Shown here: in pieces, positions 1 through 64,000 of the stretch
Layout: each line of letters begins with the position of its first letter
Position numbering within the stretch: the first letter of the stretch is position 1
Origin: Escherichia phage UE-S5a
Direction: 5' to 3' (one strand)
Sequence record: PP175015.1
DNA: 64,000 bases
Program-made: the position numbers and the translations under genes
The notes under the pieces: generated by a model
What the model was told of the DNA's origin: nothing
Seen by the model: only the letters and a program-made list of their open reading frames with translations
The model's database searches: none

Positions 1-59
1 GTGTACATAAGGATATATTCGGCAAGGACGCCATTAACCAGAAAAACAAAGAGGTTCTT

Positions 60-2414
60 ATGAACGAAATGTTCTCACAAGGTGGTAAAGGCTCCACTGG
101 TATTCTTACCAACAAACAAGCCATTGCCCGTAAGTTTGGTGTTAAGCAGAATGAGGTTGTTTACTTTGCTGTAGGTGTAGACTTAGGGGAATACAAGGTC
201 ATTTATGATAAGACTACCCAGCGAGCTTACTCATTACCTGCAGACCTTGGTTCAGGGGTTACTGCTGTAAGCCTTAATACTGCCGGTGTGTTAGTTCACT
301 CTACTGGTAATGTTGACCTGGGTGCACTAGCTGTTTCACGAGGAGAGTTTATAACAGTCCCTGGGTCCTTCTCTTTGGGTTATGAGATTAAAGTAAAGAA
401 TGAATGTCTTGAATACCAGGGTGGGTTGTATCGATGGGATGGCGCACTGCCAAAGGTTGTAGATGCTGGGTCTGTTCCTGATATTGGTACAGGAAAGTGG
501 CTGAGCGTCGGTGATGCAGCCCTGCGCAGCCAGATTTCAGACCCGGATGGTGCGTCCAGTTACCCTGAATTGCAGATGGCAAGATGGCGTGATGAGGGTG
601 ATGTTCGAGGCTGGGGTGCTAAAGGGGATGGTGTAACAGATAGTACGGAGAATATAGCTGCTTCACTAAATTCTCAAAAAGCTGTCGTAGCATCAGACGG
701 TGTATTCTCTAGTTCTGGTATTAATAGTAATTACTGTAACTTAGACGGTAGAGGCAGTGGTGTACTAAGTCACCGTTCAAGTACAGGTAACTACTTAGTA
801 TTTAACAATCTACGCTCAGGTCGCTTAAGTAATATTACGGTAGAAAGTAATAAGGCGACCGATACCACTCAAGGGCAGCAGGTATCTCTTGCTGGTGGCA
901 GTGATGTTACTATAAGTGATGTTAATTTCTCAAACGTTAAGGGCGCTGGTTTCAGTTTAATCACATACCCTAATGATGCACCCTCTGATGGGCTTATGAT
1001 TAAAGGCATTCGAGGTAGCTACTCCGGCTATGCTACTAATAAGGCGGCTGGATGCATACATGCTGATTCCTCGGTTAACTCCCTCATAAATAACGTCATT
1101 GCTAAGAACTACCCTCAGTTCGGGGCTGTAGAACTGAAAGGTACAGCCAGTTATAACATAGTCAGCAATGTTATAGGGGCAGACTGCCAGCATGTAACTT
1201 ACAACGGTACAGAAGGGTCAATAGCTCCCTCTAACAACCTTATCAATGGGGTAGTGGCTAATAATCCTAAATATGCAGCGGTTGTTGCAGGCAAAGGTAG
1301 TACCAACTTAATCTCAGATGTGCTTGTAGATTTCTCAATCTCTGACGCTAGTCAGGCTCACGGTGTTACAGTAGAAGGCTCTGATAACGTAATAAGCAAT
1401 GTGCTTATGTCAGGATGTGATGGTACTAACTCTTTAGGGCAAGCTCAAACTGCTACAATTGCGCGCTTTATAGATACAGCTAATAACAACTATGCGTCTG
1501 TATTTCCTAGCTACAGTGCTACAGGTGTTATTACTTTCGAATCAGGTTCTACCCGTAACTTCGTAGAGGTAAAGCATCCGGGAAGGAGAAACGACCTTCT
1601 CAGTGCTACTGGTACTATTGAAGGTGCAGTTACTATTGACGGCACTAGTAATAGCAACGTAGTGCACGCACCTGCCTTAGGACAGTACATAGGTAGTATG
1701 TCAGGTCGGTTCGAATGGCGGATTAAGTCCATGTCACTTCCGTCAGGCGTTCTTACCTCGGCTGATAAATACAGAATGCTTGGGGATGGTGCTGTGTCAT
1801 TAGCTGTAGGCGGGGGTACTTCTTCTCAAGTTCGCCTATTTACTTCTGATGGTACTTCTCGGAAAGTATCACTCACCAACGGTAACGTGCGTCTTCCTAC
1901 CAGTAGCACAGGTTATTTGCAGTTAGGTTCTGATGCAATGACCCCAGATAGTACTAATACATACGCATTAGGTTCCGCAAGTAGAGCATGGTCTGGCGGT
2001 TTTACTCAATCAGCATTCACTGTTGTCTCAGATGCTAGGGATAAAACAGAGCCTCTTAATATCTCAGATGCTTTACTGGATGCTTGGTCTGAAGTTGACT
2101 TTGTGCAGTTTCAGTACTTGGACAGGATTGAGGAGAAGGGTGCAGACTCAGCCAGATGGCACTTTGGTATCATCGCTCAGCGAGCTAAGGAGGCTTTCGA
2201 ACGTCACGGCATAGATGCACATCGCTATGGCTTCCTGTGCTTCGACAGTTGGGATGATGTATATGAGGAAGATGCCAATGGCTCTCGTAAACTGATTACA
2301 CCAGCAGGTTCCCGCTACGGTATTCGTTACGAGGAAGTACTGATATTAGAAGCTGCGTTGATGCGGCGTACTATTAAGCGTATGCAGGAAGCATTAGCTG
2401 TTATGTCTAAGTGA
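60..2414 (+). CDS. Tail fiber/tailspike with C-terminal intramolecular chaperone (peptidase S74-like) domain; reading frame is open upstream to position 3, so the true start may lie outside the window
   Basis: 784-aa ORF; Gly/Ser/Thr/Asn-rich central region typical of beta-helical receptor-binding proteins; C-terminal VVSDARDKTEP...WHFGIIAQRAKEAFERHG matches the self-cleaving chaperone domain of endosialidase-type fibers; RBS AAAGAGG before ATG at 60. Confidence 0.7.
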   Translation: MNEMFSQGGKGSTGILTNKQAIARKFGVKQNEVVYFAVGVDLGEYKVIYDKTTQRAYSLPADLGSGVTAVSLNTAGVLVHSTGNVDLGALAVSRGEFITVPGSFSLGYEIKVKNECLEYQGGLYRWDGALPKVVDAGSVPDIGTGKWLSVGDAALRSQISDPDGASSYPELQMARWRDEGDVRGWGAKGDGVTDSTENIAASLNSQKAVVASDGVFSSSGINSNYCNLDGRGSGVLSHRSSTGNYLVFNNLRSGRLSNITVESNKATDTTQGQQVSLAGGSDVTISDVNFSNVKGAGFSLITYPNDAPSDGLMIKGIRGSYSGYATNKAAGCIHADSSVNSLINNVIAKNYPQFGAVELKGTASYNIVSNVIGADCQHVTYNGTEGSIAPSNNLINGVVANNPKYAAVVAGKGSTNLISDVLVDFSISDASQAHGVTVEGSDNVISNVLMSGCDGTNSLGQAQTATIARFIDTANNNYASVFPSYSATGVITFESGSTRNFVEVKHPGRRNDLLSATGTIEGAVTIDGTSNSNVVHAPALGQYIGSMSGRFEWRIKSMSLPSGVLTSADKYRMLGDGAVSLAVGGGTSSQVRLFTSDGTSRKVSLTNGNVRLPTSSTGYLQLGSDAMTPDSTNTYALGSASRAWSGGFTQSAFTVVSDARDKTEPLNISDALLDAWSEVDFVQFQYLDRIEEKGADSARWHFGIIAQRAKEAFERHGIDAHRYGFLCFDSWDDVYEEDANGSRKLITPAGSRYGIRYEEVLILEAALMRRTIKRMQEALAVMSK

Positions 2415-2492
2415 GTAATACTGGTACGGTTAGATCAGTAGAGTTGGTTAACAGTAGCCTACGTACTACCAGGCTATTACTTATCTAGGTAT

Positions 2493-2521
2493 AAAACCCC
2501 GCTCAGGCGGGGTTTGTTTTT
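2493..2521. terminator. Bidirectional rho-independent terminator between convergent genes
   Basis: ataaaa-CCCCGC-tcag-GCGGGG-tttgttttt: GC stem flanked by A-run and T-run. Confidence 0.6.
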
Positions 2522-2539
2522 ATCTATTAATAATATTTC

Positions 2540-3166
2540 TTATATAGAGTTTACTGTTTGCATTGCCCTAATTGATACTGCTGTTAGGGTAATTACTTGT
2601 CCTGAGATATTAAACATACCTAACTGAATACCGTCTACCATGAAAGGGTCAGTTGAACCAAGTGTGTAAGTAGCCAGTACGTTATCTCTGTTAGCAATGT
2701 CTGTACCCTGTACTTTAACACTAGCATCTGAACCTACTATCGTAATTCCATTGGTTCGTCTTGTTTGTGTTCTCCATTCCCTTGCTGTACCTGCACCACC
2801 TGCAATAATTCCTGATATACGAACACTGAACATTACCTGGGTATTCCTGGTTCTAATGGGGAACTTAAGATTTCCTTCTTCAATTGTTAGTGCTGCTGTA
2901 CCTCCAGGTGATTTAGTTATCCCTGGTAATGAAAAGTAATTGAACCAGGATTGGTCATTTACTGCCTGGCTCCCGGTCCATGTATACAAGTCCAGAAGAA
3001 ATGTGTCTTCTAACTCTGTTGGTGGGAAAGGTAGTAGTTCTGGGGGGATCTCTGAGATGTTATTAGCAGAAACTATTCGTTCCCCATAACTTCCCACGAC
3101 CAACAATCCCCCCTTCATTTTGCACACAACATCCCTACCACTTTGGAAAATATCTTTAATAGACAT
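2540..3166 (-). CDS. Hypothetical protein encoded antisense to the late module
   Basis: Track ORF 2540..3193; start moved to second ATG (MSIKDIF...) preceded by GAGG at 6 nt; no recognisable motif. Confidence 0.45.
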   Translation of the reverse strand: MSIKDIFQSGRDVVCKMKGGLLVVGSYGERIVSANNISEIPPELLPFPPTELEDTFLLDLYTWTGSQAVNDQSWFNYFSLPGITKSPGGTAALTIEEGNLKFPIRTRNTQVMFSVRISGIIAGGAGTAREWRTQTRRTNGITIVGSDASVKVQGTDIANRDNVLATYTLGSTDPFMVDGIQLGMFNISGQVITLTAVSIRAMQTVNSI

Positions 3167-3290
3167 AGTTACCTCGCAGTTGATACCAGACACTATGTCT
3201 GGATGTATCCCATCATACTAAGTATTATCTAAGAGTCATCTTATGATACGACCCTATTGGGGTTCTTAACTTTACAACTACGGTAATATT

Positions 3291-3620
3291 ATGAATGAAT
3301 CGGGCGAACTGCTTCTAGTCAGACTGGAGGAACGATTGAAGACTCTGTTTGAGAATCAGACGAGAGACAGACAGGACCGTGAGAAACTGGAGGAAACTCT
3401 GGGAGAATTACGGGATTCAATCAATGACATAGGCAATAGACTAAAAAATGTGGAGGATAGCTTAGCTAAGAATGAACCTACTATTGAAGAGTTCATCACC
3501 ATTAAGCATAAAGTTGTTGGTGCTGGAATTTTTGGTAAGTGGGTATGGGCTGGAGCAGGTGCAATTATTGGTGTATTGGCTGCTGCAAGACGGGAGATAT
3601 TCGCATGGTTCGCAGGCTAA
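3291..3620 (+). CDS. Coiled-coil protein with C-terminal transmembrane helix (holin/antiholin-associated candidate)
   Basis: 109 aa; charged coiled-coil N-terminus, C-terminal VVGAGIFGKWVWAGAGAIIGVLAAA; sits at head of lysis cassette. Confidence 0.45.
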   Translation: MNESGELLLVRLEERLKTLFENQTRDRQDREKLEETLGELRDSINDIGNRLKNVEDSLAKNEPTIEEFITIKHKVVGAGIFGKWVWAGAGAIIGVLAAARREIFAWFAG

Positions 3621-3865
3621 AAAGAAAAGTAGAGTTAGTACCTAACTGGAAAAGGTGTTGGAAGTGGGCATCCATTCAGATTAGTACACTTGGTTTAGTT
3701 CTATTTTCCGCTATAGATATTATCCAACCAATGGTGACAGGATTACCTCGTCACATCTTGGAAGATATTCCCCATGGTTCCAATATTGCAATCGCACTGT
3801 TTGCCTTAAACATCATAGGCAGATTAATACGATTCCGACCAAAGGAAGATTCACATGAAAGCTAA
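3605..3865 (+). CDS. Putative class II holin (two TMDs)
   Basis: Start moved to ATG 3605 (GGGAGA 8 nt upstream); 86 aa, basic N-terminus, two hydrophobic helices (ISTLGLVLFSAIDII, IAIALFALNIIGRLI), charged C-terminus; overlaps endolysin start. Confidence 0.5.
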   Translation: MVRRLKRKVELVPNWKRCWKWASIQISTLGLVLFSAIDIIQPMVTGLPRHILEDIPHGSNIAIALFALNIIGRLIRFRPKEDSHES

Positions 3866-4490
3866 ACAGAAACTTGCTGCAAAAGGTGGTGCAGTGGGAG
3901 GGGTTATCGCTGCTATTCTGGGGGCAGTGTTCTATATGGAAGGAGGTTATGTAAACAATCCTCGTGACCCAGGTGGGGAAACTAATCATGGTATTACCCA
4001 ATCAGTAGCTAAGACTCATAAAGAAGTTCTGGCTACTGAGTATGGTTGGGATGGTTCTATGAAGGGTTTATCTAAAGAGATGGCTGCTGAGATATACATT
4101 GATGACTATGTACTTAAACCTAACTTCGTAGCCTTCGCTGATATATCTCCTGCTGTAACGCATAAGCTAGTAGATGCTGGTGTTAATACTGGTGTAACCC
4201 GTCCTGCTAAGTGGTTGCAGATGTCTCTTAATGAAATGTCACGTAATGGCAAAGACTACCCTAAAATACAGGTTGATGGTAAAGTCGGTACAAGTACTGT
4301 TAATGCATATAAAGCATTACAGAAAAAACGGGGCAAAGTTGCAGCATGTCAGGTAATGATTAAGCTGCTTGATGCTAAACAACTGAACCACTATACCTCA
4401 TTAAACATGCCAGACTTTACGTATGGTTGGGTAGCTAACCGAATAGGCAATGTGCCACTGGAGGCATGTAATGAAGATGCTAATCTCTAA
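3855..4490 (+). CDS. Endolysin, N-acetylmuramidase (GH108 domain + peptidoglycan-binding domain), N4 gp61-like
   Basis: N-terminal EGGYVNNPRDPGGETNHGITQ is the GH108 signature; C-terminal region resembles PG_binding_3; RBS AAGGAAG. Confidence 0.8.
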   Translation: MKAKQKLAAKGGAVGGVIAAILGAVFYMEGGYVNNPRDPGGETNHGITQSVAKTHKEVLATEYGWDGSMKGLSKEMAAEIYIDDYVLKPNFVAFADISPAVTHKLVDAGVNTGVTRPAKWLQMSLNEMSRNGKDYPKIQVDGKVGTSTVNAYKALQKKRGKVAACQVMIKLLDAKQLNHYTSLNMPDFTYGWVANRIGNVPLEACNEDANL

Positions 4491-4977
4491 AGGTTGGCCT
4501 TATCTTCTGGTGGTGGTCCTTGGGGCCACCATTTACTTTTGGGGCAATTCCAATGGGCAGTCTACTGTTCAAAAGAAATGGGATGCCCAAAAGGTCGAAG
4601 ACCAAAAGGCAACGCAAAAATTACAGGACAAATACAATGCTCTCCAAAGAAACCATAGTTATGAAGTCGGGTTACTCACTTCCCGGTTGCAGACGGCTGA
4701 GAGTAATTACGCAAGCGAGCTTGCTCGCGTTAGCAGTGATTACGACAGCCGGATGCAACAGTCTGAAAGACGAGCATCGGTATATAAACGTCAAGCCGAA
4801 GCCGGAACCCTTGAGTGCAGAAGTCTTGCAAGCCATGCAGCCAGACTCGACAATAGTCTTGAAGAAGGCAGACGTTTGGTTGAAGAACTCCGGGCAACTG
4901 TTAGACTCCGTGACAGCCAACTAATTGAGTTGGGTAAACAGATTCAGGCTGACCGTAAACTTTTTGAACAGGAATAA
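4471..4977 (+). CDS. i-spanin (Rz-like)
   Basis: Start moved to ATG 4471 (GGAGG 6 nt upstream); N-terminal [24 protein letters not shown] followed by charged coiled-coil region; overlaps endolysin end. Confidence 0.6.
4661..4924 (+). CDS. o-spanin (Rz1-like lipoprotein) embedded in the +1 frame of the i-spanin gene
   Basis: Track ORF 4520..4924 trimmed to ATG 4661: [32 protein letters not shown] = signal peptide with lipobox-like TAGC, then short Pro-rich mature peptide. Confidence 0.55.
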   Translation: MKSGYSLPGCRRLRVITQASLLALAVITTAGCNSLKDEHRYINVKPKPEPLSAEVLQAMQPDSTIVLKKADVWLKNSGQLLDSVTAN

Positions 4978-4979
4978 CT

Positions 4980-7250
4980 ATGGAACACCAAGACACTTTT
5001 AAGCCTTTACCAGACCCGGCTCAATCAGAGAAGTTAACGGACTGGAAGAAGGAACCAAGTATCCAATTACTGAAGGGTGATTTGGAATCTGCTAAACCTG
5101 CTCACGATGCAATCATGGCACAGATTCGTGAGTGGAATGATTTAATGGAAGTAAAGGGTAAGGCTAAACCCCCAAAGGTTAAGGGACGCTCGCAAGTCCA
5201 GCCTAGACTGGTTCGCCGTCAGGCAGAGTGGCGTTATGCTCCATTGTCTGAACCATTCCTCTCGTCTAACAAACTATTTAAGGTAACTCCGGTTACTTTT
5301 GAAGATGAGTTAGCTGCACGCCAGAATGAGCTAGTTCTTAACTACCAATTCCGTACTCAGCTTAATAAAGTAAAACTGGTAGATGATTACGTGCATAGTG
5401 TCGTAGATGACGGTACTGGTATTGCTCGTATTGGTTGGGAACGTAAGACAGTTAAGATTAAAACAGAAACACCAGTCTTCCAGTTGTACCCAATTGAGAA
5501 CCAGGAACAAGCAGATATTCTTCAGCAGGCTTTGCAGCTTCAGGCAGAGAATCCTCGTGAGTATGATGAAACGATGCCAGAAGATATTAAGGAAGCTGTT
5601 AACTACTTCAATGAAACTGGAGAAGCTACTTATGCAATTCAGACAGGGGTCACTGAAGTAGAAGTAGAAAAAGCACTGGTTAACAGACCTACCGTTGAAA
5701 TGCTTAATCCTAATAACGTAGTTATTGACCCAAGCTGTAATGGTGATTTGGACAAGGCTCTTTATGCAGTCATCTCATTTGAGACTTGTAAAGCAGACCT
5801 CATGAAAAACAAGGACCGTTACCACAACCTGGATAAGATTGACTGGGAAAGTTCCAGTCCTATGACTGACCCAGACCATGAAAGTAAAACTCCAGGTGAC
5901 TTCCAGTTTAAGGATGCACTTCGCAAGAAAGTAATTGCTTATGAGTACTGGGGATTCTACGACATTAACGATGATGGTTCGCTGGAACCAATTGTTGCTA
6001 CCTGGATTGGTTCTACTCTTATTCGTATGGAGAAGAACCCATTCCCAGATGGTAAGTTACCATTGGTAGTTGTTCCTTATATGCCTCGTAAACGTGAACT
6101 CTATGGTGAAGCTGATGCTGAATTGCTAGGAGATAACCAAGCAATTCTTGGTGCAACCATGCGTGGGATGATTGACCTGTTGGGCCGAAGTGCAAATGGT
6201 CAACGTGGTTATCCTAAAGGGATGTTAGATACCCTGAACCGTCGTCGATACGATGATGGACAAGACTACGAATATAACCCAATGCAGGGCAATCCTAGTC
6301 AGGCCATTATGGAACACAAGTTCCCTGAGTTACCCCAGTCGGCAATAGTAATGACTCAGATGCAAAACCAGGAAGCAGAAGCACTAACGGGTGTTAAAGC
6401 ATTCTCGGGTGGTGTAACTGGTGAAGCTTACGGAGATGTAGCTGCTGGTATTCGTGGTGTACTAGATGCAGCATCCAAACGTGAGATGGCAATCCTTCGT
6501 CGATTAGCTAAGGGTATGGCAGACATTGGTACTAAGATTTGTGCAATGAATGCTGTGTTCTTATCTGAGAAAGAAGTAGTACGTATTACTAACGAGCAGT
6601 ACGTAGAGATTAACCGTGAAGACCTTAAAGGTAATTTCGACATTGAAGTTGATATTAATACTGCTGAGATTGATAACCAGAAATCCCAGGACTTGAGCTT
6701 CATGGTTCAAACGTTAGGTAATACGGTTGACCAGACTATTACGTTATCTCTTGTAGCTAAGATTGCAGAACTTAAACGTATGCCAGACCTTGCTCATGAG
6801 TTACGTACATGGCAACCACAACCAGACCCTATGGAAGAACAGCTTAAGCAATTGGCAATTCAGAAAGCACAGCTTGAGAACGAAGAGCTGCAAAGTAAGA
6901 TTGCACTCAATATGGCTAAGGCTAAAGAGGCTGCTTCTAGTGGTGACCTTAAAGATCTGGATTATCTGGAACAGGAATCTGGTACTAAACATGCTCGTGA
7001 CATGGAAAAACAAAAAGCACAATCCCAAGGAAACCAAAACCTTCAGATAACTAAGGCGTTGACAACACCTACTAAAGAAGGTGAAACTACCCCCAACATA
7101 TCTGCTGCTGTTGGATATAACGCTTTGACTAACGGGAACTCTATACCAGAACGTGACTTAGCTGCACAACAAGACCCAGCTTATTCACTTAGTTCCCAAT
7201 TCTATGACCCTAGCCAAGACCCAGCATCGGCTCTTGGCATGAACTTGTAA
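4980..7250 (+). CDS. Portal protein (N4 gp59-like)
   Basis: 756 aa; size and position between lysis cassette and capsid genes match N4 portal; acidic low-complexity C-terminus. Confidence 0.7.
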
Positions 7251-7263
7251 GGCAGACCTTCAC

Positions 7264-7608
7264 ATGAGTAAAGAATCAACAATCGCTGGACTGGAACATC
7301 GACTGGAAGCTGCTAAAGGTGCAGTTGCACACGCAGAAGATGTACGTAAACTTCTGGAGAATCCACTGTTCCGTAAAGTAATTCTTCGCCAGTTCTGTGT
7401 AGAAGATTGTGCACGTTACGTGCAGGAGTCTGGTGACCCACTGCTTGAACCAAATAACCGTGCAGATGCACTTAACATGGCTCAAGCTGCTGGTCACTTA
7501 CGTCGTTGGCTCGACCTCGCCATTCGTATGGGCGAAAACGAAGCTGACGTTATTCTTCAGGTAGAAGAAGAACTCGATGCAGTTCGTGCTGAACCTGAAG
7601 ATGAATAA
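7264..7608 (+). CDS. Hypothetical head-assembly protein
   Basis: 114-aa ORF tightly packed between portal and scaffold-like gene. Confidence 0.45.
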   Translation: MSKESTIAGLEHRLEAAKGAVAHAEDVRKLLENPLFRKVILRQFCVEDCARYVQESGDPLLEPNNRADALNMAQAAGHLRRWLDLAIRMGENEADVILQVEEELDAVRAEPEDE

Positions 7609-7627
7609 TTAACCGGAGATATTTCCT

Positions 7628-8848
7628 ATGACTACGGAAGCTGCAACCACAGCTTCCGACATTCTCGCAATGTCGGATGATGAGATTCTGAATATGGAAG
7701 CCCCAGCAGTTATCGCTGAGGAAGATACTTCCACTCAGAACAACCCAGAAACCAACGGCGTACAGACTCCTGATGAAGAAGTTGACCCCTCTGCTGTTGA
7801 AGACCTACCAACCGAAGAAACCTCCCCTGAAACCGAACCAGTTGAAGAAGATGCAGCAAATTCTTTAACTTCTGATAAAGTTGATGATAAAGTTGTTGAC
7901 ACAGAAGTTGATAGTAACGGTAAGCCGATTACTAAAGCTGAACCTTCTACTGCTGAACCCGGCCAGGAACAGAAAGAAGAAGGCAAACAGTCTGAAGGTC
8001 TGCCTGCTGACTTCAACTATAAGGAAGGTTATGAGAAGTTGATGGCTCCTTTTAAAGCTAACGGCAAAATGATTACTCCCCGTTCACCGGAGGAGGCCAT
8101 TAGCCTGATGCAGATGGGTGCTAACTATACTCGTAAGATGCAAGAACTTCAGCCGTACCGTAAGGTAATGCTGATGTTACAGAACAACGGTTTAATGGAT
8201 GAGGACAAACTCTCTTTCCTGATTGACCTGGATAAGAAGAATCCTGAGGCCATTAAGAAGTTGCTCAAAGACTCTGGTACAGACCCTCTGGACTTTAACC
8301 CAGATGAGGAAATTAACTACCAGGGTGGCAATCACCGTGTTACCGACACCGAAGCAGATTTTGCAACCGAAATTGACGACTTAAAGTCTACTCAAGAAGG
8401 ACAAGCTACATTAGGTGTTATTGGCTCGACATGGGATGCTGCCAGTAAAGATGCTCTTTATCAGAATCGTGGCTTACTCCATACGATTCACGAACAGCGT
8501 GAGAATGGTATTTATGACACCATTGCTAACGAAGTGAATCGTCTTCAGATGTTAGGTCAGATTCCGGTAGGTACTCCGTTTATTCAGGCTTATAACTACG
8601 TTGGTAATCTCCTTGCACAACAGGGAGCATTTAACCAAGTAGCTAAGCCTGAACCGGTACAAGCAGTTAAACCAGCGGTTCAGCCGGTAGTGCGTGTAGC
8701 ACAACCTAAGCAGACTCTGGCTAACAACGAGCAAGCTAAAGCAGCTTCCCTTAATCGGGCTGCTACACGCAAAGCAACACCTATTGTAAACCCACTCGCC
8801 ATGAGTGATGAAGATTTCGCTAAACTCCCAGTACCGGGTAGTCTTTAA
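7628..8848 (+). CDS. Putative scaffolding protein
   Basis: 406 aa; very acidic Glu/Asp/Pro/Thr-rich N-terminus; immediately upstream of major capsid gene. Confidence 0.5.
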   Translation: MTTEAATTASDILAMSDDEILNMEAPAVIAEEDTSTQNNPETNGVQTPDEEVDPSAVEDLPTEETSPETEPVEEDAANSLTSDKVDDKVVDTEVDSNGKPITKAEPSTAEPGQEQKEEGKQSEGLPADFNYKEGYEKLMAPFKANGKMITPRSPEEAISLMQMGANYTRKMQELQPYRKVMLMLQNNGLMDEDKLSFLIDLDKKNPEAIKKLLKDSGTDPLDFNPDEEINYQGGNHRVTDTEADFATEIDDLKSTQEGQATLGVIGSTWDAASKDALYQNRGLLHTIHEQRENGIYDTIANEVNRLQMLGQIPVGTPFIQAYNYVGNLLAQQGAFNQVAKPEPVQAVKPAVQPVVRVAQPKQTLANNEQAKAASLNRAATRKATPIVNPLAMSDEDFAKLPVPGSL

Positions 8849-8864
8849 ACAGGAATAATACGAT

Positions 8865-10067
8865 ATGTTAAACTATAACGCTCCAATTGACGGTCAGAAA
8901 TCTAGCATTGATGGTGCTGGTTCCGATCAGATGAATACCTTTTACTGGCTGAAGAAAGCTATTATTCAGTCTCGTAAAGACCAGTACTTCATGCCACTGG
9001 CTAACACCATTAACATGCCTAAGAACTATGGTAAGACTGTTAAGGTGTATGAGTACGTTCCACTGCTCGACGATAAGAACATTAACGACCAGGGCATTGA
9101 TGCTAATGGTGCTACCATCGTTAATGGTAACCTGTATGGTTCTTCTAAAGACGTAGGTAACATCACTTCCAAACTGCCTCTGCTGACAGAGAATGGTGGT
9201 CGTGTTAACCGTGTAGGCTTTACCCGTCTGTCTCGTGAAGGCTCCATCCATAAGTTCGGTTTCTTCTACGAATTTACCCAAGAGTCCCTGGACTTTGATT
9301 CTGATGATCAACTGAAAGAACACCTGTCTCGCGAACTGATGAACGGTGCTGTACAGTTGACTGAAGCTGTTCTCCAGAAAGACCTGCTTGCTGCTGCTGG
9401 TACTGTATTGTATGCAGGTGCTGCTACTTCTGATGCTACCATCACCGGTGAAGGTTCTACTCCGTCTGTAGTTTCTTATAAGAACCTGATGCGTCTTGAC
9501 CAGATTCTTACTGAGAACCGTACCCCGACTCAGACTACTATTATCACTGGTTCTAAACTGACTGATACCAAAGTACTTGGTGGTACTCGTGTAATGTACG
9601 TTGGTTCTGAATTGGTTCCAGAACTGAAAGCGATGAAAGATCTGTTCGGTAACAAAGCATTCATCGAAATTCAGCACTATGCTGATGCCGGTACTCTGAT
9701 GAATGGTGAAGTTGGTTGTATCGACAAGTTCCGTATTATCCAGGTTCCTGAGATGCTGCATTGGGCAGGTGCTGGTGCTCAGGCTACTTCTAACCCAGGC
9801 TATCGTTCTACTATGGTTGGTGGTCAGGAACACTACGACGTATTCCCGATGCTGGTAGTTGGTGATGACTCCTTCTCTACCATTGGCTTCCAGACTGATG
9901 GTAAGTCTGTTAAGTTCTCCATCATGACTAAGATGCCTGGTAAAGAAACTGCTGACCGTAATGACCCGTATGGTGAAACTGGCTTCAGTTCTATCAAGTG
10001 GTACTACGGTATCCTGGTTAAACGCCCAGAACGTCTGGCTATGATTAAGACTGTTGCTCCTCTGTAA
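8865..10067 (+). CDS. Major capsid protein (N4 gp56-like)
   Basis: 400 aa; high-usage codons; followed by a strong terminator; position matches N4 MCP. Confidence 0.75.
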
Positions 10068-10085
10068 TAGTCCGAAATAAAACAA

Positions 10086-10110
10086 GGGGGACTAATGTCC
10101 CCCTCTTAAT
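10086..10110 (+). terminator. Rho-independent terminator after major capsid gene
   Basis: GGGGGAC-taat-GTCCCCC followed by T-rich tract. Confidence 0.6.
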
Positions 10111-10134
10111 AAAACTGAATGAACCACAGGAAAT

Positions 10135-10776
10135 ATGAACATGAGCATTAACGATAAACCGACCACTGACGTAGAAGTGAACGTACAGGGCAACGAAGAT
10201 ACCGTTAACGATATTGCAATGCCTAGCGAACTTGAAGTTCTTAAGCAACGTGCAACGTTGATGAATATCAAGTTCTCTAACAACATTTCCGTTGAAAAGC
10301 TTCGTGAGAAGATTGAAGCTGCACAAGTAAAAGATGAACCAGTATTAGAAGAAGCTGCCGTTAATCCGCTGGGTGAAAAACAGGAAGCTGGTGTTAAGAA
10401 GATGACTCTTGGTCAAAAGATTCGTGCAGAACAGACTCGACTGATTCGTGTACGTATCCAGAACCTTGACCCTAAGAAGAAAGACCTGCCAGGTGAGATT
10501 ATCACCGTAGCTAACGAATATATGGGTACTGTGCGTAAGTTTGTTCCATTCGGTGAAGTAACCGACAATGGTTATCACATTCCGTATTGTATCTACGAGT
10601 TCCTTAAAGAGCGTAAGTTCATCAACATTACGACCCGTAAAGGTAAGAATGGCTTACCGGATATTCGTGCAACTGAAGCACGAGAGTTCTCCATTGAGGT
10701 ACTGCCTCCGTTGACTGAAGCTGAATTAGCTCAACTAGCTCAGGCACAGATTGCTGCTGGTAGCCTGAACGATTAA
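10135..10776 (+). CDS. Virion-associated protein (N4 gp55-like by position)
   Basis: 213-aa ORF, RBS AGGAAA; assignment by position only. Confidence 0.45.
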   Translation: MNMSINDKPTTDVEVNVQGNEDTVNDIAMPSELEVLKQRATLMNIKFSNNISVEKLREKIEAAQVKDEPVLEEAAVNPLGEKQEAGVKKMTLGQKIRAEQTRLIRVRIQNLDPKKKDLPGEIITVANEYMGTVRKFVPFGEVTDNGYHIPYCIYEFLKERKFINITTRKGKNGLPDIRATEAREFSIEVLPPLTEAELAQLAQAQIAAGSLND

Positions 10777-10797
10777 CGTATAAGCTACAGTTCAACA

Positions 10798-10840
10798 CGG
10801 CTCACTGGGGTAACTCCGTGGGCCGTTTCTTTTTGAACCA
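10798..10840 (+). terminator. Rho-independent terminator
   Basis: CGGCTCAC...GTGGGCCG stem followed by tttcttttt. Confidence 0.5.
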
Positions 10841-10852
10841 AGAGGAATGATT

Positions 10853-11689
10853 ATGTCTTGTTCTGCTGAGGTAGAAGCTAACCGACTCCTAGAAGAGTTA
10901 ACTAAGGGTGATGACTTTACCCTTCCTGATGTTGATATGACTGGCCCCGAATGGGATATCCCTGGTGGGGATGCTTCCCCAATCTTTGGTGCTATTGATA
11001 AAATATCCAATGAATCACTCACTACCCGTGAAGTTGGTGGTAGTGGTACGTTTGATGCATTAATGGAATCTGCACACAATCATCTGAAAGCTGAGTTTAA
11101 AGCTAACCGTATTACCGGTGGTGAATATACCAAAGCATACATTGCTATGATGGAATCTTGCATGAGCAATGCTGTTCAGTTCTTACTTGGTCGTGACCAG
11201 GCATACTGGGCTGCTGCTATGGCACAGATTCAGGCAGTTACTGCTCGTGTTCAACTGGCAACGTCTAAAGCACAGTTTGTGCTGGCTAAGATTCAGGCAC
11301 TGTCTGCTAAGAGTGAGTATGCTCTTACTAAGATGAAGATTGCTACTGAGTCTGAAACATACTGTGCTGCATTGTTTAATGTTAGTCAGATGTTACCTCA
11401 ACAGCTTAAATTGCTTACTGAGCAGACTGAAGCACAACGTGCACAGACACTTGATACCCGTAGTGATGGAGCTACTGTTACTGGTTCTGTAGGTAAACAG
11501 AAAGAGTTGTACTCACAACAGATTACTTCTTATCAACGTGATGCAGAGGTTAAAGCATCTAAGCTGTTTACTGATGCATGGATTACTCAGAAGACTATTG
11601 ATGAAGGCTTGAATCCACCAAATGGTTTCACTAACGCAAGTATTGACACCATTCTGACCAAGCTGAAGTCTAACAACGGGCTGAACTAA
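10853..11689 (+). CDS. Virion structural protein (N4 gp54-like by position)
   Basis: Track start 10847 abuts the RBS; second ATG at 10853 has AAGAGGA at proper spacing. Confidence 0.5.
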
Positions 11690-11690
11690 T

Positions 11691-14345
11691 ATGGGCTTAT
11701 TCAGTGGGAAGACCAAAGTATACGTAGCATCCTCTGTCTATAACATGGCAGGGGATATACATAAACGCCCTAACTATATGAAGACTGTAGTTATAGGTAA
11801 TATTGTTTCCAATACAGGATTCACTATGGCAGATACTATCTCTGATAGTTATCTGAATGGGCCAGGTATTCGTATGCGACTGTTCTCCAGCTGGAGTAAG
11901 AACCACTATGATTCAGTAGTTGGTATGGCTGGTTCTTCATTGGGTGTATTGGCTAAGATTGACCCTACCGTTATAGAGGGTCAAATTACACCCCCTGCTG
12001 GTGAATCAGTCTATGTTCAGGCAGCAGAGATTGGCTTTGCTGACTTTGAGCAATGGTGTGACCAGTATCTTTATGAGAATGCTCCAAGTCGAATCATGGA
12101 ACGATTCGACATAGATATTGATGAAGATACTAATGAAATCACTATGACCTCCTTAGATGGGGGCTCTACTATTACATTCACACCTACTAACTTTGAACCA
12201 GGTGCTTTATATCTCTATGCTGATTACTCATTCTATAAGACCCCTTCTACTAATCCTCCGGTAGTAGGACCGACTACTGTCTATGATGATGAGGATGACT
12301 TACCTTCCACTTTGTTATGGACTACCGTCTCAAGTGATACGACGGCTAACACAACCAATCTTACTAAGACTATACATACTCATTCTGTTTACTCTGATGG
12401 CAGACCGGATGAAGACAGTACTGTCACAGAACCAAGTGTGGATAACTGGAACTCTTACGTTAAAGTTTATCGTAGAGGATTCACTGAGAAACCTGATGAT
12501 GTGACTGTAGTTGTATCTGACAGGGTAATGACTCATACAAAATTTGGTGAGATTCAATCCAGTACTTCTGTAACTACTAATGTGGTTGATATAGGTGGAG
12601 GTGTTACTCGTACAGATACAATCACTACAACCACAGAGACACTGGTTCGTAAGTACTCATCCCAGACTACCCGTACTGATACCGAGATGACTGCTGTTAG
12701 TACACCTAAAATGCTTATTTATAAGCAGAACTCCGGTAACGTTGCACTGGATTCTTTGTTCGAGACTGAAGCTACTGATAACCGATTCTACCCATTCATT
12801 CCAATCAGAAATGATAAGCAATGGGTAGAGAATGACCCAATCTACCCACACTGTAAGAAAGCCCTTTATAAAGCTACTGGTGGAAAAATTGATAAAGTAG
12901 TCACAGAGCTTAAGAAGAATGATGACATAGGTGATATTCAGTACATCTATGGTTCATTTGGTGTATCCCTTAATACCCCCGAGGATAGTGCTAAGGAATA
13001 CATCTATCGTTTCTTTCAGATGGCTACTGAAGCATTCCCACCTGACCCAACCTACCCAACACTGGAAGCAGTGATTGCAGGCTATCAGGCAGCAAATGAT
13101 GCAGTTGACGCATATGTGGAATGGTGGAACAGGACTGAAGGGCATATTATTGGAACACCTCCACCACTGCCAGAATACCCAGTTATACCTAAGCGAGAGT
13201 TTAGGGTGCATAGTAATAAGCAGTACAAGTACGACATGACTATTGGCTGGAACTATGTATCTGAAACTACCCATTCAGGTCAAGCATGGTCTGGTGCTAA
13301 GCAGGGGCAACTTCGAGCCAGGTATGCAGGAGATATAACCCTTACTCGTAAGAACATAAGGACAGCTTCCAACTCCGGTTCTGCTAAGAAACTTGAGGTA
13401 ACATACACATTCTATTCAATGCAGGAATACGAGTTGCTTTGGCAGGATGGTAATAATACCTATCGTAAACTTAGAGTACTGGGTCTAAATCACAACAACA
13501 GGGTATATAAAAATAAGTCAGTGCACATTGATGTTGCCGAAGCAATGGGTGATGCAGAGGAGAGTGGATTCATTATTCCACTGCACACCAATATCTACCG
13601 TTCAATGTCACTGGTTCGTAGCACTCAGTTATCCACTGCCTGCTCCTACTTAGTGATGAACTCATATAAGAAGGTTAAGCAGAAGTGGTATCAGACTGGG
13701 GCATTTAAAATTGTTGTTGTAGTGGTAGCTGTAGTTGTCTCTGTATTTACAGCAGGTGCTGGTGGTGCAGGTATACTTGGGGCATACGGTGCAGTCGGTG
13801 CATCACTTGGTTTTGTTGGATTAGCTGCTGTAATAGTTGGTGCTGTAGCAAACGCCATAGCTGCAATGATTCTGGTATCCATTATTACTAAAGTATCTAC
13901 TTCACTGTTCGGTGATAAGCTAGGTTTTATCATTGCTGCTATTGCCTCAATGGTAGCCATGAACGTTGGTACTGCTTTGTCTACTGGTACATCCTTATCC
14001 TCTTTAGCTGGTGAAATGATGAATGCTCAAAACATCATGCAACTTACCAGTTCAGTGGGTAATGGCATTAGTCAGTATATTAATGCATCCACGGCTGCTA
14101 CTATTCAGAAAGCAGAGAGTGTAATGCAGCAGTACAATACTGATATGATGGCAATCAATAAGCAGTATGAAGAGATGTTCGGTACTGCTGGACAGGGTGT
14201 GATTGACCCCATGCAATTCGTGTCAATGGAGTCGTTGGATTCATTCTTGTCACGTACTCTCATGACTGGTTCAGATATAGCTGACTTGTCTTTAGACATG
14301 GTTGGCAACTACTCTGATATGACTCTTAATACTGACCTTGTTTAA
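11691..14345 (+). CDS. Large virion protein with Gly/Ala-rich hydrophobic C-terminal region (N4 gp53-like by position)
   Basis: 884 aa; residues about 670-770 are an extended hydrophobic Gly/Ala/Val tract (AFKIVVVVVAVVVSVFTAGAGGAGILGAYGAVGASLGFVGLAAVIVGAV...). Confidence 0.5.
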   Translation: MGLFSGKTKVYVASSVYNMAGDIHKRPNYMKTVVIGNIVSNTGFTMADTISDSYLNGPGIRMRLFSSWSKNHYDSVVGMAGSSLGVLAKIDPTVIEGQITPPAGESVYVQAAEIGFADFEQWCDQYLYENAPSRIMERFDIDIDEDTNEITMTSLDGGSTITFTPTNFEPGALYLYADYSFYKTPSTNPPVVGPTTVYDDEDDLPSTLLWTTVSSDTTANTTNLTKTIHTHSVYSDGRPDEDSTVTEPSVDNWNSYVKVYRRGFTEKPDDVTVVVSDRVMTHTKFGEIQSSTSVTTNVVDIGGGVTRTDTITTTTETLVRKYSSQTTRTDTEMTAVSTPKMLIYKQNSGNVALDSLFETEATDNRFYPFIPIRNDKQWVENDPIYPHCKKALYKATGGKIDKVVTELKKNDDIGDIQYIYGSFGVSLNTPEDSAKEYIYRFFQMATEAFPPDPTYPTLEAVIAGYQAANDAVDAYVEWWNRTEGHIIGTPPPLPEYPVIPKREFRVHSNKQYKYDMTIGWNYVSETTHSGQAWSGAKQGQLRARYAGDITLTRKNIRTASNSGSAKKLEVTYTFYSMQEYELLWQDGNNTYRKLRVLGLNHNNRVYKNKSVHIDVAEAMGDAEESGFIIPLHTNIYRSMSLVRSTQLSTACSYLVMNSYKKVKQKWYQTGAFKIVVVVVAVVVSVFTAGAGGAGILGAYGAVGASLGFVGLAAVIVGAVANAIAAMILVSIITKVSTSLFGDKLGFIIAAIASMVAMNVGTALSTGTSLSSLAGEMMNAQNIMQLTSSVGNGISQYINASTAATIQKAESVMQQYNTDMMAINKQYEEMFGTAGQGVIDPMQFVSMESLDSFLSRTLMTGSDIADLSLDMVGNYSDMTLNTDLV

Positions 14346-14358
14346 CAGGAGAATCCCC

Positions 14359-14802
14359 ATGGATTTGTCATTCTTAACAGGCAACCCAACTCCACAGCCA
14401 GCTGCTATGTCTTGGATGTCTAATAACAATCAGAACTTTAATACCCCGGCTATGAACTATAACCCAGGTGCAACTATTGGTATGGGGGCAAATACAGGAG
14501 TAGCCTCCCCTACTTCTTTCCTGTCTGGTTCAGCTGATCAGTTGGGATTGAATGTACCTACCTTCCAATTAGGACTGGGTGCACTTGGTTCATTAGCTAA
14601 TATCTACAGTGGTTTCCAGGCTAATAAGTTAGCCAAAGACCAGTTGAACTTTACTAAGAGTGTTACTAACACTAACCTGAATAACCAGATTAAGTCTTAT
14701 AACACTGCACTGGAAGATCGTGCTCGTAGTCGTGCTACAGCAGAGAACCGTGACCAGTCTACTGCTGATGCTTATATTGCAGCTAATAAATTAACCCGTT
14801 AA
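14359..14802 (+). CDS. Virion protein (N4 gp52-like by position)
   Basis: Track start 14338 is TTG; ATG at 14359 preceded by AGGAGA. Confidence 0.45.
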   Translation: MDLSFLTGNPTPQPAAMSWMSNNNQNFNTPAMNYNPGATIGMGANTGVASPTSFLSGSADQLGLNVPTFQLGLGALGSLANIYSGFQANKLAKDQLNFTKSVTNTNLNNQIKSYNTALEDRARSRATAENRDQSTADAYIAANKLTR

Positions 14803-14814
14803 TAGGAAACCATC

Positions 14815-16779
14815 ATGGCTCAAATTACATGGCGTAATGTTGATGCACCTAACTTCTCTGGAGTAGGTGACAGCATTCGCACATTTGGCAACATGATTGG
14901 TAACGCCACCTCTGGCTTAAGTGATGCACTGGGTAATTTCCAGAACGCTGCCAAGCAGGAGGCTGGCAATGCCGTCATGATGAATGCTATGCAGTATCAA
15001 GATCCTACTGAGTACCGTAATGCTTTGGCATCAGGTGCACTGTTTCAGGGGGTTGACCCTTCATTGGTAAACCAGCGTACTCTCCAGAATCTGGATGAGC
15101 GAGCAGGTACACTGCTGACTCAACAAGGACAGCAGGGAACCAATGACTACATTGCATATCGCTTTGGTCGCTTAAAGGATATTAACTCAGCACTAGATAA
15201 TGCTTCTCCGGCTATTCGTTTATTGTCTGAGGCTTATCAGTCTGGTGACCAGAATCGTATTAATACTGCATTGGGTCAGACTCGTGAGGCATTATCTACG
15301 CTCCCAGCTGACCAACAGTTAGAATTGTTAGGTAGTTTACAAGGACAGGGTAGTGCTGCTATTAATCAGGCGAGCAATCGTTTTGATTTGGGTGTTGCTC
15401 AACGTAATGATGCCGATAGTCAGGCAGCTATGGGTGTAATGGCACAGATTACCCGTGGTGCTGAGAACCCTAATGATGCCCGTCTGTTGGCAGAAGCATA
15501 CAGTAAGAACCTGTCTCCAGTTGCACAGGCACGCTTGCAGGGATTACTGGCTAATGCTTACCCGGGTGTTTACGGTAATGGTGTAGGTGCTACGTCTGCT
15601 CCTGGTACTGCTGGTACTCGTCAGGGTTCACCTTACGATGTTACTTATCAGTTTGCTGGTACATCTACTCCTATTACTCAAATGAGTATTGGTGATGTAA
15701 TTAAACACCAGGATGGTATGAAATCGAACCAGGGTGCTTCCCCTGTTGGTGCATTCCAGATTAACCAAGCTACTCTGAAAGACTTCGCTCCCAAAGTTCT
15801 TGGTTCAGATTGGCAAAGCCAGCCTCTTTCTGCTGAGAACCAGGATAAGATTGGTAAGGCTATCTTCGAGTCTCGTAAGAATGGCAACCTTAAAGATACC
15901 TGGGCTGCTCTTCCTAACTCTACCCCTGGTGCTTATAAGGATATGACTTGGGAACAGATTAAACCTGTTATTGCCCAAGCTGAAGTAGGGGCTGACCCAT
16001 TCGCTCTGATTCAGAATAATCAAGGAAATCAGGCAGTATCCACTCTGGCTCAGGGTATGATTGGTACTCGTTCTATGCAGGATAATACCGGTAGTCTTAA
16101 TACTGACTTCCTTGGTACTGTCACTGATAATACTCCAGTAGGTGAAATTGCTAACCGTCTATTAGATGGTGACTTTAAAGGTGCTGACCGTAACTGGGTA
16201 CTGAACCGACTAACTGATATTTCTCAACGTGGAAATATGTCACCAGCTATGGCTGCTGCTGTTATGCAGCGTGCACAGACTGGTGTACCGGAAGGTTACA
16301 TTAGCCGTGCTATTGATGCAGTTAACCCATTCATTACCAACGAAGCCGGTAATGGTATGCGTCTTAATGACCGTTTGGTAGATCAGTTAATTGAGGGTGT
16401 ACAACGTGGTGAACCACTGGAAGGCAGTGTGCGTAATCTTGGACGTGCTCAAGCTATGCAGAACATTCAGGCAGCACAGACTGCTTATGATGCTGCTGTA
16501 GCTGCACTGACAAATACTCAGAACAAGATTAACACCGGACAAACAGGACTTACTGCATTGTTACCTGCACGTCAGGAAGCTGTTACTAAAGCTGCTGCAA
16601 TGCTTCAAGCTGCACAAGCCCAAGTGCAAGCAGACCCAGCTAACCTGGCTCCAAGAGGTTTTCGGTCACAGGTTAGTGTGGACAGAGCACGAGCCAAGGA
16701 AGATGAAGAACGTGCTGCACGTTATCTACGTCAGGCACAGGGTTTGCCTGAGTATATGCAACCAAGACAAAATCGGTAA
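14815..16779 (+). CDS. Virion protein (N4 gp51-like by position)
   Basis: 654 aa, Gln/Ala/Asn-rich; immediately upstream of vRNAP gene. Confidence 0.5.
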   Translation: MAQITWRNVDAPNFSGVGDSIRTFGNMIGNATSGLSDALGNFQNAAKQEAGNAVMMNAMQYQDPTEYRNALASGALFQGVDPSLVNQRTLQNLDERAGTLLTQQGQQGTNDYIAYRFGRLKDINSALDNASPAIRLLSEAYQSGDQNRINTALGQTREALSTLPADQQLELLGSLQGQGSAAINQASNRFDLGVAQRNDADSQAAMGVMAQITRGAENPNDARLLAEAYSKNLSPVAQARLQGLLANAYPGVYGNGVGATSAPGTAGTRQGSPYDVTYQFAGTSTPITQMSIGDVIKHQDGMKSNQGASPVGAFQINQATLKDFAPKVLGSDWQSQPLSAENQDKIGKAIFESRKNGNLKDTWAALPNSTPGAYKDMTWEQIKPVIAQAEVGADPFALIQNNQGNQAVSTLAQGMIGTRSMQDNTGSLNTDFLGTVTDNTPVGEIANRLLDGDFKGADRNWVLNRLTDISQRGNMSPAMAAAVMQRAQTGVPEGYISRAIDAVNPFITNEAGNGMRLNDRLVDQLIEGVQRGEPLEGSVRNLGRAQAMQNIQAAQTAYDAAVAALTNTQNKINTGQTGLTALLPARQEAVTKAAAMLQAAQAQVQADPANLAPRGFRSQVSVDRARAKEDEERAARYLRQAQGLPEYMQPRQNR

Positions 16780-16786
16780 TACTAAC

Positions 16787-16810
16787 AAAAGCCCTTCGGG
16801 GCTTTTTTCT
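16787..16810 (+). terminator. Rho-independent terminator upstream of vRNAP gene
   Basis: AAGCCC-ttcg-GGGCTT followed by ttttct. Confidence 0.6.
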
Positions 16811-16873
16811 TACACTGGCTTACTGTAGAGTAAGCTTTCCATATACGATATAAGTTTGAACAGGAAACATGCT

Positions 16874-19800
16874 ATGTCAACATTTGACCGTCTGGCAGGT
16901 TTCGCAGACAGCATCACTAATGCTAAGCAAGTCGATGTCTCTACTGCAACCTCTCAGAAGCAAGCTGCACAAGGGCAAAGCCCTTTCCAATTAACCCCAG
17001 AGAATGCTTACAATCTCCAAACTGGTCGTGTAGGTAATCTTGGAATCGGTGCATTCGAACCAGGTTCACTTCAGGCAGATTTCACTCAAGCCTCCCCATT
17101 AGAAATTCTTAATAAATACGGTAATGAGCAAGGTCTACAGATTCTTAATAGCCGGGCTAATGCTGCTGATGCTGTACGTCAGGACTTATCTAAACAACGT
17201 ACTAACGCAGAAGCATTTGGTGATACTCTTTCTGGTGTTGGTCTTGGTGTTGCTAATACCCTTGGGGGCATTGCTGCTCTTGGCACAGGTCTGGTCAATG
17301 ATAATGCCGGGGCATCCATTGCTTCCGGTATGGATTGGCTGAATGAAGGGGTACACAATCTACAGTCTGATGCTCTGAATGCTACCCGTAAGGTTGTTCA
17401 GAATCAGAACCAGATTTCTGCACAAAAGAACCAGAGACTCTACGAAGAAGATATTAAAAATGGTGAGAACGATTTAGTTGCCTCCCTGTCTCGTATTGGT
17501 CGTGATGCTTTTGATTCTGTTGCTAATACACTTAATAATGGTATGGCTGCTACTGATGGGCTGAGTGAAGGTGTTGGTTCTCTCTTTACCGGTGGTCCAT
17601 TAATTCGTGGTGTATCTGCACTCGGTAAAGTAATGGTAGGTGGTGATAAAGCTGTTAAGGGTATTACCTTAGCTGCTGAGTTAGGTTCACGTCCTGCACA
17701 GGTTGCATTGTCTGCTGGTCGTGTTGCTGCACCTGCTATTGCAATTGGTGGTATGGAAGCTGGTGGTGCATACCAACAGACTGCTTCCGAAATCATGAAG
17801 ATGTCCCATCAAGAATTGGCAAGTAAGTCTCCTGTTTATCAACAGCATATCGCTGATGGTTTATCTCCTGATGAAGCACGTCGCCAAACTGCATCTGAAA
17901 CGGGTATCATTGCTGCTGGCTTAACTGCTCCGGTTGCTGCTGCTACTGGTCCTCTGGTATCCAAATTTGAACTTAACCCACTTAAGGTAGGTTCGCTGGC
18001 TGGTGCTGGTTCTAACATGCTACGTGAAACAGTAGAAGAAGGTATTCAGTCTGGTACAAGTCAGTTTGCACAGAACAAGGCAATTCAGGGTAATGTAGAT
18101 GCTAAGCGTGATTTGCTTAAAGGTGTCGGTGAGCAAGCAGGTCTTGGTGCACTCTACGGCTTCGGTAGTGCTGGTGTTGCTCAGGCTCCAGGTACAACTG
18201 TTAAAGCTGTTGGTGCTTCTGCTGGGCCTGCTTTACGTACTACTCTGGCTGGTGCTTCTCTGGTTGGTAGTGCATTAGCAAAAGCTGCCTCTCCTATTAC
18301 TAACATCCTGGTTCAGCGTGGCGAAGAAGTTGCTAAGCGTAATGAACAAGCTTCCCCTGTATCTGATGCTACGGTTAATGCTGCTGCACAAGAAGCTACT
18401 GCTCAAGCAGAACAAGCACAAGCAACTGTACAAGAAGCAGTAGATGCAATGGATATTTCTCCTGAAGATAAAGCTGCTGCTACTCAGTATGCTGCTGACT
18501 TAACTCAGGCAATGAAATTTGACCCAGTAGAACTGGAACAAGCTAACCCAGCAATCCGTGAAGCTGTTTCTGGTTCCACTAACCGTGTTGAAGCTATTCA
18601 GAAGATGGCTGACCTGGTTAATACTGCCGAAGACCCTAACGTTCAAATGGAAGCTGCAATCCAGATGTATGACAACATCATGTCTATGGATAGCTTCATT
18701 AACCGTGATCCTGGTGCTTTAGCTAATCTGGAACAGGGTTCTCCTGCTGCTAATATTGTTGACCAGTTCTCCGGCCTGATGGCTAACGTTCAGAATACAC
18801 CAAAGGTACTTCGTGCATTCCGTGCCATCCATTCTATGATTCAGGAACAGGCTGAAGCAGGTAAACTGAAAGCTACCGAAGAAGCTAACCAAGCCCAAGC
18901 AAACAACATTGCTATGGCTGCTGATATGTCTCCAGAAGTACTGGATGCAGACTCAGTGAACATGGTTCTGAAACATGCAAGTGAAGGTAAGATTACACTG
19001 GGGAATCGTCAGCGTGCTGCCCTGCAATCTGCTGCTGCTCTATTGCAAGGAGCACGAGAATTTGACGCTAAAGCAGAAGAACTAGGCTTACGTCCTCAAG
19101 ACATTGTTAGTAAACAGATTAAAACCGACGAGTCTCGTTCTAATGAAGGTCAGTACTCTGCGTTGCAACATGCTAAACGCATTCGTTCTGCGTACAACTC
19201 TGGTAACTTCGATTTGGCTTCCGCTTACCTCGACGACTTTATGAAGTTCGCCCAGCACATGCAGAATAAGGTCGGAGCGTTGAATGAGCATCTGATTTCT
19301 GGGAATGCGGATAAGAATAAGTCTGTCCATTATCAGGCTCTTACTCCCTCCCGTGAATGGGTACGTAGTCGTACTGGTCTTGGTGTTAATCCGTATGATA
19401 CCAAGTCGGTTAAGTTTGCCCAGCAAGTAGGACTGGAGGCCAAAACCGTAGCTGATATTGCTAACGCACTTGCTACGGCTTACCCGGAGCTTAATGTTTC
19501 TCATGTGAAGGTTACTCCATTAGATTCACGTCTGGACAAGCCTGCTGCCCAGGTAGTTAAAGAGTTCCGTCAAGGTGGTCTTGATGCCACTCAGTCTCAA
19601 CAGACCAATGAACCAGTGAATCAGGTTGATGAAACTCCTGCACCAGCGCAAGAGACTACTACTACTGTACAGCCTAAAGCTAAACCAGTGGTAGAAAATA
19701 AGACTGTTCCTGTTAAAGAGGCTAGTTCAAAAGCAGAAGAAGTCTCTACTACTAAGTCTGAAACAGTAGATGCTACCCTCACCAATGAGGATACCACTCA

Positions 19801-22800
19801 AAAAGTAGCTGAAACTAAAACGGAAATGGAAACAGTTTTCCCTGTCTATAACAATGACAAGACACCGAACCAGTTCCTGAAATCATTTACCCTGCCGGAA
19901 GAACCTAAGTCTCGCACCATTGGTTCTGAATCCCCTTTGACTGATATTAAGCAAGCACTGTCTTCTACTGCACGCTTTGAAGCATTCACTCAAAAAGAAA
20001 ATAACGCTCTCACAAGTGATGTGATTAAGCGTTATCAGGACTTAATGGGCTTTGGTGAAACTCTGAAGACTACTCTGTCTGATCGTCTGGCTAAGTTTCT
20101 TGCTAATAAGAACGTTGGTAAACGCTTTGCAGAAGGCACAGAGGCTAACCGTTGGGTAGGTGGTAAGTTACTTAATATCGTAGAGAAAGACGGAGACACC
20201 TTTAAGTTCAATGACCAGTTGTTAGAGACTGCTGTACTTGCTGGTCTGCAATGGCGACTGACTGCTACACAGAATGCTGCTGTTAAAGACATGAAAGATG
20301 TAGCTGCTATTACTGGAGTAGAAGCATCCTTGTTACCTGAAGGTATCCTGGCTGAATTTGAGAATGCTCAGACTCTGGTTGAAGCTACTAACTCACTGGC
20401 TCAAAAGATTGAATCTTACTGGGGATTGAATCGTAATCCTAATGCACCACTGGGTTATACCAAAGGTATTCCAATGGCAATGGCTACAGAGATTCTGTCT
20501 TCTCTCATTGAGATGGGTGAAGTTAAAGAGTCTATGCTTGATGTGTCTGAGATTGACCCAGACTCTAATAAGACCGTCGGTCTGTATACCATTGAGAAGC
20601 TGGATGATAACGATGCCATTAACAAGTTCCCTACTGCTATCGAGGAAGCTGTTCTCGTAGAACCAGAAGAGAAAATGTACTTTGGTGATGATATTCCTTC
20701 CGTGGCTCAAACTCAGTTACGTAACCCTGCTGTTAAGAATACCCCAGAGCAGAAAGCTGCTCTTAAAGCAGAACAGGCTACCGAGTTCCGTGTACACATG
20801 CCGATGGTTAACTTCTATGAAGCATTAGGTCGTGACAACATTCTGGAACTGATGGGTGCTGGTACTCTTAATCCTGAACTGCTGAACGTGAACACTGCTA
20901 AGTCACTGGAGGGTAAAAACCTGTCAGTGTCTATGGCATATGATTCCCTGTTCGGTGTAATCAACCAGTTACAGGAACAGGAGAATGGTCTGGATACGCC
21001 TATTCACTATGGTTACAACATGACCCGTGTAGGTCGTATGCAGATGTTAGGTAAGAACAACCCACAGTCCAGCAAGCTGGTTCGTGAAGCAATTCTGCCA
21101 ACCTTCTCTACTATCGACTTAAGTAATGAAAACAGTCAGACGTTCTCTGATTTCCAGTTAGGTCTGTCTCAGGCATTAGGTATCAAGGTTCATAATATGT
21201 CCCGTGAAGCTATGTCTGAAAAACTGACCAAAGCTCTGGAAGGTAATTTGAAACCTGCTGTTGATATGATGGTTGAGTTTGATAAGTCCGGGCACTTACC
21301 AGCCGATGCAGTAGATATTCTTAAGACATCTCTGGGTGGTGATAAATCATTCGTAGCTCTTATGGCTCTTATGGAGTATGCCCGTTACCTGAACAGTGAT
21401 GACCGTGCCAACTTTAATACCCCACTGTACGTTGAAGCCGATGGTGTAACCAACGGACCAATCAACGCAATGGTATTAATGACTGGTGGTAAGTTCACTT
21501 CAGACTGGATTAAGAATACTGCTAAAGGTGGTCTGTTCTTCGGTAAAGCTGGTAAGACTATGAATGAACATCGTTCACAGGATGACAGTGTTGACCTGTA
21601 TGAAGCATCTACCAATGGTCTGCAACAAGCACTTAATGAGTTACGTACTACTTACCGTAACAACGTTCCGGTTATGAACCAAATGAATCATCTTCAGAAG
21701 TTAATGGACCTGTTTATTAAAGACTTTAACCTGAATGAAGACGGTACTCTGGACCTGAAACGTGGTATCGCTAAAAACCCACTGACCATTACCATCTATG
21801 GTTCAGGTGCTCGTGGTATTGCTGGCAAGATGGTTAGTGCAATTACTGACACCATCTATGAACGATTCAGTGATGTTCTGCAAGCTCGTGCTGCTGACCC
21901 TAGCATTTCCCCAGCTATGGCAATGTTTGGTAAGGAGGCTGCGTCTGAGGCTGATGCTCAGGCTATGCTGGATACTTTCCTTACTTCTATGGAAGCACTG
22001 ACTGGTAATGTTCCAGTTATGCGTAAAGGTGAATTGTCTATTCAACAGGTAGAAGGTGCTCTGACTGGTAAGTTAGACCCTCAGAAGTTTACCGTATCGG
22101 GTAATGCCCTGAAGAACTTACAAGAGAACATGCTTCACCTGTTCGTTGAACCAATGCGTACTGGTATCCGGAATACTGTTGGGGAAGGTCTGATGCATTC
22201 TACTGAGAACTTGCAGAAGGCTACCCAGATTCAGTCTTTGGTTCTACAAGACATGTTCCAACAAGCAGTACAGGCTAAGCTGGCAGAAAAAGAAAAAGAC
22301 CCAACCTGGAAGAAGGGTGATTTCTTAACACAGAAAGAACTGAATGAAATTCAGGAATCATTGTCTCCACTGGCTCCAATGATTGAGACTGGTTCACAGA
22401 CTTTCTATATTGCTGGTAGTGAGAATACTGATGTTGCTAACCAGGTACTGGCTACCAACTTAGATGACCGTATGCGTGTGCCAATGAGCATCTATGCTCC
22501 TTCTCAGGCAGGCGTTGCAGGTATTCCATTTATGACCATTGGCACTGGTGATGGCATGATGATGCAGACCCTTTCTACTATGAAAGGTGCTCCGAAGAAT
22601 ACCCTGAAAATCTTTGATGGTATGAACATTGGTATCGACAACATCACTGATGCAAGTCGTAAAGCTAACGAGGCTGTATACACTTCCTGGCAGGGTAACC
22701 CTATCAAGAATGTTTATGAGTCTTTTACTAAGTTCATGAAGAACGTAGACTTCAGCAAACTATCGGATGAAACCAAACAGGCTATCGCTAAATCTGCTCT

Positions 22801-25800
22801 GGAATATGACCAGCGTGAAGGTGCTACCGATGACCTGTTACGTGTTGGTGCTGAACAGATTGAACGTAACCTGCGTAATATTGCTCTGGGTGTAGATATT
22901 CGTCACAAAGTAATGAACCAGGTACAGACTACTGTTGACCAGATGGCTGCTGTTGGTGCTCCTTATGTGAACAACGGTAAAATCTCTCTGGAAGGTCTGA
23001 CCGTAGACCAACAAGTAGCTAAGCTAAATGAACTGTTCGATGCTGAATTAAACAAACGTCGTGATGCAGTACGTGCTGCTAAAGTAGAACCAGTGAAAGA
23101 AGTGCCAGCAATGGAACAGGTTGGTCGTGTACTGAAGTCTGGTGTACGCCTACTGTCTAATACTGCTATCTCTAAGCTGGCTAAAGAGATGTCTCCGGAA
23201 CAGCAAGCAGTACTGAAAGAAGTACAGAAATCCCTTGCTGCTAAAGACTATAAGGTTGTTTACGGTACACCTTCCCAACTGGATGCTTATGCTATTGAGA
23301 AGAATATTACTCGCCCAGCACCAGAAGATATTGAAGCTGCTGAAGCTGGTAATGCGTATGGTTGGACTAACTTTGAAGATAAGACCATCTACTTAGTTAC
23401 CCCTTCCTTAGAGACTCTGGTTCATGAATTGGTGCATGCTTCTACTTTTGAATCTGTACTGGCTCACTATGAGGGTACTCCTAATGAAGCGGTCCAGAAC
23501 ATTGAAGACCTGATGAACCAGTTCCGTGCTCTGGATGTTAAGGATGAATCCCCGGCAGTTCGGGAAGCATATGCAGATGCTCTTAATACTATTAACGGTC
23601 ATTTATCTAATGGCTTTATTGAGCCAGCAATGGCTAAAGCTGCTGCACTGAATGAGTACATGGCATGGGGTTTAACCAACCGTGAACTGATTAGTAAGCA
23701 GAAGAAAACCACTGCACTTAAGACTATGGTTCAGGCTGTATATGAAGCAATTAAACGTCTGGTATTCGGGCGTAAGAAAGCACCAGCTAATGCAGATGAT
23801 ATGTTCTCTGGCTTACTGTTTAACTCGTCCGTAGTTATGCGTGGGCAAGCTCCTACTGCTGCTGTAGCCAAAGATACTACTCTGTTCCATAACAAAACGT
23901 ATGGTGACAATACTCGTCTGGAAGAGCTAGGGAAAACCTTCGATAAACTGATTACTGACTACATTGGTTCTGAACCAGTACAGCAAGTAATTCGTAAAGG
24001 TAAGTTCTCTGATGCAGTGGTTAATGCGACTAAAGTAACTCGTGATGTTCAGGCTCATGGCTTCACTATGAATATGCAGGAACAACGTCTCTTTACTAAC
24101 ATTGTTGCTGCTCTGGCTACTGAGGCTGCTATTAATCCTGCTGCTCTGGCTCGTGCGCAGGAATACTACACACATGTTACTAAGAACCTGACCGTTGAGT
24201 CATTCATGGCTGACCCAGATAGTACTAACCCTGCTGACCGTTACTATGCACAGCAGAAGTTCGATACCATCATGGGTGCTAACAACATTGAGTTTGATTC
24301 ACAAGGTCGTTCCTCCTTACTGCCTACCTTTATTGGTCTGGCGATGGTAAGTGAAGAGGTACGTAAAGTGCTGGCTGATATTCCAGTTATGAAAGTAGAC
24401 AAGAAATCTGGCAATACCGCTGATGCAATGCTGACTAACATCGGTACTGCTGCAATGGCTAGTCTGAATGCTCGTGTAGCAGGAGATACTAAAGCTACCA
24501 ACGTACAGGAAGGTATGGATGCACTGGCTCAGACAATCATGCAGACCAGTCTTAATGCACAATCCTTCTATGATTCCGTTGCTACTCCTACGGGTAATGC
24601 TATTGATCGTGCTAACCAGTATCTGGTGGACTCTATTGATGTACTGTCTACCCGTGCTTTAGAAGGTGCTCGTGAAGTTGCAGCTAATACCAAGAACCCG
24701 TTGGTTAAAGGTGCTGCCCATGCTGCACAATTAATAGCTGCTATTGCTACAGAGAAGAATGGTGCAATCGTAGCCGAAGGTGTTATGGCTGCAATGAACC
24801 AAGGTAAAGTATGGCAACCCTTTCACGATCTGGTTAATGACTTAACTGGTCGTACTAAGAGTAATGCTTCTGTATATGATTTGATTAAGGCAGTGCGTGC
24901 CCAGGTACAGGCTGACCGTCAACAGTTCCGTGAACATCTGCCCACCACTATCGCATCTAAGTTCAGCCGTAAGCTGACTAATGATGAGTGGAAAGCAATG
25001 CATACCGGTATGGGTAAAACCGACTTAGCTGTTCTGCGTGACACTATGTCTCTGGGTGAAATTCGTGACTTGCTGACTGACCAAAAGATTGTTGACCGTG
25101 AAGTGAATAAGCTGGAAGCAGATTTGCAGAAACAAGCAGGACGTAACTGGCCTTTGATTAGCCGTAAATCTAAGCAACTGGCTCAGTACATGATTAATGG
25201 CACAGTTGGTAATAACTTGCTGCGTAATGCTACTGCAATCTCTCGTATGCTGGGTGAACGACAGGCTGCACGTTCTACTGTAGACGTAGCTCAACTGGAT
25301 AAACTGATTACTCTGTATGCACTGGAAGCAATGAGTAAGACTGACCGTGAGATGTTATCTTCACTGGCTCAATCAGAAGCTGATGGGATTGATTTTGCTA
25401 CTTCTTATCTGGTTGGACAGCGTAAAGATGAAATGGCTAAAGCCAAATCTGACATGCGTGCAACCCTGAACCAGTACAAAGGGTATATTCCTGGTGAGAC
25501 TAAACAGGGTGTTAACTTGATTGTTGCTGAAGATAGTCAGTTTGCTGATTTGATTGAGAAGTCCTATGTACGTCTGGGTACTTATCAGGGTAGCTCTGCT
25601 AATCGTGGTCCAGCACGTAGCTACTACTTTGCACCGGTACAGGCACAGGCTCCATTCTCGCAAGGTATCTTACAGAACGTTCGCAATACTGCTGGTGGTG
25701 TAGACCTTGGTACAGGCTTTACGATGGGTACAATGGTAGCTGGTCGTATCACTGACAAGCCTTCTGTAGACCGTATCACTAAAGCACTGGCTCGCGGTGA

Positions 25801-27226
25801 ACGTGGTAATGAACCACTGCTGCCTGTATATGATGATAAAGGCAATGTGGTTGCTTATGAGCAATCTATTGACCCTAACATGCTGAAGCACATTGAGGGT
25901 GAGAACCATCTCGCTCGTGCAATCGGTGTATGGCGTGGTCGTCAGGTAGAGGAAGCTAAGGCTCAGCGTTTCAACGATATGCTGATTGAGAACCTGCATA
26001 GCATGTATAAAAACGACATTAAAATGTCTGCCTCTAACAAGTCACAGTACGTTAACCTTCTTGGTTCTAAACTGGACCCAGTAACTGCTGATGCCCTTAA
26101 GCTGATGAACAGTGAAACTCGTCAGAAAGCAGAAAGTCTGTTTGGTCCTGGTGAGTTGTGGGTACGTCGTGACATGCTGAATGATGCACTGGGCTATCGT
26201 GCAGCTTCCGTAGGTGATGCCTGGTCTGGCAATTCTCGTTGGTCACCAGAAACACTGGATACCTTCAAGAAAGCTATGTTGGGTGTATTCGGCAACCGTG
26301 CTTATAAGTATGTAATGGGTGGTGAGAACCTGGTTCAAAACTTAGTTAAAGAAGCTAAGACTCTGATTGTAGTTAAATCAGTAGTTGTTCCTGCTGTTAA
26401 CTTCCTGGCTAACCTTTACCAGATGGTTGGTCGTGGTGTACCTGTTAAGAACATTGCTAAGAGCATTCCACAGAAGACTGCTGAGATTAACCAGTACCTG
26501 AAATCTCGTCTGCGTCAGGTAGATGCAGAAGCAGAATTACGTGCAGCTACTAACCCGAACCAGATTCGTAAGCTTAAGGCTGAAATTCAGTCCATCACTG
26601 ATAGTCATAAGCGTATGAGTATCTGGCCTCTGTTAGAAGCTGGTGAGTTTTCTTCAATTGCAGATGCTGGTATTGGACGAGATGACATCCTGATTACTGA
26701 AGGTAAACTTCACGAATACATGGATAAACTGGTTGATAAGTTACCTAAGTCTGTACGTAATGCTGGACGTTATGCCCTTATCACCAAGGATACTGCTTTA
26801 TTCCAGGGTATCCAGAAGACGGTTGAGTACTCTGACTTTATTGCTAAAGCAATCATCTATGATGATTTGACTCAGCGTAAAGGTAAGACTCGTGAAGAAG
26901 CACTTGGACGTGTAACGGAAGAGTTCATTAACTATGACCGTCTGCCTGGTCGCTTCCGTGGGTATATGGAAAGTGTTGGTCTTATGTGGTTCTATAACTT
27001 TAAGATTCGTTCTGCAAAAATTGCAGTATCCATGATTCGTAACAACCCGGTACACGCAGCTATGGCTATGTTGGCTCCAACTCCTACCATGTTTGGTAAT
27101 GTTGGTTTACCTATTCAGGACAACATCTTCAGTATTGCTGCACAAGGCAATCTCGGTTACTCCTGGGGCTTCGGTCAGGGACTTCGTGCCCATAACCTTA
27201 ACCCTTGGCTCAATCTAGCTAACTAA
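16874..27226 (+). CDS. Virion-encapsidated RNA polymerase (vRNAP), N4 gp50-like
   Basis: About 3450 aa (track ORF starts on TTG at 16856; ATG at 16874 has AGGAAA RBS); central region carries T7-like polymerase motifs: PLYVEADGVTNGP (motif A-like), RGIAKNPLTITIYGSGARG (motif B, R..K..YG), IFDGMNIG (motif C). Confidence 0.9.
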   Translation: MSTFDRLAGFADSITNAKQVDVSTATSQKQAAQGQSPFQLTPENAYNLQTGRVGNLGIGAFEPGSLQADFTQASPLEILNKYGNEQGLQILNSRANAADAVRQDLSKQRTNAEAFGDTLSGVGLGVANTLGGIAALGTGLVNDNAGASIASGMDWLNEGVHNLQSDALNATRKVVQNQNQISAQKNQRLYEEDIKNGENDLVASLSRIGRDAFDSVANTLNNGMAATDGLSEGVGSLFTGGPLIRGVSALGKVMVGGDKAVKGITLAAELGSRPAQVALSAGRVAAPAIAIGGMEAGGAYQQTASEIMKMSHQELASKSPVYQQHIADGLSPDEARRQTASETGIIAAGLTAPVAAATGPLVSKFELNPLKVGSLAGAGSNMLRETVEEGIQSGTSQFAQNKAIQGNVDAKRDLLKGVGEQAGLGALYGFGSAGVAQAPGTTVKAVGASAGPALRTTLAGASLVGSALAKAASPITNILVQRGEEVAKRNEQASPVSDATVNAAAQEATAQAEQAQATVQEAVDAMDISPEDKAAATQYAADLTQAMKFDPVELEQANPAIREAVSGSTNRVEAIQKMADLVNTAEDPNVQMEAAIQMYDNIMSMDSFINRDPGALANLEQGSPAANIVDQFSGLMANVQNTPKVLRAFRAIHSMIQEQAEAGKLKATEEANQAQANNIAMAADMSPEVLDADSVNMVLKHASEGKITLGNRQRAALQSAAALLQGAREFDAKAEELGLRPQDIVSKQIKTDESRSNEGQYSALQHAKRIRSAYNSGNFDLASAYLDDFMKFAQHMQNKVGALNEHLISGNADKNKSVHYQALTPSREWVRSRTGLGVNPYDTKSVKFAQQVGLEAKTVADIANALATAYPELNVSHVKVTPLDSRLDKPAAQVVKEFRQGGLDATQSQQTNEPVNQVDETPAPAQETTTTVQPKAKPVVENKTVPVKEASSKAEEVSTTKSETVDATLTNEDTTQKVAETKTEMETVFPVYNNDKTPNQFLKSFTLPEEPKSRTIGSESPLTDIKQALSSTARFEAFTQKENNALTSDVIKRYQDLMGFGETLKTTLSDRLAKFLANKNVGKRFAEGTEANRWVGGKLLNIVEKDGDTFKFNDQLLETAVLAGLQWRLTATQNAAVKDMKDVAAITGVEASLLPEGILAEFENAQTLVEATNSLAQKIESYWGLNRNPNAPLGYTKGIPMAMATEILSSLIEMGEVKESMLDVSEIDPDSNKTVGLYTIEKLDDNDAINKFPTAIEEAVLVEPEEKMYFGDDIPSVAQTQLRNPAVKNTPEQKAALKAEQATEFRVHMPMVNFYEALGRDNILELMGAGTLNPELLNVNTAKSLEGKNLSVSMAYDSLFGVINQLQEQENGLDTPIHYGYNMTRVGRMQMLGKNNPQSSKLVREAILPTFSTIDLSNENSQTFSDFQLGLSQALGIKVHNMSREAMSEKLTKALEGNLKPAVDMMVEFDKSGHLPADAVDILKTSLGGDKSFVALMALMEYARYLNSDDRANFNTPLYVEADGVTNGPINAMVLMTGGKFTSDWIKNTAKGGLFFGKAGKTMNEHRSQDDSVDLYEASTNGLQQALNELRTTYRNNVPVMNQMNHLQKLMDLFIKDFNLNEDGTLDLKRGIAKNPLTITIYGSGARGIAGKMVSAITDTIYERFSDVLQARAADPSISPAMAMFGKEAASEADAQAMLDTFLTSMEALTGNVPVMRKGELSIQQVEGALTGKLDPQKFTVSGNALKNLQENMLHLFVEPMRTGIRNTVGEGLMHSTENLQKATQIQSLVLQDMFQQAVQAKLAEKEKDPTWKKGDFLTQKELNEIQESLSPLAPMIETGSQTFYIAGSENTDVANQVLATNLDDRMRVPMSIYAPSQAGVAGIPFMTIGTGDGMMMQTLSTMKGAPKNTLKIFDGMNIGIDNITDASRKANEAVYTSWQGNPIKNVYESFTKFMKNVDFSKLSDETKQAIAKSALEYDQREGATDDLLRVGAEQIERNLRNIALGVDIRHKVMNQVQTTVDQMAAVGAPYVNNGKISLEGLTVDQQVAKLNELFDAELNKRRDAVRAAKVEPVKEVPAMEQVGRVLKSGVRLLSNTAISKLAKEMSPEQQAVLKEVQKSLAAKDYKVVYGTPSQLDAYAIEKNITRPAPEDIEAAEAGNAYGWTNFEDKTIYLVTPSLETLVHELVHASTFESVLAHYEGTPNEAVQNIEDLMNQFRALDVKDESPAVREAYADALNTINGHLSNGFIEPAMAKAAALNEYMAWGLTNRELISKQKKTTALKTMVQAVYEAIKRLVFGRKKAPANADDMFSGLLFNSSVVMRGQAPTAAVAKDTTLFHNKTYGDNTRLEELGKTFDKLITDYIGSEPVQQVIRKGKFSDAVVNATKVTRDVQAHGFTMNMQEQRLFTNIVAALATEAAINPAALARAQEYYTHVTKNLTVESFMADPDSTNPADRYYAQQKFDTIMGANNIEFDSQGRSSLLPTFIGLAMVSEEVRKVLADIPVMKVDKKSGNTADAMLTNIGTAAMASLNARVAGDTKATNVQEGMDALAQTIMQTSLNAQSFYDSVATPTGNAIDRANQYLVDSIDVLSTRALEGAREVAANTKNPLVKGAAHAAQLIAAIATEKNGAIVAEGVMAAMNQGKVWQPFHDLVNDLTGRTKSNASVYDLIKAVRAQVQADRQQFREHLPTTIASKFSRKLTNDEWKAMHTGMGKTDLAVLRDTMSLGEIRDLLTDQKIVDREVNKLEADLQKQAGRNWPLISRKSKQLAQYMINGTVGNNLLRNATAISRMLGERQAARSTVDVAQLDKLITLYALEAMSKTDREMLSSLAQSEADGIDFATSYLVGQRKDEMAKAKSDMRATLNQYKGYIPGETKQGVNLIVAEDSQFADLIEKSYVRLGTYQGSSANRGPARSYYFAPVQAQAPFSQGILQNVRNTAGGVDLGTGFTMGTMVAGRITDKPSVDRITKALARGERGNEPLLPVYDDKGNVVAYEQSIDPNMLKHIEGENHLARAIGVWRGRQVEEAKAQRFNDMLIENLHSMYKNDIKMSASNKSQYVNLLGSKLDPVTADALKLMNSETRQKAESLFGPGELWVRRDMLNDALGYRAASVGDAWSGNSRWSPETLDTFKKAMLGVFGNRAYKYVMGGENLVQNLVKEAKTLIVVKSVVVPAVNFLANLYQMVGRGVPVKNIAKSIPQKTAEINQYLKSRLRQVDAEAELRAATNPNQIRKLKAEIQSITDSHKRMSIWPLLEAGEFSSIADAGIGRDDILITEGKLHEYMDKLVDKLPKSVRNAGRYALITKDTALFQGIQKTVEYSDFIAKAIIYDDLTQRKGKTREEALGRVTEEFINYDRLPGRFRGYMESVGLMWFYNFKIRSAKIAVSMIRNNPVHAAMAMLAPTPTMFGNVGLPIQDNIFSIAAQGNLGYSWGFGQGLRAHNLNPWLNLAN

Positions 27227-27229
27227 ATG

Positions 27230-27262
27230 AAAAAGCCCCTCATTAGAGGGGCTTTAATTTTT
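27230..27262. terminator. Bidirectional terminator at the strand switch
   Basis: aaaaa-GCCCCTC-atta-GAGGGGC-tttaattttt. Confidence 0.65.
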
Positions 27263-27263
27263 A

Positions 27264-27764
27264 CTAAACTAACACCCAGTCTTCAGCTAATATATCTGAT
27301 TGGGATGGGACCCAAGGCATAAACTGGTCATCAACAGTTTTGATTCCTAACCATGGACGAGGTTTCAATTCATCAGCAAGTCCTGGACGCTCTAAGCTAC
27401 TGCTATTCCATTCTTGAGCAGCAACGTACTCAATGTACATTCCTTTACCATTCCAGCCTTTACGGGCTAGTTTGAAGCCGGATTTGAGAAGCTCTACTGC
27501 ATGACCAAAGGTGCAACCTTTTTCTACGTCATGGTACGCAGTTTCAAATGCAGATTTAGGTGACCAGCTAATATAGCCACGGAACTGAGGATGGTTAGAC
27601 TTAGAGTCTGGGTACTCTACTAAGTAACCTTCTTCTAATGGGTCTTCATTAGCAGGTACATCCCAGCCACGAAGTTTGCAGTATGTTTCTTTGTTCATTC
27701 GGAAACCATTTACACACTTGGTTCCGATATAATTGGTAAAATGGACTTTAATTTCTTCTGACAT
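27264..27764 (-). CDS. DUF2829-domain protein (Tad2-like anti-Thoeris candidate) with N-terminal extension
   Basis: Track start is GTG; ATG 27764 has GAGG RBS; C-terminal half LARKGWNGKGMYIEY...MPWVPSQSDILAEDWVLV matches the DUF2829 pattern as I recall it. Confidence 0.5.
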   Translation of the reverse strand: MSEEIKVHFTNYIGTKCVNGFRMNKETYCKLRGWDVPANEDPLEEGYLVEYPDSKSNHPQFRGYISWSPKSAFETAYHDVEKGCTFGHAVELLKSGFKLARKGWNGKGMYIEYVAAQEWNSSSLERPGLADELKPRPWLGIKTVDDQFMPWVPSQSDILAEDWVLV

Positions 27765-27882
27765 AACTACCTCAAATGAGAAAGCCCTCACTAGGAGGGC
27801 TTGTTTTGTTTTGGCTTCATGAGCCTTACCACATGTCGGGTAGTTCAGTACCTTTCGGTAAAAACTACCTTACACTTTTGAA

Positions 27883-28263
27883 TCAGATTGTACAACCACC
27901 ACCATCACAGGTGTTGTTTTCTGCAAAGGAAGCCAGAGCTTTAGCAGTCTCTTCTTTCTCATGCAGTGCCTGACGTAGCAGGTAACCTTCTAATTCCCAA
28001 ATCTTATTGAATGCATTTTCATATGCATACTGACGGCCTTTTTGCTCATCATAGATAGCTGGGTCAACACAGGCAGATACACCTTCAACTTTGAAGCCAT
28101 TTTCCAAGATGATAATGCAATAGGTTATCAGACCCAGGTTAGCCAAATCATCTGCCGGGAGTGCAGATGGATCAACAAATGCAGACTTCACTGCATCAGC
28201 TCCATTAAAATAGTAGACGCTCTTAATCTTAGCTTCGATTGCTTCTTTACTTACTGTTGCCAT
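27883..28263 (-). CDS. Phage gp49/gene-66 family protein (N4 gp49-like)
   Basis: Start moved to second ATG (MATVSKEAIEAK) with GAGG RBS; family call from recalled similarity to PF13876-type proteins. Confidence 0.45.
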   Translation of the reverse strand: MATVSKEAIEAKIKSVYYFNGADAVKSAFVDPSALPADDLANLGLITYCIIILENGFKVEGVSACVDPAIYDEQKGRQYAYENAFNKIWELEGYLLRQALHEKEETAKALASFAENNTCDGGGCTI

Positions 28264-28405
28264 TATTAGCCTCATAGAGTGGTTTGAGTTTGTACTTAAA
28301 CATGACTGCGTTGTTATAGGCTACGCTACCTGCAAACACCAAAGACTTGCGTCCTCGATTATCCGTTACCTCATAGGCATACGGGGTTGAGATTAGGTCA
28401 ATCAT
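28247..28405 (-). CDS. Small hypothetical protein
   Basis: Track ORF starts on TTG; only an internal ATG is available; weak. Confidence 0.2.
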   Translation of the reverse strand: MIDLISTPYAYEVTDNRGRKSLVFAGSVAYNNAVMFKYKLKPLYEANNGNSK

Positions 28406-28440
28406 ATTGATTATCCAATTATTAATACTCAAATAAAAAA

Positions 28441-28472
28441 GTCCCCCAGAGTGACGGCTCCAGGGGACTTAG
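28441..28472 (-). terminator. Candidate terminator downstream of the tRNA cluster (minus-strand sense)
   Basis: A-run on + strand followed by GTCCCC...GGGGAC inverted repeat (T-run in minus sense). Confidence 0.35.
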
Positions 28473-28713
28473 TACTATTTACCCATAGCTGGGAGGCTTT
28501 TGGTTCTTACCACGAAGACAGTCCACGCTGACTAGACTTGGGATTGATAGTCCCGTTCCTGTGGTAATTACTCAGGCTAGGATTTAAGGAGTTCCTATTC
28601 TCCAGCGAAATTCCCGTCGAGGGGAATAACAATACAATAGCAGTCACTGGACTGTCTTACCAGTGTTGTCTTTAGAGTGCGATGCAATCAGGACTATGTT
28701 ACTGCTGAATGGG

Positions 28714-28787
28714 TGTCCACTACTGGATTTGAACCAGTGACTTTCCGATTATTAGTCGGTTGCTTTCCCCGTCTAAGCTAAGCGGAC
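28714..28787 (-). tRNA. tRNA; anticodon loop reads CUAAUAA, i.e. anticodon AAU (formally Ile, unusual A34)
   Basis: Hand fold: acceptor GTCCGCT/AGTGGAC (one G-U), D-stem GCTT/AAGC, anticodon stem CCGA/TCGG, T-arm ACTGG-TTCAAAT-CCAGT; no encoded CCA. Confidence 0.55.
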
Positions 28788-28793
28788 ATAATA

Positions 28794-28869
28794 TGGTTAC
28801 CCGGACAGGATTCGAACCTGCGTCCTAGTTGGTTTACTAGTGGGGCTTTACCACTAAGCCTACCGGGTA
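28794..28869 (-). tRNA. tRNA with encoded CCA; anticodon arm non-canonical by hand fold (identity unresolved)
   Basis: Perfect acceptor TACCCGG/CCGGGTA, discriminator A, CCA encoded; D-stem GGCT/AGCC; T-arm GCAGG-TTCGAAT-CCTGT; anticodon region folds as CTAGT/ACTAG with a 6-nt loop. Confidence 0.5.
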
Positions 28870-29170
28870 TTAATAGGTGAGTCATGCCAGACTCTAACTG
28901 GCTCCTTCTTCGCAATCCTTACATACCCCTACATAATTATTGCGTTAAGCTTTTTTGTTTAAGTTTAAGTGAAGGCGTTCTTGCTGACTCATAATTGGGT
29001 TGGGCGTTTGACGAATGACTAGTTCGTTACTACCCGTTTGCCATAAGTACCTGGCGACTTTGGTTTGAGGTGGGAGTCCGAGTCCTGTACAGCCTTACCG
29101 TTCACACATTGGCAGCGTATCTAGAGTTGCACTTCCGGCAACTGGATTTAACTGTTACACCTCAAATAGG

Positions 29171-29245
29171 CAGTGGGGGATGGAATCGAACCATCAGTAT
29201 TAAGTCTTATTCGTGCACCAAGCACGCTAGTAGATTACTCTACCG
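29171..29245 (-). tRNA. tRNA-like element (canonical T-arm, acceptor pairing not resolved)
   Basis: T-arm GATGG-TTCGATT-CCATC present in minus sense; no matching 5' acceptor found by hand within 75 nt. Confidence 0.3.
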
Positions 29246-29315
29246 GAGGGAATCGAACCCTATCTACTTCACCAGACCCACCATAATTCTTCCAATTTAG
29301 AGTAGCATTGTCACG
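29238..29315 (-). tRNA. tRNA-like element (T-arm motif only)
   Basis: AGGG-TTCGATT-CCCT in minus sense; cloverleaf not resolved. Confidence 0.25.
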
Positions 29316-29367
29316 GTGGGTGCTTTAAATGCCGGGAAACATTTAAATATACAATGCTACTTTGAAT

Positions 29368-29445
29368 TGGTTATCAGTGAAGGATTCGAACCTCCGGTTG
29401 GAGTCTATAGCTTACCGCAGCAGCCCTCCAATCTAGCGGTGTCAC
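29368..29445 (-). tRNA. tRNA-like element with encoded CCA; possible long or interrupted tRNA
   Basis: CCA + discriminator + acceptor 3' strand ACTGATA + T-arm GGAGG-TTCGAAT-CCTTC; exact complement of the acceptor (TATCAGT) only found about 120 nt away at 29485-29491. Confidence 0.3.
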
Positions 29446-29493
29446 ACTTAGTCCAAACTTGAACATGTCAAGCCATCTCGTGCAACTGATAAT

Positions 29494-29560
29494 TGGTTCC
29501 GGCGTCTGGACTCGAACCAGAACACTCATGCCGTGCACGACACTAGTACCTACACCGGAA
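29494..29560 (-). tRNA. Short tRNA-like element with encoded CCA
   Basis: CCA, acceptor TCCGGTG/CGCCGGA, T-arm TCTGG-TTCGAGT-CCAGA; only about 66 nt, too short for standard D + anticodon arms. Confidence 0.3.
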
Positions 29561-29626
29561 TTAATTGCCAGGGATTCCACCTGGCTCCATCTGTTTTTAT
29601 AGTCACTCAGATATCGTCTGGACTGT

Positions 29627-29704
29627 AGGCATGGGTGGGAATCGAACCCACAAACCATTCAGCACTGTAGCCTCACGCTCTACCTATTTGAGCTATCACA
29701 TACC
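29627..29704 (-). tRNA. tRNA-like element
   Basis: T-arm GTGGG-TTCGATT-CCCAC, D-arm-like GCTC-AAATAGGTA-GAGC, acceptor GGTATGT/CCATGCC (6/7 pairs); anticodon arm not resolved. Confidence 0.35.
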
Positions 29705-30384
29705 ATTGATTAACTCCCCGTTTCTAATACATGGACGGGGACACTCCACGGTCGTTTGATAATCAGGACGACTCACTCCTGACTGACGCTTGGCTTATTA
29801 GGCTGCCATCAGAACAACATCATCGTTTGCATTTATGTTATTGGTTCGTTTCTAAAAAACCGCATAATCGCTTACGAAAACTATCAAAGAGTACACTAGC
29901 TCTGGGCCACGCTTGTGGACATCGGCCTACCTTCCACAGCTAATCAACTAATGCACTCACTGATAGCCCATAATAGGGGGGAGGGGACGAATCCTCCCTT
30001 TATACCCTATATTGCATGTAAGATCTAACAGTTCGATGTTGTAGGTAGCTAGGCTATCCGACATTTAACCCAGCCCATATAGGGGCTTATGTGATTAGAA
30101 TGCTCAACATTGAGCGGTTAGTTTGATAAGGGATCTGAAGCCTTATCCTAAAGATACTAACCTTTGGGATATAGCCTAAGATTCAGAAATGGCCCCTATA
30201 GGGAGAGGCCATTGATTAACCCGAATGTTGCTTTACATTTGCTGTGATAACCAATTCTTAAAATAGTCTGTCTGACGGATGGGGGTCCACCCCTAGCGTC
30301 AGTGCCATACGGCAAAGATTAAGTTAAGAAAGGTTATGATAGGAGTTCCTATCTCAAAGGATTCTAACAGAACCCTTCACGATA

Positions 30385-30555
30385 TTAACTACTCTTTTTT
30401 AATGCCTTTACTTCACCATCTTTATACCAAGCATATGGTATTAAGATTTTGCAACCTTCTGAATCAATGTGGAATGCTTTGTTCCCTTCAACAGGTTCTC
30501 CACCCACGAAAGAACTAACCTTTCCATTGAGCCAGTGAATAGTAAATTTGTTCAT
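30385..30555 (-). CDS. Small hypothetical protein (about 56 aa), below ORF-track cutoff
   Basis: ATG with AGGG RBS; MNKFTIHWLNGKVSSFVGGEPVEGNKAFHIDSEGCKILIPYAWYKDGEVKALKKSS; coordinates hand-counted. Confidence 0.3.
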   Translation of the reverse strand: MNKFTIHWLNGKVSSFVGGEPVEGNKAFHIDSEGCKILIPYAWYKDGEVKALKKSS

Positions 30556-30786
30556 GTTAACCCTGTTTGAACCAATCCCCTTCAGAGAGTATTAAAGGGG
30601 ACTGGTTCGGTTGTTGTTATTCTGGCGGCTTGTCACCACCGTGTTTACCACTGCATTTCCACAGGATAATGACAGTGATGATAAAAGCTATGTATGGAGC
30701 CGACACGTCTATAATCCTGACCAGTAGTAGCATCAGGACTATAAACACTACCACACCTAGCAGCAGCTTCTGAGCCACCTACCAGA

Positions 30787-31230
30787 TTAACTACGTTTAA
30801 GGCCAGCGAACAGTGAAGGTTTCGCAGCAGGTTTCTCTGCTGGTTCTTCAGCCTTAACCTCTTCCTGCACAACTTCTTCTTGTGCTTCTGGTTCAGTTAC
30901 TGCTTCTTCTTCAGGTTCCGGCGTAGAACTCTCGTTCGGACCACCAGTAGAGGTCTGGATTTCTTCTCCCTTTACCTCTTCAACCACTTCTTCTGGTTCC
31001 GGTTCTACCGGACGGTGTTTAGCTTCCTGAGGGTTCTTACGAGAACGACGTGTCTTCTTCTCTACCAAGGGCGGAGTATCATCGTTATGACTTACCTCTT
31101 CGTTAATACCAACGGAGGCTGTACCATCTGCATTGATGACAATACTAATGTCTCCAGCAAGATTGATTTGATCATCGACATAAGCCTGTACAGCAGCTTC
31201 TACTTCGGACTGGTTCAAAATGATTTGCAT
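30787..31230 (-). CDS. Acidic Glu/Pro-rich hypothetical protein
   Basis: 147 aa, ATG with AAGG RBS; low-complexity acidic C-terminal half. Confidence 0.5.
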   Translation of the reverse strand: MQIILNQSEVEAAVQAYVDDQINLAGDISIVINADGTASVGINEEVSHNDDTPPLVEKKTRRSRKNPQEAKHRPVEPEPEEVVEEVKGEEIQTSTGGPNESSTPEPEEEAVTEPEAQEEVVQEEVKAEEPAEKPAAKPSLFAGLKRS

Positions 31231-31231
31231 A

Positions 31232-31786
31232 TTACGCCTTTATTAAATTAAGAAGGTTTTGGAAAGCTGGGAGATTTACACCAGCGTGGATTGCACCGAT
31301 TGCATCTGCTAAGTGCTCATTCTTATTCAGAAGTTTACCTTTTTTATCTGTGAGCCAGTTGGCTTCTGGATAGATAGCATGGGCAGCACGAATCATCGTG
31401 TCTTTGGATGCAGTTTTATCACCGACCAGTGCAAGTTTATTTTCAATTGGGGATACTTCAAAGATTGGACAACCCAATGCACGAAATGCACCAATTAATC
31501 CTACGCATACGCCATAGGATTTCATACCGTTAGCAGACTGAGAGCCTACTGGTACTTCTACGAATACTGCTTTAGCAGACCGTAACCATTCTTCACAACC
31601 AAGAAACAAATCGTGAGCGGCTTGTATATCTTTGGAGTTGGTTCGAACTTGTTTGTTGTGGTCAACTTCAGTTTGAACCAGTTTAAGTTCGACCTGCTCG
31701 AAGACGCCGGACTCAATGTCCAGCATCCCACGAGCTAAACCCCAATTGCGGAGACTAATGTCTGCACCAACAATTGGGATTTTCAT
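31232..31786 (-). CDS. RuvC-like Holliday junction resolvase
   Basis: N-terminal MKIPIVGADISLRNWG (RuvC-type Asp), mid FVEVPVGS (Glu), C-terminal EHLADAIGAIHAG (Asp/His), resembling RuvC catalytic motifs. Confidence 0.55.
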   Translation of the reverse strand: MKIPIVGADISLRNWGLARGMLDIESGVFEQVELKLVQTEVDHNKQVRTNSKDIQAAHDLFLGCEEWLRSAKAVFVEVPVGSQSANGMKSYGVCVGLIGAFRALGCPIFEVSPIENKLALVGDKTASKDTMIRAAHAIYPEANWLTDKKGKLLNKNEHLADAIGAIHAGVNLPAFQNLLNLIKA

Positions 31787-32583
31787 TAACGTTTACCGAA
31801 CAGTGATTTACCACCAGCAGGAGCAGTACCCGTGCCAGCACTTGGTTTAGGAGGCAAGCCACCTTTGCCATTACCACCAGCAGAACCCTTGGTCTTATCA
31901 CGGGTTTTACCCTTGTTCTTTTCTAACCATGCTGCATAAAATACAGCCAGTTCTGGGGTCAGTTCTTTCTCAGCCTTCTCTGCTTCCTGAGCCTCGACGA
32001 CTGTGACCAGCAGTTCCGGGTGAAACACTTTCTGAATCTCGTTTACTTCACGGGTTTCACCGGAATCAACGTAACCGTTGTCACCCTTAACCTGCTTAGA
32101 TTCCAGAACCTTTTCCAGGGCGAAGGTAACAGTCTGACCAACCAGGTCTACTGGAACCATGACAGATTTATTAACTTCTGCTTTAGCATCGAAGTCATAG
32201 ACTTTAACAATCTTCTCTTCGAAGTCAGCTTCAGGCAGTTCCGTACCGGTAGCCATCAGCATCATGTCGTTAATGACGGTGTATCCCGGCAGGAAGTATT
32301 CTTTACCGTTCTTCTCGTAAGTAGGCTTATTGCCTTTAGAATTACCAGAAGTGAAGTACACCTGTGAACGGAACTCGCCAGCATCATTACCATCAGAACC
32401 TTTCAGGTTTTCAATGATTAACTGCATCCAGTCTGCACCAGAGTCAGCTTTACCTACGTAAGCTACTTTTACAGTACCGGTGTAGATATCTGACTCCTTT
32501 GCACCGAAGCCACCACCACCAAGGGAGTCTTTTACAGCTTCAACGTTTTTGGTTTTTTCTTTCAAGTTACTGAACAGTGACAT
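31786..32583 (-). CDS. ssb: Single-stranded DNA-binding protein (N4 gp45-like by size and position)
   Basis: 265 aa (matches recalled N4 SSB length); Gly-rich C-terminal tail; lies between primase-like and resolvase genes. Confidence 0.5.
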   Translation of the reverse strand: MSLFSNLKEKTKNVEAVKDSLGGGGFGAKESDIYTGTVKVAYVGKADSGADWMQLIIENLKGSDGNDAGEFRSQVYFTSGNSKGNKPTYEKNGKEYFLPGYTVINDMMLMATGTELPEADFEEKIVKVYDFDAKAEVNKSVMVPVDLVGQTVTFALEKVLESKQVKGDNGYVDSGETREVNEIQKVFHPELLVTVVEAQEAEKAEKELTPELAVFYAAWLEKNKGKTRDKTKGSAGGNGKGGLPPKPSAGTGTAPAGGKSLFGKR

Positions 32584-32623
32584 AATATTTTTCCTAATAA
32601 GTGATTAACAACCAGGCAAACGC

Positions 32624-33376
32624 TTAAGCGTAGTATTCAGCCAGATGGTCTAAGAGTTTCTGGGCATCATTATCAATGTAAGTCTCAGACTTATCGAACA
32701 TACCCATTGGGGAACGTAGACGTTTACCAACAGACTTCTTGGTTGGGCGAGTCTGGAATACGTGCTTATAACCTAAGTCACGTTCTTCTTCGGTAATTTC
32801 AAGCATCTTGTTGCCATACTTCTCCAGCTCTTTAATGTCTACACGCTCTGCGTAAACCACTGTAGAGAAGTAAGCCTCAAGACCATTGTTCTTCAGAGAA
32901 CCTTTCACTGGGATGAATGTTTTAATCACACCAGCAGCTTCGTCGAGTTCATCTTTGGCATGGGCAGTAATAATTACTGGCTTACCAAATTTAACAACTT
33001 TCTGTTGCAGCAGTATTTTAAAGAACTGTGCAAAATCTCCCCATGCCTTCTGAGTATTAGCAGATGGCAGTACATACTGAGATTCCAGCATATCCATCAT
33101 GAAGGTAGCAGAGTCGATAATGATTCCATCAACATCGTCTGCCATTTCACCACCTGGGGATGCAACATCAAATGCTTCCCAAATCTGATATGGGTCTTCA
33201 ATGTTGTAGGTATTGAATTTGTTACGGAAGGGTAGACGTTTGCCCGCTTCAGTATTCAGATATAGCCAGCGTTCCTGGTTCCTGATGTTACGCAGTGATG
33301 CTGATTTACCACTCGCTGAGAATCCTGCAATCAGGATTAGCTGAGTGTTCATATCATTGGAGATTTCTTCGGACAT
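32624..33376 (-). CDS. P-loop (RecA/Sak4-like) ATPase
   Basis: Walker A LILIAGFSASGKSAS; Walker B-like GIIIDSATF; about 250 aa as for phage Sak4-type ATPases. Confidence 0.45.
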   Translation of the reverse strand: MSEEISNDMNTQLILIAGFSASGKSASLRNIRNQERWLYLNTEAGKRLPFRNKFNTYNIEDPYQIWEAFDVASPGGEMADDVDGIIIDSATFMMDMLESQYVLPSANTQKAWGDFAQFFKILLQQKVVKFGKPVIITAHAKDELDEAAGVIKTFIPVKGSLKNNGLEAYFSTVVYAERVDIKELEKYGNKMLEITEEERDLGYKHVFQTRPTKKSVGKRLRSPMGMFDKSETYIDNDAQKLLDHLAEYYA

Positions 33377-33432
33377 TATTTTTCCTCGTTTAATTTAGGA
33401 GTCCTTCAAACCAAAGAAAGACTCCTGTTTAC

Positions 33433-35586
33433 TTATTTGCCAGCGTAGCGTTTAGCCACGGTGACCATTACGGTTGCATTCAATTCATCATCTGGTAATG
33501 GATTAGCCAGTTTCTTATTGAATGTGTGGACGGCTTGCTGTACTTGAGCAAAGTCCCAACCACTGTCAACCAATGCCAGTGCGTACTTAATCATTTGATT
33601 ATTACGATTACCGGAGGCAATACGACTAGCGAACCAACGCTCCAGATTATCCAACGACTGTACTTCCTTCATCTGGTTCTGGAACTGCTCGTTCTTACTA
33701 GTACGAGGAATAAAGTCACGCACATCTAACAGATTCGCATCAAGATTGTAATGATAGGAACCAGTCTCACAGGACATCCACTTCTTGGCTCGTTGGTTAG
33801 CAGACTCATCTGTTTCAAATGGTAGCCAAGCCATAACGTTATTCATGAACTCTTTGTATTCCTCAGTGTCGAGGTGTAACTCATAGTTCATTGGAATAAT
33901 CAGACGGAAGCGGTTCTCTTCATCAGTATGACGCTTGGTGGTATAGGTCATGAACTTATATTCCTTCATTAGTTCATGGCACGTATGCAGGGGTACTCCA
34001 CCATCACAGTCAATAACAATCATGTTAAATCCTGGGATAACATTTTCTTCAGAACGATGCCCATTCTTCATGTGATGGTTTACCCAGTGCATACCGGGAG
34101 CTTGGGTTAATACATGCAACTGGTCGAACGGTACACGTTCACCAATGTAGTCATAAGCAAAGCTATCACTATACGCCACAATCATCTCATTGATGTCTGT
34201 CTCTTTAAGAGTTTCACCACGGAAGAACTCAATACCTTCATTGAAGGTCTTCTTAATGATGATGTGCTGCTTGTAACCCCATGCTGTAGCAAGAGTCATC
34301 ATCTCATTACGAGCTGCATTACCACTCTTATAGAATGGTAAAGACTCCACCAAATCAGCATGGGTTACTTCTTTACCTACAGAAGCAATGTACTTAGCCA
34401 GCTTCACATAAGCCTTCTCACGATTGAGGATTGTCTGAAATGCTGCTCCAGATTCTTCTACAAGCAGAATTGCTTGTTTAAGGTGGGTCATCTCAATGAA
34501 TGAACTTTGGTCAACAAACGCCAGTGCACCTGCCAGCTTAAGTGCTTTGAAATAACGGTGAGAAATTTCAGCTTTACGAATATCTTCATGGTCAGCCATA
34601 GCTTCTGCTTGCTTCTCACAATCAATTTTGTAAGCAATCAGAGCAATACCCACGGCATCTTCTACAACCATCTTAAAACCAAACAGGTTTGGGTCAGCCA
34701 GACTATGGAAATGGTTAGCCCACTTACCAAGAGTCTGTACGTTATCTTGTTTAATCAGGTTACGGTAGATTTCTTCCGGGGTTAGTGTTGCATGTGCTCT
34801 CTTGTCTAAGTGACCAGTAGCAAACAGACAGCGACGTGCATACCCTATATCGAGAAAGCCATAGAACTGGTCTTCAGTCTGACCACCATCCAGCAGCTTA
34901 CTCGGAGTACCGAACAGCAGCAGGTTAGTTGGAGTTTTTCCATCCAATTCTTCACCACGAACGCTTTCAGCAGTATTCTTGGTTAGCTTCTGTTTTACTT
35001 TTCCCTGGTCATATAACTCCAGGAATAGGGTTAGTACATCCATGTTAGCCAACAGGTTCGAACCAATTTCATCAATCTGAAGATTGATTGAACCACACCC
35101 AGCCATTAACAGCTTATGCCGTAGCTGTTTAACTGCTGGTGGAGTACCAGAGTCAAACGTAAACGGATATGCCCCGGCACGTTTATACTCTGCTTCAACT
35201 TTATCAAACTCTTCCTGCTGGTCAGTACCCTGACGAGCAGAACGTTCGTTAGCAATCTTCCATAGACGATCATTTGCAATGACGGGCATGGTGTCTTCCA
35301 TAAAGCGTTTACGGAAGCCAGACATGAACCCGTCTTCAATGATATTTACTGAGTGACCTTTACCGAAACCAGATGTAGCCAACGCTATAGCGTAGATGTT
35401 TACCGGCAGGTCACCACGGTCTTTAGTTACAATGGTTGCACCCATGCAGGATGCCATTTTAGCCAAGAAGTAGGCTACTTCGACACGGAAGAATCCCCGG
35501 TCATTATTCTGGGTTTTATTGCAGAGCACATCTACGATTTCTTCAATCGCCTGATGATGCACTACTCCGGTAAGGTCAATACTCAT
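33433..35586 (-). CDS. Putative DNA primase / replication initiation protein (N4 gp43-like by size and position)
   Basis: Track start 35643 is TTG; ATG at 35586 overlaps upstream stop (ATGA); about 717 aa. Confidence 0.45.
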   Translation of the reverse strand: MSIDLTGVVHHQAIEEIVDVLCNKTQNNDRGFFRVEVAYFLAKMASCMGATIVTKDRGDLPVNIYAIALATSGFGKGHSVNIIEDGFMSGFRKRFMEDTMPVIANDRLWKIANERSARQGTDQQEEFDKVEAEYKRAGAYPFTFDSGTPPAVKQLRHKLLMAGCGSINLQIDEIGSNLLANMDVLTLFLELYDQGKVKQKLTKNTAESVRGEELDGKTPTNLLLFGTPSKLLDGGQTEDQFYGFLDIGYARRCLFATGHLDKRAHATLTPEEIYRNLIKQDNVQTLGKWANHFHSLADPNLFGFKMVVEDAVGIALIAYKIDCEKQAEAMADHEDIRKAEISHRYFKALKLAGALAFVDQSSFIEMTHLKQAILLVEESGAAFQTILNREKAYVKLAKYIASVGKEVTHADLVESLPFYKSGNAARNEMMTLATAWGYKQHIIIKKTFNEGIEFFRGETLKETDINEMIVAYSDSFAYDYIGERVPFDQLHVLTQAPGMHWVNHHMKNGHRSEENVIPGFNMIVIDCDGGVPLHTCHELMKEYKFMTYTTKRHTDEENRFRLIIPMNYELHLDTEEYKEFMNNVMAWLPFETDESANQRAKKWMSCETGSYHYNLDANLLDVRDFIPRTSKNEQFQNQMKEVQSLDNLERWFASRIASGNRNNQMIKYALALVDSGWDFAQVQQAVHTFNKKLANPLPDDELNATVMVTVAKRYAGK

Positions 35587-36563
35587 GATGGAAAATATCT
35601 CTCTCTTTGTTTGCAAATGGATGCGACAGGGCAGTATAAACAACGCTTAACCTGCCCCTCCACGACCTTGATAGCACCCTTGCCACCTTTTTCAGCCATG
35701 AAGATACGAGCAGATGCCATATCGTCAAAGTTTTTGGTACTTCTGGCTCCAGGCATATCTACCTTAGAAGCATCAGAGAAGTATTTGAACTGTGGCTCTG
35801 TTCGCCACAACTCCTCGTCAGTACATTCAGGAATTTCCTCTTCAGGAGCATCCCAGTACTTTTCGATGAGATGTATCTTCTCTTCTACCCAACGTTCAGT
35901 CTTATCGACAGATAACAACGGAATATCCTTATGCATAATACGATTAGCAGGATAGTTCGGATTGCTATTAGCCATGTGTTTCATGAAGTCAGTGAAGATG
36001 TAGTTAATACGGATTACATCCTCGGTAATGATGTCGTTGTGAATCCAACGGTACAAGCTACCTTGCATCTTGTGTTCATCATCACGGGAACCAGCAACCC
36101 AGGAATAGGTTGAGGTAGACTTAAAGTCTTGCAATAGACCTTCTGTTACGATGTCGAACTTACCCCCGATAGTCCAACCCTTAACTACCCTGGTTCCACG
36201 TTGTTCAATGTAGATTGGGATAAGGTCAGGGTTAGCATCAAAGTCTGCTTTGGTTGGGTTAATGACTACTGCATCAATTACTCGCTGAGGATAGCCCAGC
36301 TTCTTCAATGCAGTCTTATGACCCAGCTTCCAGGCTTTCTCAATAGAATCGTGTAAGCCAGTACCCATTGATGTGGAGACAAAATCCATAACATCAATTG
36401 ACTGGTCACTGAGGTCTACACGATGCTTCATGACGATTTGCTTAAGTGGCTTAAGCAGTGTGGTTACAGACAGATACTTAGGATTGTCTACATAATCATA
36501 CTCGTCATGTAATAGCCATACAGCCAGGGCCAGCGAGACATCATGGTTGTTGGTTATCTTCAT
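35583..36563 (-). CDS. Putative nuclease with C-terminal Cys cluster (PD-(D/E)XK-like)
   Basis: 326 aa; C-terminal RCLYCPVASICK Cys cluster as in Cas4/RecB-type nucleases; low-confidence family call. Confidence 0.35.
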   Translation of the reverse strand: MKITNNHDVSLALAVWLLHDEYDYVDNPKYLSVTTLLKPLKQIVMKHRVDLSDQSIDVMDFVSTSMGTGLHDSIEKAWKLGHKTALKKLGYPQRVIDAVVINPTKADFDANPDLIPIYIEQRGTRVVKGWTIGGKFDIVTEGLLQDFKSTSTYSWVAGSRDDEHKMQGSLYRWIHNDIITEDVIRINYIFTDFMKHMANSNPNYPANRIMHKDIPLLSVDKTERWVEEKIHLIEKYWDAPEEEIPECTDEELWRTEPQFKYFSDASKVDMPGARSTKNFDDMASARIFMAEKGGKGAIKVVEGQVKRCLYCPVASICKQRERYFPS

Positions 36564-37030
36564 CAGTAAGTAATCCTGTATCTATGCACCTGGTTCCAAC
36601 GAATACTCTCTACCTCATCGAAGCTATAGCTGACTATGTTATCTAGTTCACCTTTGTACGCTACCTCAATGAACTGAAAGTTCACTGTTAGATAAGGCTT
36701 TCCATTCCCCGGGTAATGCCAGCATCTCCCAGTAGCAGTGATATCTGTGGCAGGTAATTCATCTACTAACTTCTCTTTAGTAAGAATACGATTAGCGTAA
36801 TGAACCAATTTCTCACAGTCATAAACTGAAGTGTTTCCAGGTTTACCATTACCCATACGGGCAGCAGCATTTCGCCATAGAGCTTTAAAGGCACAACCTT
36901 CATCGAAGGTCATGCCCAGCGCTTGGATAATATCCTCACACTCTGCTTGGTATGGCTCTTGCTCTTTCCGTTGGGGATTCTTAATTGTAACTACATAGTA
37001 GTTATTAAGACCACCGGAGAGCTTAGTCAT
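36563..37030 (-). CDS. Hypothetical protein
   Basis: 155-aa ORF in operon, ATG start, translationally coupled. Confidence 0.45.
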   Translation of the reverse strand: MTKLSGGLNNYYVVTIKNPQRKEQEPYQAECEDIIQALGMTFDEGCAFKALWRNAAARMGNGKPGNTSVYDCEKLVHYANRILTKEKLVDELPATDITATGRCWHYPGNGKPYLTVNFQFIEVAYKGELDNIVSYSFDEVESIRWNQVHRYRITY

Positions 37031-37335
37031 TATTCCCCCTTGGGAATCATGTTTGCCTGGAACTCTGGTTCAGACATCAGGCCCAGGTTGTTAATAGATA
37101 GATAAACAATATCTTTCAAATCAACTGAGGTATCGAAACGCTGATCCAGACTAATCTTCAGTGAGTGATTGGCACGAGCCAAATCTTTATAGGTCACATG
37201 AGGTTCGTCAGTGAGCAGCATTGTGTTCATGGTAAGCAGGGAGCCATCATCAGCTTTAGGAAGCTGGAAGATTACCTGTGCTGCCACCATCCAATGATAC
37301 TTTTTGACTACAGTTTCTTTAGTACTTTTGGTCAT
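37030..37335 (-). CDS. Hypothetical protein
   Basis: 101-aa ORF overlapping neighbours by 1-4 nt. Confidence 0.45.
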   Translation of the reverse strand: MTKSTKETVVKKYHWMVAAQVIFQLPKADDGSLLTMNTMLLTDEPHVTYKDLARANHSLKISLDQRFDTSVDLKDIVYLSINNLGLMSEPEFQANMIPKGE

Positions 37336-39911
37336 GCGAATGCCTTTTGAATTATTTGATGAACTTCTTCTGGGGTAGCGTGATTTGGAATTTCAATCTC
37401 GTTAGCCCACGTTGGGTAAAACAAGGATAGTTCCCCACCCAAACCAACTTCTGGATGAGCAATATCAGGATGATCCTGCCAGTTAACGGCTTCAACCAAG
37501 TGCTTGTTCGTATACTGCAAGGTGTCCATGTTATCGCGAATCATGAAGTATTGGGCATCATGAATGTGAATACAAGGGCGTATATCTAACCTGAACTCAC
37601 TGGTTCTGACTTTACGCATAAACTCTGAGCCAGCACGGTTATTCAGTAGACACCAGCTTTGACCTAATGCGTTACCAGCAGTTCTGCCTTCTGCTTCTGC
37701 TTCATATGGAGTCTTACATGTCCCACGTAATACCTGAGCCAGTAAAGGAGTACGCACTCTCAAACCAAATGCAGCAGTTACATAACCAGTCTTAGCAGCT
37801 TCATCTAGCTTAGCCTGAACCCACATATCACTAACTACATAGAGATCGTGATAACGTTTCTCTGTAGTCTTAGCCTTCTCTTCGGAGAAGCCACAGTTTT
37901 TCATTAAGCCCATATAAGTACCACCATAGGTAAGTAAGAAGGTTGGAGCCTTCGAGTCACTACGCAATGATTTGTACTTATGCTGAATGGAGTTAATGGA
38001 TTCTACTGTGTCTTCAATGTCTGGCATCTGCTCACCAAAATAAGCATATGCGCGAAGACTATGACCGTCATAACCATCGGTATATACCTTAAGCTTCTGT
38101 GGGTCTTTAGTCGTCAGTGCAGAGATTCTGTCTTCCAGCGAGGCGAAATCCAAGCCGCAAAATATCCAGCCTGGAGGAGCTTCGAAGCATTTCTTAATCT
38201 TCTTGGCATATTTAGAGCCGGATGGAATTGTTTGTAGATTTGGCTCTGAAGCCGATAACCTACCGGAGACTGTGCCTCCCAGATTGAGGTTACCGAACAG
38301 GTAGTGCCAGCCATCTGGTCCCGGTTGGGCATTCCTGAAAGCTGGTATAAAGCTAGTGATAATCTTATCCACGAGCTTATAGTCGATAAGTGCATTGAGC
38401 AGTTCCTTAACATCTTCACTCTGCGTATGTGTACGCAGTGCTTTAATAGTGTCACCGTCAGTAGCAGGTTGCTTGCTCTTAGTAAGACCAAGAACCGGTA
38501 AGCCGATATAATCAAATAACAACTTCTGTAGTTGTGGACCAGAGTTAGGATTAAACTCGATGTCACAATCAGCCAGTGTTACCTGTTTCTTTTTCAACTT
38601 AGCATTCTTATCGTCTACCCATTCCTGACGAAGCATCAGGGTAAAGTTCTTCATGAGGTTAGACTCACGAATAGTTTTCAGAGCCTGGTTCCTGTCAGTT
38701 TCCATTTCTTCAGCTACTTGGTTAACGGTTTCCATATTCATGGGCATACCGGTTAACTGCATCTGAATAATGTCTTCACAGGCTGGTTTAAAGATGTTGT
38801 TGTAAACATCTAGTTGGTCATCGGCAATGAGAGTATCCCAGTGCTTCTCATAAGTGTACCAAGTACACAATCCATCAATGAGGTTGTAGCGTAGCAATTG
38901 CTCATTGGGTATAAGACGTATGTCTTTAATATCATCCTGAGCATAGTTACCAGCATATTCCTGAGCCTGGTCTTTCAGACTAAGGTGATTACCAGCACAA
39001 CTGTTAGTAGCCAAGTAGGTAATTAACTTAGTACAGTCCCAATTGCGTAGCATGATCTCCATGCCGTGCAGTAAGCCTTCCGTATCAATCAGGTTATCCA
39101 TGAACAGCTGATAGATAAGTATGTACACGTCATAGCTAATGTTGTGATACATCTGCCGTTGGGTGTACTTAATGAAGAACTCACGCAGAAGGTTTCGAAC
39201 AATATCATTACGGTTGATACGCCCGTATGGTGCTTCTGTAGCCCCAGGAATTGGCTCGTAGTCCACATTAAAGGCTATGCCTTGTGTCTTACTCCAACAG
39301 AATGTAATTGTTCCTATACCAGCGTTATAATGCTTTAAACCGAATGCTTCGATGTCTATAGCCAAAGGCTTATTCATCTCAAGCAACTGGTCTAACCAGG
39401 CTTTAATCTTCTCAGGAGTATCTGGATAGGCTTCAAACTCAATGATTCCCTGACCTGGTTCAGCATACTGCCCACGTATATGGTTGAGTAATGCATCCAT
39501 ACCCTGAGCAATCTTGGATTTCACTACAGGTGGGTCATAAAATACCTGCCTGTAGCTAGGCGTATAGATAACCTTCTGCTTACCCCATACTGAGTCACAA
39601 ACATAGCCGAGGTTAGCCTCTGCTTTAGCTTCCTTAGTCAGTATTTTAAAGTAGTCAGAATCGGTACAGATAATGTATTGAGTTTCCGCATCATCCAGTA
39701 CTTGTTGCAGTTCCTGCTGTATGAACTCCTTAATCTCCCTTGCAGGAGTCTTCTTCTTGCCTGGAGCAGAATGAAGTTCAATGAAGATGAAGTCTTCCAT
39801 GCTTAGGTCATAAGGCAGCAGGTAGGTTTTAATCATCTCCTCCCTTCGGATTTGATGACCGAGGATAGCAATAGGATACTTACCAGTATCCTGAGAGGTG
39901 ATGTAACGCAT
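37332..39911 (-). CDS. DNA polymerase, family A with 3'-5' exonuclease domain (N4 gp39-like)
   Basis: Exo I LAIDIEAFG; motif A GLDFASLEDR; motif B RSDSKAPTFLLTYGGTY; motif C HIHDAQYF. Confidence 0.85.
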   Translation of the reverse strand: MRYITSQDTGKYPIAILGHQIRREEMIKTYLLPYDLSMEDFIFIELHSAPGKKKTPAREIKEFIQQELQQVLDDAETQYIICTDSDYFKILTKEAKAEANLGYVCDSVWGKQKVIYTPSYRQVFYDPPVVKSKIAQGMDALLNHIRGQYAEPGQGIIEFEAYPDTPEKIKAWLDQLLEMNKPLAIDIEAFGLKHYNAGIGTITFCWSKTQGIAFNVDYEPIPGATEAPYGRINRNDIVRNLLREFFIKYTQRQMYHNISYDVYILIYQLFMDNLIDTEGLLHGMEIMLRNWDCTKLITYLATNSCAGNHLSLKDQAQEYAGNYAQDDIKDIRLIPNEQLLRYNLIDGLCTWYTYEKHWDTLIADDQLDVYNNIFKPACEDIIQMQLTGMPMNMETVNQVAEEMETDRNQALKTIRESNLMKNFTLMLRQEWVDDKNAKLKKKQVTLADCDIEFNPNSGPQLQKLLFDYIGLPVLGLTKSKQPATDGDTIKALRTHTQSEDVKELLNALIDYKLVDKIITSFIPAFRNAQPGPDGWHYLFGNLNLGGTVSGRLSASEPNLQTIPSGSKYAKKIKKCFEAPPGWIFCGLDFASLEDRISALTTKDPQKLKVYTDGYDGHSLRAYAYFGEQMPDIEDTVESINSIQHKYKSLRSDSKAPTFLLTYGGTYMGLMKNCGFSEEKAKTTEKRYHDLYVVSDMWVQAKLDEAAKTGYVTAAFGLRVRTPLLAQVLRGTCKTPYEAEAEGRTAGNALGQSWCLLNNRAGSEFMRKVRTSEFRLDIRPCIHIHDAQYFMIRDNMDTLQYTNKHLVEAVNWQDHPDIAHPEVGLGGELSLFYPTWANEIEIPNHATPEEVHQIIQKAFA

Positions 39912-39920
39912 AGCTTTACC

Positions 39921-40451
39921 TTAGAAAATCAGATGGGAAGCTGCATAGTACTCAATAGAAGGCAGAATCTTCTCATACTGCTTAATTGCCATAGCATCAC
40001 CAGCAAGTGTCCAGGCTGCTTCACGAATACGTGGCAGTTCCTTGTACTTACCAGTCTGGTCTTGGGCTACCAGACACTCAGGTAAAGCATCACGTACATC
40101 CTGATAGGACATACAACCACGAACCAGACGATATACAGTCTGGTTCACAAGGTGTACTTCCATAATCAAACGACTGGAGGCTTTCAGATACTTGTCCATT
40201 GCAGGCCATAGTTCTGGATTAAGAGTTAGCCGCTCACCGTAGGTGGGAGGTCTGGTAGCATTAGAACGCTGATAGAACTCTCCCTGGTGAAGGAATCCAG
40301 CCGATACATCTACACCGTTAATACGGTCATTCTTATCAATAATACTGTTTAACACACCATCAAGACGAACCAGTTCTGCTAAGAACAGATGCTTGACTAT
40401 CTCGCTACTATTGGCAACCTGACCAATAGTCGCTGAACCAATCTGAGGCAT
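39921..40451 (-). CDS. Hypothetical protein
   Basis: 176-aa ORF between polymerase and helicase. Confidence 0.45.
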   Translation of the reverse strand: MPQIGSATIGQVANSSEIVKHLFLAELVRLDGVLNSIIDKNDRINGVDVSAGFLHQGEFYQRSNATRPPTYGERLTLNPELWPAMDKYLKASSRLIMEVHLVNQTVYRLVRGCMSYQDVRDALPECLVAQDQTGKYKELPRIREAAWTLAGDAMAIKQYEKILPSIEYYAASHLIF

Positions 40452-40461
40452 ATATCCTCCC

Positions 40462-41772
40462 TTAGAAAGTTAGACCACCGTACTTACTGGCAAGATTGCC
40501 ATAGAACACTACTCGCTTACGGGCACGAGACACAGCGACGTAAAGCAGACGGGCAACCATATCTGGTTGGCGACAGCTTGAGAGGTCATTTGCATCAATG
40601 AAGATTGTGTCGTAAGTAGAGCCTTGTGATTTATGGACAGTACATGCATGAGTAGCACGCAGGTCTGGAATGGTTTCTTTAAGACGGAAGTAAGGTTCCC
40701 AGTTCTTCTCCTTACCTAACCACTTAACCAAACGGTTGAAGTAGTCTGGGTCAGTAGGTACTGGAACTTCACTTACAATGCCACCATAGCCTAGGTCAAG
40801 AGTACTATCACGAACTTCCAGTTCCAGGTCACCTGTAACCTTAATCATGCGAGTACTACTATCCTGGTCAATGAGTTTTACGTCCTGTTCAATAGATAAA
40901 CGATTATCCACACCCAAGCGAACAGCAGAGTTAGAAACTAACTGTTCACCGATGGAGTATTCACCCACATAACCGTTAGCTTCACGAATGTAGTTATTGT
41001 AATTAATAACCTGGTCATTTGTGTAAGCAACAATACGGCTGTTGGTAGGTTGAGTGAAGTGACTGAGAACCAATTTCTCCATCTCTTCCTCCTGTACCCA
41101 GTCAATGATACCTGGGATACATTTAATTGGCAGGAAGCCTGTCTTACCTTCCACCGTATCACGCAATTGCTGGTGCAATACTTTAAGTTCCGGTGCATCA
41201 GTACGCATCTGTTCAGTCAGATAGTGTGTTGGGATATTACCTGCGTATACCGGAGACTTATTCTCTTTAACAGGCAAAAGCTGAGAAGCATCACCTACAA
41301 ATACCAGTTTGCACTGGTGAGTACCTTCACGAGCATACTTAAGTAACTGACGGTCAATCATGGATGCTTCGTCTACGAAGATGATTTTGTTCTTCTTAAT
41401 ATTGAATGATTTAGATGGTACGACATTAGCCTCGCCAGTCTTAAAATCATTCTTAACAATCAGACCCTGGAAGGAGTGATAGGTAGATGTTGGACGTCCT
41501 GTAGCTTGAGCCAGAACTTCAGCAGCTTTGTTCGTGGTCGCAGTCATGACGACTTCGTTATACAGGGGCTTGGTTCCCATGAGAGAACAAGTTTCCATGT
41601 ATGCAGGCATAGTGTCATCAATGAGGTGCGACATCAGGAATGTCTTACCAGTACCACCTGGGCCTGAAATTCCAAATTCGGTAGCATTAGGGTCGAGCAG
41701 GAAGTCGAAGAACTCCTTCGCAACCGCTTCTTGCCCCTTGTTCAGTGGGGCTTTGGTAGGTTTGGAAAACAT
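40462..41772 (-). CDS. SF1 DNA helicase (Dda/RecD-like)
   Basis: Walker A GPGGTGKTF; Walker B IIFVDEASMI; C-terminal HKSQGSTYD helicase motif. Confidence 0.75.
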   Translation of the reverse strand: MFSKPTKAPLNKGQEAVAKEFFDFLLDPNATEFGISGPGGTGKTFLMSHLIDDTMPAYMETCSLMGTKPLYNEVVMTATTNKAAEVLAQATGRPTSTYHSFQGLIVKNDFKTGEANVVPSKSFNIKKNKIIFVDEASMIDRQLLKYAREGTHQCKLVFVGDASQLLPVKENKSPVYAGNIPTHYLTEQMRTDAPELKVLHQQLRDTVEGKTGFLPIKCIPGIIDWVQEEEMEKLVLSHFTQPTNSRIVAYTNDQVINYNNYIREANGYVGEYSIGEQLVSNSAVRLGVDNRLSIEQDVKLIDQDSSTRMIKVTGDLELEVRDSTLDLGYGGIVSEVPVPTDPDYFNRLVKWLGKEKNWEPYFRLKETIPDLRATHACTVHKSQGSTYDTIFIDANDLSSCRQPDMVARLLYVAVSRARKRVVFYGNLASKYGGLTF

Positions 41773-41805
41773 TAAAATCTCCAGTAAAAAACCCTCCGTA
41801 GAGGG

Positions 41806-42267
41806 TTAGATGTAAGGGGTTAAATCCGGGGGAGTGTAGTCTTTCCCCTTCATGACTTTCTTATTCTCATTGAAGACAGGTTCCCCATCTTCAAACTTAG
41901 AATAGTTAGAGCGATTGACTTCATTCAATGCTCCAGGGACATTCATCCCAAGGAAAGTACCGACGCCGGTTGCTGTAACAATCTGGTCAGCAAGACTATC
42001 AAGGATAGCTAAACGATGGCTGTTCGGTGCATATACCTCTTTGTCATCTTTTTTCATTAAATCAGACAATTCGGTTAATGCTGCAATGGCATTGTGAAGA
42101 ATATCGTAAGCATCTTCTGAGTTAGCGTATAACTCGTCTAGCATCTCTACTACTTCTTCCAGATGACAACCAATCTGGGTACTAATATTCTTACTCGTCG
42201 GATTTGGTACTGCTTTCCGGAACCAGGCTTCCGTATTTGCCAGCGTACAAACGGATGAACTTGTCAT
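41806..42267 (-). CDS. Hypothetical protein (possible MazG-like NTP pyrophosphohydrolase)
   Basis: Track start is GTG; ATG at 42267; acidic helical region HLEEVVEMLDELY; weak family call. Confidence 0.35.
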   Translation of the reverse strand: MTSSSVCTLANTEAWFRKAVPNPTSKNISTQIGCHLEEVVEMLDELYANSEDAYDILHNAIAALTELSDLMKKDDKEVYAPNSHRLAILDSLADQIVTATGVGTFLGMNVPGALNEVNRSNYSKFEDGEPVFNENKKVMKGKDYTPPDLTPYI

Positions 42268-42586
42268 GCTCACTCTCTTGGTTAAGGTGGCGATTATTAT
42301 ATGCCTCCAGAATTAAGTCTCTTACGTATGAGCGAATCTCATAAGCAGGACCAACTTGTTCTGATAGCCAATCAGCCACATGGGTTGGTAAAGGACGTAA
42401 TACGTTTTCCATGAATGTCCGACGTGTGTCGGCTGGTTCAATGTTTAAAGAACGCAATCGCAAAGTAACCGTAGTGGGGTGAACCCCCAACGTCTTAGCG
42501 ATAGTTGCGAGGGATAGCCCAACAGCATTCATACGAATGATGTCTTCATCAGTTGCTTTGCGATTACTTCTGAATACTTTACTCAT
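42191..42586 (-). CDS. Helix-turn-helix DNA-binding protein
   Basis: ATG 42586 with AGAGGA RBS (track start GTG); NAVGLSLATIAKTLGVHPTTVTLRL is a classic HTH. Confidence 0.5.
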   Translation of the reverse strand: MSKVFRSNRKATDEDIIRMNAVGLSLATIAKTLGVHPTTVTLRLRSLNIEPADTRRTFMENVLRPLPTHVADWLSEQVGPAYEIRSYVRDLILEAYNNRHLNQESEHDKFIRLYAGKYGSLVPESSTKSDE

Positions 42587-42648
42587 AGTACAATTCCTCT
42601 TCAAATTTACCCTCACTTTATTACAAGTGAGGGCATTTGAACAGGCTA

Positions 42649-44709
42649 TTACTTAACTGCTTTAACCAGCTTGGTAGCTAATTTAGCTTCTTCTTCAGTC
42701 AGACCCATTGCAGTGAATGACTTCTTAGCATGACGTTTATAGTCTTGCAGAGCATGGCCTTTCTGATAGTCAGAATATGACGTATCGTTCAGGATGCTAC
42801 GCAGATTATCAACGTGTTTACCAGAAGGAGCTACTTTAGAAGCAGCAGCAGAACGTGTAGGTTTAACTGTCTTATCCTGCTTAACAGCTTTAGGTTTACC
42901 AATAGGCTTAATTGTATAGGTAGCACGTACATCAGCAATCTTAGCTACCACGTCACTACCTACATCAAATGCAGCCCAAGGCTTACGAGCTTTGGAACGC
43001 AGTTCTACCAGAAGGTCAGCAGCAGCTAACTTATCTTCTGGTGTTGTTGCATTAAGGAACTCTTTAACCAGTTCCTGGATTTGTTCTTTCACAGTAGGAG
43101 CCTTCTTAATAACGGGTTTAAGGTCAGTAGCCTTCACTGGTTCAGCAGCTACAGCTTCATTCAGTGACTCTTCCATGTCCAGTGCTTCTTTGCTAGCAAC
43201 TGTACGGAATTGTTCTACAGAACCAGATGTGAGATTGGTGTATTTGAGGTTAGTACCACGATGTCCACCAACCATAATAAGTGTGGTAGGTGAACTATGG
43301 TTCCCAACGATGGCATCATTAAGTAGTTTCTTACCTACTTCAGTTTTAGACAAATAGATACCACTGTTAACGTTATTACGTTCCTCTTCCGGCAGTTCAG
43401 CAATAATGTGATACGCAGATACACGCATCTTATTAGTGCTGTACTGAGGAACAGCAAATACATCTTCTGGTGCTACTTTACCAAGGATAGTTACGTTACC
43501 ACCGAAGCTACGAATATAGCTCATGGATGCTACATGCAGACCGTTAGAACAGTCCTGACGACGGTCAGGATCTACCAGGTCTTCCCGTACCTGCACTTTA
43601 CAGCCTACCCACTGTTTGATGTTACCTGAGTGACAGTCAACGAATACACGTTTACCATCTTCTTTCCCTTTATACTGAAGGCGTTTAAGGAACAGGATTG
43701 AACCATCATCAGCGATAGGCAATTCAGCAGTTTCCATGAACTTCATCAGGTCTTCTACTGAGTGCAGACGGTCTTTAATAACCGGAGCCAGACGCTCAAG
43801 GAACTTAGTGAAGCCCTTGTAGTCTTTCAACTTGGCAGACTGACGTAAGTGACGTTGCAGGTTCTCAACTCCAGGGATAACCCCATCGTTGGTAACAGCA
43901 ACAACCACTTCATCTTCCTTCACATCAGTGTGAAAGTTAGCGTTATCAGTACTAATAGCACCTAATGCAGCTAATTTCTCGGATGCAGCAGCCAGCTTAT
44001 CCTGGTTCGTAGTTTTAGCTACTTCAATGTAAGGTGGTGGGGTATGTTTACGGCTGGTAAATACAATATGTACACCTTTGATATGCTTGGCTTGTTTAGC
44101 AAACTCACCCATTTCATCATCGGATACTGCACGAACTGCAACAGGCCATTCCTGTCTGAGCATGGTGTTGGTTTGTTCATACCCCCAACCCATTACGTCG
44201 TTAATAAAACGAACCAGTGCAGGATAGTTATGGTCCTTATCCCAGCCAGTAATCCACATCAGATTGTCACGTCTGTCGTAGCAACCATCTGATACTGTTA
44301 CTTCTGGTTCATTAGCTTGTACAGCCAGGAATGTATCCATAGCTTTAGATACTAATGTCTTGGTGGGATTGCCTAGCTTAATATCAGAAACGGCTTGGGT
44401 AGGTTGAACATCTGTACCATCCTGGAAGAACTCTTTGAGTTTAGCTTTAGCTACCTTGAAGAAACGGACGAATCCATTAGTGTTCTTCTCTGCTTCCAGA
44501 TACTCATTACGCAGTGATACTTCTGGTGCAATGTTTACTTCTATCAGGTCTTTGGTAATTCCCAAGCCTTTGGTTTGTGCTTCAGATACGATACGAGCAA
44601 CCCGTGGGTCGCTCTGTGGATATACAATTGTGGAGCCATCAGGCTTCCACAATGTTAAGTTTCGACTGTCAACTGCCAGTGCGATGATAGAAATCAGTTC
44701 GATTTTCAT
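42649..44709 (-). CDS. rIIB-like protein (tentative)
   Basis: 686 aa, immediately downstream of the rIIA-like gene; assignment by synteny only. Confidence 0.35.
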   Translation of the reverse strand: MKIELISIIALAVDSRNLTLWKPDGSTIVYPQSDPRVARIVSEAQTKGLGITKDLIEVNIAPEVSLRNEYLEAEKNTNGFVRFFKVAKAKLKEFFQDGTDVQPTQAVSDIKLGNPTKTLVSKAMDTFLAVQANEPEVTVSDGCYDRRDNLMWITGWDKDHNYPALVRFINDVMGWGYEQTNTMLRQEWPVAVRAVSDDEMGEFAKQAKHIKGVHIVFTSRKHTPPPYIEVAKTTNQDKLAAASEKLAALGAISTDNANFHTDVKEDEVVVAVTNDGVIPGVENLQRHLRQSAKLKDYKGFTKFLERLAPVIKDRLHSVEDLMKFMETAELPIADDGSILFLKRLQYKGKEDGKRVFVDCHSGNIKQWVGCKVQVREDLVDPDRRQDCSNGLHVASMSYIRSFGGNVTILGKVAPEDVFAVPQYSTNKMRVSAYHIIAELPEEERNNVNSGIYLSKTEVGKKLLNDAIVGNHSSPTTLIMVGGHRGTNLKYTNLTSGSVEQFRTVASKEALDMEESLNEAVAAEPVKATDLKPVIKKAPTVKEQIQELVKEFLNATTPEDKLAAADLLVELRSKARKPWAAFDVGSDVVAKIADVRATYTIKPIGKPKAVKQDKTVKPTRSAAASKVAPSGKHVDNLRSILNDTSYSDYQKGHALQDYKRHAKKSFTAMGLTEEEAKLATKLVKAVK

Positions 44710-44713
44710 CAGA

Positions 44714-47281
44714 TTAGTTACCTTTCAGTTTATTTAGACGATTACGGTAGAGGGACTTAAACCCAGGAATATCCTCTGGATTTTTCTTGAGGTGTTTAAC
44801 TAAACTCCCCAAGTCCAGACTCTGTAGTATGTCACCAGCACTCCAGCTATAGCTGAATAACCCCTTGTACTGATTAAGTATTTCAAAGTACTTATGATTA
44901 CGCGGATTAACCATCATTGTATATGGCTCTAAGTCATCAACTGACTTAATACAACCCATTTCAACAAGTTTTTCTTTGTTGTTATGTGGTCGATTCCGTA
45001 GAAAGTCATATGCCCATTCATACTCTGGTTTAAAAATCAGATTCTGTAATGGTTTGAATGTTAGACCAAGAATATCGAGGATTTCCCAGTATTCCCTGTC
45101 ATCTAATCCTACATATTCCAGAATACCAATACGGTGTTCAGTAACATATTTCTTGAAGCCTTTGCTGGTAATAACTGGCATCAGCTCCATAAAACGAACG
45201 TCATCAATGTGAATAGCACCACGTCGTTTAGCTTTGTTAGCTTCAATTTGATTGCGACAGACAACAGTCTCTGCTTTCATCTCGTCAGATAACTCATACC
45301 ATTTCCACATGGTTCCAATCCGAGCAGTTACAGGACTACCAGAACTAACCTGATTGGCTAGTACGTAGTACTTAGGCTGTTCCACTTCAACGAAACCGTA
45401 CTTCTCATGGAAGCTTGGGTCAGTAAAATCCTTGTCAATGTACGGCTTAGAATCCCAATCCCCACTTTTATTTCGTACAGGAGTAGTACCGAGAACTGCA
45501 TTCAACGAAATCAGAGCATTAGTTTTACCCCCTGCTTTGGTTTTATTGGCAGCTATCGTCTTAGCTCGTTTCTCAGCAGCTATCTTAGCTTGTTCTCTGC
45601 GGTAGTTAGTTGGTTTGTCCCACTCATTATATTGAGTGAGGTCAATTACCCGATAACCCATAGCAGTGAACTTAGCTACAGCTTCTTCTGCTGCACCCTT
45701 TTTAGGACTAACGACGTGAACAAAAGCTGTACGCTCCAGGTCACCTCGGTTGTACTCAGGGAAGTATGAGAAAGAGTCTGCACAGTCAGATAAACGTCGA
45801 GTAACTACAACGTTCTTGGTAGTGAATATACCAATACTCTGGTGGGAGTTATGGTACATCTTAAAGTAGTCAGTAAGTTTGCCTTTTATCAGGTCTACAA
45901 AGTTACCCTGGTTCATTATGTAACCAGACCATTTAATGCCAGTAGCTTTTAAATCAGCAAGCTGAGGTAAGTGCAGATGACGATATACTAATTCCTGGAA
46001 TGAGGAATATGTATTTGCTTCACGAGTATCCTTAAGGGCACGCATAGCCTTACCATACAACTTCTTAAGACCTGCATATTCGGGACGAGCTAGTAATGCT
46101 TTGTTAGATAAGTTACGCCAGTGCTTGATGTGATGCTTACGTTGCTTAGCCCATAAACTAGAGGACATATAACTTTGAACAATTGGGTCTGTAACAGCAA
46201 GTAGGAAAGATGGATACTCCCAAAAGCGAGTAGAGGATTTAGAGGCGTATTCTTCAACCTGCTTAATAGCTTCAGGAATTTTAGCCCTAATCTCTTTCTC
46301 CATACGGTCTACTAAATCTACACACAGAGTAGTAATACCATCGTCAGTTAACTTCTGGTTAGACAGTGTTTCTCGACTAGGAGCAATAGCTAGAGTATCA
46401 GGTGCAGCCTGAACCACCAGATTAGAAGCACCAATGATATTCATAAAGTTGAGGATAAGACCTACAGCCTCTTCACTAGCTGGGCTGGATACAATTGGGT
46501 ACATTACGTTACCGTAACGAACGAATATGTTACTGTTACCCATATAGCCTTGATACCATCTATCAGACATATCGTATGAACCAGGTTCAAATGACATTCC
46601 TAGTGTATTCAGTAGAGTGTAGTCACCTTGCTGAATACTATTACCTTCTTCTGTTTTAACGAGTTTAGGGATACTAAGTTCAGCTTTAATCTCACCGTTA
46701 AATACTATTGATGTGATGTAATGTACAAAGGTATTTAAATCATGCTTGCCTAACTGGAATTTAACTTCCAGCCCAGATTCCTCAGTAGGAATATTAGTAA
46801 CAATAGGAACAATGCCTGGTTTACCGTCATTCTCAATCGCAGCTTTAGCTACGTTATATACCGACATCTTTCCCTGGTTCCATGAAGTAACCTGGAAGCT
46901 ATCTGTATAAGCGAACGGGGATTTACATCCCAGACCAAAACCACCAGTAACACTACTGTTGGCTTTCTTAGTAGATGCACCATAGACACCATAAATGGAA
47001 CCAATGAGTTCATCGGGGATGCCATTACCAAAGTCACGGAAGGTAATAAAGTTGTCTGTATCAATAGTGATACGAATAGGGGTATCAGTCTTACCTGCTT
47101 CAATATGAGCATCCCAACTGTTACAGATAGTCTCACGGACTACTGCCAGAGTAGGATTGTTATATAAGGAAGTACTTAATACATGGAAGAATGCCGGGTC
47201 ATCAGAGATGCCAAAGGCAATTGTTTCTTTGCCACCCAGTGTCGCTGAGGTAGCTACTTCATTGGTATCTGCAACTAACAT
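44714..47281 (-). CDS. rIIA-like protein with N-terminal GHKL-type ATPase domain
   Basis: GHKL motifs: ETICNSWDA (N box), RDFGNGIPDE (G1), GGFGLGCKS (G2); 855 aa. Confidence 0.55.
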   Translation of the reverse strand: MLVADTNEVATSATLGGKETIAFGISDDPAFFHVLSTSLYNNPTLAVVRETICNSWDAHIEAGKTDTPIRITIDTDNFITFRDFGNGIPDELIGSIYGVYGASTKKANSSVTGGFGLGCKSPFAYTDSFQVTSWNQGKMSVYNVAKAAIENDGKPGIVPIVTNIPTEESGLEVKFQLGKHDLNTFVHYITSIVFNGEIKAELSIPKLVKTEEGNSIQQGDYTLLNTLGMSFEPGSYDMSDRWYQGYMGNSNIFVRYGNVMYPIVSSPASEEAVGLILNFMNIIGASNLVVQAAPDTLAIAPSRETLSNQKLTDDGITTLCVDLVDRMEKEIRAKIPEAIKQVEEYASKSSTRFWEYPSFLLAVTDPIVQSYMSSSLWAKQRKHHIKHWRNLSNKALLARPEYAGLKKLYGKAMRALKDTREANTYSSFQELVYRHLHLPQLADLKATGIKWSGYIMNQGNFVDLIKGKLTDYFKMYHNSHQSIGIFTTKNVVVTRRLSDCADSFSYFPEYNRGDLERTAFVHVVSPKKGAAEEAVAKFTAMGYRVIDLTQYNEWDKPTNYRREQAKIAAEKRAKTIAANKTKAGGKTNALISLNAVLGTTPVRNKSGDWDSKPYIDKDFTDPSFHEKYGFVEVEQPKYYVLANQVSSGSPVTARIGTMWKWYELSDEMKAETVVCRNQIEANKAKRRGAIHIDDVRFMELMPVITSKGFKKYVTEHRIGILEYVGLDDREYWEILDILGLTFKPLQNLIFKPEYEWAYDFLRNRPHNNKEKLVEMGCIKSVDDLEPYTMMVNPRNHKYFEILNQYKGLFSYSWSAGDILQSLDLGSLVKHLKKNPEDIPGFKSLYRNRLNKLKGN

Positions 47282-47324
47282 TTATTTACTCTCCAGATTA
47301 AATGTTGCTTCTTGGTTATGACTA

Positions 47325-47549
47325 TTAAGAATCTAATGCTGATTTACAGGCTTCAAAGATTACTTTACGTAATTCCCGTTCTTTTTCCGGTTCCTCGTGG
47401 GGACTGTAACCAAAGGGACTGTTTTGCATAAAACTAGCCAGAATTAGTAAATCTTCTTCAGATAGACCATCAATAGCGATGGAGTATTGGTTTTTGCTTT
47501 TTACTGTAGCGTTAGCCATTTCGTTTCTCCGCCATTGCTTGTAGTACAA
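47325..47549 (-). CDS. Hypothetical protein
   Basis: 74-aa ORF. Confidence 0.35.
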   Translation of the reverse strand: MYYKQWRRNEMANATVKSKNQYSIAIDGLSEEDLLILASFMQNSPFGYSPHEEPEKERELRKVIFEACKSALDS

Positions 47550-47874
47550 ATACTACAGCATCTGAAATTTGGTCATCGGTTGGTTCAACTAATTGACCAT
47601 TCTCATCATACATTTCTTTCAGAAGTGCATTCAGTTCAGCCATACCAGCCAATACCATTTCCTTACTTGGTTCCAGCCATAACTTACGTTCCTCTGCCAA
47701 TGCAGCAATGCACATACACAGGGACGCAATATTTGCTGGGCAAGCAGCAATATCACCAGTTACCACAATTTCACTAAGTGGAACAGCTTTACCGGTTTTA
47801 CTATGAATAACTTCAGGATTAATCATGGATTTGCTCCAGGTTATGAGCAGGAATAGGGAAGCATGGATAGTCAC
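47512..47874 (-). CDS. Hypothetical protein
   Basis: 120-aa track ORF; true start probably internal. Confidence 0.35.
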   Translation of the reverse strand: MTIHASLFLLITWSKSMINPEVIHSKTGKAVPLSEIVVTGDIAACPANIASLCMCIAALAEERKLWLEPSKEMVLAGMAELNALLKEMYDENGQLVEPTDDQISDAVVFVLQAMAEKRNG

Positions 47875-48061
47875 CGGTAGGGTCCAGTGTTACTGATACA
47901 TGCAGTGTATTTGTCATTTGGGTTAACATCAGAGCAGCATTGAAATCGTCCTGGATACAGGCATATACAATGTCACCCTTCTCTCCCTCACACATTACAG
48001 GTGTGTCTTTGATACGGTATTTAGCAGGCATATGCCCTCCTAAAAGAGTTAATAGAATCAA
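47819..48061 (-). CDS. Hypothetical protein
   Basis: 80-aa ORF. Confidence 0.3.
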   Translation of the reverse strand: MILLTLLGGHMPAKYRIKDTPVMCEGEKGDIVYACIQDDFNAALMLTQMTNTLHVSVTLDPTGDYPCFPIPAHNLEQIHD

Positions 48062-48090
48062 AAAAAGACCTCCCGGAGGAGGTCTTAGGT

Positions 48091-48330
48091 TTACTTACGA
48101 CTTCCTTCTACGAAAAGTCGTATTTGTTTTTTCACTTCTTCTTTCTCACGTATTGCTTCGTAGTCACGAGCAAAGTAGTAAACACACCATAATCCAATTT
48201 CACTTACAAAGAACAGAATACTAGCTCGAATGAACTGCATATCTGTTTCTACTACAAAGGCAACTTTGTATGCGTAGGTAAGTGTTAATAGGGTACTAAT
48301 TAGCATTGCGTACAGAGCTAGTTTTTTCAT
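48091..48330 (-). CDS. Small membrane protein
   Basis: 79 aa, two predicted TM helices; overlaps ThyX stop. Confidence 0.4.
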   Translation of the reverse strand: MKKLALYAMLISTLLTLTYAYKVAFVVETDMQFIRASILFFVSEIGLWCVYYFARDYEAIREKEEVKKQIRLFVEGSRK

Positions 48331-49271
48331 TCAGTAATAGTCTCACCAGGAATTAACTTACGGAATTGGATAAAGTGAAGCAGGTTACCTGAGTACAGAT
48401 TCCCTTCTTTATCCATGGATGTAACACCTTGTTCCCATGTAACTGGGTTCATGTTATTTACATACTTCTCACCAAGGTTCATAGGTGTAGCCTGATGTTC
48501 CGTTGGGGAAGCATGAATAGGTTGGTTTTCCACTAACTTAGCGAATAAGCCAAGGTCTTCCTCGATAGTAGATGGTCGTCCTTCGAAGTTGTTATAGGAA
48601 GCACGAGCACAGCGTGCAGCACTTACTTTGAGAAGTAGTCCATGCACTTCTGCATCACTTGGTTCATCGCGTGTAACTCGATTGCGTTTGCAGAAATTGT
48701 AAGCCCCAACACGGTCAATATGAGCAATATATGGCAGATGCCATTGCCCATATGGTAATGCTCTCGGTGTACTTTCTTCCTGTGCCTTACGCATTGCTTG
48801 AGCCAGTTCACGAATCTCTGGTTGTGCATCTTTGTGGTCACGCAGTCCATAGAAATTAGCCCAGCTGGTTGAAGTTACCACTACACGAATATGCGTGAAT
48901 GGTTCCAGAATACGGTTAACAATCTGCTTATGTACTTGCCCACGTCGTAGCTGTTCTGCATACACAGCAGCAGCAGATGCAGCGTTATCCCAGATAAACT
49001 TAGCATCCTCAATCTCCATAGGAGTGAGTTCTTCTTCTGCTTGCATACCTTTCTGGTTCTTGCCCCAGTGACTAGGCATCACTGGTTCATTACGAACTTG
49101 TTCGATGAACTTAGCCGTGGGAATAGCACGACTGCTTGAGGCATTACGGTTGAATACACGGTGGGTCATAAACTCACTGTGAATGAATCGGGGATAAACC
49201 AATTCAAAGGTAGTAATACGAGTTCCTGTTTCTGGGTGAACGGAATCTGCAATGACAGTTGCCTTAATCAT
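48327..49271 (-). CDS. thyX: Flavin-dependent thymidylate synthase (ThyX)
   Basis: SEFMTHRVFNRNASSSRAIP matches ThyX RHR...S..R signature region. Confidence 0.65.
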   Translation of the reverse strand: MIKATVIADSVHPETGTRITTFELVYPRFIHSEFMTHRVFNRNASSSRAIPTAKFIEQVRNEPVMPSHWGKNQKGMQAEEELTPMEIEDAKFIWDNAASAAAVYAEQLRRGQVHKQIVNRILEPFTHIRVVVTSTSWANFYGLRDHKDAQPEIRELAQAMRKAQEESTPRALPYGQWHLPYIAHIDRVGAYNFCKRNRVTRDEPSDAEVHGLLLKVSAARCARASYNNFEGRPSTIEEDLGLFAKLVENQPIHASPTEHQATPMNLGEKYVNNMNPVTWEQGVTSMDKEGNLYSGNLLHFIQFRKLIPGETITE

Positions 49272-49714
49272 TAGAATGACCTTAGATAGTTGGTGATACC
49301 ACTACGGTTTTCTGTAATTTTCTTAACCTGAACATATACCAGCTTAAACTCACTACGGGGTAGTTCTTGTAATACTGCTACACCTTCAGTAAGGGCCACA
49401 GAACACGCTACAGCGGTTTCTTTTTTAAAGGAGTATAAGTCTTCATACATGAGGGCTTCATACTCCCTGCGGAGCATACAGAGAGCATCTCTTGCCTTAT
49501 CACTTACTTCTTGTGAACCAGCAGACATAGCTAAGCTGTATATGATAAAGATTTGTTCAAAAACAAAGTCCAGTAATCTATCAGGATTGTTAGTCCCCAT
49601 GAATAATTTTGATGTGTAGGAACGGGCTTTACGGTTGAGTTCATACTCATCCTCTATGCCTTTATTGTAAAGAACAGGATTTCGTTCCCTTTTCCGTAGG
49701 AATGGGATACGCAT
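49271..49714 (-). CDS. Hypothetical protein
   Basis: 147-aa ORF, ATG start, coupled to ThyX gene. Confidence 0.45.
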   Translation of the reverse strand: MRIPFLRKRERNPVLYNKGIEDEYELNRKARSYTSKLFMGTNNPDRLLDFVFEQIFIIYSLAMSAGSQEVSDKARDALCMLRREYEALMYEDLYSFKKETAVACSVALTEGVAVLQELPRSEFKLVYVQVKKITENRSGITNYLRSF

Positions 49715-50103
49715 TAGTATTTACTACCTCTTCTATACCAAGGGTAATGATGGGTAGTGCTCTTGCCTTTGAACACATCCTTAGTACGAGGATTCTTTTG
49801 TATTTGAGCCAGGTAAAGATGCATTTCGTCGTAACACGGACTAAGCCAGAACTTATCTATGATTCGGTCTACCTTAGATTTCAGATGAGGTTCTGGTGGA
49901 ATATATGAAGAAGTATTAAAAGGTTTTCTAGTAGTCCAATTCTTCATAATAATATTTTGCATTACTGCATAAACATCAGGACCAATTCCATTCTCTTCTA
50001 CTTGATCATGGATAGTTTTACCCAAAGTAAGCATTGCAGTTTGTTCCAGCTTACTTAAGTCCAGTCCTTGCAGGATAGACTTACCATTTTGTCTGCTTGA
50101 CAT
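49714..50103 (-). CDS. Hypothetical protein
   Basis: Track ORF extends through an upstream terminator hairpin; start moved to ATG 50103. Confidence 0.4.
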   Translation of the reverse strand: MSSRQNGKSILQGLDLSKLEQTAMLTLGKTIHDQVEENGIGPDVYAVMQNIIMKNWTTRKPFNTSSYIPPEPHLKSKVDRIIDKFWLSPCYDEMHLYLAQIQKNPRTKDVFKGKSTTHHYPWYRRGSKY

Positions 50104-50114
50104 AAGAGTACCTG

Positions 50115-50146
50115 TAAATAAAAAAGCCCACGGGTTAGGTGGGCTT
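50115..50146 (-). terminator. Candidate rho-independent terminator (minus sense)
   Basis: AGCCCAC-gggttag-GTGGGCT preceded on + strand by A-run. Confidence 0.4.
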
Positions 50147-50220
50147 GGGTTAGGAGATGGATAAGCAATGAGCTGGAAGTAACTTCCGCAAGCACCACTA
50201 TGCAATGATGCTTAGGTTAG

Positions 50221-50463
50221 TTACTCTGCTTTACTGCCACCATTGGTTTGAACAACAGTTACGTTTGTAACTTGGTTCTGACCTTTGTTGGACAGTGACC
50301 AAATCAGTGCTACTACCCAGAAGACTAAAGACCAGCCTAATACAATATTAAGCACACCAATGCCCCACTTGGAGGCATGGCCTCGTGCAAAAGCAATGAT
50401 AGTAGGGATGAGGTATACAGCTAATACAAACAACATAACAAGGATTGCTGCTAAAGATTCCAT
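50221..50463 (-). CDS. Superinfection immunity (T4 Imm-like) membrane protein
   Basis: ATG 50463 with AGGAA RBS (track start GTG); about 80 aa; IPTIIAFARGHASKWGIGVLNIVLGWSLVFWVVALIWSL resembles the Imm family conserved core. Confidence 0.5.
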   Translation of the reverse strand: MESLAAILVMLFVLAVYLIPTIIAFARGHASKWGIGVLNIVLGWSLVFWVVALIWSLSNKGQNQVTNVTVVQTNGGSKAE

Positions 50464-50536
50464 GATGGTTCCTATGTGAGGTTGAGTTAGTTTCTTCACA
50501 AATAGCCCAACTATGCTGGGCTATTTAGGCAGCTAC

Positions 50537-50746
50537 TTACTCAGCATCTTTGCTTGCAGGAGCAAGAGCTTTCTTCAGGTAATTGCGTACTGAACGATAG
50601 GTTTCTTTAGTATCCATAGCACTATCATTTACGAAAGTGATACGTGCACAATCAGACAGCGGAATCTGCTCCACTGCAATTACATTTGCAGCATTAATGG
50701 TTACACGTACATCTGAGGTTGCATGAGTTACTTGAAATACTGACAT
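50537..50746 (-). CDS. Hypothetical protein
   Basis: 69-aa ORF. Confidence 0.35.
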   Translation of the reverse strand: MSVFQVTHATSDVRVTINAANVIAVEQIPLSDCARITFVNDSAMDTKETYRSVRNYLKKALAPASKDAE

Positions 50747-50776
50747 GTTGTTTCCTTAATTAAGCCGGATAGCCTT

Positions 50777-51283
50777 TTATTTTGAAGGTCTAGCAGCTAC
50801 TGGTTTGTTTTCCTGATTCTGATACTTACCATTGTAATTAGCAGGTTCTTGAACCAGATGAAATAATACTTGAGCTATCCCAGCACCAGCCGGGATATGC
50901 AATTTCTTACGACCGTGATAGACCAGTTCGAGGGTAAGATACCCTTTCCATCCTGGTTCTATTACGGTATTGAACACTGATAATGCACGTCTTGCCCATG
51001 TAGACTTATCGTGAACGATTGCTACACAGGACGGGGACATGTTGAACTTCTCAATTGCTGAGGCCAAGGCGAACTTACCGAGATGGCGTGATACTTGATT
51101 TCCATCAACGACTTTCACCATTGGAATCAGCCCAAATAAGCGATAGAAGGTAATATCTTGTTTGATACGAATATCATAACCAGCTTCACCTAATCCATAG
51201 CTTACACCATGCTCTGATACCTTATGGTCTGGGACATCCAGCAACTGAGATGAACGGTATAGAGAATTACCATTAACAACCAT
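50777..51283 (-). CDS. dcd: dCTP deaminase
   Basis: KSTWARRALSVFNTVIEPGWKGYLTLEL matches the dCTP deaminase/dUTPase-fold signature. Confidence 0.7.
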   Translation of the reverse strand: MVVNGNSLYRSSQLLDVPDHKVSEHGVSYGLGEAGYDIRIKQDITFYRLFGLIPMVKVVDGNQVSRHLGKFALASAIEKFNMSPSCVAIVHDKSTWARRALSVFNTVIEPGWKGYLTLELVYHGRKKLHIPAGAGIAQVLFHLVQEPANYNGKYQNQENKPVAARPSK

Positions 51284-52458
51284 TATTTCATTCCTTTAGG
51301 GATATGAACTACCTCCCCAAAAGGTACGGTAGCATTGGGATTATTCAGAACACACCAGATGATAGGAATATCAAATGGTAATTCTTCCATTGGACGAACA
51401 TACATATCGGAGAATATGATTGCAGCGGTTGGTTTATTCTTAATAATCCACTCGCGTACTGGTTCCAGGTTTGTACCACCACGACCGGTAATCTTAATCT
51501 CTTCAAAAGTATCTTCTTCAGTGATGTCTATCTCTTCTTGGATAATATCGTCGAAGGTAATTAAGGACATCTTCTTAGGATTGAACTGGCTCTTAACGTA
51601 GGCAACCTCTGAGTTAAAACGCAGAGAGTCAGCACTACTAATAGAACCAGATACATCCTCAAAGTAGGCTAAGTGTCGTAAGCGTCCTTCATCATCTTCC
51701 ATGGAAGGTAGATAGATGTCAGTAAAACGACGGTTAGGTCTGGCCCACGTATAATGAGTATCGTCAATGTCGGTAAAGAAGTTCATGAGGACTTCCTGCC
51801 ATGGAACCACTGGTTTAAGGAATTGGGTAATAACCTCTTCCATACGACCAGCACCCTTACCGGGCATCTGTCCACCAGCCATTTTCTGGCTCTGCATTGC
51901 TCGTACTACGTTGTTGACGACAGCACCCTGGGACTGCCCCGAAGTGGGGGATTTCATGTCGCCAGCAAGACCTGCTCCAGCACCCCCTGACGGCTTCTGC
52001 CTTTTCTGAGGGTTCTTCATCAGGTCATCGTAGATGTCTTCTTCGACCCATCCTTTATATTGAGGGTCTTTGCAAATACCTTTATCAATGCCAGTGAACT
52101 TATAACCATCTTCTTCTAACTGAAGGTTAATGAAGTGGTCACACGCCTGGTTCCAGATTTCTGGGTCACGGCTTCCACGACGGATGCCATGCAGATATGC
52201 CACATGCCAAAGTTCATGCATTAACACTGTTTCTCTGGCATCTGGACACATCCAGATAAAGAAATCTGGATTGAAGTGAAGTTCTATCCCATCAGTACAT
52301 GCAGTGGGACAATTCTCACGTTTCCATGAGAACTTAAGACTACATAGTAATGAACCAAAGAACGCAGCACTGCGTCCGAGAAATGCGTTGGCCTGTATTC
52401 TATCGTATTCCCTCATTAACTGTTCATCAGTGAGGTTATGTGGTGGTATGTTATTCAT
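51283..52458 (-). CDS. VWA-domain protein with N-terminal HExxH metallopeptidase-like domain (DUF2201-type)
   Basis: HELWHVAYLHG (HExxH) in N-terminal half; C-terminal half has VWA-like layout; partner of the AAA ATPase below. Confidence 0.55.
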   Translation of the reverse strand: MNNIPPHNLTDEQLMREYDRIQANAFLGRSAAFFGSLLCSLKFSWKRENCPTACTDGIELHFNPDFFIWMCPDARETVLMHELWHVAYLHGIRRGSRDPEIWNQACDHFINLQLEEDGYKFTGIDKGICKDPQYKGWVEEDIYDDLMKNPQKRQKPSGGAGAGLAGDMKSPTSGQSQGAVVNNVVRAMQSQKMAGGQMPGKGAGRMEEVITQFLKPVVPWQEVLMNFFTDIDDTHYTWARPNRRFTDIYLPSMEDDEGRLRHLAYFEDVSGSISSADSLRFNSEVAYVKSQFNPKKMSLITFDDIIQEEIDITEEDTFEEIKITGRGGTNLEPVREWIIKNKPTAAIIFSDMYVRPMEELPFDIPIIWCVLNNPNATVPFGEVVHIPKGMK

Positions 52459-52934
52459 TAAGATGCTCCATGATTTATATGGTAACCCAATAATTTTTCT
52501 GCTTCCTTTCTGGCTGTAATGGCCTCTTGTTTACTGTTAAACTTTCCTAAGTAAATTTGTTTACCATTATCATTTATATGGGCAGCCCAGATTTTATCTC
52601 GGGTGTGCCAGTAAACTCCTGTCACACCTGATGTATTTGTAATTCTCTTGGTTTGATTTTTGCAATTAATCGAGTTTGTTACTAAACGGAAATTGCTTGG
52701 GTAATTATTTAATCTATTATGGTCAATATGGTCTACCTGCATACCGTCAGGAATTGGTCCAATCTCCATTTCATAAATTATGCGGTGAACTAAATGCATT
52801 TTCTTGTTACATTTAACACGCAAATACCCACTGTTATCCAAACAACCGGCAATGGCACCTGCTTTTACGCAGCCCCTGCTTACTTTCCAGTAGAGGGAAC
52901 CATTGCTATAAACAAATAGTTCATGCCAATTCAT
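52458..52934 (-). CDS. HNH-AP2 homing endonuclease
   Basis: HNH core QVDHIDHNRLNN...LVTNSIN; AP2-type domain NTSGVTGVYWHTRDKIWAAHINDNGKQIYLGKFNSKQEAITARKEAEKLLGY. Confidence 0.8.
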   Translation of the reverse strand: MNWHELFVYSNGSLYWKVSRGCVKAGAIAGCLDNSGYLRVKCNKKMHLVHRIIYEMEIGPIPDGMQVDHIDHNRLNNYPSNFRLVTNSINCKNQTKRITNTSGVTGVYWHTRDKIWAAHINDNGKQIYLGKFNSKQEAITARKEAEKLLGYHINHGAS

Positions 52935-52938
52935 TATT

Positions 52939-53991
52939 TTATCCGTGAATGTAACGAGAGATATTAGCAGCAGCCTTACGCCATTCAGGTGTAGCCTGAA
53001 GTTCTGGCAATGCTCTGCCTACTGTACGGAAGTACAGAATCTTATGGGTGAACGTTTTAAAGCGTTCAATGTACTGAAGAACATCAGAGAAGTTTTCTTC
53101 AGTAGTTTTGTTAGCCAGGTGGTTAACAGTAGCCCAACACAGGTTGTTATCTTCCGGTAGTGCACAGCCCAGAGGGTCTTTGACTACTTTCTCAATCGTA
53201 ATCATACGATTGTATACCTGAGTGAATTGAACAAACTCTGTAGCCTTACCAGCAGTAACATGTCCTGCGTAGTAGATAGAATCTTCATCTGGCAGAGCAC
53301 CTTCAGGACGGTTCTTGAGGTCTTTGTTAACAAAGTCCCAGGTGCGTGGGCAACAGAACGTTTTGTTCTTATGGGCTGGGTCGAAGTCATGCAGATAACC
53401 TGGGTTAGCATGTAAGAATGCAACCAGACGTTCATCCCATTCTTGTGGAATCATTACATCTTCAACAAAGATGTCGAAGTTAAGTTCCATTTCGAAGTGA
53501 ACCACGCGAGACTGCATTGCAGTGCCCAGTGGGTTAACAATGGCACGGTCAGTAGCTTTGTTACCAGCACATATAATCATCACATTAGGATGGAGTTTTT
53601 TCTGACCAGTCATACGGTCCAGAATCAGTTTGTATGCAGCAGCTACTACTTCTTTTCTGGCTGAGTTGAACTCATCAAGGAACAGGAGCCAACCATTATA
53701 TCCTTCCGGTATCTCATCCCCCTCAATAGGGAATAAGTCAGCGAATGGGATAAACTCTGCACGGTCACCATTACGGAATGGTAGACCAGACAAATCCTCT
53801 GGGGCAGAAGTAGACAGACGATGGTCTATCAGTTTCATACCAAATTCTTCTGCAACAGAGCGAATAATTGCAGATTTACCCATTCCCGGTGATGAAGTCA
53901 GGAACGGTACGTTACCTGCTTGCAGGGCACGGATAATAAAGTTACGGGCCTGACGTGTATTACATATGGTCAGTGAGTCAATGCTCGCCAT
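52939..53991 (-). CDS. MoxR-like AAA+ ATPase
   Basis: Walker A SSPGMGKSAI; Walker B LLFLDEFNSA; about 350 aa. Confidence 0.65.
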   Translation of the reverse strand: MASIDSLTICNTRQARNFIIRALQAGNVPFLTSSPGMGKSAIIRSVAEEFGMKLIDHRLSTSAPEDLSGLPFRNGDRAEFIPFADLFPIEGDEIPEGYNGWLLFLDEFNSARKEVVAAAYKLILDRMTGQKKLHPNVMIICAGNKATDRAIVNPLGTAMQSRVVHFEMELNFDIFVEDVMIPQEWDERLVAFLHANPGYLHDFDPAHKNKTFCCPRTWDFVNKDLKNRPEGALPDEDSIYYAGHVTAGKATEFVQFTQVYNRMITIEKVVKDPLGCALPEDNNLCWATVNHLANKTTEENFSDVLQYIERFKTFTHKILYFRTVGRALPELQATPEWRKAAANISRYIHG

Positions 53992-54025
53992 TTACTTACT
54001 CTCCTAAAGTTAATGGAATTACTAA

Positions 54026-54352
54026 TTAAGATTTAATACATGGGTAGGCTGTATCAATTGCCATCAGAACCATGTCTGATGGTACTTTTACTGCATTAAC
54101 CTTTCTGTCATACAGAATAATAGTGGCTACTTTGTCAAAGACATTTCCTAACTTCAAACTATCTGGTACGCAGTTCTTACCTGCTTCTACACCCATAGTA
54201 ACCATGCCCATAAAGTAACCCTGGTTCACAAAGTTTGCATTATTGGCTTTGTAGTCAGCAGCAGCGTCTAACAGAGTTTCACGGCTGGATGCTTGAGCAT
54301 TGAATGACAGAACTGATAAAGCTACTACAGCAACAGCAATTAAAGTTTTCAT
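54026..54352 (-). CDS. Secreted/periplasmic hypothetical protein
   Basis: N-terminal signal peptide MKTLIAVAVVALSVLSFNAQA. Confidence 0.45.
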   Translation of the reverse strand: MKTLIAVAVVALSVLSFNAQASSRETLLDAAADYKANNANFVNQGYFMGMVTMGVEAGKNCVPDSLKLGNVFDKVATIILYDRKVNAVKVPSDMVLMAIDTAYPCIKS

Positions 54353-54538
54353 TTAGTTACCTTTTAACTCGTTGAGTTGAAGTACTCCAGTAGGGGTTAA
54401 TGACCACCCAAGACCAGCATTGAACTGCACTAAGCCCAGTTTCTTAAGAGACTGTGCGGTTTTATTATTGCGGTTGCTGGTGGCAGAACCACCTTGAACC
54501 ATACGAAGGAAGATTGCTTGGGACTGGGTTAATTTCAC
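54353..54538 (-). CDS. Hypothetical small protein
   Basis: 61-aa ORF, coupled. Confidence 0.35.
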   Translation of the reverse strand: MKLTQSQAIFLRMVQGGSATSNRNNKTAQSLKKLGLVQFNAGLGWSLTPTGVLQLNELKGN

Positions 54539-54795
54539 TCATCTTCTCCTTCATCTGGGAGTGGTGATAAATCTACACATAAATGCTCAAAGCGTTTTTC
54601 TAAGACAGCAATTCTCTTTTGATAAAATGACAGCAGTTCAGGAAGTATTCTTGTACGAGCTTGCGGTCCTAAATCCGTACCATTGAATGATACTTTCACC
54701 ATATGTGGTGACTTCTTCAAACTAGCTAATTGCTGTCGGTTGTCGTTGTATTCTTCGTACAGTTTCTCAACCAAACGTAGATTGTGGATATTCAT
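54535..54795 (-). CDS. Hypothetical protein
   Basis: 86-aa ORF, coupled. Confidence 0.35.
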   Translation of the reverse strand: MNIHNLRLVEKLYEEYNDNRQQLASLKKSPHMVKVSFNGTDLGPQARTRILPELLSFYQKRIAVLEKRFEHLCVDLSPLPDEGEDE

Positions 54796-54980
54796 TTTTT
54801 CTCCGGTACGAACTGCATTACACAGTTTTGATTACGAGGGATATTCAATTCACATTCATGCTTGAGGGTTTGTGTTACAGAATTTGGAGTAGAACCAAAG
54901 TAGGTATTAGAAATAGCTACAAATCCTGCACCTAATAAACCGCCTAGTAAGAATGAGAAAAATGCAATCTCTTTATACAT
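54792..54980 (-). CDS. Small membrane protein
   Basis: 62 aa with one hydrophobic helix. Confidence 0.35.
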   Translation of the reverse strand: MYKEIAFFSFLLGGLLGAGFVAISNTYFGSTPNSVTQTLKHECELNIPRNQNCVMQFVPEKK

Positions 54981-55085
54981 TTCCTGGCTCCAGAATGTTT
55001 AAGTCAAAAAAAGACCTCCCTTCATCTGGGAGGTCAAGCTTGGGAGTTTTATATCAGGGTTTACAACCCCAAATAAAGGCTACCT

Positions 55086-55919
55086 TTATTCTACAACAGT
55101 AATAGCGATGGTTACATCGACCTTACCGTTGGTAACTACTACAGAAGTAGCTTCACCAGCAGCCACTGGTTTAACCGTCAATACGTTACCGGCAATGGTA
55201 GCCGTAGCACGGGCAGAATCTGGGGTAGTCTTAATAGACAAAGTACCAGCAGATGAACCAACAGGCATAGCAGCAATGGTTACAGTCTTACCGGCAGCAG
55301 TATCATCAGCAACAGACAGAGCCAGTGAATCAGGAGTAGCTACCAGTGAGCTTGCTTCATAGTAGCCTACTGCCAGCAACGACGTATCTTCTACAGTGGT
55401 TCCATTGGCATCAGTAACAATCACTTTATAAGTACCAGCAGAAGCAGCGGTTACGTCATTAAGGGTTAATGTTGCAGTAGCAGCAGATGGGTTAGTACTA
55501 GAGCTAATATCAGTGAATGCTGCACCAGCAGTATCAGCTTTGAACTGCCATTTATAAGTAAATGGTGCTTTACCGCCTGCTACATCAACATGCCAGTTAA
55601 TATCTTCGCCTTCGATAGCAGAGATTACACGAGGCAGTTTAGTAGCAACAGTCAGTCGTGGAGTAGCTTTCATGTCAATAGAGATGGCTTGCATATCCAC
55701 GATGTTGTTAGGCCAGAAGCCTGCTTCAGCAGGGTTTTTAGCAGAACGTTTATACAGCAGATCACGTACACCGTGAAAGATAACTAAACTATCCGGGTAA
55801 GTGGCATCCGGATGCACAAAAGTACCTACCTCTACGGAACCACCCGGGATAGAACCCCCTGCATCCAGTACAGTTGCAACATTGGTGGTTTTGTTAAAAC
55901 CTACTTTTAAAGTTGGCAT
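55086..55919 (-). CDS. Ig-like-domain capsid decoration-like protein (N4 gp17-like by position)
   Basis: Track ORF extends into a terminator; ATG 55919 preceded by GAGG; C-terminal Thr/Ala/Val-rich Ig-like repeats; sits just downstream of RNAP II genes as in N4. Confidence 0.5.
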   Translation of the reverse strand: MPTLKVGFNKTTNVATVLDAGGSIPGGSVEVGTFVHPDATYPDSLVIFHGVRDLLYKRSAKNPAEAGFWPNNIVDMQAISIDMKATPRLTVATKLPRVISAIEGEDINWHVDVAGGKAPFTYKWQFKADTAGAAFTDISSSTNPSAATATLTLNDVTAASAGTYKVIVTDANGTTVEDTSLLAVGYYEASSLVATPDSLALSVADDTAAGKTVTIAAMPVGSSAGTLSIKTTPDSARATATIAGNVLTVKPVAAGEATSVVVTNGKVDVTIAITVVE

Positions 55920-55964
55920 ATGAATTTCCTCATAAGTAAATAGCAGGATTAGTATACATGACAT

Positions 55965-55995
55965 GTAAAAAAATAAACCCTCCGTTAAGAGGGTT
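55965..55995 (-). terminator. Rho-independent terminator (minus sense)
   Basis: AACCCTC-cgttaa-GAGGGTT preceded on + strand by A-run. Confidence 0.5.
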
Positions 55996-56191
55996 AGTTG
56001 TTTACACAGTAGATAGCAAAAGCTATCCATCCTGCCATTACAAAGCATCCTAGTGAGTATGCTCCATAGTAGCAGTAAGCAAACTTAGACTTGTGGGCAC
56101 GAACTATCGTAGCCAGAATCAGTACAGATAAAACTATCAGTATTAGCTGAGAGATTACTTCAAAATTGATAAGCATAGTTGCTACCTCCAA
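55994..56191 (-). CDS. Small membrane protein
   Basis: 65 aa, two hydrophobic helices. Confidence 0.35.
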   Translation of the reverse strand: MEVATMLINFEVISQLILIVLSVLILATIVRAHKSKFAYCYYGAYSLGCFVMAGWIAFAIYCVNN

Positions 56192-56234
56192 GCAAAAAAT
56201 AAAGCCCCACTCCCGAAGGAATGAGGCTAGTTTA

Positions 56235-57452
56235 TTAACTTAATGCATAATCTGTTTCTAGAATGTCTTGCCAGAGGCTGTCATCCAGCTTACCAGCAGA
56301 GAACTCTTGTCCCAGTACTTGAGACAGAATGAAGCCCAGTAAGTCACTCTTAGCAATGTCAGACAGAATCTGATTGTACTGACGACGCAGGTCATTACCA
56401 TAGTTAGGGTGGCAACGGAAGCAATCATGTACAGTCATTACAGGGAATGGTTTCTTAGGCATAGTGTCGATCATATCTGCTACTACTTGACGGTCTACCA
56501 ATGCAATAGTATTCGGGTCAAGGAAGTCTAGGATAGACAGCGACAGGAATCCTGACCTTTCATAATGATTCCAGATTTCCATAGTCTTCTCTTGGTTCCC
56601 CTCAATAACGGGGTATTCACTTGGCCCGATATCGCACAGTTCCCGTACATAGGCAACCAGTTTAGGGTCGAAGTTACAACGACGTAGCATCTCACGTACT
56701 ACCATCCCATCAATAGAGTGAGTGATGTTAGCAGAGAGCATACGGGTCTTCTCTTCAGTACCCTGAACCATACGAGTGATGTCAAATGGTTTACCCAAGA
56801 AGTTAACAGTCTGTACTTCAAGAACCATGACTTTAATGACAGCATGGAAGTTGTCAGGGAGTACCCATATGTAACGGTTAGCATCCGGGTTACCACATTG
56901 CAGTAAGAACTTGTTAAGTGCCCAAGGACCACTTGCAACTGTTTCCATTACATTTTCAAAAGTCTTGAGACGGATACCTTCCCCGAATACTTCTTTAGGT
57001 TTGGCTTCTGAACCGTAGAATGCAGTCATAACTGCCTGCTTGGTATCACTACGTTTAATACGGGATGCTTCACCAAGGATGTCCAGCATCTTGTGATATA
57101 TAACTGTATAAGCATCACGTCGTAATGGCTTACCATTCTCTCCCATGTAATTAACTACGTTACACAGTTCAGCAGCAGAGCGGTCACCAGTCAGGCAGGC
57201 CAGTAACTGCAAGCCTGATGATGTAGCATCCAGGGCTACGGCATATCCGATAGGCTTACCAGCTTTCATATCTTTCCATGCGTTTACACCAGCATAGAAC
57301 AGTGCAGATTCCTCAGCTTCATCTACCAGATTAAGCAAGTTAGCTTCATTCTCATCGAACCAAGCAATACGCTCATCCCAGGTCTTTTTATCCAGACCAT
57401 AGTTATTGGCGATGTCTACTTTCAGGTATTCTTTAGCGGTTAACAGTTGCAT
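56235..57452 (-). CDS. Phage RNA polymerase II catalytic subunit (T7-like, N4 gp16-like)
   Basis: Start moved to ATG 57452 (AAGGAA RBS); T7 RNAP motifs: ALDATSSGLQ (A), RSDTKQAVMTAFYGS (B), VHDCF (C). Confidence 0.75.
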   Translation of the reverse strand: MQLLTAKEYLKVDIANNYGLDKKTWDERIAWFDENEANLLNLVDEAEESALFYAGVNAWKDMKAGKPIGYAVALDATSSGLQLLACLTGDRSAAELCNVVNYMGENGKPLRRDAYTVIYHKMLDILGEASRIKRSDTKQAVMTAFYGSEAKPKEVFGEGIRLKTFENVMETVASGPWALNKFLLQCGNPDANRYIWVLPDNFHAVIKVMVLEVQTVNFLGKPFDITRMVQGTEEKTRMLSANITHSIDGMVVREMLRRCNFDPKLVAYVRELCDIGPSEYPVIEGNQEKTMEIWNHYERSGFLSLSILDFLDPNTIALVDRQVVADMIDTMPKKPFPVMTVHDCFRCHPNYGNDLRRQYNQILSDIAKSDLLGFILSQVLGQEFSAGKLDDSLWQDILETDYALS

Positions 57453-57498
57453 TTTATGTTCCTTAGCGTCTGAGCCATTTGGCTCGCATAGTGGGTAG

Positions 57499-58005
57499 TT
57501 ATTGACCGTGACGGTTAGTATAGCCAGCACCATTCTGGTTCAAGGCTTCTAACATGTCGGCTCGTGCATCACATGCTTGTTGGAATGCGAACTCGTAGCC
57601 GTATTTCTTAACTGAGAATACTTTACACCTCTGTTTCTTTGTGATGTTGTCCGTACATGTAGCACGCCAGAATAACCCCTTTGGTGAATCCCATAGAGAT
57701 ACACCAGTTACCCCAGATTTATTGTCTGAACGTTTAGTAGAGTTACGCAGGTTGACTACAATGGGAACACATCGCAAGTTACACCAGCGGCAGTCCGTTC
57801 TGATACCGTTGATGTGGTCAATTGTATAACCAGCAGGGATAGATCTATGCTTCATTTCCCACAACCAACGGTGAAGGTATAAGATTTTATTTCCACGAGA
57901 GATGCGAATGTACCCAGTGGCACTATTCGCTGCCTCCGGTGGATGGGCTACAGCAAGTTCATCAACTGACTTGTTCCAGTAGCCCATTGGCATACGCTCT
58001 TTCAT
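57499..58005 (-). CDS. HNH-AP2 homing endonuclease inserted between the RNAP II subunit genes
   Basis: HNH core YTIDHINGIRTDCRWCNLR; AP2 domain NKSGVTGVSLWDSPKGLFWRATC...KYGYEFAFQQACDARADMLEAL; paralog of 52458-52934. Confidence 0.8.
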   Translation of the reverse strand: MKERMPMGYWNKSVDELAVAHPPEAANSATGYIRISRGNKILYLHRWLWEMKHRSIPAGYTIDHINGIRTDCRWCNLRCVPIVVNLRNSTKRSDNKSGVTGVSLWDSPKGLFWRATCTDNITKKQRCKVFSVKKYGYEFAFQQACDARADMLEALNQNGAGYTNRHGQ

Positions 58006-58823
58006 TAATCCTCATTAACAAGTTCTTTTTCTGCAAATTCTAGGACTGCTTTATTCCAAGAAGTCCCTTGGTAGTTACAGTGATAGCCCTGAGCGTAAGT
58101 ACGCCCACGTTTGTCATATTTGTGACCCAGTGAGAAGTTATTACCTTCTTTGGTCACTAACTCCATTACTTCCTTAGCAGTACGGCTGTACTTCTCAAAG
58201 GCTTTAACACGTTTCTCATATTCCTGACGGGTTTCACCCTCTTTGGGCTTATCCATATTAGGACGAGAGTCTTTTACATAGTTAGCAACGTCCCAGTTGA
58301 TACTTAGACGCTGATTATTCATACGGTTGATGTGATCAAGACAGACATCCATCTCATGATGGTTCTTCTTGAGGATGATACTTCCCCTGCTCTCGTAGTA
58401 ACCTGTATCACGGTTACACAGAACAGGCTTAGGAGCACTTACGATAGGTAATGGATACTGGAATGCTTCCAGTTCCATCTGAACATCTTCACTAATCTCG
58501 TAGATAACACCGAACTTGTCGATGGTAGGGTCATAGTTGAAGCAGTCATTCTCTGCCATCTTATACAGACAGTCAGCGATGTACTGAGCATCATCTGAAT
58601 GGCTCATAAGAGAGCCAATCATAGTCTGAAGGTCAGCACGTTTATGTAGGGCAATCTGCACCATTGCATCAATGAGCAGCTTATAATCAATTTCCAAATA
58701 GGCAGCGAATGCCTTAAAGTCAATTTCTTCGGAGTCCTCAAATTCCTTCCTCATGCGAGGGAGTAATTGATTTTTGTTGAAAAGAATTTCGAGTTGCTTC
58801 TGATGTTCAATGGATGAGTACAT
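58005..58823 (-). CDS. Phage RNA polymerase II small (N-terminal) subunit (N4 gp15-like)
   Basis: 272 aa (N4 gp15 is about 269 aa as recalled); lies upstream of the catalytic subunit. Confidence 0.5.
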   Translation of the reverse strand: MYSSIEHQKQLEILFNKNQLLPRMRKEFEDSEEIDFKAFAAYLEIDYKLLIDAMVQIALHKRADLQTMIGSLMSHSDDAQYIADCLYKMAENDCFNYDPTIDKFGVIYEISEDVQMELEAFQYPLPIVSAPKPVLCNRDTGYYESRGSIILKKNHHEMDVCLDHINRMNNQRLSINWDVANYVKDSRPNMDKPKEGETRQEYEKRVKAFEKYSRTAKEVMELVTKEGNNFSLGHKYDKRGRTYAQGYHCNYQGTSWNKAVLEFAEKELVNED

Positions 58824-58876
58824 CGCTTATTCTCCTAAATGTGATTAATAACCAAAAGCTGCGGAGCAGCTATTAC

Positions 58877-59137
58877 CTAACGTTTAGTCCAAAAGGTAAT
58901 ACGAATACTGTTCTCTTGACCAAGGTAGTCAATACGTACATATAAACCATTACCACTAAACTCGTTATTTTTCTTCTGGTAAGGCCATACCAGACTACGC
59001 ATAGGTATTTTAATTAAACCAGATATGTGACCTAGTTTAGTACGATCCTTTAGTTCGTTTTGTAATGCACAATAGATATCATGCCGTGTAAGTGCTCTGG
59101 CTCTGACTTGAGCAGTCCACAGTTCTTCATAAGTCAT
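58877..59137 (-). CDS. Hypothetical early protein
   Basis: 86-aa ORF. Confidence 0.4.
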   Translation of the reverse strand: MTYEELWTAQVRARALTRHDIYCALQNELKDRTKLGHISGLIKIPMRSLVWPYQKKNNEFSGNGLYVRIDYLGQENSIRITFWTKR

Positions 59138-59139
59138 TA

Positions 59140-59490
59140 TTAACTCCAGTAGTTGTAAGCATCGCCTAAGTGTTTACGCCATGCTTCGGGTAACAGTACA
59201 TTTCCGGTTACATTAATGAACTGGTATGGGTCCAGGTAGTCATTACTCATGACTTTGAAATCCCATTGTGGATTGGCAGATGCATAAGCAATAAAGCCCT
59301 CAATGAAGCCATAGATAGCACCCTCTTTGATACGGTTACCATTGCCATCTCTTACTGGAATAGCAAAGCTATTACCATAATGACCATAGGCCATACCCCA
59401 ACGAGCACCATGCTTCTTATAAGCTAACTTGGCAGAAGCATTGGTATGTTGTCCTAGTGTATTGGTAGTGAATACGAATATTTCTTTCAT
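59140..59490 (-). CDS. Hypothetical early protein (possible SLOG-like nucleotide-binding fold)
   Basis: 116 aa; IFVFTTNTLGQH...GNSFAIP resembles a Rossmann-like SLOG/LOG N-terminus; weak. Confidence 0.35.
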   Translation of the reverse strand: MKEIFVFTTNTLGQHTNASAKLAYKKHGARWGMAYGHYGNSFAIPVRDGNGNRIKEGAIYGFIEGFIAYASANPQWDFKVMSNDYLDPYQFINVTGNVLLPEAWRKHLGDAYNYWS

Positions 59491-59493
59491 TAG

Positions 59494-59874
59494 TTACCCC
59501 TTTGGATTCTCCACAAAGTAGTTATACATAGCTTTTACTAGCTTCTCTTTAATAACCTCACCATGACATGGTTTCGGATAACAGAAGCACTGTAAGGCCA
59601 ACCCTTTCTCATCAATGGCTTTATTACCAAGACGATTAAGTTCATCCAATACAGCTTGATTCTTCCTCATGATTTGTTCATTAAGCCATACTCGATATTT
59701 GGTTATAACCTGTTCTCTTGAACCGTCTTTACCAATAACGAATGGATTTCCTAATGGTGAACCACGTCCGATATACTCACCGGATTTACCGTGATGTTTA
59801 TTAACAATGATAATTGGACGTGCAGCTACACCCAGCAAAGCATTGGTGTCGTCCCCTAATGTAATAGTCTTCAT
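59494..59874 (-). CDS. DUF4326-like protein
   Basis: GRGSPLGNPF ... CFCYPKPCHG pattern. Confidence 0.4.
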   Translation of the reverse strand: MKTITLGDDTNALLGVAARPIIIVNKHHGKSGEYIGRGSPLGNPFVIGKDGSREQVITKYRVWLNEQIMRKNQAVLDELNRLGNKAIDEKGLALQCFCYPKPCHGEVIKEKLVKAMYNYFVENPKG

Positions 59875-60113
59875 GGTTTTAATGCCTCAATAGATGTACT
59901 TACTTTACATACAGTAGTTCCTTCTAATGCGTCTATTTTGTAAGCTAACCCTCTTGTTAACATTACCCCGTTCATTACTTTATTAACCTCTTCTAGGTTA
60001 GGTACAGAAAATGCTTCATTTAATACGGGAGTTGTATGCCAATCTATATAATCATCCGGCATAGCTATAAAATCATCCCCCTTTTTGAATACATAATATT
60101 CTTCATAAATCAT
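59871..60113 (-). CDS. Hypothetical early protein
   Basis: 80-aa ORF, coupled. Confidence 0.4.
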   Translation of the reverse strand: MIYEEYYVFKKGDDFIAMPDDYIDWHTTPVLNEAFSVPNLEEVNKVMNGVMLTRGLAYKIDALEGTTVCKVSTSIEALKP

Positions 60114-60424
60114 GGCTTAAGTACCTGGAATGCGAACACAGGACGTTTACTACGCCACTGGTTCATAGCTAGTTCACTAGTTTCAGAACCATCATGTAAG
60201 TCATAAATGAATGAGATTACATAGTCTGGTTCTTCCGGGAAGTTCTCTGTAGAGAATGGTAGACCTGATTCTTTAAGGATAGGAACCAGTGGAGATTCAG
60301 CATTGCAGTAGAGGGTAAATTCTTCATTGAATGCCTGGCTTGTTTGAGATACATAATCAATATTACGCATCATTTTATCTACATCTGTAAATGTAGAATC
60401 ATGAACTACTAGAATAGTTTTCAT
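60110..60424 (-). CDS. Hypothetical early protein
   Basis: 104-aa ORF, coupled. Confidence 0.4.
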   Translation of the reverse strand: MKTILVVHDSTFTDVDKMMRNIDYVSQTSQAFNEEFTLYCNAESPLVPILKESGLPFSTENFPEEPDYVISFIYDLHDGSETSELAMNQWRSKRPVFAFQVLKP

Positions 60425-60675
60425 ACCTTTCTCAATGTCCCATAGATGTTATTATCGACAATACTCAAATCACAAAAACCAATTTCTTCTTGTCTCCCAG
60501 AGGATACCCAGATATTGTTTTCTGTTAGCTTAGGCTTCTTAGAGAATCCTATTAATGAGGTATTAGCACTTTTATATTGACGTGGTAATAAAGCTATATA
60601 CTTAACCCAGTGAGGTACTTGAATGGTGTGCTTCATATATTCCACAGTCTTGCCTGTAGGATATGTAATAATCAT
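60421..60675 (-). CDS. Hypothetical early protein
   Basis: 84-aa ORF, coupled. Confidence 0.4.
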   Translation of the reverse strand: MIITYPTGKTVEYMKHTIQVPHWVKYIALLPRQYKSANTSLIGFSKKPKLTENNIWVSSGRQEEIGFCDLSIVDNNIYGTLRKV

Positions 60676-61032
60676 TTAGTACCTCACAACGTATACGGGT
60701 TTATTAAGCCTATACATGATATCAATCATGTGCTTGGTTCCTTTGGAATTACCATCCCAGAAACATACAGCAGCATCTGCAAATTCACCCATTTCCAGGT
60801 TACGTTTATAACCAGCACATTTACCATGTTTATCCCAGTTTGCTGGGAAATTATGAATAGGCATTTTGTTATTAGCCCATAGACTATATGCAAGCATATC
60901 TGCTCCACGAGCCATACCACATACTAATTCCGGACATTCAGGTATATTCCCTGAATTTACTAACTTCTGTAATTCCTCAATCATAAGATTGGTATTTACG
61001 AAGTCTCTTCCACCAGCTACGATTAGTCTCAT
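60676..61032 (-). CDS. SLOG/YspA-like (DprA/LOG-fold) protein
   Basis: MRLIVAGGRDF...GMARGADMLAY...FWDGNSKGTKHMI pattern typical of SLOG-family proteins. Confidence 0.4.
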   Translation of the reverse strand: MRLIVAGGRDFVNTNLMIEELQKLVNSGNIPECPELVCGMARGADMLAYSLWANNKMPIHNFPANWDKHGKCAGYKRNLEMGEFADAAVCFWDGNSKGTKHMIDIMYRLNKPVYVVRY

Positions 61033-61250
61033 TTCTGATACCCCTGTATATAGTTAATACGGCGAATACGTTGAGTAGATGCCTTAACAGCCATCTGTTG
61101 ATTTTCTTCTTTACGCTGGTTTTCCAACAGCTTATCCCATTCTTTCTGGTTCCGTTGTTTCTGTAATATACGACTACAACGCTTATGATTAGCAACTCCT
61201 TTACGTTTGTTACATACAGGGCAAACACCATAATCAGTTGAGTACATCAT
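61029..61250 (-). CDS. Basic zinc-ribbon-like small protein
   Basis: CPVCN...HKRC motif; Lys/Arg/Gln-rich. Confidence 0.35.
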   Translation of the reverse strand: MMYSTDYGVCPVCNKRKGVANHKRCSRILQKQRNQKEWDKLLENQRKEENQQMAVKASTQRIRRINYIQGYQK

Positions 61251-61251
61251 T

Positions 61252-61497
61252 TTAGTTGAATCCGTAATAGTTAAAGTAAGGAGCCTTTCTGTCTTCAGTT
61301 GATTTGATAATCACTGATTCATCTAGAAAGTACATCTCATTATTAATACGTACTTCTCTGTAAGATAACTTACCAAAGTTACGTATATATACCTTTCTAA
61401 CATATACCTTACGGGTATGCTTTAGCATGAACCAGGCATACCCTTTGGGATTTACTAATATTGTTTTATCTACGATGACATCACTAAGATTGTTCAC
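61252..61497 (-). CDS. Hypothetical early protein
   Basis: 81-aa ORF. Confidence 0.35.
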   Translation of the reverse strand: MNNLSDVIVDKTILVNPKGYAWFMLKHTRKVYVRKVYIRNFGKLSYREVRINNEMYFLDESVIIKSTEDRKAPYFNYYGFN

Positions 61498-61798
61498 CGA
61501 GTGCCTCCATCAGTATTTTACGAATAACGTTAACATCAGATTCAGTACCAATTAAACCAACAGGTTTACCTGTACTATCAGTTACAAAGCCAGCAATCCT
61601 TTCCATCTCTGCTGTAATTAACTTGTCACCATTAATAAGACGATTACGAAGGTAAGCTTCATAAGCTACCTCTATATCTTCTACTGTGGTTCTTTCATTA
61701 CGAGCAAATGGATTACTTAATGGGAATGGTAAATGTACCCGTATATTCCTGTCAGCTACTTTAGCTTGGTGAGGAAGTATACATACTATTTCATTCAA
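61484..61798 (-). CDS. Hypothetical early protein (possible second DUF4326-like)
   Basis: 104 aa; contains LSNPF motif similar to 59494-59874. Confidence 0.35.
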   Translation of the reverse strand: MNEIVCILPHQAKVADRNIRVHLPFPLSNPFARNERTTVEDIEVAYEAYLRNRLINGDKLITAEMERIAGFVTDSTGKPVGLIGTESDVNVIRKILMEALGEQS

Positions 61799-61847
61799 GA
61801 TTATTTCTCCTATTTAAATACATATCTAACTATTCAAAAATAAAAAA

Positions 61848-61875
61848 TAGGAGCCTCCTATTGGAGGACTCCTTA
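61848..61875 (-). terminator. Candidate terminator (minus sense)
   Basis: A-run then AGGAG-CCTCC-tatt-GGAGG-ACTCCT nested hairpin. Confidence 0.4.
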
Positions 61876-62169
61876 CTATTTGATACATGGATGATTGTAA
61901 GTAACAATCTTACGTACTGGTTCAGATGTCTGTTGCTTAGCAGCCAGACGTTCCTTCATCTTCTGTACGTCAGCTTTGGTTCCCATGATTAATGACTTAC
62001 GCATGTTTGGTACTCCACATAAAGTTAAAAGGCTTGTTGTTGTTACGTACAATTCTTACAACCATTTGATAGCCATTGAGTTGTACAACACCATAGTGTC
62101 GTTTCTGTACACCAGTGTGATATCTACGAAAGATACATTCTTCAATGGCATCCTCAATGTTAGTGAATA

Positions 62170-62388
62170 TCACTGGTTCCTCTTTGCAAACTCTTCTGCT
62201 TCTTTAGCCCAGAGTTGCTTACGTACCTCTTTAGCTATGATGGAAGCAAACAGACACTTAACGAATACAACTGGTAACTTACAAATAAGTACCAGCTTAG
62301 TTCTTACCCACTTGGCTCCATTGAGAATGTAACCACGTAGGCGATACAGCACATAACAGAGTATTACAAACGCAATGAAGTCCAACAT
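62170..62388 (-). CDS. Small membrane protein
   Basis: 72 aa; N-terminal hydrophobic helix. Confidence 0.4.
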   Translation of the reverse strand: MLDFIAFVILCYVLYRLRGYILNGAKWVRTKLVLICKLPVVFVKCLFASIIAKEVRKQLWAKEAEEFAKRNQ

Positions 62389-62392
62389 AGTC

Positions 62393-62578
62393 TTACACCT
62401 TATGAAGTTTACGGATTTGTTTACGAGTAGGTTTAGCTACAAAGAAGTGGTCATAATGCTGACCATTCTTATCTTCTACAGATACCTGCCAACGAGCATT
62501 AAGAGACATCTTACTACCCCAAGGTTGTAACATAACAATCAACTTTTGTGAGTTATAACGGTTACATACTGTACGCAT
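62393..62578 (-). CDS. Hypothetical small protein
   Basis: 61-aa ORF. Confidence 0.35.
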   Translation of the reverse strand: MRTVCNRYNSQKLIVMLQPWGSKMSLNARWQVSVEDKNGQHYDHFFVAKPTRKQIRKLHKV

Positions 62579-62679
62579 AATGGTTACTCCTTCATCTAAT
62601 ATAAATCTATATCTATCTGGTTACTGTTTCAGTACCCTTCGTCTAAAGATACTCAAAAAGTAGAAATAGATTATCGTCT

Positions 62680-62712
62680 AGTTAAAAATAAAAGACTCCC
62701 CGAAGGGAGTCT
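62680..62712 (-). terminator. Rho-independent terminator (minus sense)
   Basis: aaaaataaa-AGACTCCC-cgaa-GGGAGTCT; 8-bp stem. Confidence 0.55.
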
Positions 62713-62721
62713 AGTGGTTGA

Positions 62722-63105
62722 TTAGAAAGTCAGTTTACGAGCATATTTATTCTCGTCTGCTGGGATGTCAGCAGCCTCTGCTTTCACACGACGAAGTTGA
62801 ACTTGCAGGTTAATGATACCTTCTTCACCAGGTTCCAGGTTCTGAGCATATTCAATTAACTGTTCCAACAGGTCGTTCTGTGCACAACGCATAGCACGGA
62901 AGTCAGCATTGCTGCTATTAGTAGGCAGCGGCTCCTGAGTATCCAAAGGAATACCAGTAGGCAATGAGATGAATTTCTCATCATCAGAGCCTTCATTAGC
63001 TACATAACCAATGTTCAGCCAGAACTGAGCTTTAGGCTTATCAGTTTTAGCAGTAGAAGTAGCAGCAGCGTTAGATTGACCGAAAGTGAATTTTTGAATA
63101 GACAT
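62722..63105 (-). CDS. Acidic hypothetical early protein
   Basis: Start moved to ATG 63105 (GGAGAG RBS); acidic C-terminus. Confidence 0.4.
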
Positions 63106-63238
63106 TTTGTACTCTCCAGATAAATGATTGTTTGATTTATGGGTTTGTCCGTCGGTGACTAAACCCAAGAAAAGACTTAAGATTTCAATGATTAGTGGAT
63201 GCATTTAAATCATCCATAAGACGCGGAGCGTCTTGGTT

Positions 63239-63442
63239 TTAACTGTTATTAGGTCGGTGCTGTTTGATAGCTTTAAGCAAGGCTATCATGTCATCAATTT
63301 CTTTCTCGTTAAGTTTCCATAATATGGAATCCCCATCAGGGTAACCTTTAGCGGAACCATGATTCACGAGAACTACCCCGTCTACAATTGCTCCAAATAG
63401 TTTTCCTCTTTGGATAGCAATCTTCTCTATGTTAAATGCCAT
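63239..63442 (-). CDS. Hypothetical small protein
   Basis: 67-aa ORF. Confidence 0.35.
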   Translation of the reverse strand: MAFNIEKIAIQRGKLFGAIVDGVVLVNHGSAKGYPDGDSILWKLNEKEIDDMIALLKAIKQHRPNNS

Positions 63443-63499
63443 AAATAGGATTCTCTTAAAGTAGAATAACTATCTACTTTTGACTATCTATCTAATGTT

Positions 63500-63528
63500 C
63501 AAAACAGGAGACTCCGAAGAGCCTCCTA
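63500..63528 (-). terminator. Candidate terminator (minus sense)
   Basis: caaaac-AGGAGACTC-cgaa-GAGCCTCCT imperfect hairpin. Confidence 0.35.
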
Positions 63529-63534
63529 GGTGAC

Positions 63535-63858
63535 TTAGTTTTTAGTCAGGATGTCAATTACTTTTGAATATTCTGCGTTATAGATACGAGCGTTTTCTTT
63601 ATCCTTGCAGAATTCTTCAATACTTTTCTTACGCAGAGTCTCAGTCATAGCTGTCTCCTCTGCCAGTTTATTAACAAAGGTATGCATTTCTAATTTAGTA
63701 CGGATGGCTTGTTTCTCTGCCATAGTACTTACATATGAATTAAGCATACCTACTGCTTTAGTTGCTGTACCGAATGTATCTGCAACAGTAGTAGCAGCTG
63801 AGTTAACAGTACCAAGTAAAGTTCCTGCGGTCATACGTACAGTAGCTTGAGTAGTCAT
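63535..63858 (-). CDS. Hypothetical early protein
   Basis: 107 aa; ATG with GGAG RBS. Confidence 0.45.
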   Translation of the reverse strand: MTTQATVRMTAGTLLGTVNSAATTVADTFGTATKAVGMLNSYVSTMAEKQAIRTKLEMHTFVNKLAEETAMTETLRKKSIEEFCKDKENARIYNAEYSKVIDILTKN

Positions 63859-64000
63859 GATGATAGCTCCAATAGTTGATGATAGGACGACATGTCCATA
63901 ACATGCGGAGCATGTGTAACGTGTAAGGTGGGGTAGGGTAGTGGCTACACCGTCAACATACCGGGGGGGCTAGTTGAGTGTAAGGGTGTAGCCCCAGCCA

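What the first reader, a model, noticed from the sequence alone, without database searches (positions are those of the whole stretch)
60..2414. Tail fiber with C-terminal intramolecular chaperone; gene may begin upstream of the window
The C-terminal SD...K chaperone-type domain implies autoproteolytic maturation of a trimeric beta-helical receptor-binding protein, whose central domain likely sets host specificity (possible glycan depolymerase). The frame is open to the window edge, so the start is uncertain.
Basis: partly seen in the sequence, partly recalled or inferred. Interest (0 to 1): 0.4.

Follow-up and report, generated by a model that had tools for sequence, protein, structure and literature searches.

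The report
K5 capsule lyase tailspike, N4-like phage
This gene encodes a phage tailspike that cuts the K5 (heparosan) capsule of E. coli and carries a self-cleaving C-terminal folding domain; it is real and correctly read, but it is already annotated and published, so it is ordinary.

Summary
The ORF at 60-2414 (+) is real: 784 aa, ATG start, TGA stop. The window is 100% identical to Escherichia phage UE-M3 (PP301342.1, N4-like Gamaleyavirus), where this gene is already annotated 'K5 lyase' and was reported among the virion-associated proteins (Virol J 2025).

- **Chaperone domain:** Peptidase_S74 matches aa 657-717 (E 4.7e-14). Ser657 and Lys662 align with the Ser and Lys of solved chaperone domains.
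- **Catalytic part:** aa 184-657 are about 93% identical to the crystallised K5 heparosan lyase KflA (2X3H), whose deposited chain ends at the aligned Ser.
- **N-terminus:** aa 1-160 are the docking module of G7C gp63.1, CBA120 TSP1 and B2 gp48.
- **Start codon:** the gene does not start upstream. An in-frame TAA lies 16 nt before the window, ATG60 is the first start codon after it, and a Shine-Dalgarno sequence precedes it.
- **Mosaic origin:** an N4-like backbone runs to nt 460. A K5 lyase cassette shared with T7-like Kayfunavirus phages covers nt 497-2430 (93.7% identity).

The only mildly new point is context. The adjacent upstream gene is a complete K1 endosialidase on a gp66-like N-terminus. 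This N4-like phage therefore probably carries a branched K1/K5 two-enzyme fibre, as the SP6-like phage K1-5 does on a different chassis.

The parts
48..54 (+). Shine-Dalgarno-like AAAGAGG, 5 nt upstream of the start codon
   Evidence: Read directly from the sequence.
60..2414 (+). Complete CDS of the K5 lyase tailspike precursor: 784 aa, 82.9 kDa, ATG start, TGA stop at 2412-2414. It equals UEM3_011 / WWE95501.1 of phage UE-M3.
   Evidence: An in-frame TAA lies upstream of the window.
60..344 (+). N-terminal docking (particle-binding) domain, aa 1 to about 95. It is shared with G7C gp63.1, CBA120 TSP1 and B2 gp48.
   Evidence: PDB 4OJ5 E=1.8e-71, 9D84 E=4e-60, 4QNL E=8e-59, all aligned from residue 1. 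It is 98.5% identical at the DNA level to sister Gamaleyavirus PBM-3 up to nt 460.
330..515 (+). Second N-terminal domain, aa 91-152 (Pfam Tail_spike_N, TSP1/Gp66 type)
   Evidence: PF18668 E=8e-12, 45.5 bits against a 25-bit cut-off.
461..496 (+). Left recombination junction (aa about 134-146). N4-like backbone homology ends at 460 and homology to T7-like K5 tailspikes begins at 497.
   Evidence: Pairwise blastn against PBM-3 and IME177; megablast hit boundaries.
609..2030 (+). Mature catalytic part, aa 184-657: K5 heparosan lyase beta-helix plus the C-terminal intertwined stalk. It is co-linear, without gaps, with the crystallised KflA chain.
   Evidence: 2X3H E=3.7e-278, query 184-657 against chain 69-542. 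Identity is 92-95% to KflA, K1-5 gp46 and IME177. The fold description comes from PMC8822698.
1131..1202 (+). Stretch holding E358, K360 and Y381, which correspond to KflA E206, K208 and Y229 (offset +152), the presumed active-site residues
   Evidence: All three are invariant in the 4-sequence alignment and their identities were checked. Their catalytic role is recalled from Thompson et al. 2010 (JBC 285:23963), which could not be read here.
2028..2045 (+). Autoproteolytic site S657-D-A-R-D-K662 (Ser/Lys pair of the chaperone domain)
   Evidence: It aligns with SDERHK of GA-1 gp12 (3GUD), SDARKK of 6EU4 and ANGERK of the endoNF construct 3GW6. The 2X3H chain ends at the aligned Ser.
2031..2411 (+). 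C-terminal intramolecular chaperone domain, aa 658-784, 14.7 kDa, predicted to be released after trimer folding
   Evidence: Peptidase_S74; 3GUD E=2e-23, 3GW6 E=6e-21, 4UW8 E=6e-10; 100% identical to IME177 and 95% to KflA over this part.
2431..2535 (.). Right recombination junction. Homology to Kayfunavirus ends at 2430 and homology to Gamaleyavirus Bp4 resumes at 2536.
2494..2523 (.). Intrinsic terminator hairpin AAACCCCGC-TCAG-GCGGGGTTT followed by GTTTTTAT. An A-run lies on its other side, so it can serve both convergent genes.

Best explanation
The gene encodes the precursor of a homotrimeric tailspike of the N4-like coliphage UE-M3. Its enzymatic part is a K5 (heparosan) capsule lyase.

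Proposed mechanism:
1. Three 83-kDa chains assemble from the C-terminus. The chaperone domains (aa 658-784) trimerise and nucleate folding of the intertwined C-terminal stalk and the beta-helix.
2. Once the trimer is correctly folded, the Ser657/Lys662 pair cuts the chain at Ser657. This releases a 14.7-kDa fragment and leaves a kinetically stable 68-kDa x3 spike.
3. The N-terminal domains (aa 1 to about 150) dock the spike onto the N-terminal region of the neighbouring gp66-type protein. In this phage that protein is a K1 endosialidase, and it is the one fixed to the tail, so the result is a branched fibre.
4. [quoted passage not shown] This lets the virion tunnel through the capsule to the outer membrane.

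Shown here: the ORF and its true start, domain homologies, conservation of the Ser/Lys pair and of the presumed lyase residues, the mosaic junctions, and the adjacent partner gene. Taken from the literature: the protein is among the virion-associated proteins reported by proteomics. Inferred: self-cleavage, lyase activity and K5 specificity of this particular protein, and docking onto the endosialidase.
For: - **Identity of the locus:** 100% identical over the first 8,000 bases of the window to PP301342.1, where the CDS is annotated 'K5 lyase'. Endosialidase and K5 lyase are both listed among the phage-particle-associated proteins of all four UE phages (PMC11927229).
- **Lyase part:** 2X3H KflA E=3.7e-278, gap-free over aa 184-657. 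Identity is 92% to KflA and K1-5 gp46 and 95% to Kayfunavirus IME177. E358, K360 and Y381 (KflA E206, K208, Y229) are invariant.
- **Chaperone:** Peptidase_S74 above threshold. Ser657 and Lys662 align with solved chaperone domains, and the KflA crystal chain stops at the aligned Ser. K1-5 gp46 is reported as 67 kDa with a 52 kDa mature form (PMC5380687). A Ser-to-Ala change blocks cleavage in the homologous T5 pb1 domain (PMC4690869).
- **Docking:** aa 1-167 match B2 gp48 (E=4e-60) and G7C gp63.1. The upstream protein's aa 14-374 match B2 gp49 (E=1e-135). B2 gp48 and gp49 were co-purified and solved as a complex (PMC11654681). G7C uses branched fibres made of gp63.1 and gp66 (PMC9569702).
- **Precedent for swapping:** C-terminal module exchange behind a conserved N-terminus is documented for G7C-type gp63.1 and gp66.
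Against: - No enzymatic, cleavage or binding experiment exists for this protein.
- About 5-8% of residues differ from the characterised lyases, including I333-H334 where KflA, K1-5 gp46 and IME177 all have V-L.
- The capsule type of the isolation host (UPEC O25:H4) is not stated in the paper.
- The catalytic roles of E206, K208 and Y229 are recalled, not verified here.
- The side of Ser657 on which the chain is cut is ambiguous by analogy. [quoted passage not shown]
- Docking onto the endosialidase rests on homology to the B2 complex only.
Confidence: 0.88

Rival explanations
1. The spike has the K5 lyase fold but a shifted or lost activity. It would be a binding-only or differently specific receptor-binding protein because of its roughly 5-8% substitutions.
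For: UE-M3 has I333-H334 where all three compared K5 lyases have V-L. The paper reports that the sister phages differ at positions 334 and 385 and also differ in host range. The host capsule type is not reported.
Against: Identity is 92-95% across the whole catalytic part with no indels. The presumed catalytic E, K and Y are invariant. The protein is kept in the virion. The same cassette is maintained at about 92-94% in dozens of T7-like and SP6-like phages.
Confidence: 0.06
2. The spike attaches directly to the tail (adaptor or tube) through its N-terminal domain and is independent of the endosialidase. There would then be two separate sets of spikes rather than a branched fibre.
For: No interaction was tested here. 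In the Moo19 virion, the G7C gp66-like protein gp81 appears as a separate side appendage whose binding partner could not be resolved.
Against: The two N-termini are homologous to B2 gp48 and gp49, which form a co-purifying, solved complex. G7C is described as having branched gp63.1/gp66 fibres.
Confidence: 0.12
3. The gene is the 3' part of a longer gene that begins upstream of the window.
For: Within the window the frame has no stop before ATG60.
Against: An in-frame TAA lies 16 nt upstream of window base 1 in the identical record, and no start codon lies between it and ATG60. A Shine-Dalgarno sequence is present. The previous CDS ends 184 nt upstream. Homologues align from residue 1.
Confidence: 0.01
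4. The C-terminal domain is retained in the mature spike as a structural or receptor-binding tip and is not cleaved.
For: Cleavage was not observed for this protein. The PDB entry 9VVR lists the full 843-aa sequence, chaperone included, but a deposited sequence does not show what is ordered in the model.
Against: The Ser/Lys pair is conserved. The KflA crystal chain ends at the aligned Ser. K1-5 gp46 matures from 67 to 52 kDa.
Confidence: 0.04

Closest known systems
KflA, K5 lyase of coliphage K5A (Y10025.2; PDB 2X3H), and gp46 of phage K1-5 (AAG59821.1)
   Same: The catalytic beta-helix, C-terminal stalk and chaperone domain are 92-95% identical and gap-free. E, K and Y at KflA positions 206, 208 and 229 are conserved. 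The SDAR-K cleavage motif sits at the same place.
   Different: KflA and gp46 have only a roughly 30-aa N-terminal peptide for binding an SP6-type adaptor. UE-M3 instead has a roughly 180-aa two-domain N4/Kuttervirus-type docking module. DNA homology starts only at window nt 636-644.
843-aa K5 tailspike of T7-like Kayfunavirus phages (IME177 QYC97309.1; PDB 9VVR)
   Same: This is the closest cassette: 93.7% DNA identity over window 497-2430, running 16 nt past the stop codon. The chaperone domain is 100% identical. The Tail_spike_N-like domain and neck are also shared (56-87% identity).
   Different: Its first roughly 150 aa are an unrelated N-terminus, only 22% identical to the UE-M3 N-terminal domain. 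From my own knowledge I take it to be a T7 gp17-type tail-attachment domain; this was not tested here.
G7C gp63.1 (PDB 4QNL), B2 gp48 (9D84) and CBA120 TSP1 (4OJ5): branched tailspikes
   Same: The N-terminal 160-200 aa are homologous from residue 1 (E from 1e-59 to 1e-71). The gene position is the same, next to a gp66-type partner in an N4-like genome.
   Different: The enzymatic parts are unrelated: an SGNH esterase in G7C and B2, and other glycanases in CBA120. Those spikes show no Peptidase_S74 match in this comparison.
Endosialidase endoNF of phage K1F and its C-terminal intramolecular chaperone (PDB 3GW6); GA-1 gp12 (3GUD); T5 pb1 (4UW8)
   Same: Same chaperone family (Peptidase_S74), with the Ser and the Lys five residues downstream aligned.
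   Different: The upstream mature parts are different: sialidase beta-propeller, neck appendage and fibre tip, respectively.
Dual-specificity phage K1-5 (K5 lyase gp46 plus K1 endosialidase gp47)
   Same: Same pair of capsule enzymes encoded side by side.
   Different: [quoted passage not shown] UE-M3 is a Schitoviridae phage, and there the lyase probably docks on the endosialidase itself. Gene order is also reversed.

Membership tests
Peptidase_S74 / C-terminal intramolecular chaperone domain (CIMCD) of phage spikes and fibres | Profile match above the curated threshold at the C-terminus | tested here: met
   PF13884 E=4.7e-14, 52.9 bits against a 22-bit cut-off, aa 657-717 covering profile positions 1-57 of 58.
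Peptidase_S74 / C-terminal intramolecular chaperone domain (CIMCD) of phage spikes and fibres | Conserved cleavage-site Ser with a Lys five residues downstream | tested here: met
   S657 and K662 align with the S and K of 3GUD (SDERHK) and 6EU4 (SDARKK), and with A and K of 3GW6 (ANGERK). From my own knowledge 3GW6 is the Ser-to-Ala cleavage mutant of endoNF. That these two residues form the catalytic dyad is also from my own knowledge; only the Ser's role was read here, for T5 pb1.
Peptidase_S74 / C-terminal intramolecular chaperone domain (CIMCD) of phage spikes and fibres | Domain follows an intertwined trimeric beta-structure (triple beta-helix or beta-prism) whose folding it assists | tested here: met
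   aa 561-657 are 93-94% identical to the C-terminal part of KflA. [quoted passage not shown] The test is met by near-identity to a solved structure, not by a model made here.
Peptidase_S74 / C-terminal intramolecular chaperone domain (CIMCD) of phage spikes and fibres | Autoproteolytic release of the domain after trimerisation | not testable with these tools
   Only indirect support: the 2X3H chain ends at the aligned Ser, and K1-5 gp46 matures from 67 to 52 kDa. The paper's proteomics tables were not available.
K5 (heparosan) lyase tailspikes, KflA type | Full-length, gap-free homology of the catalytic domain to KflA | tested here: met
   E=3.7e-278 over aa 184-657; 92% identity over aa 184-560.
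K5 (heparosan) lyase tailspikes, KflA type | Active-site residues conserved (KflA Glu206, Lys208, Tyr229, as recalled) | tested here: met
   E358, K360 and Y381 are invariant in all four sequences. Caveat: the residue list is from memory. KflA does have E, K and Y at those positions, but the primary paper could not be read.
K5 (heparosan) lyase tailspikes, KflA type | Beta-eliminative cleavage of heparosan; infection dependent on the K5 capsule | not testable with these tools
G7C-type branched tailspike pair (gp63.1 docked on gp66) | gp63.1-type N-terminal domains starting at residue 1 | tested here: met
   4QNL E=8e-59 over aa 1-160; 9D84 gp48 E=4e-60; Pfam Tail_spike_N.
G7C-type branched tailspike pair (gp63.1 docked on gp66) | Adjacent gene for a gp66-type partner with the matching N-terminal region | tested here: met
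   The upstream 1215-aa protein matches 9D80_D over aa 1-376 (E=4e-148) and B2 gp49 9D83_D over aa 14-374 (E=1e-135).
G7C-type branched tailspike pair (gp63.1 docked on gp66) | Physical complex of the two proteins on the virion | not testable with these tools
   Both proteins are listed in the particle proteome. A complex is shown only for the B2 homologues.
   No such Pfam family matched at E<=1. The beta-helix fold is instead supported through the KflA structure.

The most novel reading that the evidence does not exclude
UE-M3 and its sisters would be N4-like (Schitoviridae) phages with a branched two-enzyme fibre. In this fibre a K5 heparosan lyase is docked on a K1 polysialic-acid endosialidase, giving dual K1/K5 capsule specificity. 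This would be a convergent re-invention, on a different chassis and with a different attachment logic, of what the SP6-like phage K1-5 does. The K5 lyase cassette is shared at 93.7% DNA identity with T7-like Kayfunavirus phages. The endosialidase module is shared at about 90-91% with two large-genome coliphages (YX22, IME392) and at about 83% with K1F-type phages. I found no paper stating this: among the papers listed, only the UE paper holds both enzyme names together with Gamaleyavirus or N4-like terms in a relevant way, and it does not discuss capsules.
Probability: 0.55. Interest if true: 0.4.

Novelty: already known. Interest (0 to 1): 0.15.

Why it matters
As a gene it adds nothing new. 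K5 lyase tailspikes and their self-cleaving chaperone domains are textbook examples, and this exact sequence is deposited, named and published.

Its modest value lies in three points:
- It is a clean, base-resolved example of a receptor-binding cassette moving between unrelated podovirus families. The left junction lies at nt 461-496, at the end of the second N-terminal domain, and the right junction lies in the terminator-containing spacer.
- With the neighbouring endosialidase it suggests an N4-like phage aimed at the two E. coli capsules (K1 and K5) that mimic host glycans. That is relevant for choosing or engineering phages against extraintestinal pathogenic E. coli.
- The conserved N-terminal module marks where a spike could be swapped in N4-like chassis engineering.

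Tried and rejected
- **E. coli genomes:** megablast of window 1-2500 against 5,426 complete E. coli genomes gave no match. There is therefore no prophage or chromosomal copy at about 85% identity or more, and the window is not bacterial.
- **Pfam beta-helix check:** no pectate-lyase or beta-helix family matched at E<=1.
- **Primary papers:** Thompson et al. 2010 on KflA (by DOI and by PMC2911314) and Clarke et al. 2000 (PMC94548) are not held. A text search for Glu206, Lys208 and Tyr229 with KflA found nothing relevant. The catalytic-residue assignment therefore stays a recollection.
- **Proteomics tables:** the supplementary tables of PMC11927229 are not held, so I could not check whether peptides from aa 658-784 are absent from virions.
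- **Promoter:** the scan found no sigma-70-like site on the + strand in the 184-nt spacer upstream of the gene, and fewer sites overall than in shuffles. The promoter is unresolved, and the gene may be co-transcribed with the endosialidase gene.
- **Upstream stem-loop:** I looked for the stem-loop reported between genes 63.1 and 66 in G7C-set phages. No inverted repeat was found in L001 5860-6065.
- **Composition:** the profile shows no GC anomaly across the cassette, 0.43-0.47 against about 0.42-0.46 in the flanks.
- **Not run:** structure prediction and the large protein-database searches were deliberately skipped, because identity of 92% or more to solved structures already settles the fold.
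Full report
**1. The observation**

The + strand ORF at 60-2414 exists as described. It is 784 aa with an ATG start and a TGA stop at 2412-2414. The C-terminal motif is ...FTVVS657-DARD-K662-TEP....

The signals are far above chance:
- Pfam Peptidase_S74 ('chaperone of endosialidase') at aa 657-717, E=4.7e-14, 52.9 bits against a 22-bit cut-off.
- Pfam Tail_spike_N at aa 91-152, E=8e-12.
- PHROG 14895 'tail spike protein', E=0, over aa 150-784.

**2. Where the window comes from, and the true start**

The first 8 kb of the window are 100% identical to Escherichia phage UE-M3 (PP301342.1, Schitoviridae, Gamaleyavirus), starting at record position 9674. In that record the ORF is CDS UEM3_011, 'K5 lyase', with exactly these limits.

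The start codon is settled by four observations:
- The previous gene ends 184 nt upstream.
- Reading the record upstream, the frame closes with TAA 16 nt before window base 1.
- No ATG, GTG or TTG lies between that stop and ATG60.
- AAAGAGG sits at 48-54, 5 nt before the ATG.

In addition, three solved homologues align from their residue 1 to residue 1 of this ORF. The gene is therefore complete in the window.

The window also holds an N4-type virion RNA polymerase (16856-27226; four vRNAP Pfam domains), which fits the taxonomy.

**3. Anatomy of the protein**

| Residues | Part | Evidence |
|---|---|---|
| 1 to about 160-200 | Two-domain N-terminal module of branched tailspikes | CBA120 TSP1 4OJ5 E=1.8e-71; B2 gp48 9D84 E=4e-60; G7C gp63.1 4QNL E=8e-59 |
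| 184-657 | K5 lyase catalytic part and C-terminal stalk | Gap-free alignment to KflA chain 2X3H, E=3.7e-278 |
| 658-784 | Chaperone domain | 3GUD E=2e-23, 3GW6 E=6e-21, 4UW8 E=6e-10 |

Segment identities for the catalytic part are 92% to KflA and K1-5 gp46 and 95% to the Kayfunavirus IME177 spike. [quoted passage not shown]

With the offset query = KflA + 152, the residues I recall as the KflA active site (Glu206, Lys208, Tyr229; Thompson et al. 2010) fall on E358, K360 and Y381. These are E, K and Y in KflA too, and they are invariant in all four aligned sequences. The paper itself could not be read, so their role is a recollection.

In the chaperone domain, Ser657 and Lys662 align with SDERHK of GA-1 gp12, SDARKK of 6EU4 and ANGERK of the endoNF construct 3GW6. 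The deposited KflA chain stops at the aligned Ser. The predicted masses are 82.9 kDa for the precursor, 68.2 kDa for the mature chain and 14.7 kDa for the released fragment.

**4. Mosaic structure**

Pairwise blastn and database megablast give sharp boundaries:

| Compared phage | Region of homology (window nt) | Identity |
|---|---|---|
| PBM-3 (sister Gamaleyavirus) | from 6 kb upstream to 460, then again from 3193 | 98.5% up to nt 460 |
| IME177 and relatives (T7-like Kayfunavirus) | 497-2430, running 16 nt past the stop | 93.7% |
| K1-5 and K5A (SP6-like) | 636-2418 | about 92% |
| Bp4 (Gamaleyavirus) | 40-353, then from 2536 | 81% (40-353), 93% (from 2536) |

The gene is therefore an N4-type docking module joined to a K5 lyase cassette that is shared with T7-like phages. 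The left junction (nt 461-496, aa about 134-146) lies at the end of the second N-terminal domain. The right junction (2431-2535) lies in the spacer that holds a strong hairpin terminator: 2494-2515, AAACCCCGC-TCAG-GCGGGGTTT followed by a T-run.

In the phage collection, this lyase at 90% protein identity or more occurs in about 50 T7-like and SP6-like records. Among N4-like records it appears only in the UE phages listed (UE-M3, UE-M6, UE-S5b). Swapping of the C-terminal part behind a conserved N-terminus is already documented for G7C-type gp63.1 and gp66.

**5. Context and mechanism**

The gene immediately upstream lies outside the window and encodes a 1215-aa protein. It is a complete endosialidase:
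- Pfam End_N_terminal, End_beta_propel (E=4e-205), End_beta_barrel, End_tail_spike and Peptidase_S74 all match.
- PDB 3GVL and 1V0E match with E=0 over aa 396-1061.

Its N-terminal 376 aa match a 1086-aa Schitoviridae tail fibre chain (9D80_D, E=4e-148) and B2 gp49 (9D83_D, E=1e-135). B2 gp48 and gp49 were co-purified and solved as a complex (PMC11654681), and G7C is described as having branched gp63.1/gp66 fibres (PMC9569702).

By homology, the K5 lyase spike most likely hangs on the N-terminal part of the endosialidase. Both proteins are listed among the particle-associated proteins of the UE phages (PMC11927229).

The mechanism I commit to has five steps:
1. C-terminal chaperone-driven trimer folding.
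2. Ser657/Lys662 self-cleavage.
3. Docking of the spike through aa 1 to about 150.
4. Binding of K5 heparosan and beta-eliminative cleavage.
5. Access of the virion to the outer membrane.

The homology and residue conservation are shown here. Cleavage, activity, K5 specificity and docking are inferred.

**6. Comparison with the known, and novelty**

This is a member of the KflA-type K5 lyase spikes and of the Peptidase_S74 chaperone family, and every defining feature that could be tested was met. It differs from KflA and K1-5 gp46 only in its attachment module. The exact sequence is public, correctly named and published, so the finding is already known.

The one point I did not find stated in the literature concerns the enzyme pair. 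This N4-like phage pairs a K1 endosialidase with a K5 lyase, as the unrelated phage K1-5 does, probably as a branched fibre. The UE paper lists both as receptor-binding proteins but does not discuss capsules, and it gives the host only as O25:H4.

**7. Verdict**

Interest is low: an ordinary, well-understood gene in a published genome.

Noticed in passing
L001 2228-5875 (PP301342.1 5901-9548), ending 184 nt upstream of the K5 lyase start; outside the window: The neighbouring gene is a complete K1F-type endosialidase (all four endosialidase Pfam domains plus Peptidase_S74) fused to a gp66/B2-gp49-like N-terminus. UE-M3 therefore encodes K1 and K5 capsule depolymerases side by side on an N4-like chassis. 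DNA relatives of the enzymatic part include two large-genome coliphages (YX22 and IME392, 90-91%) and K1F-type phages (about 83%).
   Followed up: partly
L005 6060-8738 (phage PBM-3, PBM3_11): The protein in the same slot in the sister phage PBM-3 is annotated 'endo-N-acetylneuraminidase'. It has no endosialidase domain, only Tail_spike_N and Peptidase_S74. The name probably comes from the 'chaperone of endosialidase' domain. Its enzymatic part is unidentified; the best PHROG hint is a phosphodiesterase-like family.
   Followed up: partly
window 2540-3193 (-): A convergent 217-aa ORF is annotated 'tail needle knob' in the record. It has no Pfam match, and its only PHROG (17779) has unknown function. 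It is present in Bp4 (93%) but absent from PBM-3, so it lies inside the segment that differs between sister phages.
   Followed up: partly
window 28710-28869 (-): Two adjacent tRNA genes. ARAGORN calls one tRNA-Ile with anticodon AAT and gives the other an undetermined identity with a two-base anticodon call. Rfam tRNA scores are 63 and 40.7 bits.
   Followed up: no
L001 5662-5701 (3' end of the endosialidase gene) versus L004 3429-3468 (IME177, just after its K5 tailspike stop): A 40-nt match at 92.5% identity (E=8e-11). The spacer behind the T7-like K5 tailspike resembles the 3' end of an endosialidase gene. It may be a scar of an endosialidase-to-K5-lyase replacement in Kayfunavirus.
   Followed up: no
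window 1056-1061 (aa 333-334): UE-M3 has Ile-His where KflA, K1-5 gp46 and IME177 all have Val-Leu. The UE paper says the sister phages differ in this protein at positions 334 and 385 and also differ in host range.
   Followed up: no
window 3291-3620 (+): A 109-aa ORF is annotated 'tail needle protein gp26' in UE-M3 (as a shorter CDS, window 3336-3620) and 'tail length tape-measure protein' in Bp4 and PBM-3. Both names look doubtful for a protein this small whose only PHROG matches have unknown function.
   Followed up: no
window 16856-27226 (+): A 3456-aa ORF with four N4 virion RNA polymerase Pfam domains. It is the hallmark gene of Schitoviridae and confirms the type of genome.
   Followed up: partly

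What the first reader, a model, noticed from the sequence alone, without database searches (positions are those of the whole stretch)
2540..3166. Gene transcribed antisense inside the late structural module
A 208-aa ORF with a good RBS lies on the opposite strand between the tail fiber gene and the lysis cassette, bounded by a bidirectional terminator. Oppositely oriented genes in late modules are often morons (host-range, exclusion or defence cargo).
Basis: seen in the sequence. Interest (0 to 1): 0.45.

Follow-up and report, generated by a model that had tools for sequence, protein, structure and literature searches.

The report
Accessory virion knob protein gene
The antisense ORF is a real, selected but dispensable gene of an N4-like coliphage. 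It joins a short N-terminal segment shared with a known capsid decoration protein to a TNF/C1q-like knob, so it is most likely a virion-surface adhesin rather than defence cargo.

Summary
The window is Escherichia phage UE-M3 (Gamaleyavirus, N4/G7C-like). ORF 2540-3166(-), with its GAGG RBS and a downstream hairpin terminator, is exactly as described.

It is a real gene. Its own frame has the best codon score of the six, dN/dS is about 0.15, and the published 'G-9 protein' found by mass spectrometry of UE phage preparations is this ORF.

It has two modules:
- Residues 1-47 are homologous (hhalign 98%) to the N-terminus of Shigella phage B2 gp45. B2 gp45 is a capsid decoration trimer seen by cryo-EM.

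The gene sits tail-to-tail with the tailspike gene in two Schitoviridae subfamilies. It is replaced as a single-gene cassette between near-identical phages. It has been deleted or eroded in most Gamaleyavirus records.

Best reading: a dispensable, capsid- or virion-anchored trimeric knob that aids host binding. It behaves like a moron in distribution only. It is an old resident being lost, not defence cargo. Capsid attachment, timing of expression and ligand are all untested. This is a new member of a known kind, of moderate-to-low interest.

The parts
2540..3166 (-). Complete CDS, 208 aa plus stop (UEM3_012; the 'G-9 protein' / 'tail needle knob' of the UE-M3 record)
   Evidence: phrog_17779 E 4.7e-113. 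Best codon score of the six frames. dN/dS 0.15. The only UE-M3 versus UE-M6 difference is R11K, which matches the paper's 'position 11' (PMC11927229).
3026..3166 (-). N-terminal module, aa 1-47, homologous to the N-terminus of the B2 decoration protein gp45. Putative virion (capsid) anchor. Low AF2 confidence.
   Evidence: PDB profile search 9d82_J E 4e-8. hhalign probability 98.2%, E 5e-14. Reciprocal PHROG hit of B2 gp45 aa 1-46. pLDDT below 50 for aa 1-53.
2549..3004 (-). C-terminal TNF/C1q-like jelly-roll knob, aa 55-206, with the invariant motif GGAGTxREWRTQTRR
3172..3175 (-). Shine-Dalgarno GAGG, 5 nt upstream of the ATG
   Evidence: read directly from the sequence
3186..3202 (.). Perfect 7-bp palindrome with a 3-nt loop (CCAGACA-CTA-TGTCTGG) in the 5' leader. 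The deletion junctions of relatives lie at its edge. It is not an N4 vRNAP-type promoter hairpin.
   Evidence: The phage's own early-promoter hairpins have a GGA loop.
3212..3239 (-). Only sigma-70-like promoter candidate for the ORF (-35 ATGACT, 16 nt, -10 TATGAT). It lies in an intergenic block that is nearly invariant in all relatives.
   Evidence: This is a consensus match only; function is not shown.
2494..2515 (.). GC-rich hairpin terminator between the convergent tailspike gene and the ORF
2536..2536 (.). Recombination boundary. Homology of every relative compared ends here, 4 nt past the ORF stop. Beyond it lie the variable tailspike gene and its 3' flank.

Best explanation
The ORF encodes a non-essential virion-surface protein built from two modules.

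- A roughly 45-residue N-terminal segment tethers it to the particle. The capsid is the most likely site, by analogy with the homologous N-terminus of the B2 decoration protein gp45.
- After a short proline-rich linker comes a C-terminal TNF/C1q-like jelly-roll knob. It presumably trimerises and projects outward as an auxiliary adhesin for host-envelope or environmental glycans, in the manner of head fibres or Hoc.

The gene would be transcribed on its own from the shared divergent intergenic region and stopped at the hairpin it shares with the tailspike gene.

Shown here: the gene is real and under purifying selection; both module homologies or folds; cassette-like exchange; repeated loss.

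Inferred only: attachment site, trimer state, ligand, late timing of expression.
For: - N-terminal module matches B2 Dec gp45. gp45 is a capsid-bound homotrimer seen by cryo-EM (PMC11654681).
- B2 gp45 and gp46 (the ORF's orthologue) are adjacent and share this module.
- The rest of gp45 is a phi29 head-fibre C-terminus, so the shared part is the plausible capsid-binding part.
- The MCPs of UE-M3 and B2 are 58% identical.
- Knob fold.
- The same knob is fused to collagen next to tail-fibre genes, to tail-fibre repeats, and to a GDSL esterase. In Uetakevirus PAT1 it lies between the portal and MCP genes.
- It was found in the virion-preparation proteomes of all four UE phages.
- Single-gene allelic replacement: B2 versus SP154 have portal 99.9% and gp45 98% identical, but this gene only 57%.
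- Loss by deletion in relatives shows it is dispensable.
Against: - The B2 virion mass-spectrometry table lists gp45 but not gp46.
- The UE proteomes contain 44-56 proteins, including polymerases and lysis proteins, so detection there is not specific.
- The Bp4 record gives no confirmation note for orf14, whereas a neighbouring entry has one.
- UE-M3 also encodes an N4 gp17-like Ig decoration protein. Its first domain sits on every quasi-3-fold axis in N4, so the site could be occupied.
- The N-terminal module is modelled with low confidence.
- Which gp45 residues touch the capsid could not be read with these tools.
- No promoter class could be assigned.
Confidence: 0.5

Rival explanations
1. 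Tail-associated accessory receptor-binding protein. The N-terminal segment docks on the tail or the branched tailspike complex, not on the capsid. The knob acts as a third host-recognition module beside the two tailspikes.
For: The gene is always adjacent to the tailspike genes. The knob fold is best known from tail tips: the Sf6 needle and cyanophage short fibres. The knob is fused to tail-fibre repeats in other phages. The UE authors treated it as a receptor-binding protein. It shows cassette-like variability, as RBPs do.
Against: The only structurally placed relative of the N-terminal module sits on the capsid. The ORF is 91% identical between UE-M3 and Bp4 although their tailspike catalytic parts differ, so it does not co-vary with the tailspike. 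No density or mass-spectrometry signal was reported for B2 gp46 (the ORF's orthologue) at the modelled B2 tail.
Confidence: 0.22
2. Non-structural moron. The protein acts inside or on the infected cell (exclusion, defence or counter-defence, host takeover), and its detection in virion preparations is contamination.
For: Patchy distribution and frequent loss. Atypical codon usage. Its own transcription unit on the strand of the early/middle genes. Absent from the B2 virion table. Rapid allele turnover could also reflect an arms race.
Against: No PADLOC, Pfam or NCBIfam hit. No long hydrophobic stretch by eye. Both modules have relatives only among virion surface proteins. No vRNAP-type early promoter lies upstream. 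In Ithacavirus it follows the decoration gene in a lysis/late cluster.
Confidence: 0.13
3. Decaying relic. The ORF is still open in UE-M3 but no longer has a function.
For: It is deleted, frameshifted or truncated in many relatives and metagenome copies.
Against: dN/dS is 0.10-0.27 in all the pairs compared (undefined for one pair because dS is saturated). There are 77 invariant columns across 22 sequences down to 57% identity. Peptides were detected.
Confidence: 0.05

Closest known systems
Shigella phage B2 gp46 and its Ithacavirus homologues (e.g. the SP154, TR2 and FSL SP-058 copies; uncharacterised; some mislabelled 'protease')
   Same: Full-length homologues, 52-68% identical, with the same two modules and the same position convergent with the tailspike gene.
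   Different: In Ithacavirus the gene is part of a longer co-oriented lysis-gp45-gp46-gp47 cluster. In Gamaleyavirus it stands alone on the opposite strand, and there is no gp45 partner in the genome.
Shigella phage B2 decoration protein gp45 (PDB 9d82; 'head fiber protein')
   Same: The N-terminal ~45 residues are homologous. Both are small proteins of T=9 N4-like phages whose MCPs are 58% identical.
   Different: gp45 continues into a phi29 head-fibre-like C-terminal segment (PF11133). The ORF continues into a 150-residue jelly-roll knob. Capsid binding is shown only for gp45.
Sf6 gp9 tail-needle knob (PDB 3rwn), and the wider TNF/C1q-like knobs (PRD1 P5, BclA, C1q, TNF ligands)
   Different: Only 15% identity. 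No Pfam or PDB sequence-level match. No coiled-coil needle precedes the knob, so the record's name 'tail needle knob' describes a fold, not a role.
Outward-projecting capsid accessories: phi29 gp8.5 head fibre, T4 Hoc
   Same: The proposed logic is the same: a dispensable capsid-anchored protein that displays a binding domain. The dispensability and adhesive roles of these proteins are stated from general knowledge; Hoc's role is mentioned in PMC11768535.
   Different: Different folds and anchors. The function of the ORF has not been tested.

Membership tests
phrog_17779 (function unknown) | Full-length profile match | tested here: met
   E 4.7e-113, residues 1-207 against profile positions 4-207. 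B2 gp46 and the PAT1 and ZPAH14 proteins hit the same family.
B2 gp45-type decoration / head-fibre protein | Homologous N-terminal ~45-residue module | tested here: met
   PDB profile search E 4e-8. hhalign probability 98.2%, E 5e-14, 45 columns. BLASTP E 9e-8.
B2 gp45-type decoration / head-fibre protein | C-terminal phi29 head-fibre-like segment (PF11133) | tested here: not met
   gp45 aa 55-99 hits PF11133. The ORF has no Pfam hit and carries a jelly-roll knob instead.
B2 gp45-type decoration / head-fibre protein | Binds the capsid lattice as a trimer | not testable with these tools
   Known for gp45 from cryo-EM. No multimer or complex modelling and no virion map were available for this protein.
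Sf6-type tail needle knob | Jelly-roll knob fold | tested here: met
Sf6-type tail needle knob | Sequence-family membership, and location at the end of a gp26-like coiled-coil needle | tested here: not met
   No Pfam family at E<=0.1. No PDB sequence hit other than 9d82 at E<=10. Only ~50 residues precede the knob, and they match a decoration protein.
TNF/C1q-like trimeric knob superfamily | Ten-strand jelly roll at the C-terminus of a fibrous or anchoring segment | tested here: met
   Homologues carry collagen or fibre repeats upstream.
TNF/C1q-like trimeric knob superfamily | Homotrimer formation | not testable with these tools
   Only a monomer model could be made.
Anti-phage defence / exclusion moron | Match to a known defence protein family, or a membrane/secretion signal | tested here: not met
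   PADLOC gave no hits at E<=1. NCBIfam gave none. No long hydrophobic stretch seen by eye in the sequence; no predictor was run.
N4 early (vRNAP) transcription unit | Upstream hairpin promoter with a 3-nt GGA-type loop on the template strand | tested here: not met
   The phage's own early-type hairpins (58864, 63226, 63908) have GGA loops. The hairpin at 3186-3202 has CTA/TAG.

The most novel reading that the evidence does not exclude
N4-like phages carry a second, capsid-borne host-recognition layer. A decoration-protein anchor displays an interchangeable TNF/C1q-like lectin knob, and the knob is swapped between phages as a single-gene cassette. It would tune adsorption or environmental retention independently of the tailspikes.
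Probability: 0.25. Interest if true: 0.55.

Novelty: new member of a known kind. Interest (0 to 1): 0.33.

Why it matters
The gene family (phrog_17779) is listed as of unknown function. In databases it is named inconsistently: 'tail needle knob', 'protease', 'hypothetical'. Linking its N-terminus to a structurally placed decoration protein gives a concrete, testable placement on the virion. It also suggests that therapeutic N4-like coliphages differ in a surface adhesin that is usually ignored when host range is compared. The deletion scars, and the fragment carried into Ackermannviridae, are useful markers of how tailspike cassettes move between phage families.

Tried and rejected
- Pfam, NCBIfam and PADLOC scans of the ORF gave nothing.
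- A search for a second copy of the N-terminal module, or a gp45-like gene, in UE-M3 found none.
- An N4 vRNAP-type early promoter upstream was rejected, because the loop sequence differs from the phage's own GGA-loop hairpins.
- A search for 8-mers shared between the ORF's upstream region and other intergenic regions, to assign a promoter class, found only isolated chance 8-mers.
- The supplementary proteome tables of the UE paper are not held, so peptide counts could not be checked.
- The Mimir124 paper says nothing on this gene.
- 'Simple recent transfer from Ithacavirus' was considered. Identity to B2 gp46 (53%) equals the portal divergence (52%), but identity to the SP154 allele (68%) exceeds it. 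Vertical descent plus allele exchange therefore fits better than one insertion.
- The 217-aa GTG start was rejected (no RBS; homologues start at the ATG).

Full report
**Identity of the window.** The first 6 kb are 100% identical to Escherichia phage UE-M3 (PP301342.1; Schitoviridae, Enquatrovirinae, Gamaleyavirus; N4/G7C-like). Window position 1 is record position 9674. On the + strand lie the tailspike gene (60-2414; Tail_spike_N and Peptidase_S74 domains; annotated K5 lyase), then the gp63 homologue, holin, endolysin, spanin, portal, capsid genes and the giant vRNAP. From about 27 kb onward the replication, middle and early genes are on the - strand.

- The ORF runs from ATG 3166 to TAA 2540 on the - strand and encodes 208 aa.
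- GAGG lies 5 nt upstream of the ATG.
- A GC-rich hairpin at 2494-2515 separates it from the convergent tailspike gene. It folds well on both strands (z -5.1 and -3.8). The U-tract is good on + and short on -.
- Coding signal: the ORF frame has the best codon-usage score of the six frames (0.007 against -0.18 to -1.03). It is below the phage's long genes (0.20-0.66), and GC3 is lower.
- dN/dS is 0.15 against Bp4 at dS 0.29, and 0.10-0.27 in the more distant pairs, where dS is largely saturated.
- An alignment of 22 homologues down to 57% identity has 77 invariant columns, including GGAGTxREWRTQTRR.
- The UE-phage paper (PMC11927229) reports a 'G-9 protein' in the particle proteomes of all four phages, with one substitution at position 11. 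The only UE-M3 versus UE-M6 difference in this ORF is R11K, so G-9 is this ORF.

**What the protein is.** Pfam, NCBIfam and PADLOC give nothing. PHROGs places it in phrog_17779, function unknown. Two modules emerge.

2. *N-terminal module.* A profile of the family hits one PDB chain only, 9d82_J 'B2 Dec Gp45', over residues 1-47 (E 4e-8). This is confirmed reciprocally by PHROGs and by hhalign (98.2%, E 5e-14). B2 gp45 is the 99-residue homotrimeric capsid decoration protein modelled in the cryo-EM structure of Shigella phage B2 (PMC11654681). Its residues 55-99 match the C-terminus of the phi29 head fibre. In B2 the next gene, gp46, is the full-length homologue of our ORF and shares the module with gp45.

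UE-M3 has no gp45-like gene and no second copy of the module. It does have an N4 gp17-like Ig decoration gene. The major capsid proteins of UE-M3 and B2 are 58% identical.

**Evolutionary behaviour.**
- 65 phage records share the adjacent gp63-endolysin block, but only about 12 carry the full ORF, counting duplicate RefSeq/GenBank entries and one copy split into two pieces.
- ECBP1, EC1-UPM and ZQ2 have the same deletion, joining window ~3178 to 2642. It removes the RBS, the start and about 175 codons. St11Ph5 shows a different, more eroded scar.
- Frameshifted and truncated copies exist in isolates and metagenomes.
- The intergenic block 3188-3290 is nearly invariant even where the gene is gone.
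- All homology stops at 2536, the edge of the variable tailspike cassette.
- In Ithacavirus the gene occupies the same tail-to-tail position beside the tailspike.
- B2 and SP154 are 99.9% identical in the portal and 98% in gp45, but only 57% in this gene. The divergent block coincides with the gene.
- UE-M3 is 68% identical to the SP154 allele and 53% to the B2 allele. The portal is 52% identical.

So the gene is old, dispensable, under purifying selection where kept, and exchanged as alleles. This is the behaviour of host-interaction surface proteins.

**Expression.** The phage's N4-type early-promoter hairpins (GGA loop; at 58864, 63226 and 63908) are recognisable. The palindrome at 3186-3202 upstream of the ORF has a different loop. 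The only candidate promoter is a sigma-70-like site at 3239-3212. No motif shared with other intergenic regions was found. Timing of expression is therefore unknown.

**Interpretation.** The most likely reading (about 0.5) is a dispensable virion-surface protein. A decoration-type N-terminal anchor, most plausibly on the capsid, displays a trimeric TNF/C1q-like knob that acts as an auxiliary adhesin.

Evidence against:
- B2 gp46 is absent from the published B2 virion table.
- The UE proteomes are unspecific.
- N4-type gp17 already occupies the quasi-3-fold sites in N4.

Rivals are a tail-associated RBP (0.22), a non-structural moron (0.13) and a functionless relic (0.05).

The 'inserted defence/exclusion cargo' idea is not supported.

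**Novelty.** This is a new member of a known kind (phage knob/fibre or decoration proteins). The fold-level label already exists in the GenBank record. The link to the decoration-protein anchor was not mentioned in the papers read here.

Noticed in passing
window 2536-2815; locus L007 (Escherichia phage A221, Ackermannviridae) 3975-4253 and 6127-6608: About 155-kb Ackermannviridae phages (A221, RPN242, PC3, PH4, SKML-39, LHE287 and others) carry an unannotated, start-less fragment of this ORF (aa ~117-208, up to 95% aa identity). In A221 it lies tail-to-tail with a tailspike gene, and the intergenic terminator region and the 5' ~480 nt of the tailspike gene are 85-87% identical to Bp4. This looks like a tailspike cassette moved from a Gamaleyavirus-like phage into another phage family, with a hitchhiking pseudogene piece that gives the direction of transfer.
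   Followed up: partly
loci L004 (B2) 5016-5600 versus L011 (SP154): Between two Ithacavirus genomes that are about 92-100% identical in the flanks, only the gp46 gene is replaced by a 55-68% identical allele. It is a single-gene hypervariable cassette.
   Followed up: yes
window 58864, 63226, 63908 (loop centres): There are three hairpins with a GGA loop on the + (template) strand. Two are preceded by CATCCATA or GTCCATA, closely resembling N4 vRNAP early promoters as recalled from the literature. They are probably this phage's early promoters.
   Followed up: partly
window 3186-3202: A perfect 7-bp/3-nt-loop palindrome sits exactly at the edge of the independent deletions that removed the ORF in relatives. 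It is mostly retained in them. Its role (operator, 5' mRNA hairpin or deletion hotspot) is unknown.
   Followed up: partly
window 3291-3620 (+): The gp63 homologue (109 aa) is annotated in different records as 'tail needle protein gp26', 'tail length tape-measure protein' or hypothetical. By eye it has a charged, helix-like N-terminal half and a hydrophobic C-terminal stretch. It heads the lysis cassette, so the structural names look wrong (phrog_5211, function unknown).
   Followed up: no
window 60-2414 and record PP301342.1 5901-9548: UE-M3 carries two capsule-type tailspikes in tandem, annotated endosialidase and K5 lyase. The second has the TSP1/gp66-type N-terminal docking domain and a Peptidase_S74 intramolecular chaperone. 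This is a branched dual-specificity adsorption apparatus, as in G7C.
   Followed up: no
window 55086-56048 (-): An N4 gp17-like 'Hoc-like' Ig decoration gene lies among the early/middle genes. The UE paper detected this protein in only two of the four near-identical phages, whereas the ORF studied here was detected in all four.
   Followed up: no
window 4520-4924 (+) inside 4450-4977 (+): There is an out-of-frame ORF embedded in the Rz-like spanin gene. Relatives annotate an embedded Rz1-type gene here (St11Ph5 gp60.1).
   Followed up: no

Follow-up and report, generated by a model that had tools for sequence, protein, structure and literature searches.

A Gamaleyavirus lysis cassette with a predicted pinholin, SAR endolysin and two-component spanin, orthologous to that of phage N4

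The window analyzed here is a 64,000-nucleotide stretch of Escherichia phage UE-S5a (PP175015.1), and its positions 3291–4977 carry five real genes on the + strand (Table 1). These genes probably constitute, in Gamaleyavirus (G7C-like, N4-like podophages), the counterpart of the N4 gp63-gp62-gp61-gp60/gp60a cassette, a pinholin, SAR-endolysin and two-component-spanin system in which the roles are assigned by orthology to N4. The five proteins are one-to-one orthologs of N4 gp63, gp62, gp61, gp60 and gp60a, with 55–68% identity in end-to-end alignments. Domain and family matches, hydropathy, SAR composition and the lipobox are consistent with the assigned lysis roles. TMDs were judged by hydropathy (Kyte-Doolittle 19-residue mean) and the lipobox by a PROSITE PS51257-like rule; a search of NCBIfam returned nothing for four of the five proteins. 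Our analysis establishes the anatomy and the orthology of a cassette that was already known, its sequence being in GenBank and its N4 homolog having been dissected experimentally.

Table 1. Positions in the window of the cassette genes and of the sequence elements within them
Feature	Coordinates	Strand	Description
gp63-like protein, 109 aa	3291..3620	+	N-terminal cytoplasmic helical/coiled-coil domain, juxtamembrane PTIEEFITIKHKVVGAG, one Gly/Ala-rich C-terminal TMD VVGAGIFGKWVWAGAGAIIGVLAAA; predicted pinholin
Possible internal start of the gp63-like gene	3326..3338	+	GGAGG, 5 nt, in-frame TTG (codon 16, 3336), giving a 94-aa isoform
gp62-like protein, 86 aa	ATG 3605..3865	+	Two TMDs, basic N-terminus, N-in/C-in by charge; predicted accessory lysis regulator with slow holin-like activity
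SAR endolysin, 211 aa	3855..4490	+	SAR domain ~7–27 (Gly/Ala-rich, lysine-flanked), GH108 N-acetylmuramidase domain, PG_binding_3 domain
i-spanin, 168 aa	ATG 4471..4977	+	N-terminal TMD and helical periplasmic domain
Hairpin, 11-bp stem / 3-nt loop	4509..4533	+	GGTGGTGGTCC-TTG-GGGCCACCATT, then TACTTTTGG; within the i-spanin TMD-coding sequence
o-spanin lipoprotein, 87-aa precursor (95 aa from ATG 4637)	ATG 4661..4924	+	Wholly inside the i-spanin gene, +1 frame

As originally predicted, the lysis cassette is compact and its genes overlap: the five ORFs lie on the + strand, and neighboring genes overlap by 16, 11 and 20 nt. Escherichia phage UE-M3 (Gamaleyavirus, Schitoviridae) has a cassette of 100% identical DNA, and at least 80% of the stretch is covered in 57 phage records. 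The order gp63-gp62-endolysin-spanins-portal is kept in N4-like phages of Achromobacter, Erwinia, Stenotrophomonas, Pseudomonas, Klebsiella and Burkholderia. A consensus scan of the + strand between 3194 and 3290 revealed no sigma-70 promoter for the cassette. The late promoters of N4 are poor matches to the consensus, and the negative scan is therefore uninformative. Antisense ORFs within the cassette (runs of up to 82–86 codons) were rejected as genes, because their position is unconserved and none is present in the N4 spanin region.

The likeness to N4 extends to the layout. In both phages the five genes share one order and immediately precede the portal gene, the gp63/gp62 overlap is 16 nt and the gp61/gp60 overlap is 20 nt, the mature o-spanin has 56 aa, the gp63 juxtamembrane motif is identical, the internal gp63 start has an equal position, and a hairpin lies in the 5′ region of the i-spanin gene. 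The two cassettes differ, however, in genus (Enquatrovirus for N4 vs. Gamaleyavirus here), in the o-spanin signal peptide, which is quite unlike that of N4, in the residue at lipobox position −3 (Thr here vs. Ile in N4), in the codon at the internal gp63 start (TTG here vs. ATG in N4) and in the upstream neighbor, a reverse-strand accessory ORF here and gp64 in N4. Lysis inhibition, which N4 displays, is reportedly absent from G7C-type phages.

In N4, gp63, with one C-terminal TMD, is the pinholin, and its deletion is tolerated only when the SAR domain of the endolysin carries suppressors; gp61, a muramidase associated with the membrane, is a SAR endolysin; and the spanins gp60/gp60a complement a lambda Rz/Rz1 amber defect (bioRxiv 10.1101/2025.11.12.688109). 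The characterization of gp61 is credited there to earlier work (Stojkovic and Rothman-Denes, 2007, as cited in bioRxiv 10.1101/2025.11.12.688109). N4 gp62, with two TMDs, is described as a non-essential lysis regulator with a slow holin-like activity that acts only after ~2 h (bioRxiv 10.1101/2025.11.12.688109). The source of these data is a preprint, and what gp62 does is as yet loosely defined.

The first ORF heads the cassette, with the gp62-like gene and a SAR endolysin as its partners. A full-length global alignment with N4 gp63 gave 67% identity (109 vs. 110 aa; tblastn E 8e-24). The protein matched phrog_5211 (E 3e-50), and no match was found in Pfam, NCBIfam or structural families. The heptad register is unbroken over residues ~8–58, with L, I, V, M or F at 12 of 16 a/d positions vs. 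a background of 28%, and the single hydropathy peak is C-terminal (residues 80–98, mean 1.59 over 19 residues). The 17-residue juxtamembrane “Receiver” stretch PTIEEFITIKHKVVGAG is 100% identical between the two proteins. Residues T64 and T70 correspond to T65 and T71 of N4 gp63, which are sites of rapid-lysis alleles, and are identical to them. An AF2 single-sequence model was all-helical, at low confidence (pLDDT 53). The topology of the protein is ambiguous from its flanking charges. When the protein was used as a query, the best 120 matches were almost all near-identical Gamaleyavirus sequences.

Residues 1–16 of the gp63-like protein are kept across nine genera, with E3, R11 and E14 invariant, and codons 11–12 differ from those of phage St11Ph5 by synonymous changes only; ATG 3291 is therefore a real start. 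The in-frame TTG at codon 16 aligns with the alternative start Met17 of N4 gp63, with GGAGGAAcg upstream in both. Five other lineages have CTG or TTC at this position, and the internal start is thus not conserved family-wide. Because the Shine-Dalgarno sequence is poor at ATG 3291 and perfect at TTG 3336, it is uncertain which isoform is active. The UE-M3 GenBank record annotates the short form alone.

The second ORF has two hydrophobic segments (hydropathy 1.79 and 1.46), matches Pfam DUF7940 (PF25612; 53.8 bits vs. a cut-off of 27) and phrog_1356 “holin” (E 3e-30), and is 63% identical to N4 gp62. The reading frame continues upstream for 22 codons (GTG 3539 / ATG 3545) in six of nine lineages, but this extension is closed in the Erwinia, Pseudomonas and Stenotrophomonas phages, so that the 86-aa form is the conserved core. 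We considered the longer form from GTG 3539, which matches the 109-aa N4 form of the preprint, and rejected it as the true gene, as it is closed in these three lineages and lacks a Shine-Dalgarno sequence; the extension is treated as optional.

These data, read through the N4 orthologs, suggest that (i) the first ORF most likely encodes the primary pinholin, not an antiholin; and (ii) the two-TMD protein is most likely an accessory protein. The original prediction had assigned the roles the other way around, with 3605–3865 as the holin, which would time lysis, and 3291–3620 as a possible antiholin or separate regulator, which would restrain it. This assignment is unlikely and was probably inverted, since the N4 ortholog of the first ORF is lethal alone and accelerates lysis. 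Several observations speak for it. The phrog_1356 label is “holin”, and GenBank records give the gp62 homolog that name. The gp63 homolog of Stenotrophomonas phage Piffle is a “putative antiholin” in the annotation of the Center for Phage Technology. N4 gp62 forms triggerable lethal holes and alone eventually releases the soluble lambda endolysin, and the gp62 and gp63 genes co-occur in 60 of 65 N4-like genomes (bioRxiv 10.1101/2025.11.12.688109). Gamaleyavirus, moreover, might use the two proteins differently from N4. Against it, N4 gp63 alone complemented the defect of the phage 21 pinholin (S21), but not that of lambda S, and killed immediately and irreversibly after depolarization; deletion of gp62 left plasmid-driven lysis unchanged; and >60 rapid-lysis isolates yielded six gp63 changes and zero gp62 mutants (bioRxiv 10.1101/2025.11.12.688109). 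The protein in the window is not only 67% identical to N4 gp63 but identical to it in the functionally mapped region. Of the predicted two-TMD holin, then, the two TMDs and the orthology to a protein with triggerable holin-like activity stand, but in N4 that protein is a non-essential regulator.

A second alternative, which we regard as very improbable, is that in Gamaleyavirus both membrane proteins are redundant holins, either of which suffices and neither of which is a dedicated regulator. In the N4 plasmid system gp62 or gp63 alone gave fairly rapid lysis, with a delay of ~20 min when gp63 was absent (bioRxiv 10.1101/2025.11.12.688109), and the report that G7C lacks lysis inhibition would also fit redundancy. 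The two proteins, however, are unrelated in sequence and topology, and they are conserved together in phages of very distant hosts, which speaks for roles that are distinct and not redundant. The idea that the first ORF encodes a structural component of the virion and stands outside the lysis cassette has next to no chance of being correct: most GenBank and UniRef records use tail names for it (“tail length tape-measure protein” or “tail needle protein”), automated annotators link long coiled-coils to tape-measure and needle proteins, and the ORF adjoins tail-spike genes, but the protein has merely 109 aa, with a C-terminal TMD and none of the Pfam, NCBIfam or structural family matches sought, its gene shares the last 16 nt with the next lysis gene and always heads the lysis cassette across the family while the upstream neighbor varies, its N4 ortholog has a demonstrated lysis function, and to our knowledge podophages have no tape measure of this kind.

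The “Receiver” is a motif proposed to receive the lysis-inhibition signal in N4 (bioRxiv 10.1101/2025.11.12.688109). Its identity in a lineage reported to lack lysis inhibition argues for an intrinsic gating role rather than one specific to lysis inhibition. Regulation of the cassette in G7C-type phages may differ from that in N4 despite the identical motif.

The prediction of a GH108 endolysin was confirmed by Pfam Glyco_hydro_108 (PF05838; 71.8 bits vs. a cut-off of 21.2), and PG_binding_3 (PF09374) was also matched (32.6 bits vs. a cut-off of 24.6). The protein is 68% identical to N4 gp61 and has an EGGY motif at residues 29–32. Its N-terminal SAR segment, LAAKGGAVGGVIAAILGAVFY, is preceded by MKAKQK and has a Gly+Ala content of 52%, and the Gly residues that align with the SAR domain of N4 gp61 are conserved. 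The original prediction had missed this domain. The presence of an N-terminal SAR domain argues for a pinholin/SAR-endolysin system and not a canonical large-hole holin system. By orthology to N4 gp61, the endolysin is predicted to be membrane-tethered via the SAR domain and freed on membrane depolarization.

The nearest solved structures were 6v3z (E 5e-27) and 6v40 (E 4e-20). These TtsA-type muramidases of type 10 secretion systems (PDB 6v3z Sen1395, 6v40) share the two-domain GH108 and PG_binding_3 architecture; they are bacterial and secretion-associated, whereas the phage enzyme adds an N-terminal SAR domain. With 57.7 bits vs. a cut-off of 240, the endolysin is related to the NCBIfam equivalog NF040573, “holin-associated N-acetylmuramidase”, but is not a member.

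The predicted logic is that of phage 21 S21/R21, in which a small-hole holin depolarizes the membrane and a membrane-tethered SAR endolysin is released, the roles here being assigned by N4 orthology. The phage 21 proteins nevertheless have no sequence relationship to the present cassette. S21 has two TMDs, the first of which is a SAR domain, whereas gp63-type proteins have one C-terminal TMD and a cytoplasmic coiled-coil domain of ~75 aa; and R21 is of the T4-lysozyme type, in contrast to the GH108 muramidase with PG_binding_3 found here.

The i-spanin, at 55% identity to N4 gp60, matched phrog_6197 “Rz-like spanin” (E 1e-77) and has its hydropathy peak at residues 3–21. ATG 4471 is preceded at 7 nt by a GGAGG, which ATG 4450 lacks. 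The o-spanin, which had been predicted as a lipoprotein embedded in the +1 frame, is borne out: Cys32 (codon 4754–4756) satisfies the lipobox rule and leaves a mature protein of 56 aa, and nine of nine diverged Schitoviridae loci examined held an embedded ORF in the +1 frame whose lipobox Cys leaves 56–63 aa of mature protein. The embedded frame is more than chance; codon shuffles produced a +1 run as long as the 146 open codons inside the i-spanin gene in 0.36% of cases. N4 gp60a (also 56 aa) closely resembles the mature sequence, and the o-spanin ends 53 nt ahead of the i-spanin stop. Thr at lipobox position −3 is atypical, other lineages having I or L.

The arrangement is that of lambda Rz/Rz1, with the o-spanin lipoprotein gene embedded in the +1 frame of an i-spanin that has an N-terminal TMD and a helical periplasmic domain. 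In contrast to lambda, the spanin family here is phrog_6197, with only weak matches to other Rz-like phrogs, the mature o-spanin has no cysteine besides the lipidated one, and the i-spanin has one periplasmic Cys.

From the N4 orthologs we infer the following pathway. Late in infection, the cassette genes would be expressed as a tightly packed unit; each downstream start codon, Shine-Dalgarno sequence included, falls within the 3′-terminal part of the gene before it, an arrangement favorable to translational coupling. The gp63-like protein would insert in the inner membrane via its single C-terminal TMD, with the coiled-coil N-terminal domain in the cytoplasm, and once accumulated would trigger to form small lethal holes, collapsing the proton-motive force. 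The GH108 muramidase, presumably a Sec-exported enzyme kept inactive at the membrane until depolarization frees the SAR domain, would then degrade peptidoglycan all around the cell. The i-spanin in the inner membrane and the lipoprotein o-spanin in the outer membrane would form a periplasm-spanning complex, which would disrupt the outer membrane once the murein mesh is gone. The gp62-like two-TMD protein would be an accessory, dispensable component with slow, triggerable hole-forming activity that modulates or backs up release of the SAR endolysin.

The hairpin inside the i-spanin gene begins 19 nt past the endolysin stop, both here and in N4, and 7–75 nt past it in the other lineages measured. 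It was flagged by a terminator-like scan. Its RNA folds with −25.6 kcal/mol (z −4.3), and none of 200 shuffles was equally stable; its stability also exceeded that of synonymous-codon randomizations of the same peptide (z −3.5). The homologous region was likewise over-stable relative to synonymous randomizations in 24 of 46 distinct relatives, compared with 1–4 of 31 and 2 of 21 in control regions. N4 and the L019 lineage have the hairpin at the same position as here, with four doubly compensated pairs and 93% of cells paired vs. 40–61% in slid controls. We tentatively suggest, as a possibility somewhat less probable than its opposite, that the hairpin has been selected as a regulatory RNA element. 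Many Schitoviridae lineages retain it at this place by way of compensatory, even non-synonymous, changes.

A family-wide canonical intrinsic terminator was rejected: the U content of the tract does not exceed what the encoded amino acids impose, and several lineages with strong hairpins have no such tract. Termination is thus one candidate function among others, and the hairpin could act as a partial terminator or attenuator, an RNA-processing site or an mRNA (3′-end) stabilizer. If so, a boundary would fall between the pinholin-regulator-endolysin unit and the spanin and structural genes, and the hairpin would determine the ratio at which the two sides are expressed. We found no description of such a hairpin for N4-like lysis cassettes in the papers searched, and its conservation offers a small lead on expression balance within the cassette.

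The cassette itself matters little for discovery, but has some practical value for annotation. Most GenBank records name the gp63 homolog “tail length tape-measure protein”, and this label is wrong; the gp63-type pinholin is widely mislabeled as a tape-measure or tail needle protein and often shortened to the 94-aa form, and the “holin” label sits on the gp62-type accessory protein. The embedded o-spanin is frequently unannotated, the identical UE-M3 record included; in phage St11Ph5 it is annotated as gp60.1.

The ORF listing and a direct reading of window 3100-5200 resolved the lysis cassette into five + strand genes, located exactly as in the original prediction. Successive genes overlap by 16, 11 and 20 nt, the o-spanin ORF ends 53 nt short of the i-spanin stop, and the portal gene (PF23899, E 5e-151) lies 2 nt past that stop. 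All five ORFs were independently supported, confirming the compact, overlapping cassette of the original prediction. The first protein, described there as a coiled-coil membrane protein, matches phrog_5211 (E 3e-50). Its residues ~8-58 keep a single heptad register, in which 12 of the 16 a/d positions are LIVMF (background 28%), and its one hydrophobic segment is C-terminal. The gp62-like protein has two hydrophobic segments, an above-threshold Pfam DUF7940 match and a match to phrog_1356 ('holin'). The GH108 endolysin was also recovered, with GH108 and PG_binding_3 domains and an N-terminal segment of 52% Gly+Ala preceded by MKAKQK.

The i-spanin matches phrog_6197 ('Rz-like spanin', E 1e-77) and contains an open +1 run of 146 codons, a length reached in just 0.36% of codon shuffles. 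Within this run, the o-spanin has a Cys at residue 32 that conforms to a PROSITE-type lipobox rule, leaving a mature protein of 56 aa. All nine diverged loci examined have an embedded +1 ORF with a lipobox Cys, its mature part being 56-63 aa long and containing the core ...INVKP...LQAMQP.ST..LKKAD.W..NSG.LLDSV.

Features of the lysis cassette and its upstream region (window coordinates; identities from global protein alignments)
Feature	Position	Strand	Details	N4 ortholog (identity)
gp63-like gene	3291-3620	+	109 aa	gp63 (67%)
gp62-like gene	3605-3865	+	86 aa, counted from ATG with GGGAG upstream	gp62 (63%)
Endolysin gene	3855-4490	+	211 aa	gp61 (68%)
i-spanin gene	4471-4977	+	168 aa; ATG with GGAGG 7 nt upstream preferred over ATG 4450	gp60 (55%)
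o-spanin gene	4661-4924	+	87 aa, or 95 aa if from ATG 4637; +1 frame of i-spanin	
Stem-loop	4509-4533	+	11 bp, 3-nt loop, then TACTTTTGG; flagged by terminator scan	
Accessory ORF	2540-3193 (3166 from ATG annotated in UE-M3)	-	217 aa or 208 aa; between tail-spike gene and lysis cassette	
Strong GC-rich hairpin	2494-2515		AAACCCCGC-TCAG-GCGGGGTTT, T-runs on both sides	
Small hairpin	3187-3201		CAGACA-cta-TGTCTG; divergent intergenic region upstream of gp63-like gene	
Small hairpin	3250-3264		GACCC-tatt-GGGGT; same intergenic region	

Over 3200-5000 the window matches Escherichia phage UE-M3 (Schitoviridae, Enquatrovirinae, Gamaleyavirus) at 100% identity and many further G7C-like coliphages at 95-99%, and 57 phage records span 80% or more of this segment. 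The annotation of phage St11Ph5 follows N4 numbering, with the five genes named gp63, gp62, gp61, gp60.2 and gp60.1. The gene order, with the portal gene next, is common to N4 and to N4-like phages of Achromobacter, Erwinia, Stenotrophomonas, Pseudomonas, Klebsiella and Burkholderia. The mature part of the embedded N4 ORF gp60a is, at 56 aa, as long as that of the window o-spanin; the two signal peptides are markedly unlike. At lipobox position -3 the window protein has Thr, and other lineages have Ile or Leu; its Cys is residue 32 from ATG 4661 (usual range 15-35) and residue 40 from ATG 4637. The cassette is of a known kind, already annotated and experimentally characterised, and the observation was correct and well delimited.

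The N4 cassette was dissected in a preprint from the Ramsey laboratory, in which plasmid-borne expression of gp60-gp63 lysed E. coli in ~25 min (bioRxiv 10.1101/2025.11.12.688109). There, gp61 was a signal-anchor-release (SAR) endolysin that caused slow lysis alone and complemented endolysin defects whether paired with a large-hole holin or with a pinholin; gp60/gp60a complemented a lambda Rz/Rz1 defect. N4 gp63, which killed cells irreversibly, complemented a pinholin defect of phage 21 and failed to complement one in lambda S. Six rapid-lysis changes in gp63 clustered beside the TMD in the authors' 'Receiver domain', with T65I and T71A rebuilt and confirmed, and a gp63 deletion was obtained only alongside suppressors in the SAR domain of gp61 (bioRxiv 10.1101/2025.11.12.688109). 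Taken together, the complementation pattern, irreversible killing, rapid-lysis changes and suppressor-dependent deletion identify N4 gp63 as the pinholin. Deletion of gp62, in contrast, left plasmid-driven lysis unchanged, and gp62 was hit in none of >60 rapid-lysis isolates; its hole-forming activity was only late and gradual, and the authors termed it a 'lysis regulator' (bioRxiv 10.1101/2025.11.12.688109).

The window gp63-like protein is identical to N4 gp63 over the entire Receiver stretch PTIEEFITIKHKVVGAG, including the T65 and T71 equivalents, and the two TMDs are near-identical. By orthology, the 3291-3620 product is most likely the primary pinholin rather than an antiholin, one of the two roles offered in the original prediction. 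The gp62-like 'two-TMD holin' is most likely an accessory protein: its two hydrophobic segments and the triggerable holin-like activity of N4 gp62 agree with the earlier description, but the dispensability of N4 gp62 argues against a main holin role. The reading of the cassette is thus supported in part, with the roles of its first two genes swapped and with the addition of the endolysin SAR domain, which defines the lysis mechanism and was absent from the earlier account. Older annotation took the same view as that account, the gp63 and gp62 homologs of phage Piffle being named 'putative antiholin' and 'holin'. The common database name of the gp63-like protein, 'tail length tape-measure protein', and its UE-M3 name, 'tail needle protein', are not credible for a 109-aa protein with a TMD that always heads the lysis cassette. 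This misnaming is widespread: most GenBank/UniRef records label gp63-type pinholins 'tail length tape-measure protein (T)' or 'tail needle protein', and one JGI record has 'DUF342 family'.

The anatomy and orthology of the cassette, combined with N4 and the established pinholin/SAR-endolysin/spanin model, suggest the following course of lysis. The pinholin would build up in the inner membrane and trigger, collapsing the proton-motive force. The SAR domain of the GH108 muramidase, presumably already exported and membrane-tethered, would then exit the bilayer to give active enzyme. Once peptidoglycan is degraded, the i-spanin/o-spanin complex would disrupt the outer membrane, and the gp62-like protein might modulate or back up endolysin release. 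N4 lysis inhibition is reportedly absent from G7C-type phages, yet the Receiver motif is identical, which points to a motif intrinsic to pinholin gating and to lysis-inhibition determinants elsewhere.

In nine genera the first 16 residues of the gp63-like protein are conserved (E3, R11 and E14 invariant), and codons 11-12 differ from St11Ph5 only synonymously; ATG 3291 is therefore a genuine start, despite its weak Shine-Dalgarno. An in-frame TTG at 3336, with GGAGG upstream at 5-nt spacing, aligns exactly with the alternative start Met17 of N4 gp63 and has the same upstream motif, making a second, 94-aa isoform possible in Enquatrovirinae. The dual start is not a family feature, because five other lineages have CTG or TTC at this position. 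Database entries for gp63-type proteins are often shortened to the 94-aa form that begins at the internal TTG. The gp62-like frame is open 22 codons further upstream (GTG 3539, ATG 3545), corresponding to the preprint's 109-aa N4 form; this extension lacks a Shine-Dalgarno and is closed in three of nine lineages.

The stem-loop at 4509-4533 lies within the i-spanin TMD-coding sequence, starting 19 nt past the endolysin stop. It is conserved, and is the sole lead in the cassette that seems to be undescribed. Its folding energy is -25.6 kcal/mol (z -4.3), with no equally stable sequence among 200 shuffles. In N4 the homologous codons form a different hairpin, of 14 bp with a U-run after it (3662-3692 in the N4 locus L003), and the centre of a Klebsiella phage hairpin lies within 1.5 nt of the same position. 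For 51 IMG/VR loci encoding i-spanin relatives (46 distinct sequences), synonymous-codon randomisations of the same peptide served as the null for the lowest-energy 40-nt window around the TMD-coding region. Mean z came to -1.9, with p <= 0.05 in 24 of the 46. Controls were near null: three endolysin-internal regions gave mean z -0.15 to -0.46 (significant in 1-4 of 31), and the Gly/Ala-rich SAR-coding region -0.68 (2 of 21). In an Enquatrovirinae alignment the 11-bp helix was 93% paired, against 40-61% in slid controls, and four pairs had changed on both sides (compensatory), covariation evidence limited by an alignment of eight sequences from ~five lineages.

There was no U-tract excess beyond the amino-acid requirement, and several lineages keeping a strong hairpin lack the U-tract, so that a canonical terminator is just one option. 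Of the transcript 3' ends mapped in LUZ7, an N4-like Pseudomonas phage, nearly half fall within the following gene, just past the preceding one (PMC9163698), which makes an embedded attenuator plausible. Attenuation, RNA processing and mRNA stabilisation are candidate functions of the hairpin.

Antisense genes in the cassette were rejected, the antisense stop-free runs not being conserved. A + strand scan upstream of the gp63-like gene found no consensus sigma-70 promoter; in most of the other N4-like phages a terminator-like hairpin precedes the gp63 homolog by 20-40 nt. The hairpin at 2494-2515 is likely a bidirectional terminator; on either side of it lie the ends of the tail-spike gene (2414) and of the convergent reverse ORF (2540). 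This reverse ORF matches phrog_17779 (unknown function), and has no Pfam match; UE-M3 names it 'tail needle knob', and some Salmonella N4-like phages 'protease'. Only some Gamaleyaviruses carry it, others retaining a ~30-aa C-terminal remnant, and its C-terminal two-thirds resemble Aeromonas and Klebsiella phage proteins.

Pieces of both the gp63-like gene (aa 22-83 at 74% identity) and the reverse ORF (aa 136-217 at ~92%) lie unannotated in ~155-kb non-N4-like phage genomes: JX181829.1 (Salmonella phage SKML-39, positions 1-186 and 4897-5131), ON184125.1, OR776998.1 and OQ973471.1. These may be traces left by an exchange of tail-spike modules with G7C-like phages. The 784-aa tail-spike itself (60-2414) has a TSP1/Gp66-type N-terminal domain and a C-terminal Peptidase_S74 intramolecular chaperone, and is annotated 'K5 lyase' in UE-M3, with 'endosialidase' before it; the capsule-targeting tail-spike set differs from that of St11Ph5. 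Elsewhere in the window, at 28710-28869 (- strand), ARAGORN called two adjoining tRNA-like genes, one for tRNA-Ile (anticodon aat), the other given an abnormal anticodon of two bases.

What the first reader, a model, noticed from the sequence alone, without database searches (positions are those of the whole stretch)
27264..27764. DUF2829 (Tad2-like) candidate anti-Thoeris protein with an extra N-terminal domain
The C-terminal half (GWNGKGM ... PWVPSQSDILAEDWVLV) matches what I recall of DUF2829, the fold of Thoeris anti-defense protein Tad2, which sequesters the Thoeris signalling nucleotide. Here it is fused to an uncharacterised N-terminal region of about 80 aa and sits directly after the vRNAP terminator. 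An N4-like phage carrying a Tad2-type sponge, possibly with a second ligand-binding domain, would be new.
Basis: partly seen in the sequence, partly recalled or inferred. Interest (0 to 1): 0.65.

Follow-up and report, generated by a model that had tools for sequence, protein, structure and literature searches.

The report
Two-domain Tad2 sponge of N4-like phage
This phage gene encodes a member of the known Tad2 family, proteins that soak up bacterial alarm molecules, joined to a small uncharacterised companion domain that travels with several unrelated families of such sponge proteins; the gene is the ordinary counterpart of gene 49 of phage N4, so it is not a new discovery.

Summary
A 166-aa ORF lies at 27264..27764, but on the minus strand, convergent with the virion RNA polymerase gene. 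Residues 84-166 are a Tad2 domain by Pfam (E 2.8e-24), by match to solved Tad2 structures (E 1.7e-20) and by predicted fold (TM 0.81-0.87). Nine of ten SPO1 Tad2 ligand-contact residues are kept or conservatively replaced.

The novelty claim fails. The window is a Gamaleyavirus, 100% identical to Escherichia phage UE-M3. The gene is the orthologue of N4 gp49 (75% identity). Orthologues are already annotated as DUF2829 or Tad2-like. A 2026 preprint describes this primase-to-vRNAP "anti-signalling hotspot" of N4-like phages as containing Tad2, Acb4 and Sequestin. The adjacent gene is the Acb4 orthologue of N4 gp48.

The N-terminal domain (about residues 9-80) is real and has no Pfam model. It is homologous to the N-domain of the "RyR Tad" sponge, which forms a domain-swapped dimer and showed no anti-Thoeris activity alone. 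A profile finds 2,901 cluster representatives. Of the best 150, about two thirds are fused to Sequestin, Tad2, Acb4 or Acb2/Tad1-type domains.

Whether the N-domain binds a ligand is open. No binding or anti-defence activity was tested for this protein.

The parts
27264..27764 (-). CDS, 166 aa plus stop: a two-domain protein (N-domain plus Tad2 domain), the orthologue of N4 gp49
   Evidence: ORF list and sequence. 75% identity to N4 gp49. Full-length match to phrog_872 at E 1.3e-65. AlphaFold2 pLDDT 89, pTM 0.76.
27525..27740 (-). N-terminal sponge-associated domain (residues 9-80). It is a small beta-rich domain (4 strands, 2 helices) carrying the motifs YIGTK, RGW, EGYLVEY and GYISWSPK..F
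27267..27515 (-). Tad2 domain (residues 84-166), with predicted ligand-contact residues W104, N105, I141, T143, D145, W151, S154, S156 and D157
   Evidence: PF11195 at E 2.8e-24. phmmer against PDB: ModTad2 9eib/8v3e at E 1.7e-20 and SPO1 Tad2 8sme at E 5e-13. Foldseek TM 0.81-0.87. Residue mapping.
27354..27425 (-). Hypervariable insertion between strands beta2 and beta3 of the Tad2 domain (residues 114-137). It corresponds to the region that forms the second pocket (cyclic dinucleotide or cUMP) in HgmTad2 and ModTad2
   Evidence: 37% identity among close orthologues, against 72-82% for the rest of the protein. Length ranges from 0 to 29 residues. Lowest pLDDT in the model. Role of this insertion in HgmTad2 and ModTad2.
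27232..27255 (.). Hairpin of 10 base pairs with T-runs on both sides. It is a bidirectional terminator shared by the convergent vRNAP gene and this gene
   Evidence: Terminator scan, found on both strands. Annotated as a terminator pair in PhAPEC7.
27782..27802 (.). Hairpin of 8 base pairs between the Acb4-like gene and this gene, terminator-like on both strands
27883..28263 (-). Neighbouring gene: an Acb4-family (PF13876) cyclic-nucleotide sponge, the orthologue of N4 gp48
   Evidence: PF13876 at E 1.3e-25. 47% identity to N4 gp48, with the start aligned to the internal Met. N4 gp48 is the experimentally tested N4 Acb4.
16856..27226 (+). Virion RNA polymerase gene (3,456 aa). It is convergent and marks one border of the N4-like anti-signalling hotspot
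   Evidence: ORF list. Annotation of the matching phage records. Hotspot borders.

Best explanation
The gene encodes a Tad2-family immune-signal sponge, the Gamaleyavirus orthologue of N4 gp49.

Inferred mechanism, by analogy with solved Tad2 proteins: the C-terminal domain assembles into a homotetramer. Its inter-protomer pockets, lined by W104/N105, W151, S154, S156 and D157, sequester TIR-derived ADP-ribose signals such as 3'cADPR or His-ADPR. The Thoeris effector is then never activated. Which signal is bound cannot be read from the sequence.

The gene sits with an Acb4-family sponge gene at the vRNAP-proximal end of the early/middle-direction gene block. This is the region a 2026 preprint calls the anti-signalling hotspot of N4-like phages.

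The N-terminal 80 residues are a separate, mobile module that accompanies several unrelated sponge families. In its only solved relative it forms a domain-swapped dimer. Its own activity is unknown. I lean slightly towards an autonomous function rather than pure scaffolding.

Shown here: domain identity, fold, conserved contact residues, orthology, synteny and fusion statistics. Inferred: oligomeric state, ligand and anti-defence effect.
For: Tad2 membership:
- Pfam PF11195 at E 2.8e-24.
- phmmer to solved ModTad2 at E 1.7e-20 and SPO1 Tad2 at E 5e-13.
- Identity of 48% to ModTad2 (40 of 83) and 40% to SPO1 Tad2 (32 of 81).
- Foldseek TM-score 0.81-0.87 normalised to the Tad2 chains.

Ligand contacts: the published SPO1 Tad2 contacts are W25, N26, I63, T65, D67, H71, W73, S76, T78 and D79. 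They map to W104, N105, I141, T143, D145, M149, W151, S154, S156 and D157. Eight are identical, one is conservative and one is changed. Most of them are at least 90% conserved across 57 two-domain homologues.

Orthology and locus:
- 75% identity to N4 gp49.
- The neighbour is 47% identical to N4 gp48, which is an experimentally verified Acb4 sponge.
- The preprint lists Tad2, Tad3, Acb4 and Sequestin between primase and vRNAP in N4-like phages.

N-domain:
- Homologous to the RyR Tad N-domain (hhalign probability 97%; BFVD Foldseek hit to a RyR-domain phage protein at E 9e-5).
- 2,901 cluster representatives.
- Among the best 150, Pfam finds Sequestin in 43, Tad2 in 41, Acb4 in 16 and the Acb2/Tad1 hairpin in 5.
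- Cultured-phage examples of each architecture, and a stand-alone copy at the syntenic position in Erwinia phage phiEaP8.
Against: - No experiment exists for this protein or for N4 gp49 in the literature I could search.
- The Tad2 family is functionally diverse: 3'cADPR, His-ADPR, N7-cADPR, cyclic dinucleotides, cUMP/cCMP, and for AcrIIA7 tracrRNA. The ligand is therefore not determined.
- H71 of SPO1 Tad2, which coordinates a water, is Met or Val here.
- The closest solved relative, ModTad2, does not inhibit type I Thoeris.
- Tetramerisation runs along helix alpha1, which here follows the N-domain after a linker of about 5 residues. I could not test whether both assemblies are compatible, because no multimer prediction was available.
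Confidence: 0.8

Rival explanations
1. A bifunctional protein. On this view the N-domain is itself an anti-defence module. It would most simply be a sixth kind of small oligomeric sponge that binds a different immune signal, so the protein would block two pathways, as Acb4-Tad2 and Acb4-Sequestin fusions do.
For: - Sponge-sponge fusions are the documented norm, and the same logic was used to discover Sequestin.
- The N-domain has no Pfam model, so that Pfam-based screen could not have seen it.
- It is fused to Sequestin, Tad2, Acb4, Acb2/Tad1-type and RyR-Tad domains. These partners are reported to self-assemble as dimers, tetramers or hexamers without it.
- It occurs as a stand-alone ORF (P0018, P0024). 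One such copy sits at the syntenic vRNAP-adjacent position in phiEaP8.
- Within the two-domain family it is more conserved than the Tad2 domain: 26 of 69 columns at 90% or more, against 20 of 83. Many polar and aromatic residues are invariant, including K16, E40, E50, N57, Y64, S66, W67 and K70.
- It is small (about 73 aa) and dimeric in the relative's crystal structure, matching the general traits of sponges.
Against: [quoted passage not shown]
- The family is acidic, with a mean net charge of -3.8. Known sponge pockets are described as positively charged.
Confidence: 0.3
2. The N-domain is only a structural accessory: a domain-swapped dimerisation or stabilising handle that raises the avidity, stability or solubility of whichever sponge is attached. 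On this view the protein has a single ligand-binding domain.
For: In the RyR Tad crystal structure both domains contribute to dimerisation, and the N-domain swaps its first strand into the partner protomer. The C-domain alone carries the anti-Thoeris activity and the ligand. The N-domain is nearly always at the N-terminus of its partner, joined by a short linker.
Against: - A bare dimerisation handle has no obvious use as a stand-alone gene, yet such genes exist and the preprint calls them frequent.
- Tad2, Acb4, Sequestin and AcrIIA7 cores oligomerise without it.
- The strong conservation of surface-type polar residues is more than a scaffold usually needs.
Confidence: 0.35
3. An anti-CRISPR of the AcrIIA7 type, as some phage records annotate the orthologues.
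For: Orthologues in Escherichia phages Mimir124 and Huey are labelled 'anti-CRISPR protein'. The Tad2 domain matches AcrIIA7 chains 9kzr and 8kbi at E 1e-11. AcrIIA7 lacking its head domain binds tracrRNA.
Against: - The match to AcrIIA7 is much weaker than to ModTad2 or SPO1 Tad2.
- The N-terminal domain here is a beta-rich domain, unrelated to the two-helix head domain of pdAcrIIA7.
- One group could not reproduce Cas9 inhibition by HgmTad2.
- From my own knowledge, not tested here: E. coli lacks type II-A CRISPR-Cas9, so there is no target in this host.
Confidence: 0.03
4. A Tad2-fold protein with a role outside defence, for example binding a housekeeping nucleotide or acting in replication or transcription, given its place at the end of the replication gene block.
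Confidence: 0.07

Closest known systems
Escherichia phage N4 gp49 (ABK54417.1) and the PHROG family phrog_872
   Same: Same two-domain architecture, 75% identity over 163 aa, same position next to and convergent with vRNAP, and same Acb4-type neighbour (gp48).
   Different: The beta2-beta3 insertion of the Tad2 domain is almost entirely different and 4 residues longer here. Neither protein has been tested experimentally, as far as I could find.
ModTad2 / MoTad2 (Myroides odoratus prophage; PDB 8V3E, 9EIB) and SPO1 Tad2 (PDB 8SME-8SMG)
   Same: Same fold (TM 0.81-0.87), 48% and 40% identity, conserved canonical-pocket residues, and an insertion of the same length as in ModTad2.
   Different: Those proteins are single-domain, 89 aa, with no N-terminal domain. 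Their ligands are known: His-ADPR plus cUMP for ModTad2, and 3'cADPR/2'cADPR for SPO1 Tad2. The ligand here is unknown. H71 is replaced by Met.
RyR Tad (Pectobacterium phage vB_PatP_CB1 gp68), bioRxiv 10.64898/2026.06.04.730250
   Same: Homologous N-terminal domain (hhalign probability 97%, E 4e-11). It is also an N4-like phage, also in the primase-to-vRNAP hotspot, and also an N-domain followed by a sponge domain.
   Different: Its C-terminal partner is an all-helical RyR-repeat domain (PF02026) that forms dimers, not a Tad2 domain. Its N-domain is a divergent member that lacks the RGW, N57 and K70 motifs.
Sponge-sponge fusions: Acb4-Tad2 (Pasteurella phage Pm86) and Acb4-Sequestin (Pseudomonas phage Ab09 gp59)
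   Same: One polypeptide combines modules found in anti-signalling loci of phages. Ab09 is an N4-like phage and its fusion lies in the same hotspot.
   Different: In those fusions both modules are proven sponges. Here one module, the N-domain, has no known ligand.
pdAcrIIA7 (PDB 9KZR)
   Same: A Tad2-fold core forming a tetramer, with an extra N-terminal domain that is dispensable for tetramerisation.
   Different: The extra domain there is a 48-residue two-helix head that masks anti-CRISPR activity. It is unrelated to the beta-rich N-domain here. Sequence similarity to the core is weaker, at E 1.8e-11.

Membership tests
Tad2 (Pfam PF11195, formerly DUF2829) | Sequence match to the family profile above the curated cut-off | tested here: met
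   85.9 bits against a cut-off of 25, E 2.8e-24, profile positions 2-73 of 73.
Tad2 (Pfam PF11195, formerly DUF2829) | [quoted passage not shown] | tested here: met
   The AlphaFold2 model (pLDDT 89) has H86-94, then strands 99-101, 110-114, 138-142, 148-151 and 163-165, with helices 116-119 and 155-159. Foldseek gives TM 0.81-0.87 to 8SMF/8SMG/8V3E at probability 1.00.
Tad2 (Pfam PF11195, formerly DUF2829) | Canonical pocket residues (SPO1 numbering W25, N26, W73, D79 plus I63, T65, D67, H71, S76, T78) | tested here: met
   W104, N105, W151, D157, I141, T143, D145 and S154 are identical. T78 becomes S156. H71 becomes M149.
Tad2 (Pfam PF11195, formerly DUF2829) | Homotetramer with pockets at protomer interfaces | not testable with these tools
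   Only single-chain prediction was available. It needs AlphaFold-Multimer/AF3 or SEC-MALS.
Tad2 (Pfam PF11195, formerly DUF2829) | Binds and sequesters an immune signalling nucleotide and thereby inhibits Thoeris or another signalling defence | not testable with these tools
   No experimental data found for this protein or for N4 gp49.
N4-like anti-signalling hotspot (bioRxiv 10.64898/2026.06.04.730250) | Located between the DNA primase and the virion RNA polymerase genes of an N4-like phage, together with other sponge genes | tested here: met
   Primase-like ORF at 33433..35643(-), vRNAP at 16856..27226(+), this gene at 27264..27764(-), and the Acb4 gene at 27883..28263(-). Definition.
Sponge-associated N-domain (the N-domain of RyR Tad; no Pfam entry) | Sequence and profile homology to the N-terminal domain of CB1 gp68 | tested here: met
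   hhalign probability 97.2%, E 4.3e-11 over 75 columns. BFVD Foldseek hit to the RyR-domain protein of Yersinia phage TG1 at E 9.3e-5, TM 0.71.
Sponge-associated N-domain (the N-domain of RyR Tad; no Pfam entry) | Domain-swapped dimer, with strand beta1 donated to the partner protomer | not testable with these tools
   The monomer model has a short first strand (residues 10-13) that could be swapped. No multimer modelling was possible, and the RyR Tad coordinates are not in the PDB copy searched.
Nucleotide sponge (general traits), applied to the N-domain alone | Small size, homo-oligomeric, and a conserved ligand pocket at a protomer interface that binds an immune signal | tested here: inconclusive
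   Small (about 73 aa), and dimeric in a relative. Strongly conserved polar and aromatic residues. However, the family is acidic, has no known ligand, and its relative was inactive against type I Thoeris.
AcrIIA7 anti-CRISPR | Closest relationship to AcrIIA7 rather than to Tad2 sponges, and a host with type II-A CRISPR-Cas | tested here: not met
   E 1.8e-11 to 9KZR, against 1.7e-20 to ModTad2. The N-terminal domain is unrelated to the AcrIIA7 head domain. The host argument rests on general knowledge and was not tested.
Acb4 (Pfam PF13876), applied to the neighbouring gene 27883..28263 | Profile match and orthology to a verified Acb4 | tested here: met
   PF13876 at E 1.3e-25. 47% identity to N4 gp48, which is N4 Acb4.

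The most novel reading that the evidence does not exclude
The roughly 73-residue N-terminal domain (motifs YIGTK, RGW, EGYLVEY, GYISWSPK..F) may be an unrecognised, autonomous anti-defence module. It could be a new family of small oligomeric sponges or inhibitors aimed at a signal or protein that none of the assays so far covered. It would have been missed by fusion-based screens because it has no Pfam model. If so, N4 gp49-type proteins neutralise two pathways with one polypeptide, and the 2,901 clusters carrying this domain mark a large untested reservoir.
Probability: 0.3. Interest if true: 0.75.

Novelty: new member of a known kind. Interest (0 to 1): 0.4.

Why it matters
As a Tad2 homologue in an N4-like coliphage, the gene is expected and already annotated. 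It adds little beyond confirming that Gamaleyavirus phages carry the Acb4 plus Tad2 pair seen in N4.

The useful by-product concerns the N-terminal domain. It is a large family without a Pfam entry, with 2,901 representatives of 50%-identity clusters. About two thirds of its best-scoring members are joined to one of four or five structurally unrelated sponge families. It is also found alone.

That pattern makes the domain a cheap and well-defined target for experiment. If it binds a signal, it is a new sponge family. If it is only a dimerisation handle, it says something general about how sponge proteins are built. Either way it is a good marker for finding new sponge partners among the members that still have no recognisable partner.

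Tried and rejected
- The afdb50 library was unavailable.
- NCBIfam gave no hit for any of the three genes.
- I tried to see whether two-domain proteins were among the Tad2 homologues or sponge candidates tested in two Sorek-lab preprints. Their supplementary tables are not held.
- I looked for any experiment on N4 gp49. The Panoptes papers treat only gp48/Acb4, and one further preprint is held only as an abstract.
- Neighbourhoods of two stand-alone N-domain genes were on contigs too short to be informative.
- I considered the longer GTG start at 27791 and rejected it.
- I considered that the N-domain might be part of the Acb4 fold, because phrog_9467 joins the two. I rejected this because the Acb4 core and the N-domain occur independently.

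Full report
WHAT IS THERE

The window carries an ORF at exactly 27264..27764, on the minus strand. Its ATG at 27764 is preceded by GAGG five bases upstream. The product is 166 aa, 19 kDa, pI 5.4. A longer reading from a GTG at 27791 would pass through a hairpin and has no counterpart in the N4 orthologue, so I take the ATG as the start.

The gene is convergent with the 3,456-aa virion RNA polymerase gene (16856..27226, plus strand). A 10-bp hairpin at 27232-27255 lies between the two stop codons and scores as a terminator on both strands. However, the gene belongs to the opposite transcription direction, the same direction as the replication genes: primase, gp44-like ATPase, SSB, gp46 and gp47 homologues.

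WHERE THE WINDOW COMES FROM

The 1.7 kb around the gene is 100% identical to Escherichia phage UE-M3. It is 99.8-99.9% identical to UE-S5b, PBM-2/3, UE-M6 and PGN829.1, and 86-92% identical to other Gamaleyavirus phages. The protein is 75% identical over 163 residues to gp49 of phage N4, which lies in the same place next to vRNAP. The upstream neighbour (27883..28263, minus strand) is 47% identical to N4 gp48.

THE C-TERMINAL HALF IS A TAD2 DOMAIN

- Residues 85-166 match Pfam PF11195 (Tad2-like, formerly DUF2829) at E 2.8e-24, covering the whole profile.
- phmmer against PDB sequences gives ModTad2 (9EIB, 8V3E) at E 1.7e-20 and SPO1 Tad2 (8SME, 8WJE) at E 5e-13. AcrIIA7/HgmTad2 and SptTad2 follow more weakly.
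- Identity is 48% to ModTad2 and 40% to SPO1 Tad2.
- An AlphaFold2 model built on 57 homologues has mean pLDDT 89 and pTM 0.76.
- Foldseek against PDB returns only Tad2 chains as significant matches, with TM-scores of 0.81-0.87 normalised to the Tad2 chain.

The residues that contact 3'cADPR or its ordered waters in SPO1 Tad2 are W25, N26, I63, T65, D67, H71, W73, S76, T78 and D79. They align with W104, N105, I141, T143, D145, M149, W151, S154, S156 and D157. Most of these are at least 90% conserved in the two-domain family.

Membership in the family is therefore met on every criterion I could test. Tetramer formation and ligand binding could not be tested.

WHICH LIGAND?

This cannot be decided from sequence. 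Tad2 homologues bind a range of ligands:
- 3'cADPR/2'cADPR (SPO1);
- His-ADPR in the canonical pocket plus cUMP/cCMP in a second pocket (ModTad2);
- N7-cADPR (Tad2_71);
- cyclic dinucleotides in a second pocket built from the beta2-beta3 insertion (HgmTad2, SptTad2).

The insertion here (residues 114-137) has the same length as in ModTad2. It is the least confident part of the model. It is also hypervariable: 37% identity among close orthologues against 72-82% elsewhere, and 0-29 residues long across the family. That is what one would expect of a specificity-determining or fast-evolving pocket, but this is inference.

THE N-TERMINAL HALF

Homologues found with this half alone are fused mostly to PF21825 (crAss001_48), sometimes to PF11195, or are 73-aa stand-alone proteins. 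PF21825 is the Sequestin family of 3'cADPR sponges, and PF13876 is the Acb4 family of cyclic-nucleotide sponges. Both were linked to Tad2 through frequent fusions.

A profile of the N-domain, searched against 1.84 billion cluster representatives, finds 2,901 proteins at E<=1e-3 and 1,385 at E<=1e-10. Among the best 150, Pfam finds:
- Sequestin in 43;
- Tad2 in 41;
- Acb4 in 16;
- the Acb2/Tad1 hairpin domain in 5.

My own labelling gives at least 98 of 150 with Tad2, Sequestin or Acb4. That includes triple combinations, and several of the unlabelled ones are truncated Tad2 starts. The best 150 are not a random sample of the family.

Cultured-phage examples confirm each architecture:
- Pseudomonas phage inbricus: N-domain plus Acb4 plus Sequestin;
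- Klebsiella pKP-BM327-1.1 and Acinetobacter nACB2: N-domain plus Sequestin;
- Clostridium CP51: N-domain plus Acb4;
- the P22-like coliphage Kapi1: N-domain plus Tad2;
- Erwinia phage phiEaP8: a stand-alone 78-aa copy at the syntenic position beside vRNAP.

WHAT THE LITERATURE ALREADY SAYS

A June 2026 preprint (10.64898/2026.06.04.730250) describes the region between primase and vRNAP of N4-like phages as an anti-signalling hotspot containing Tad2, Tad3, Acb4 and Sequestin. It characterises gp68 of Pectobacterium phage CB1 as "RyR Tad". Its C-terminal RyR-like domain binds 3'cADPR. [quoted passage not shown] That N-domain had no apparent anti-type I Thoeris activity alone, and in the crystal it forms a domain-swapped dimer.

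I fetched gp68 and found that its N-domain is homologous to the one here: hhalign probability 97%, E 4e-11. A BFVD fold search also links the N-domain to a RyR-domain phage protein. N4 gp48 has been shown to be an Acb4 sponge that is necessary and sufficient to trigger Panoptes. gp49 is not mentioned there. I found no experiment on N4 gp49 or any N-domain plus Tad2 protein.

HOW IT MOST LIKELY WORKS

Shown here: a Tad2 domain with an intact canonical pocket, encoded next to an Acb4 gene in the hotspot.

Inferred: the Tad2 domains form a tetramer that sequesters a TIR-derived ADP-ribose signal, so that Thoeris-type effectors stay off. The Acb4 neighbour covers cyclic oligonucleotide signals.

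The role of the N-domain is open, and there are two readings.
- Scaffold reading. This has the only direct data: the domain-swapped dimer and the lack of activity alone.
- Autonomous-module reading. This is supported by the stand-alone genes, by fusion to partners that oligomerise on their own with different symmetries, by the precedent of sponge-sponge fusions, and by conservation stronger than that of the Tad2 domain. Against it are the acidic character of the family and the absence of any known ligand.

I put these readings at roughly 0.35 and 0.3. The remainder goes to other roles.

NOVELTY AND SCORE

The claim that a Tad2-type sponge in an N4-like phage would be new does not stand. The gene is N4 gp49's orthologue. 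The family is phrog_872. Orthologues are annotated as DUF2829 or Tad2-like. The hotspot has been described. I file the gene as a new, untested member of a known kind.

The residual interest lies in the N-domain. It is a large family absent from Pfam that marks sponge proteins, and its function is unknown.

Noticed in passing
window 27883..28263 (-): An Acb4-family gene (PF13876, E 1.3e-25), 47% identical to N4 gp48. N4 gp48 is the verified cyclic-nucleotide sponge that triggers the Panoptes defence. The ORF list gives an earlier ATG at 28275, but homology favours the Met at 28263.
   Followed up: partly
window 28247..28432 (-): A 61-aa ORF matching phrog_34266 (E 9e-21, unknown function). It lies between a strong terminator-like hairpin (28439-28470) and the Acb4 gene, overlapping the Acb4 start. 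It may be a third small gene of this anti-signalling cluster.
   Followed up: no
window 28470..30787: A stretch of about 2.3 kb that is poor in ORFs. It holds two tRNA genes on the minus strand: tRNA-Ile (anticodon AAT) at 28710-28788, and a second tRNA at 28794-28869 whose anticodon loop ARAGORN could not assign. Rfam scores are 63 and 40.7 bits.
   Followed up: partly
window 27232-27255, 27782-27802, 28439-28470: Each gene of the Acb4/Tad2 pair is bracketed by a G+C-rich hairpin with T-runs. The scan found 10 terminator-like sites in 2.3 kb, against 2.1 expected. It is unclear how the two genes are transcribed past the hairpins, or whether each has its own promoter.
   Followed up: no
window 27354..27425 (-), residues 114-137: The beta2-beta3 insertion of the Tad2 domain is hypervariable among otherwise close orthologues (37% against 72-82% identity). 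Against N4 gp49 it is almost completely replaced. In other Tad2 proteins this region builds the second ligand pocket.
   Followed up: partly
L006 (Erwinia phage phiEaP8) 1504..1740: A stand-alone 78-aa copy of the N-domain sits beside and convergent with vRNAP. This is the position occupied by the N-domain plus Tad2 gene in this window and in N4.
   Followed up: partly
L004 (Pseudomonas phage inbricus) 1492..2190: A 232-aa triple fusion of N-domain plus Acb4 plus Sequestin in an N4-like phage. Here it lies next to the terminase gene rather than next to vRNAP.
   Followed up: no
proteins P0156-P0301: About 45 of the 150 best N-domain proteins carry 50-130 further residues with no Pfam match and mostly no similarity to each other. 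If the N-domain marks sponges, these tails are candidates for new sponge families.
   Followed up: partly
[not shown]
   Followed up: no
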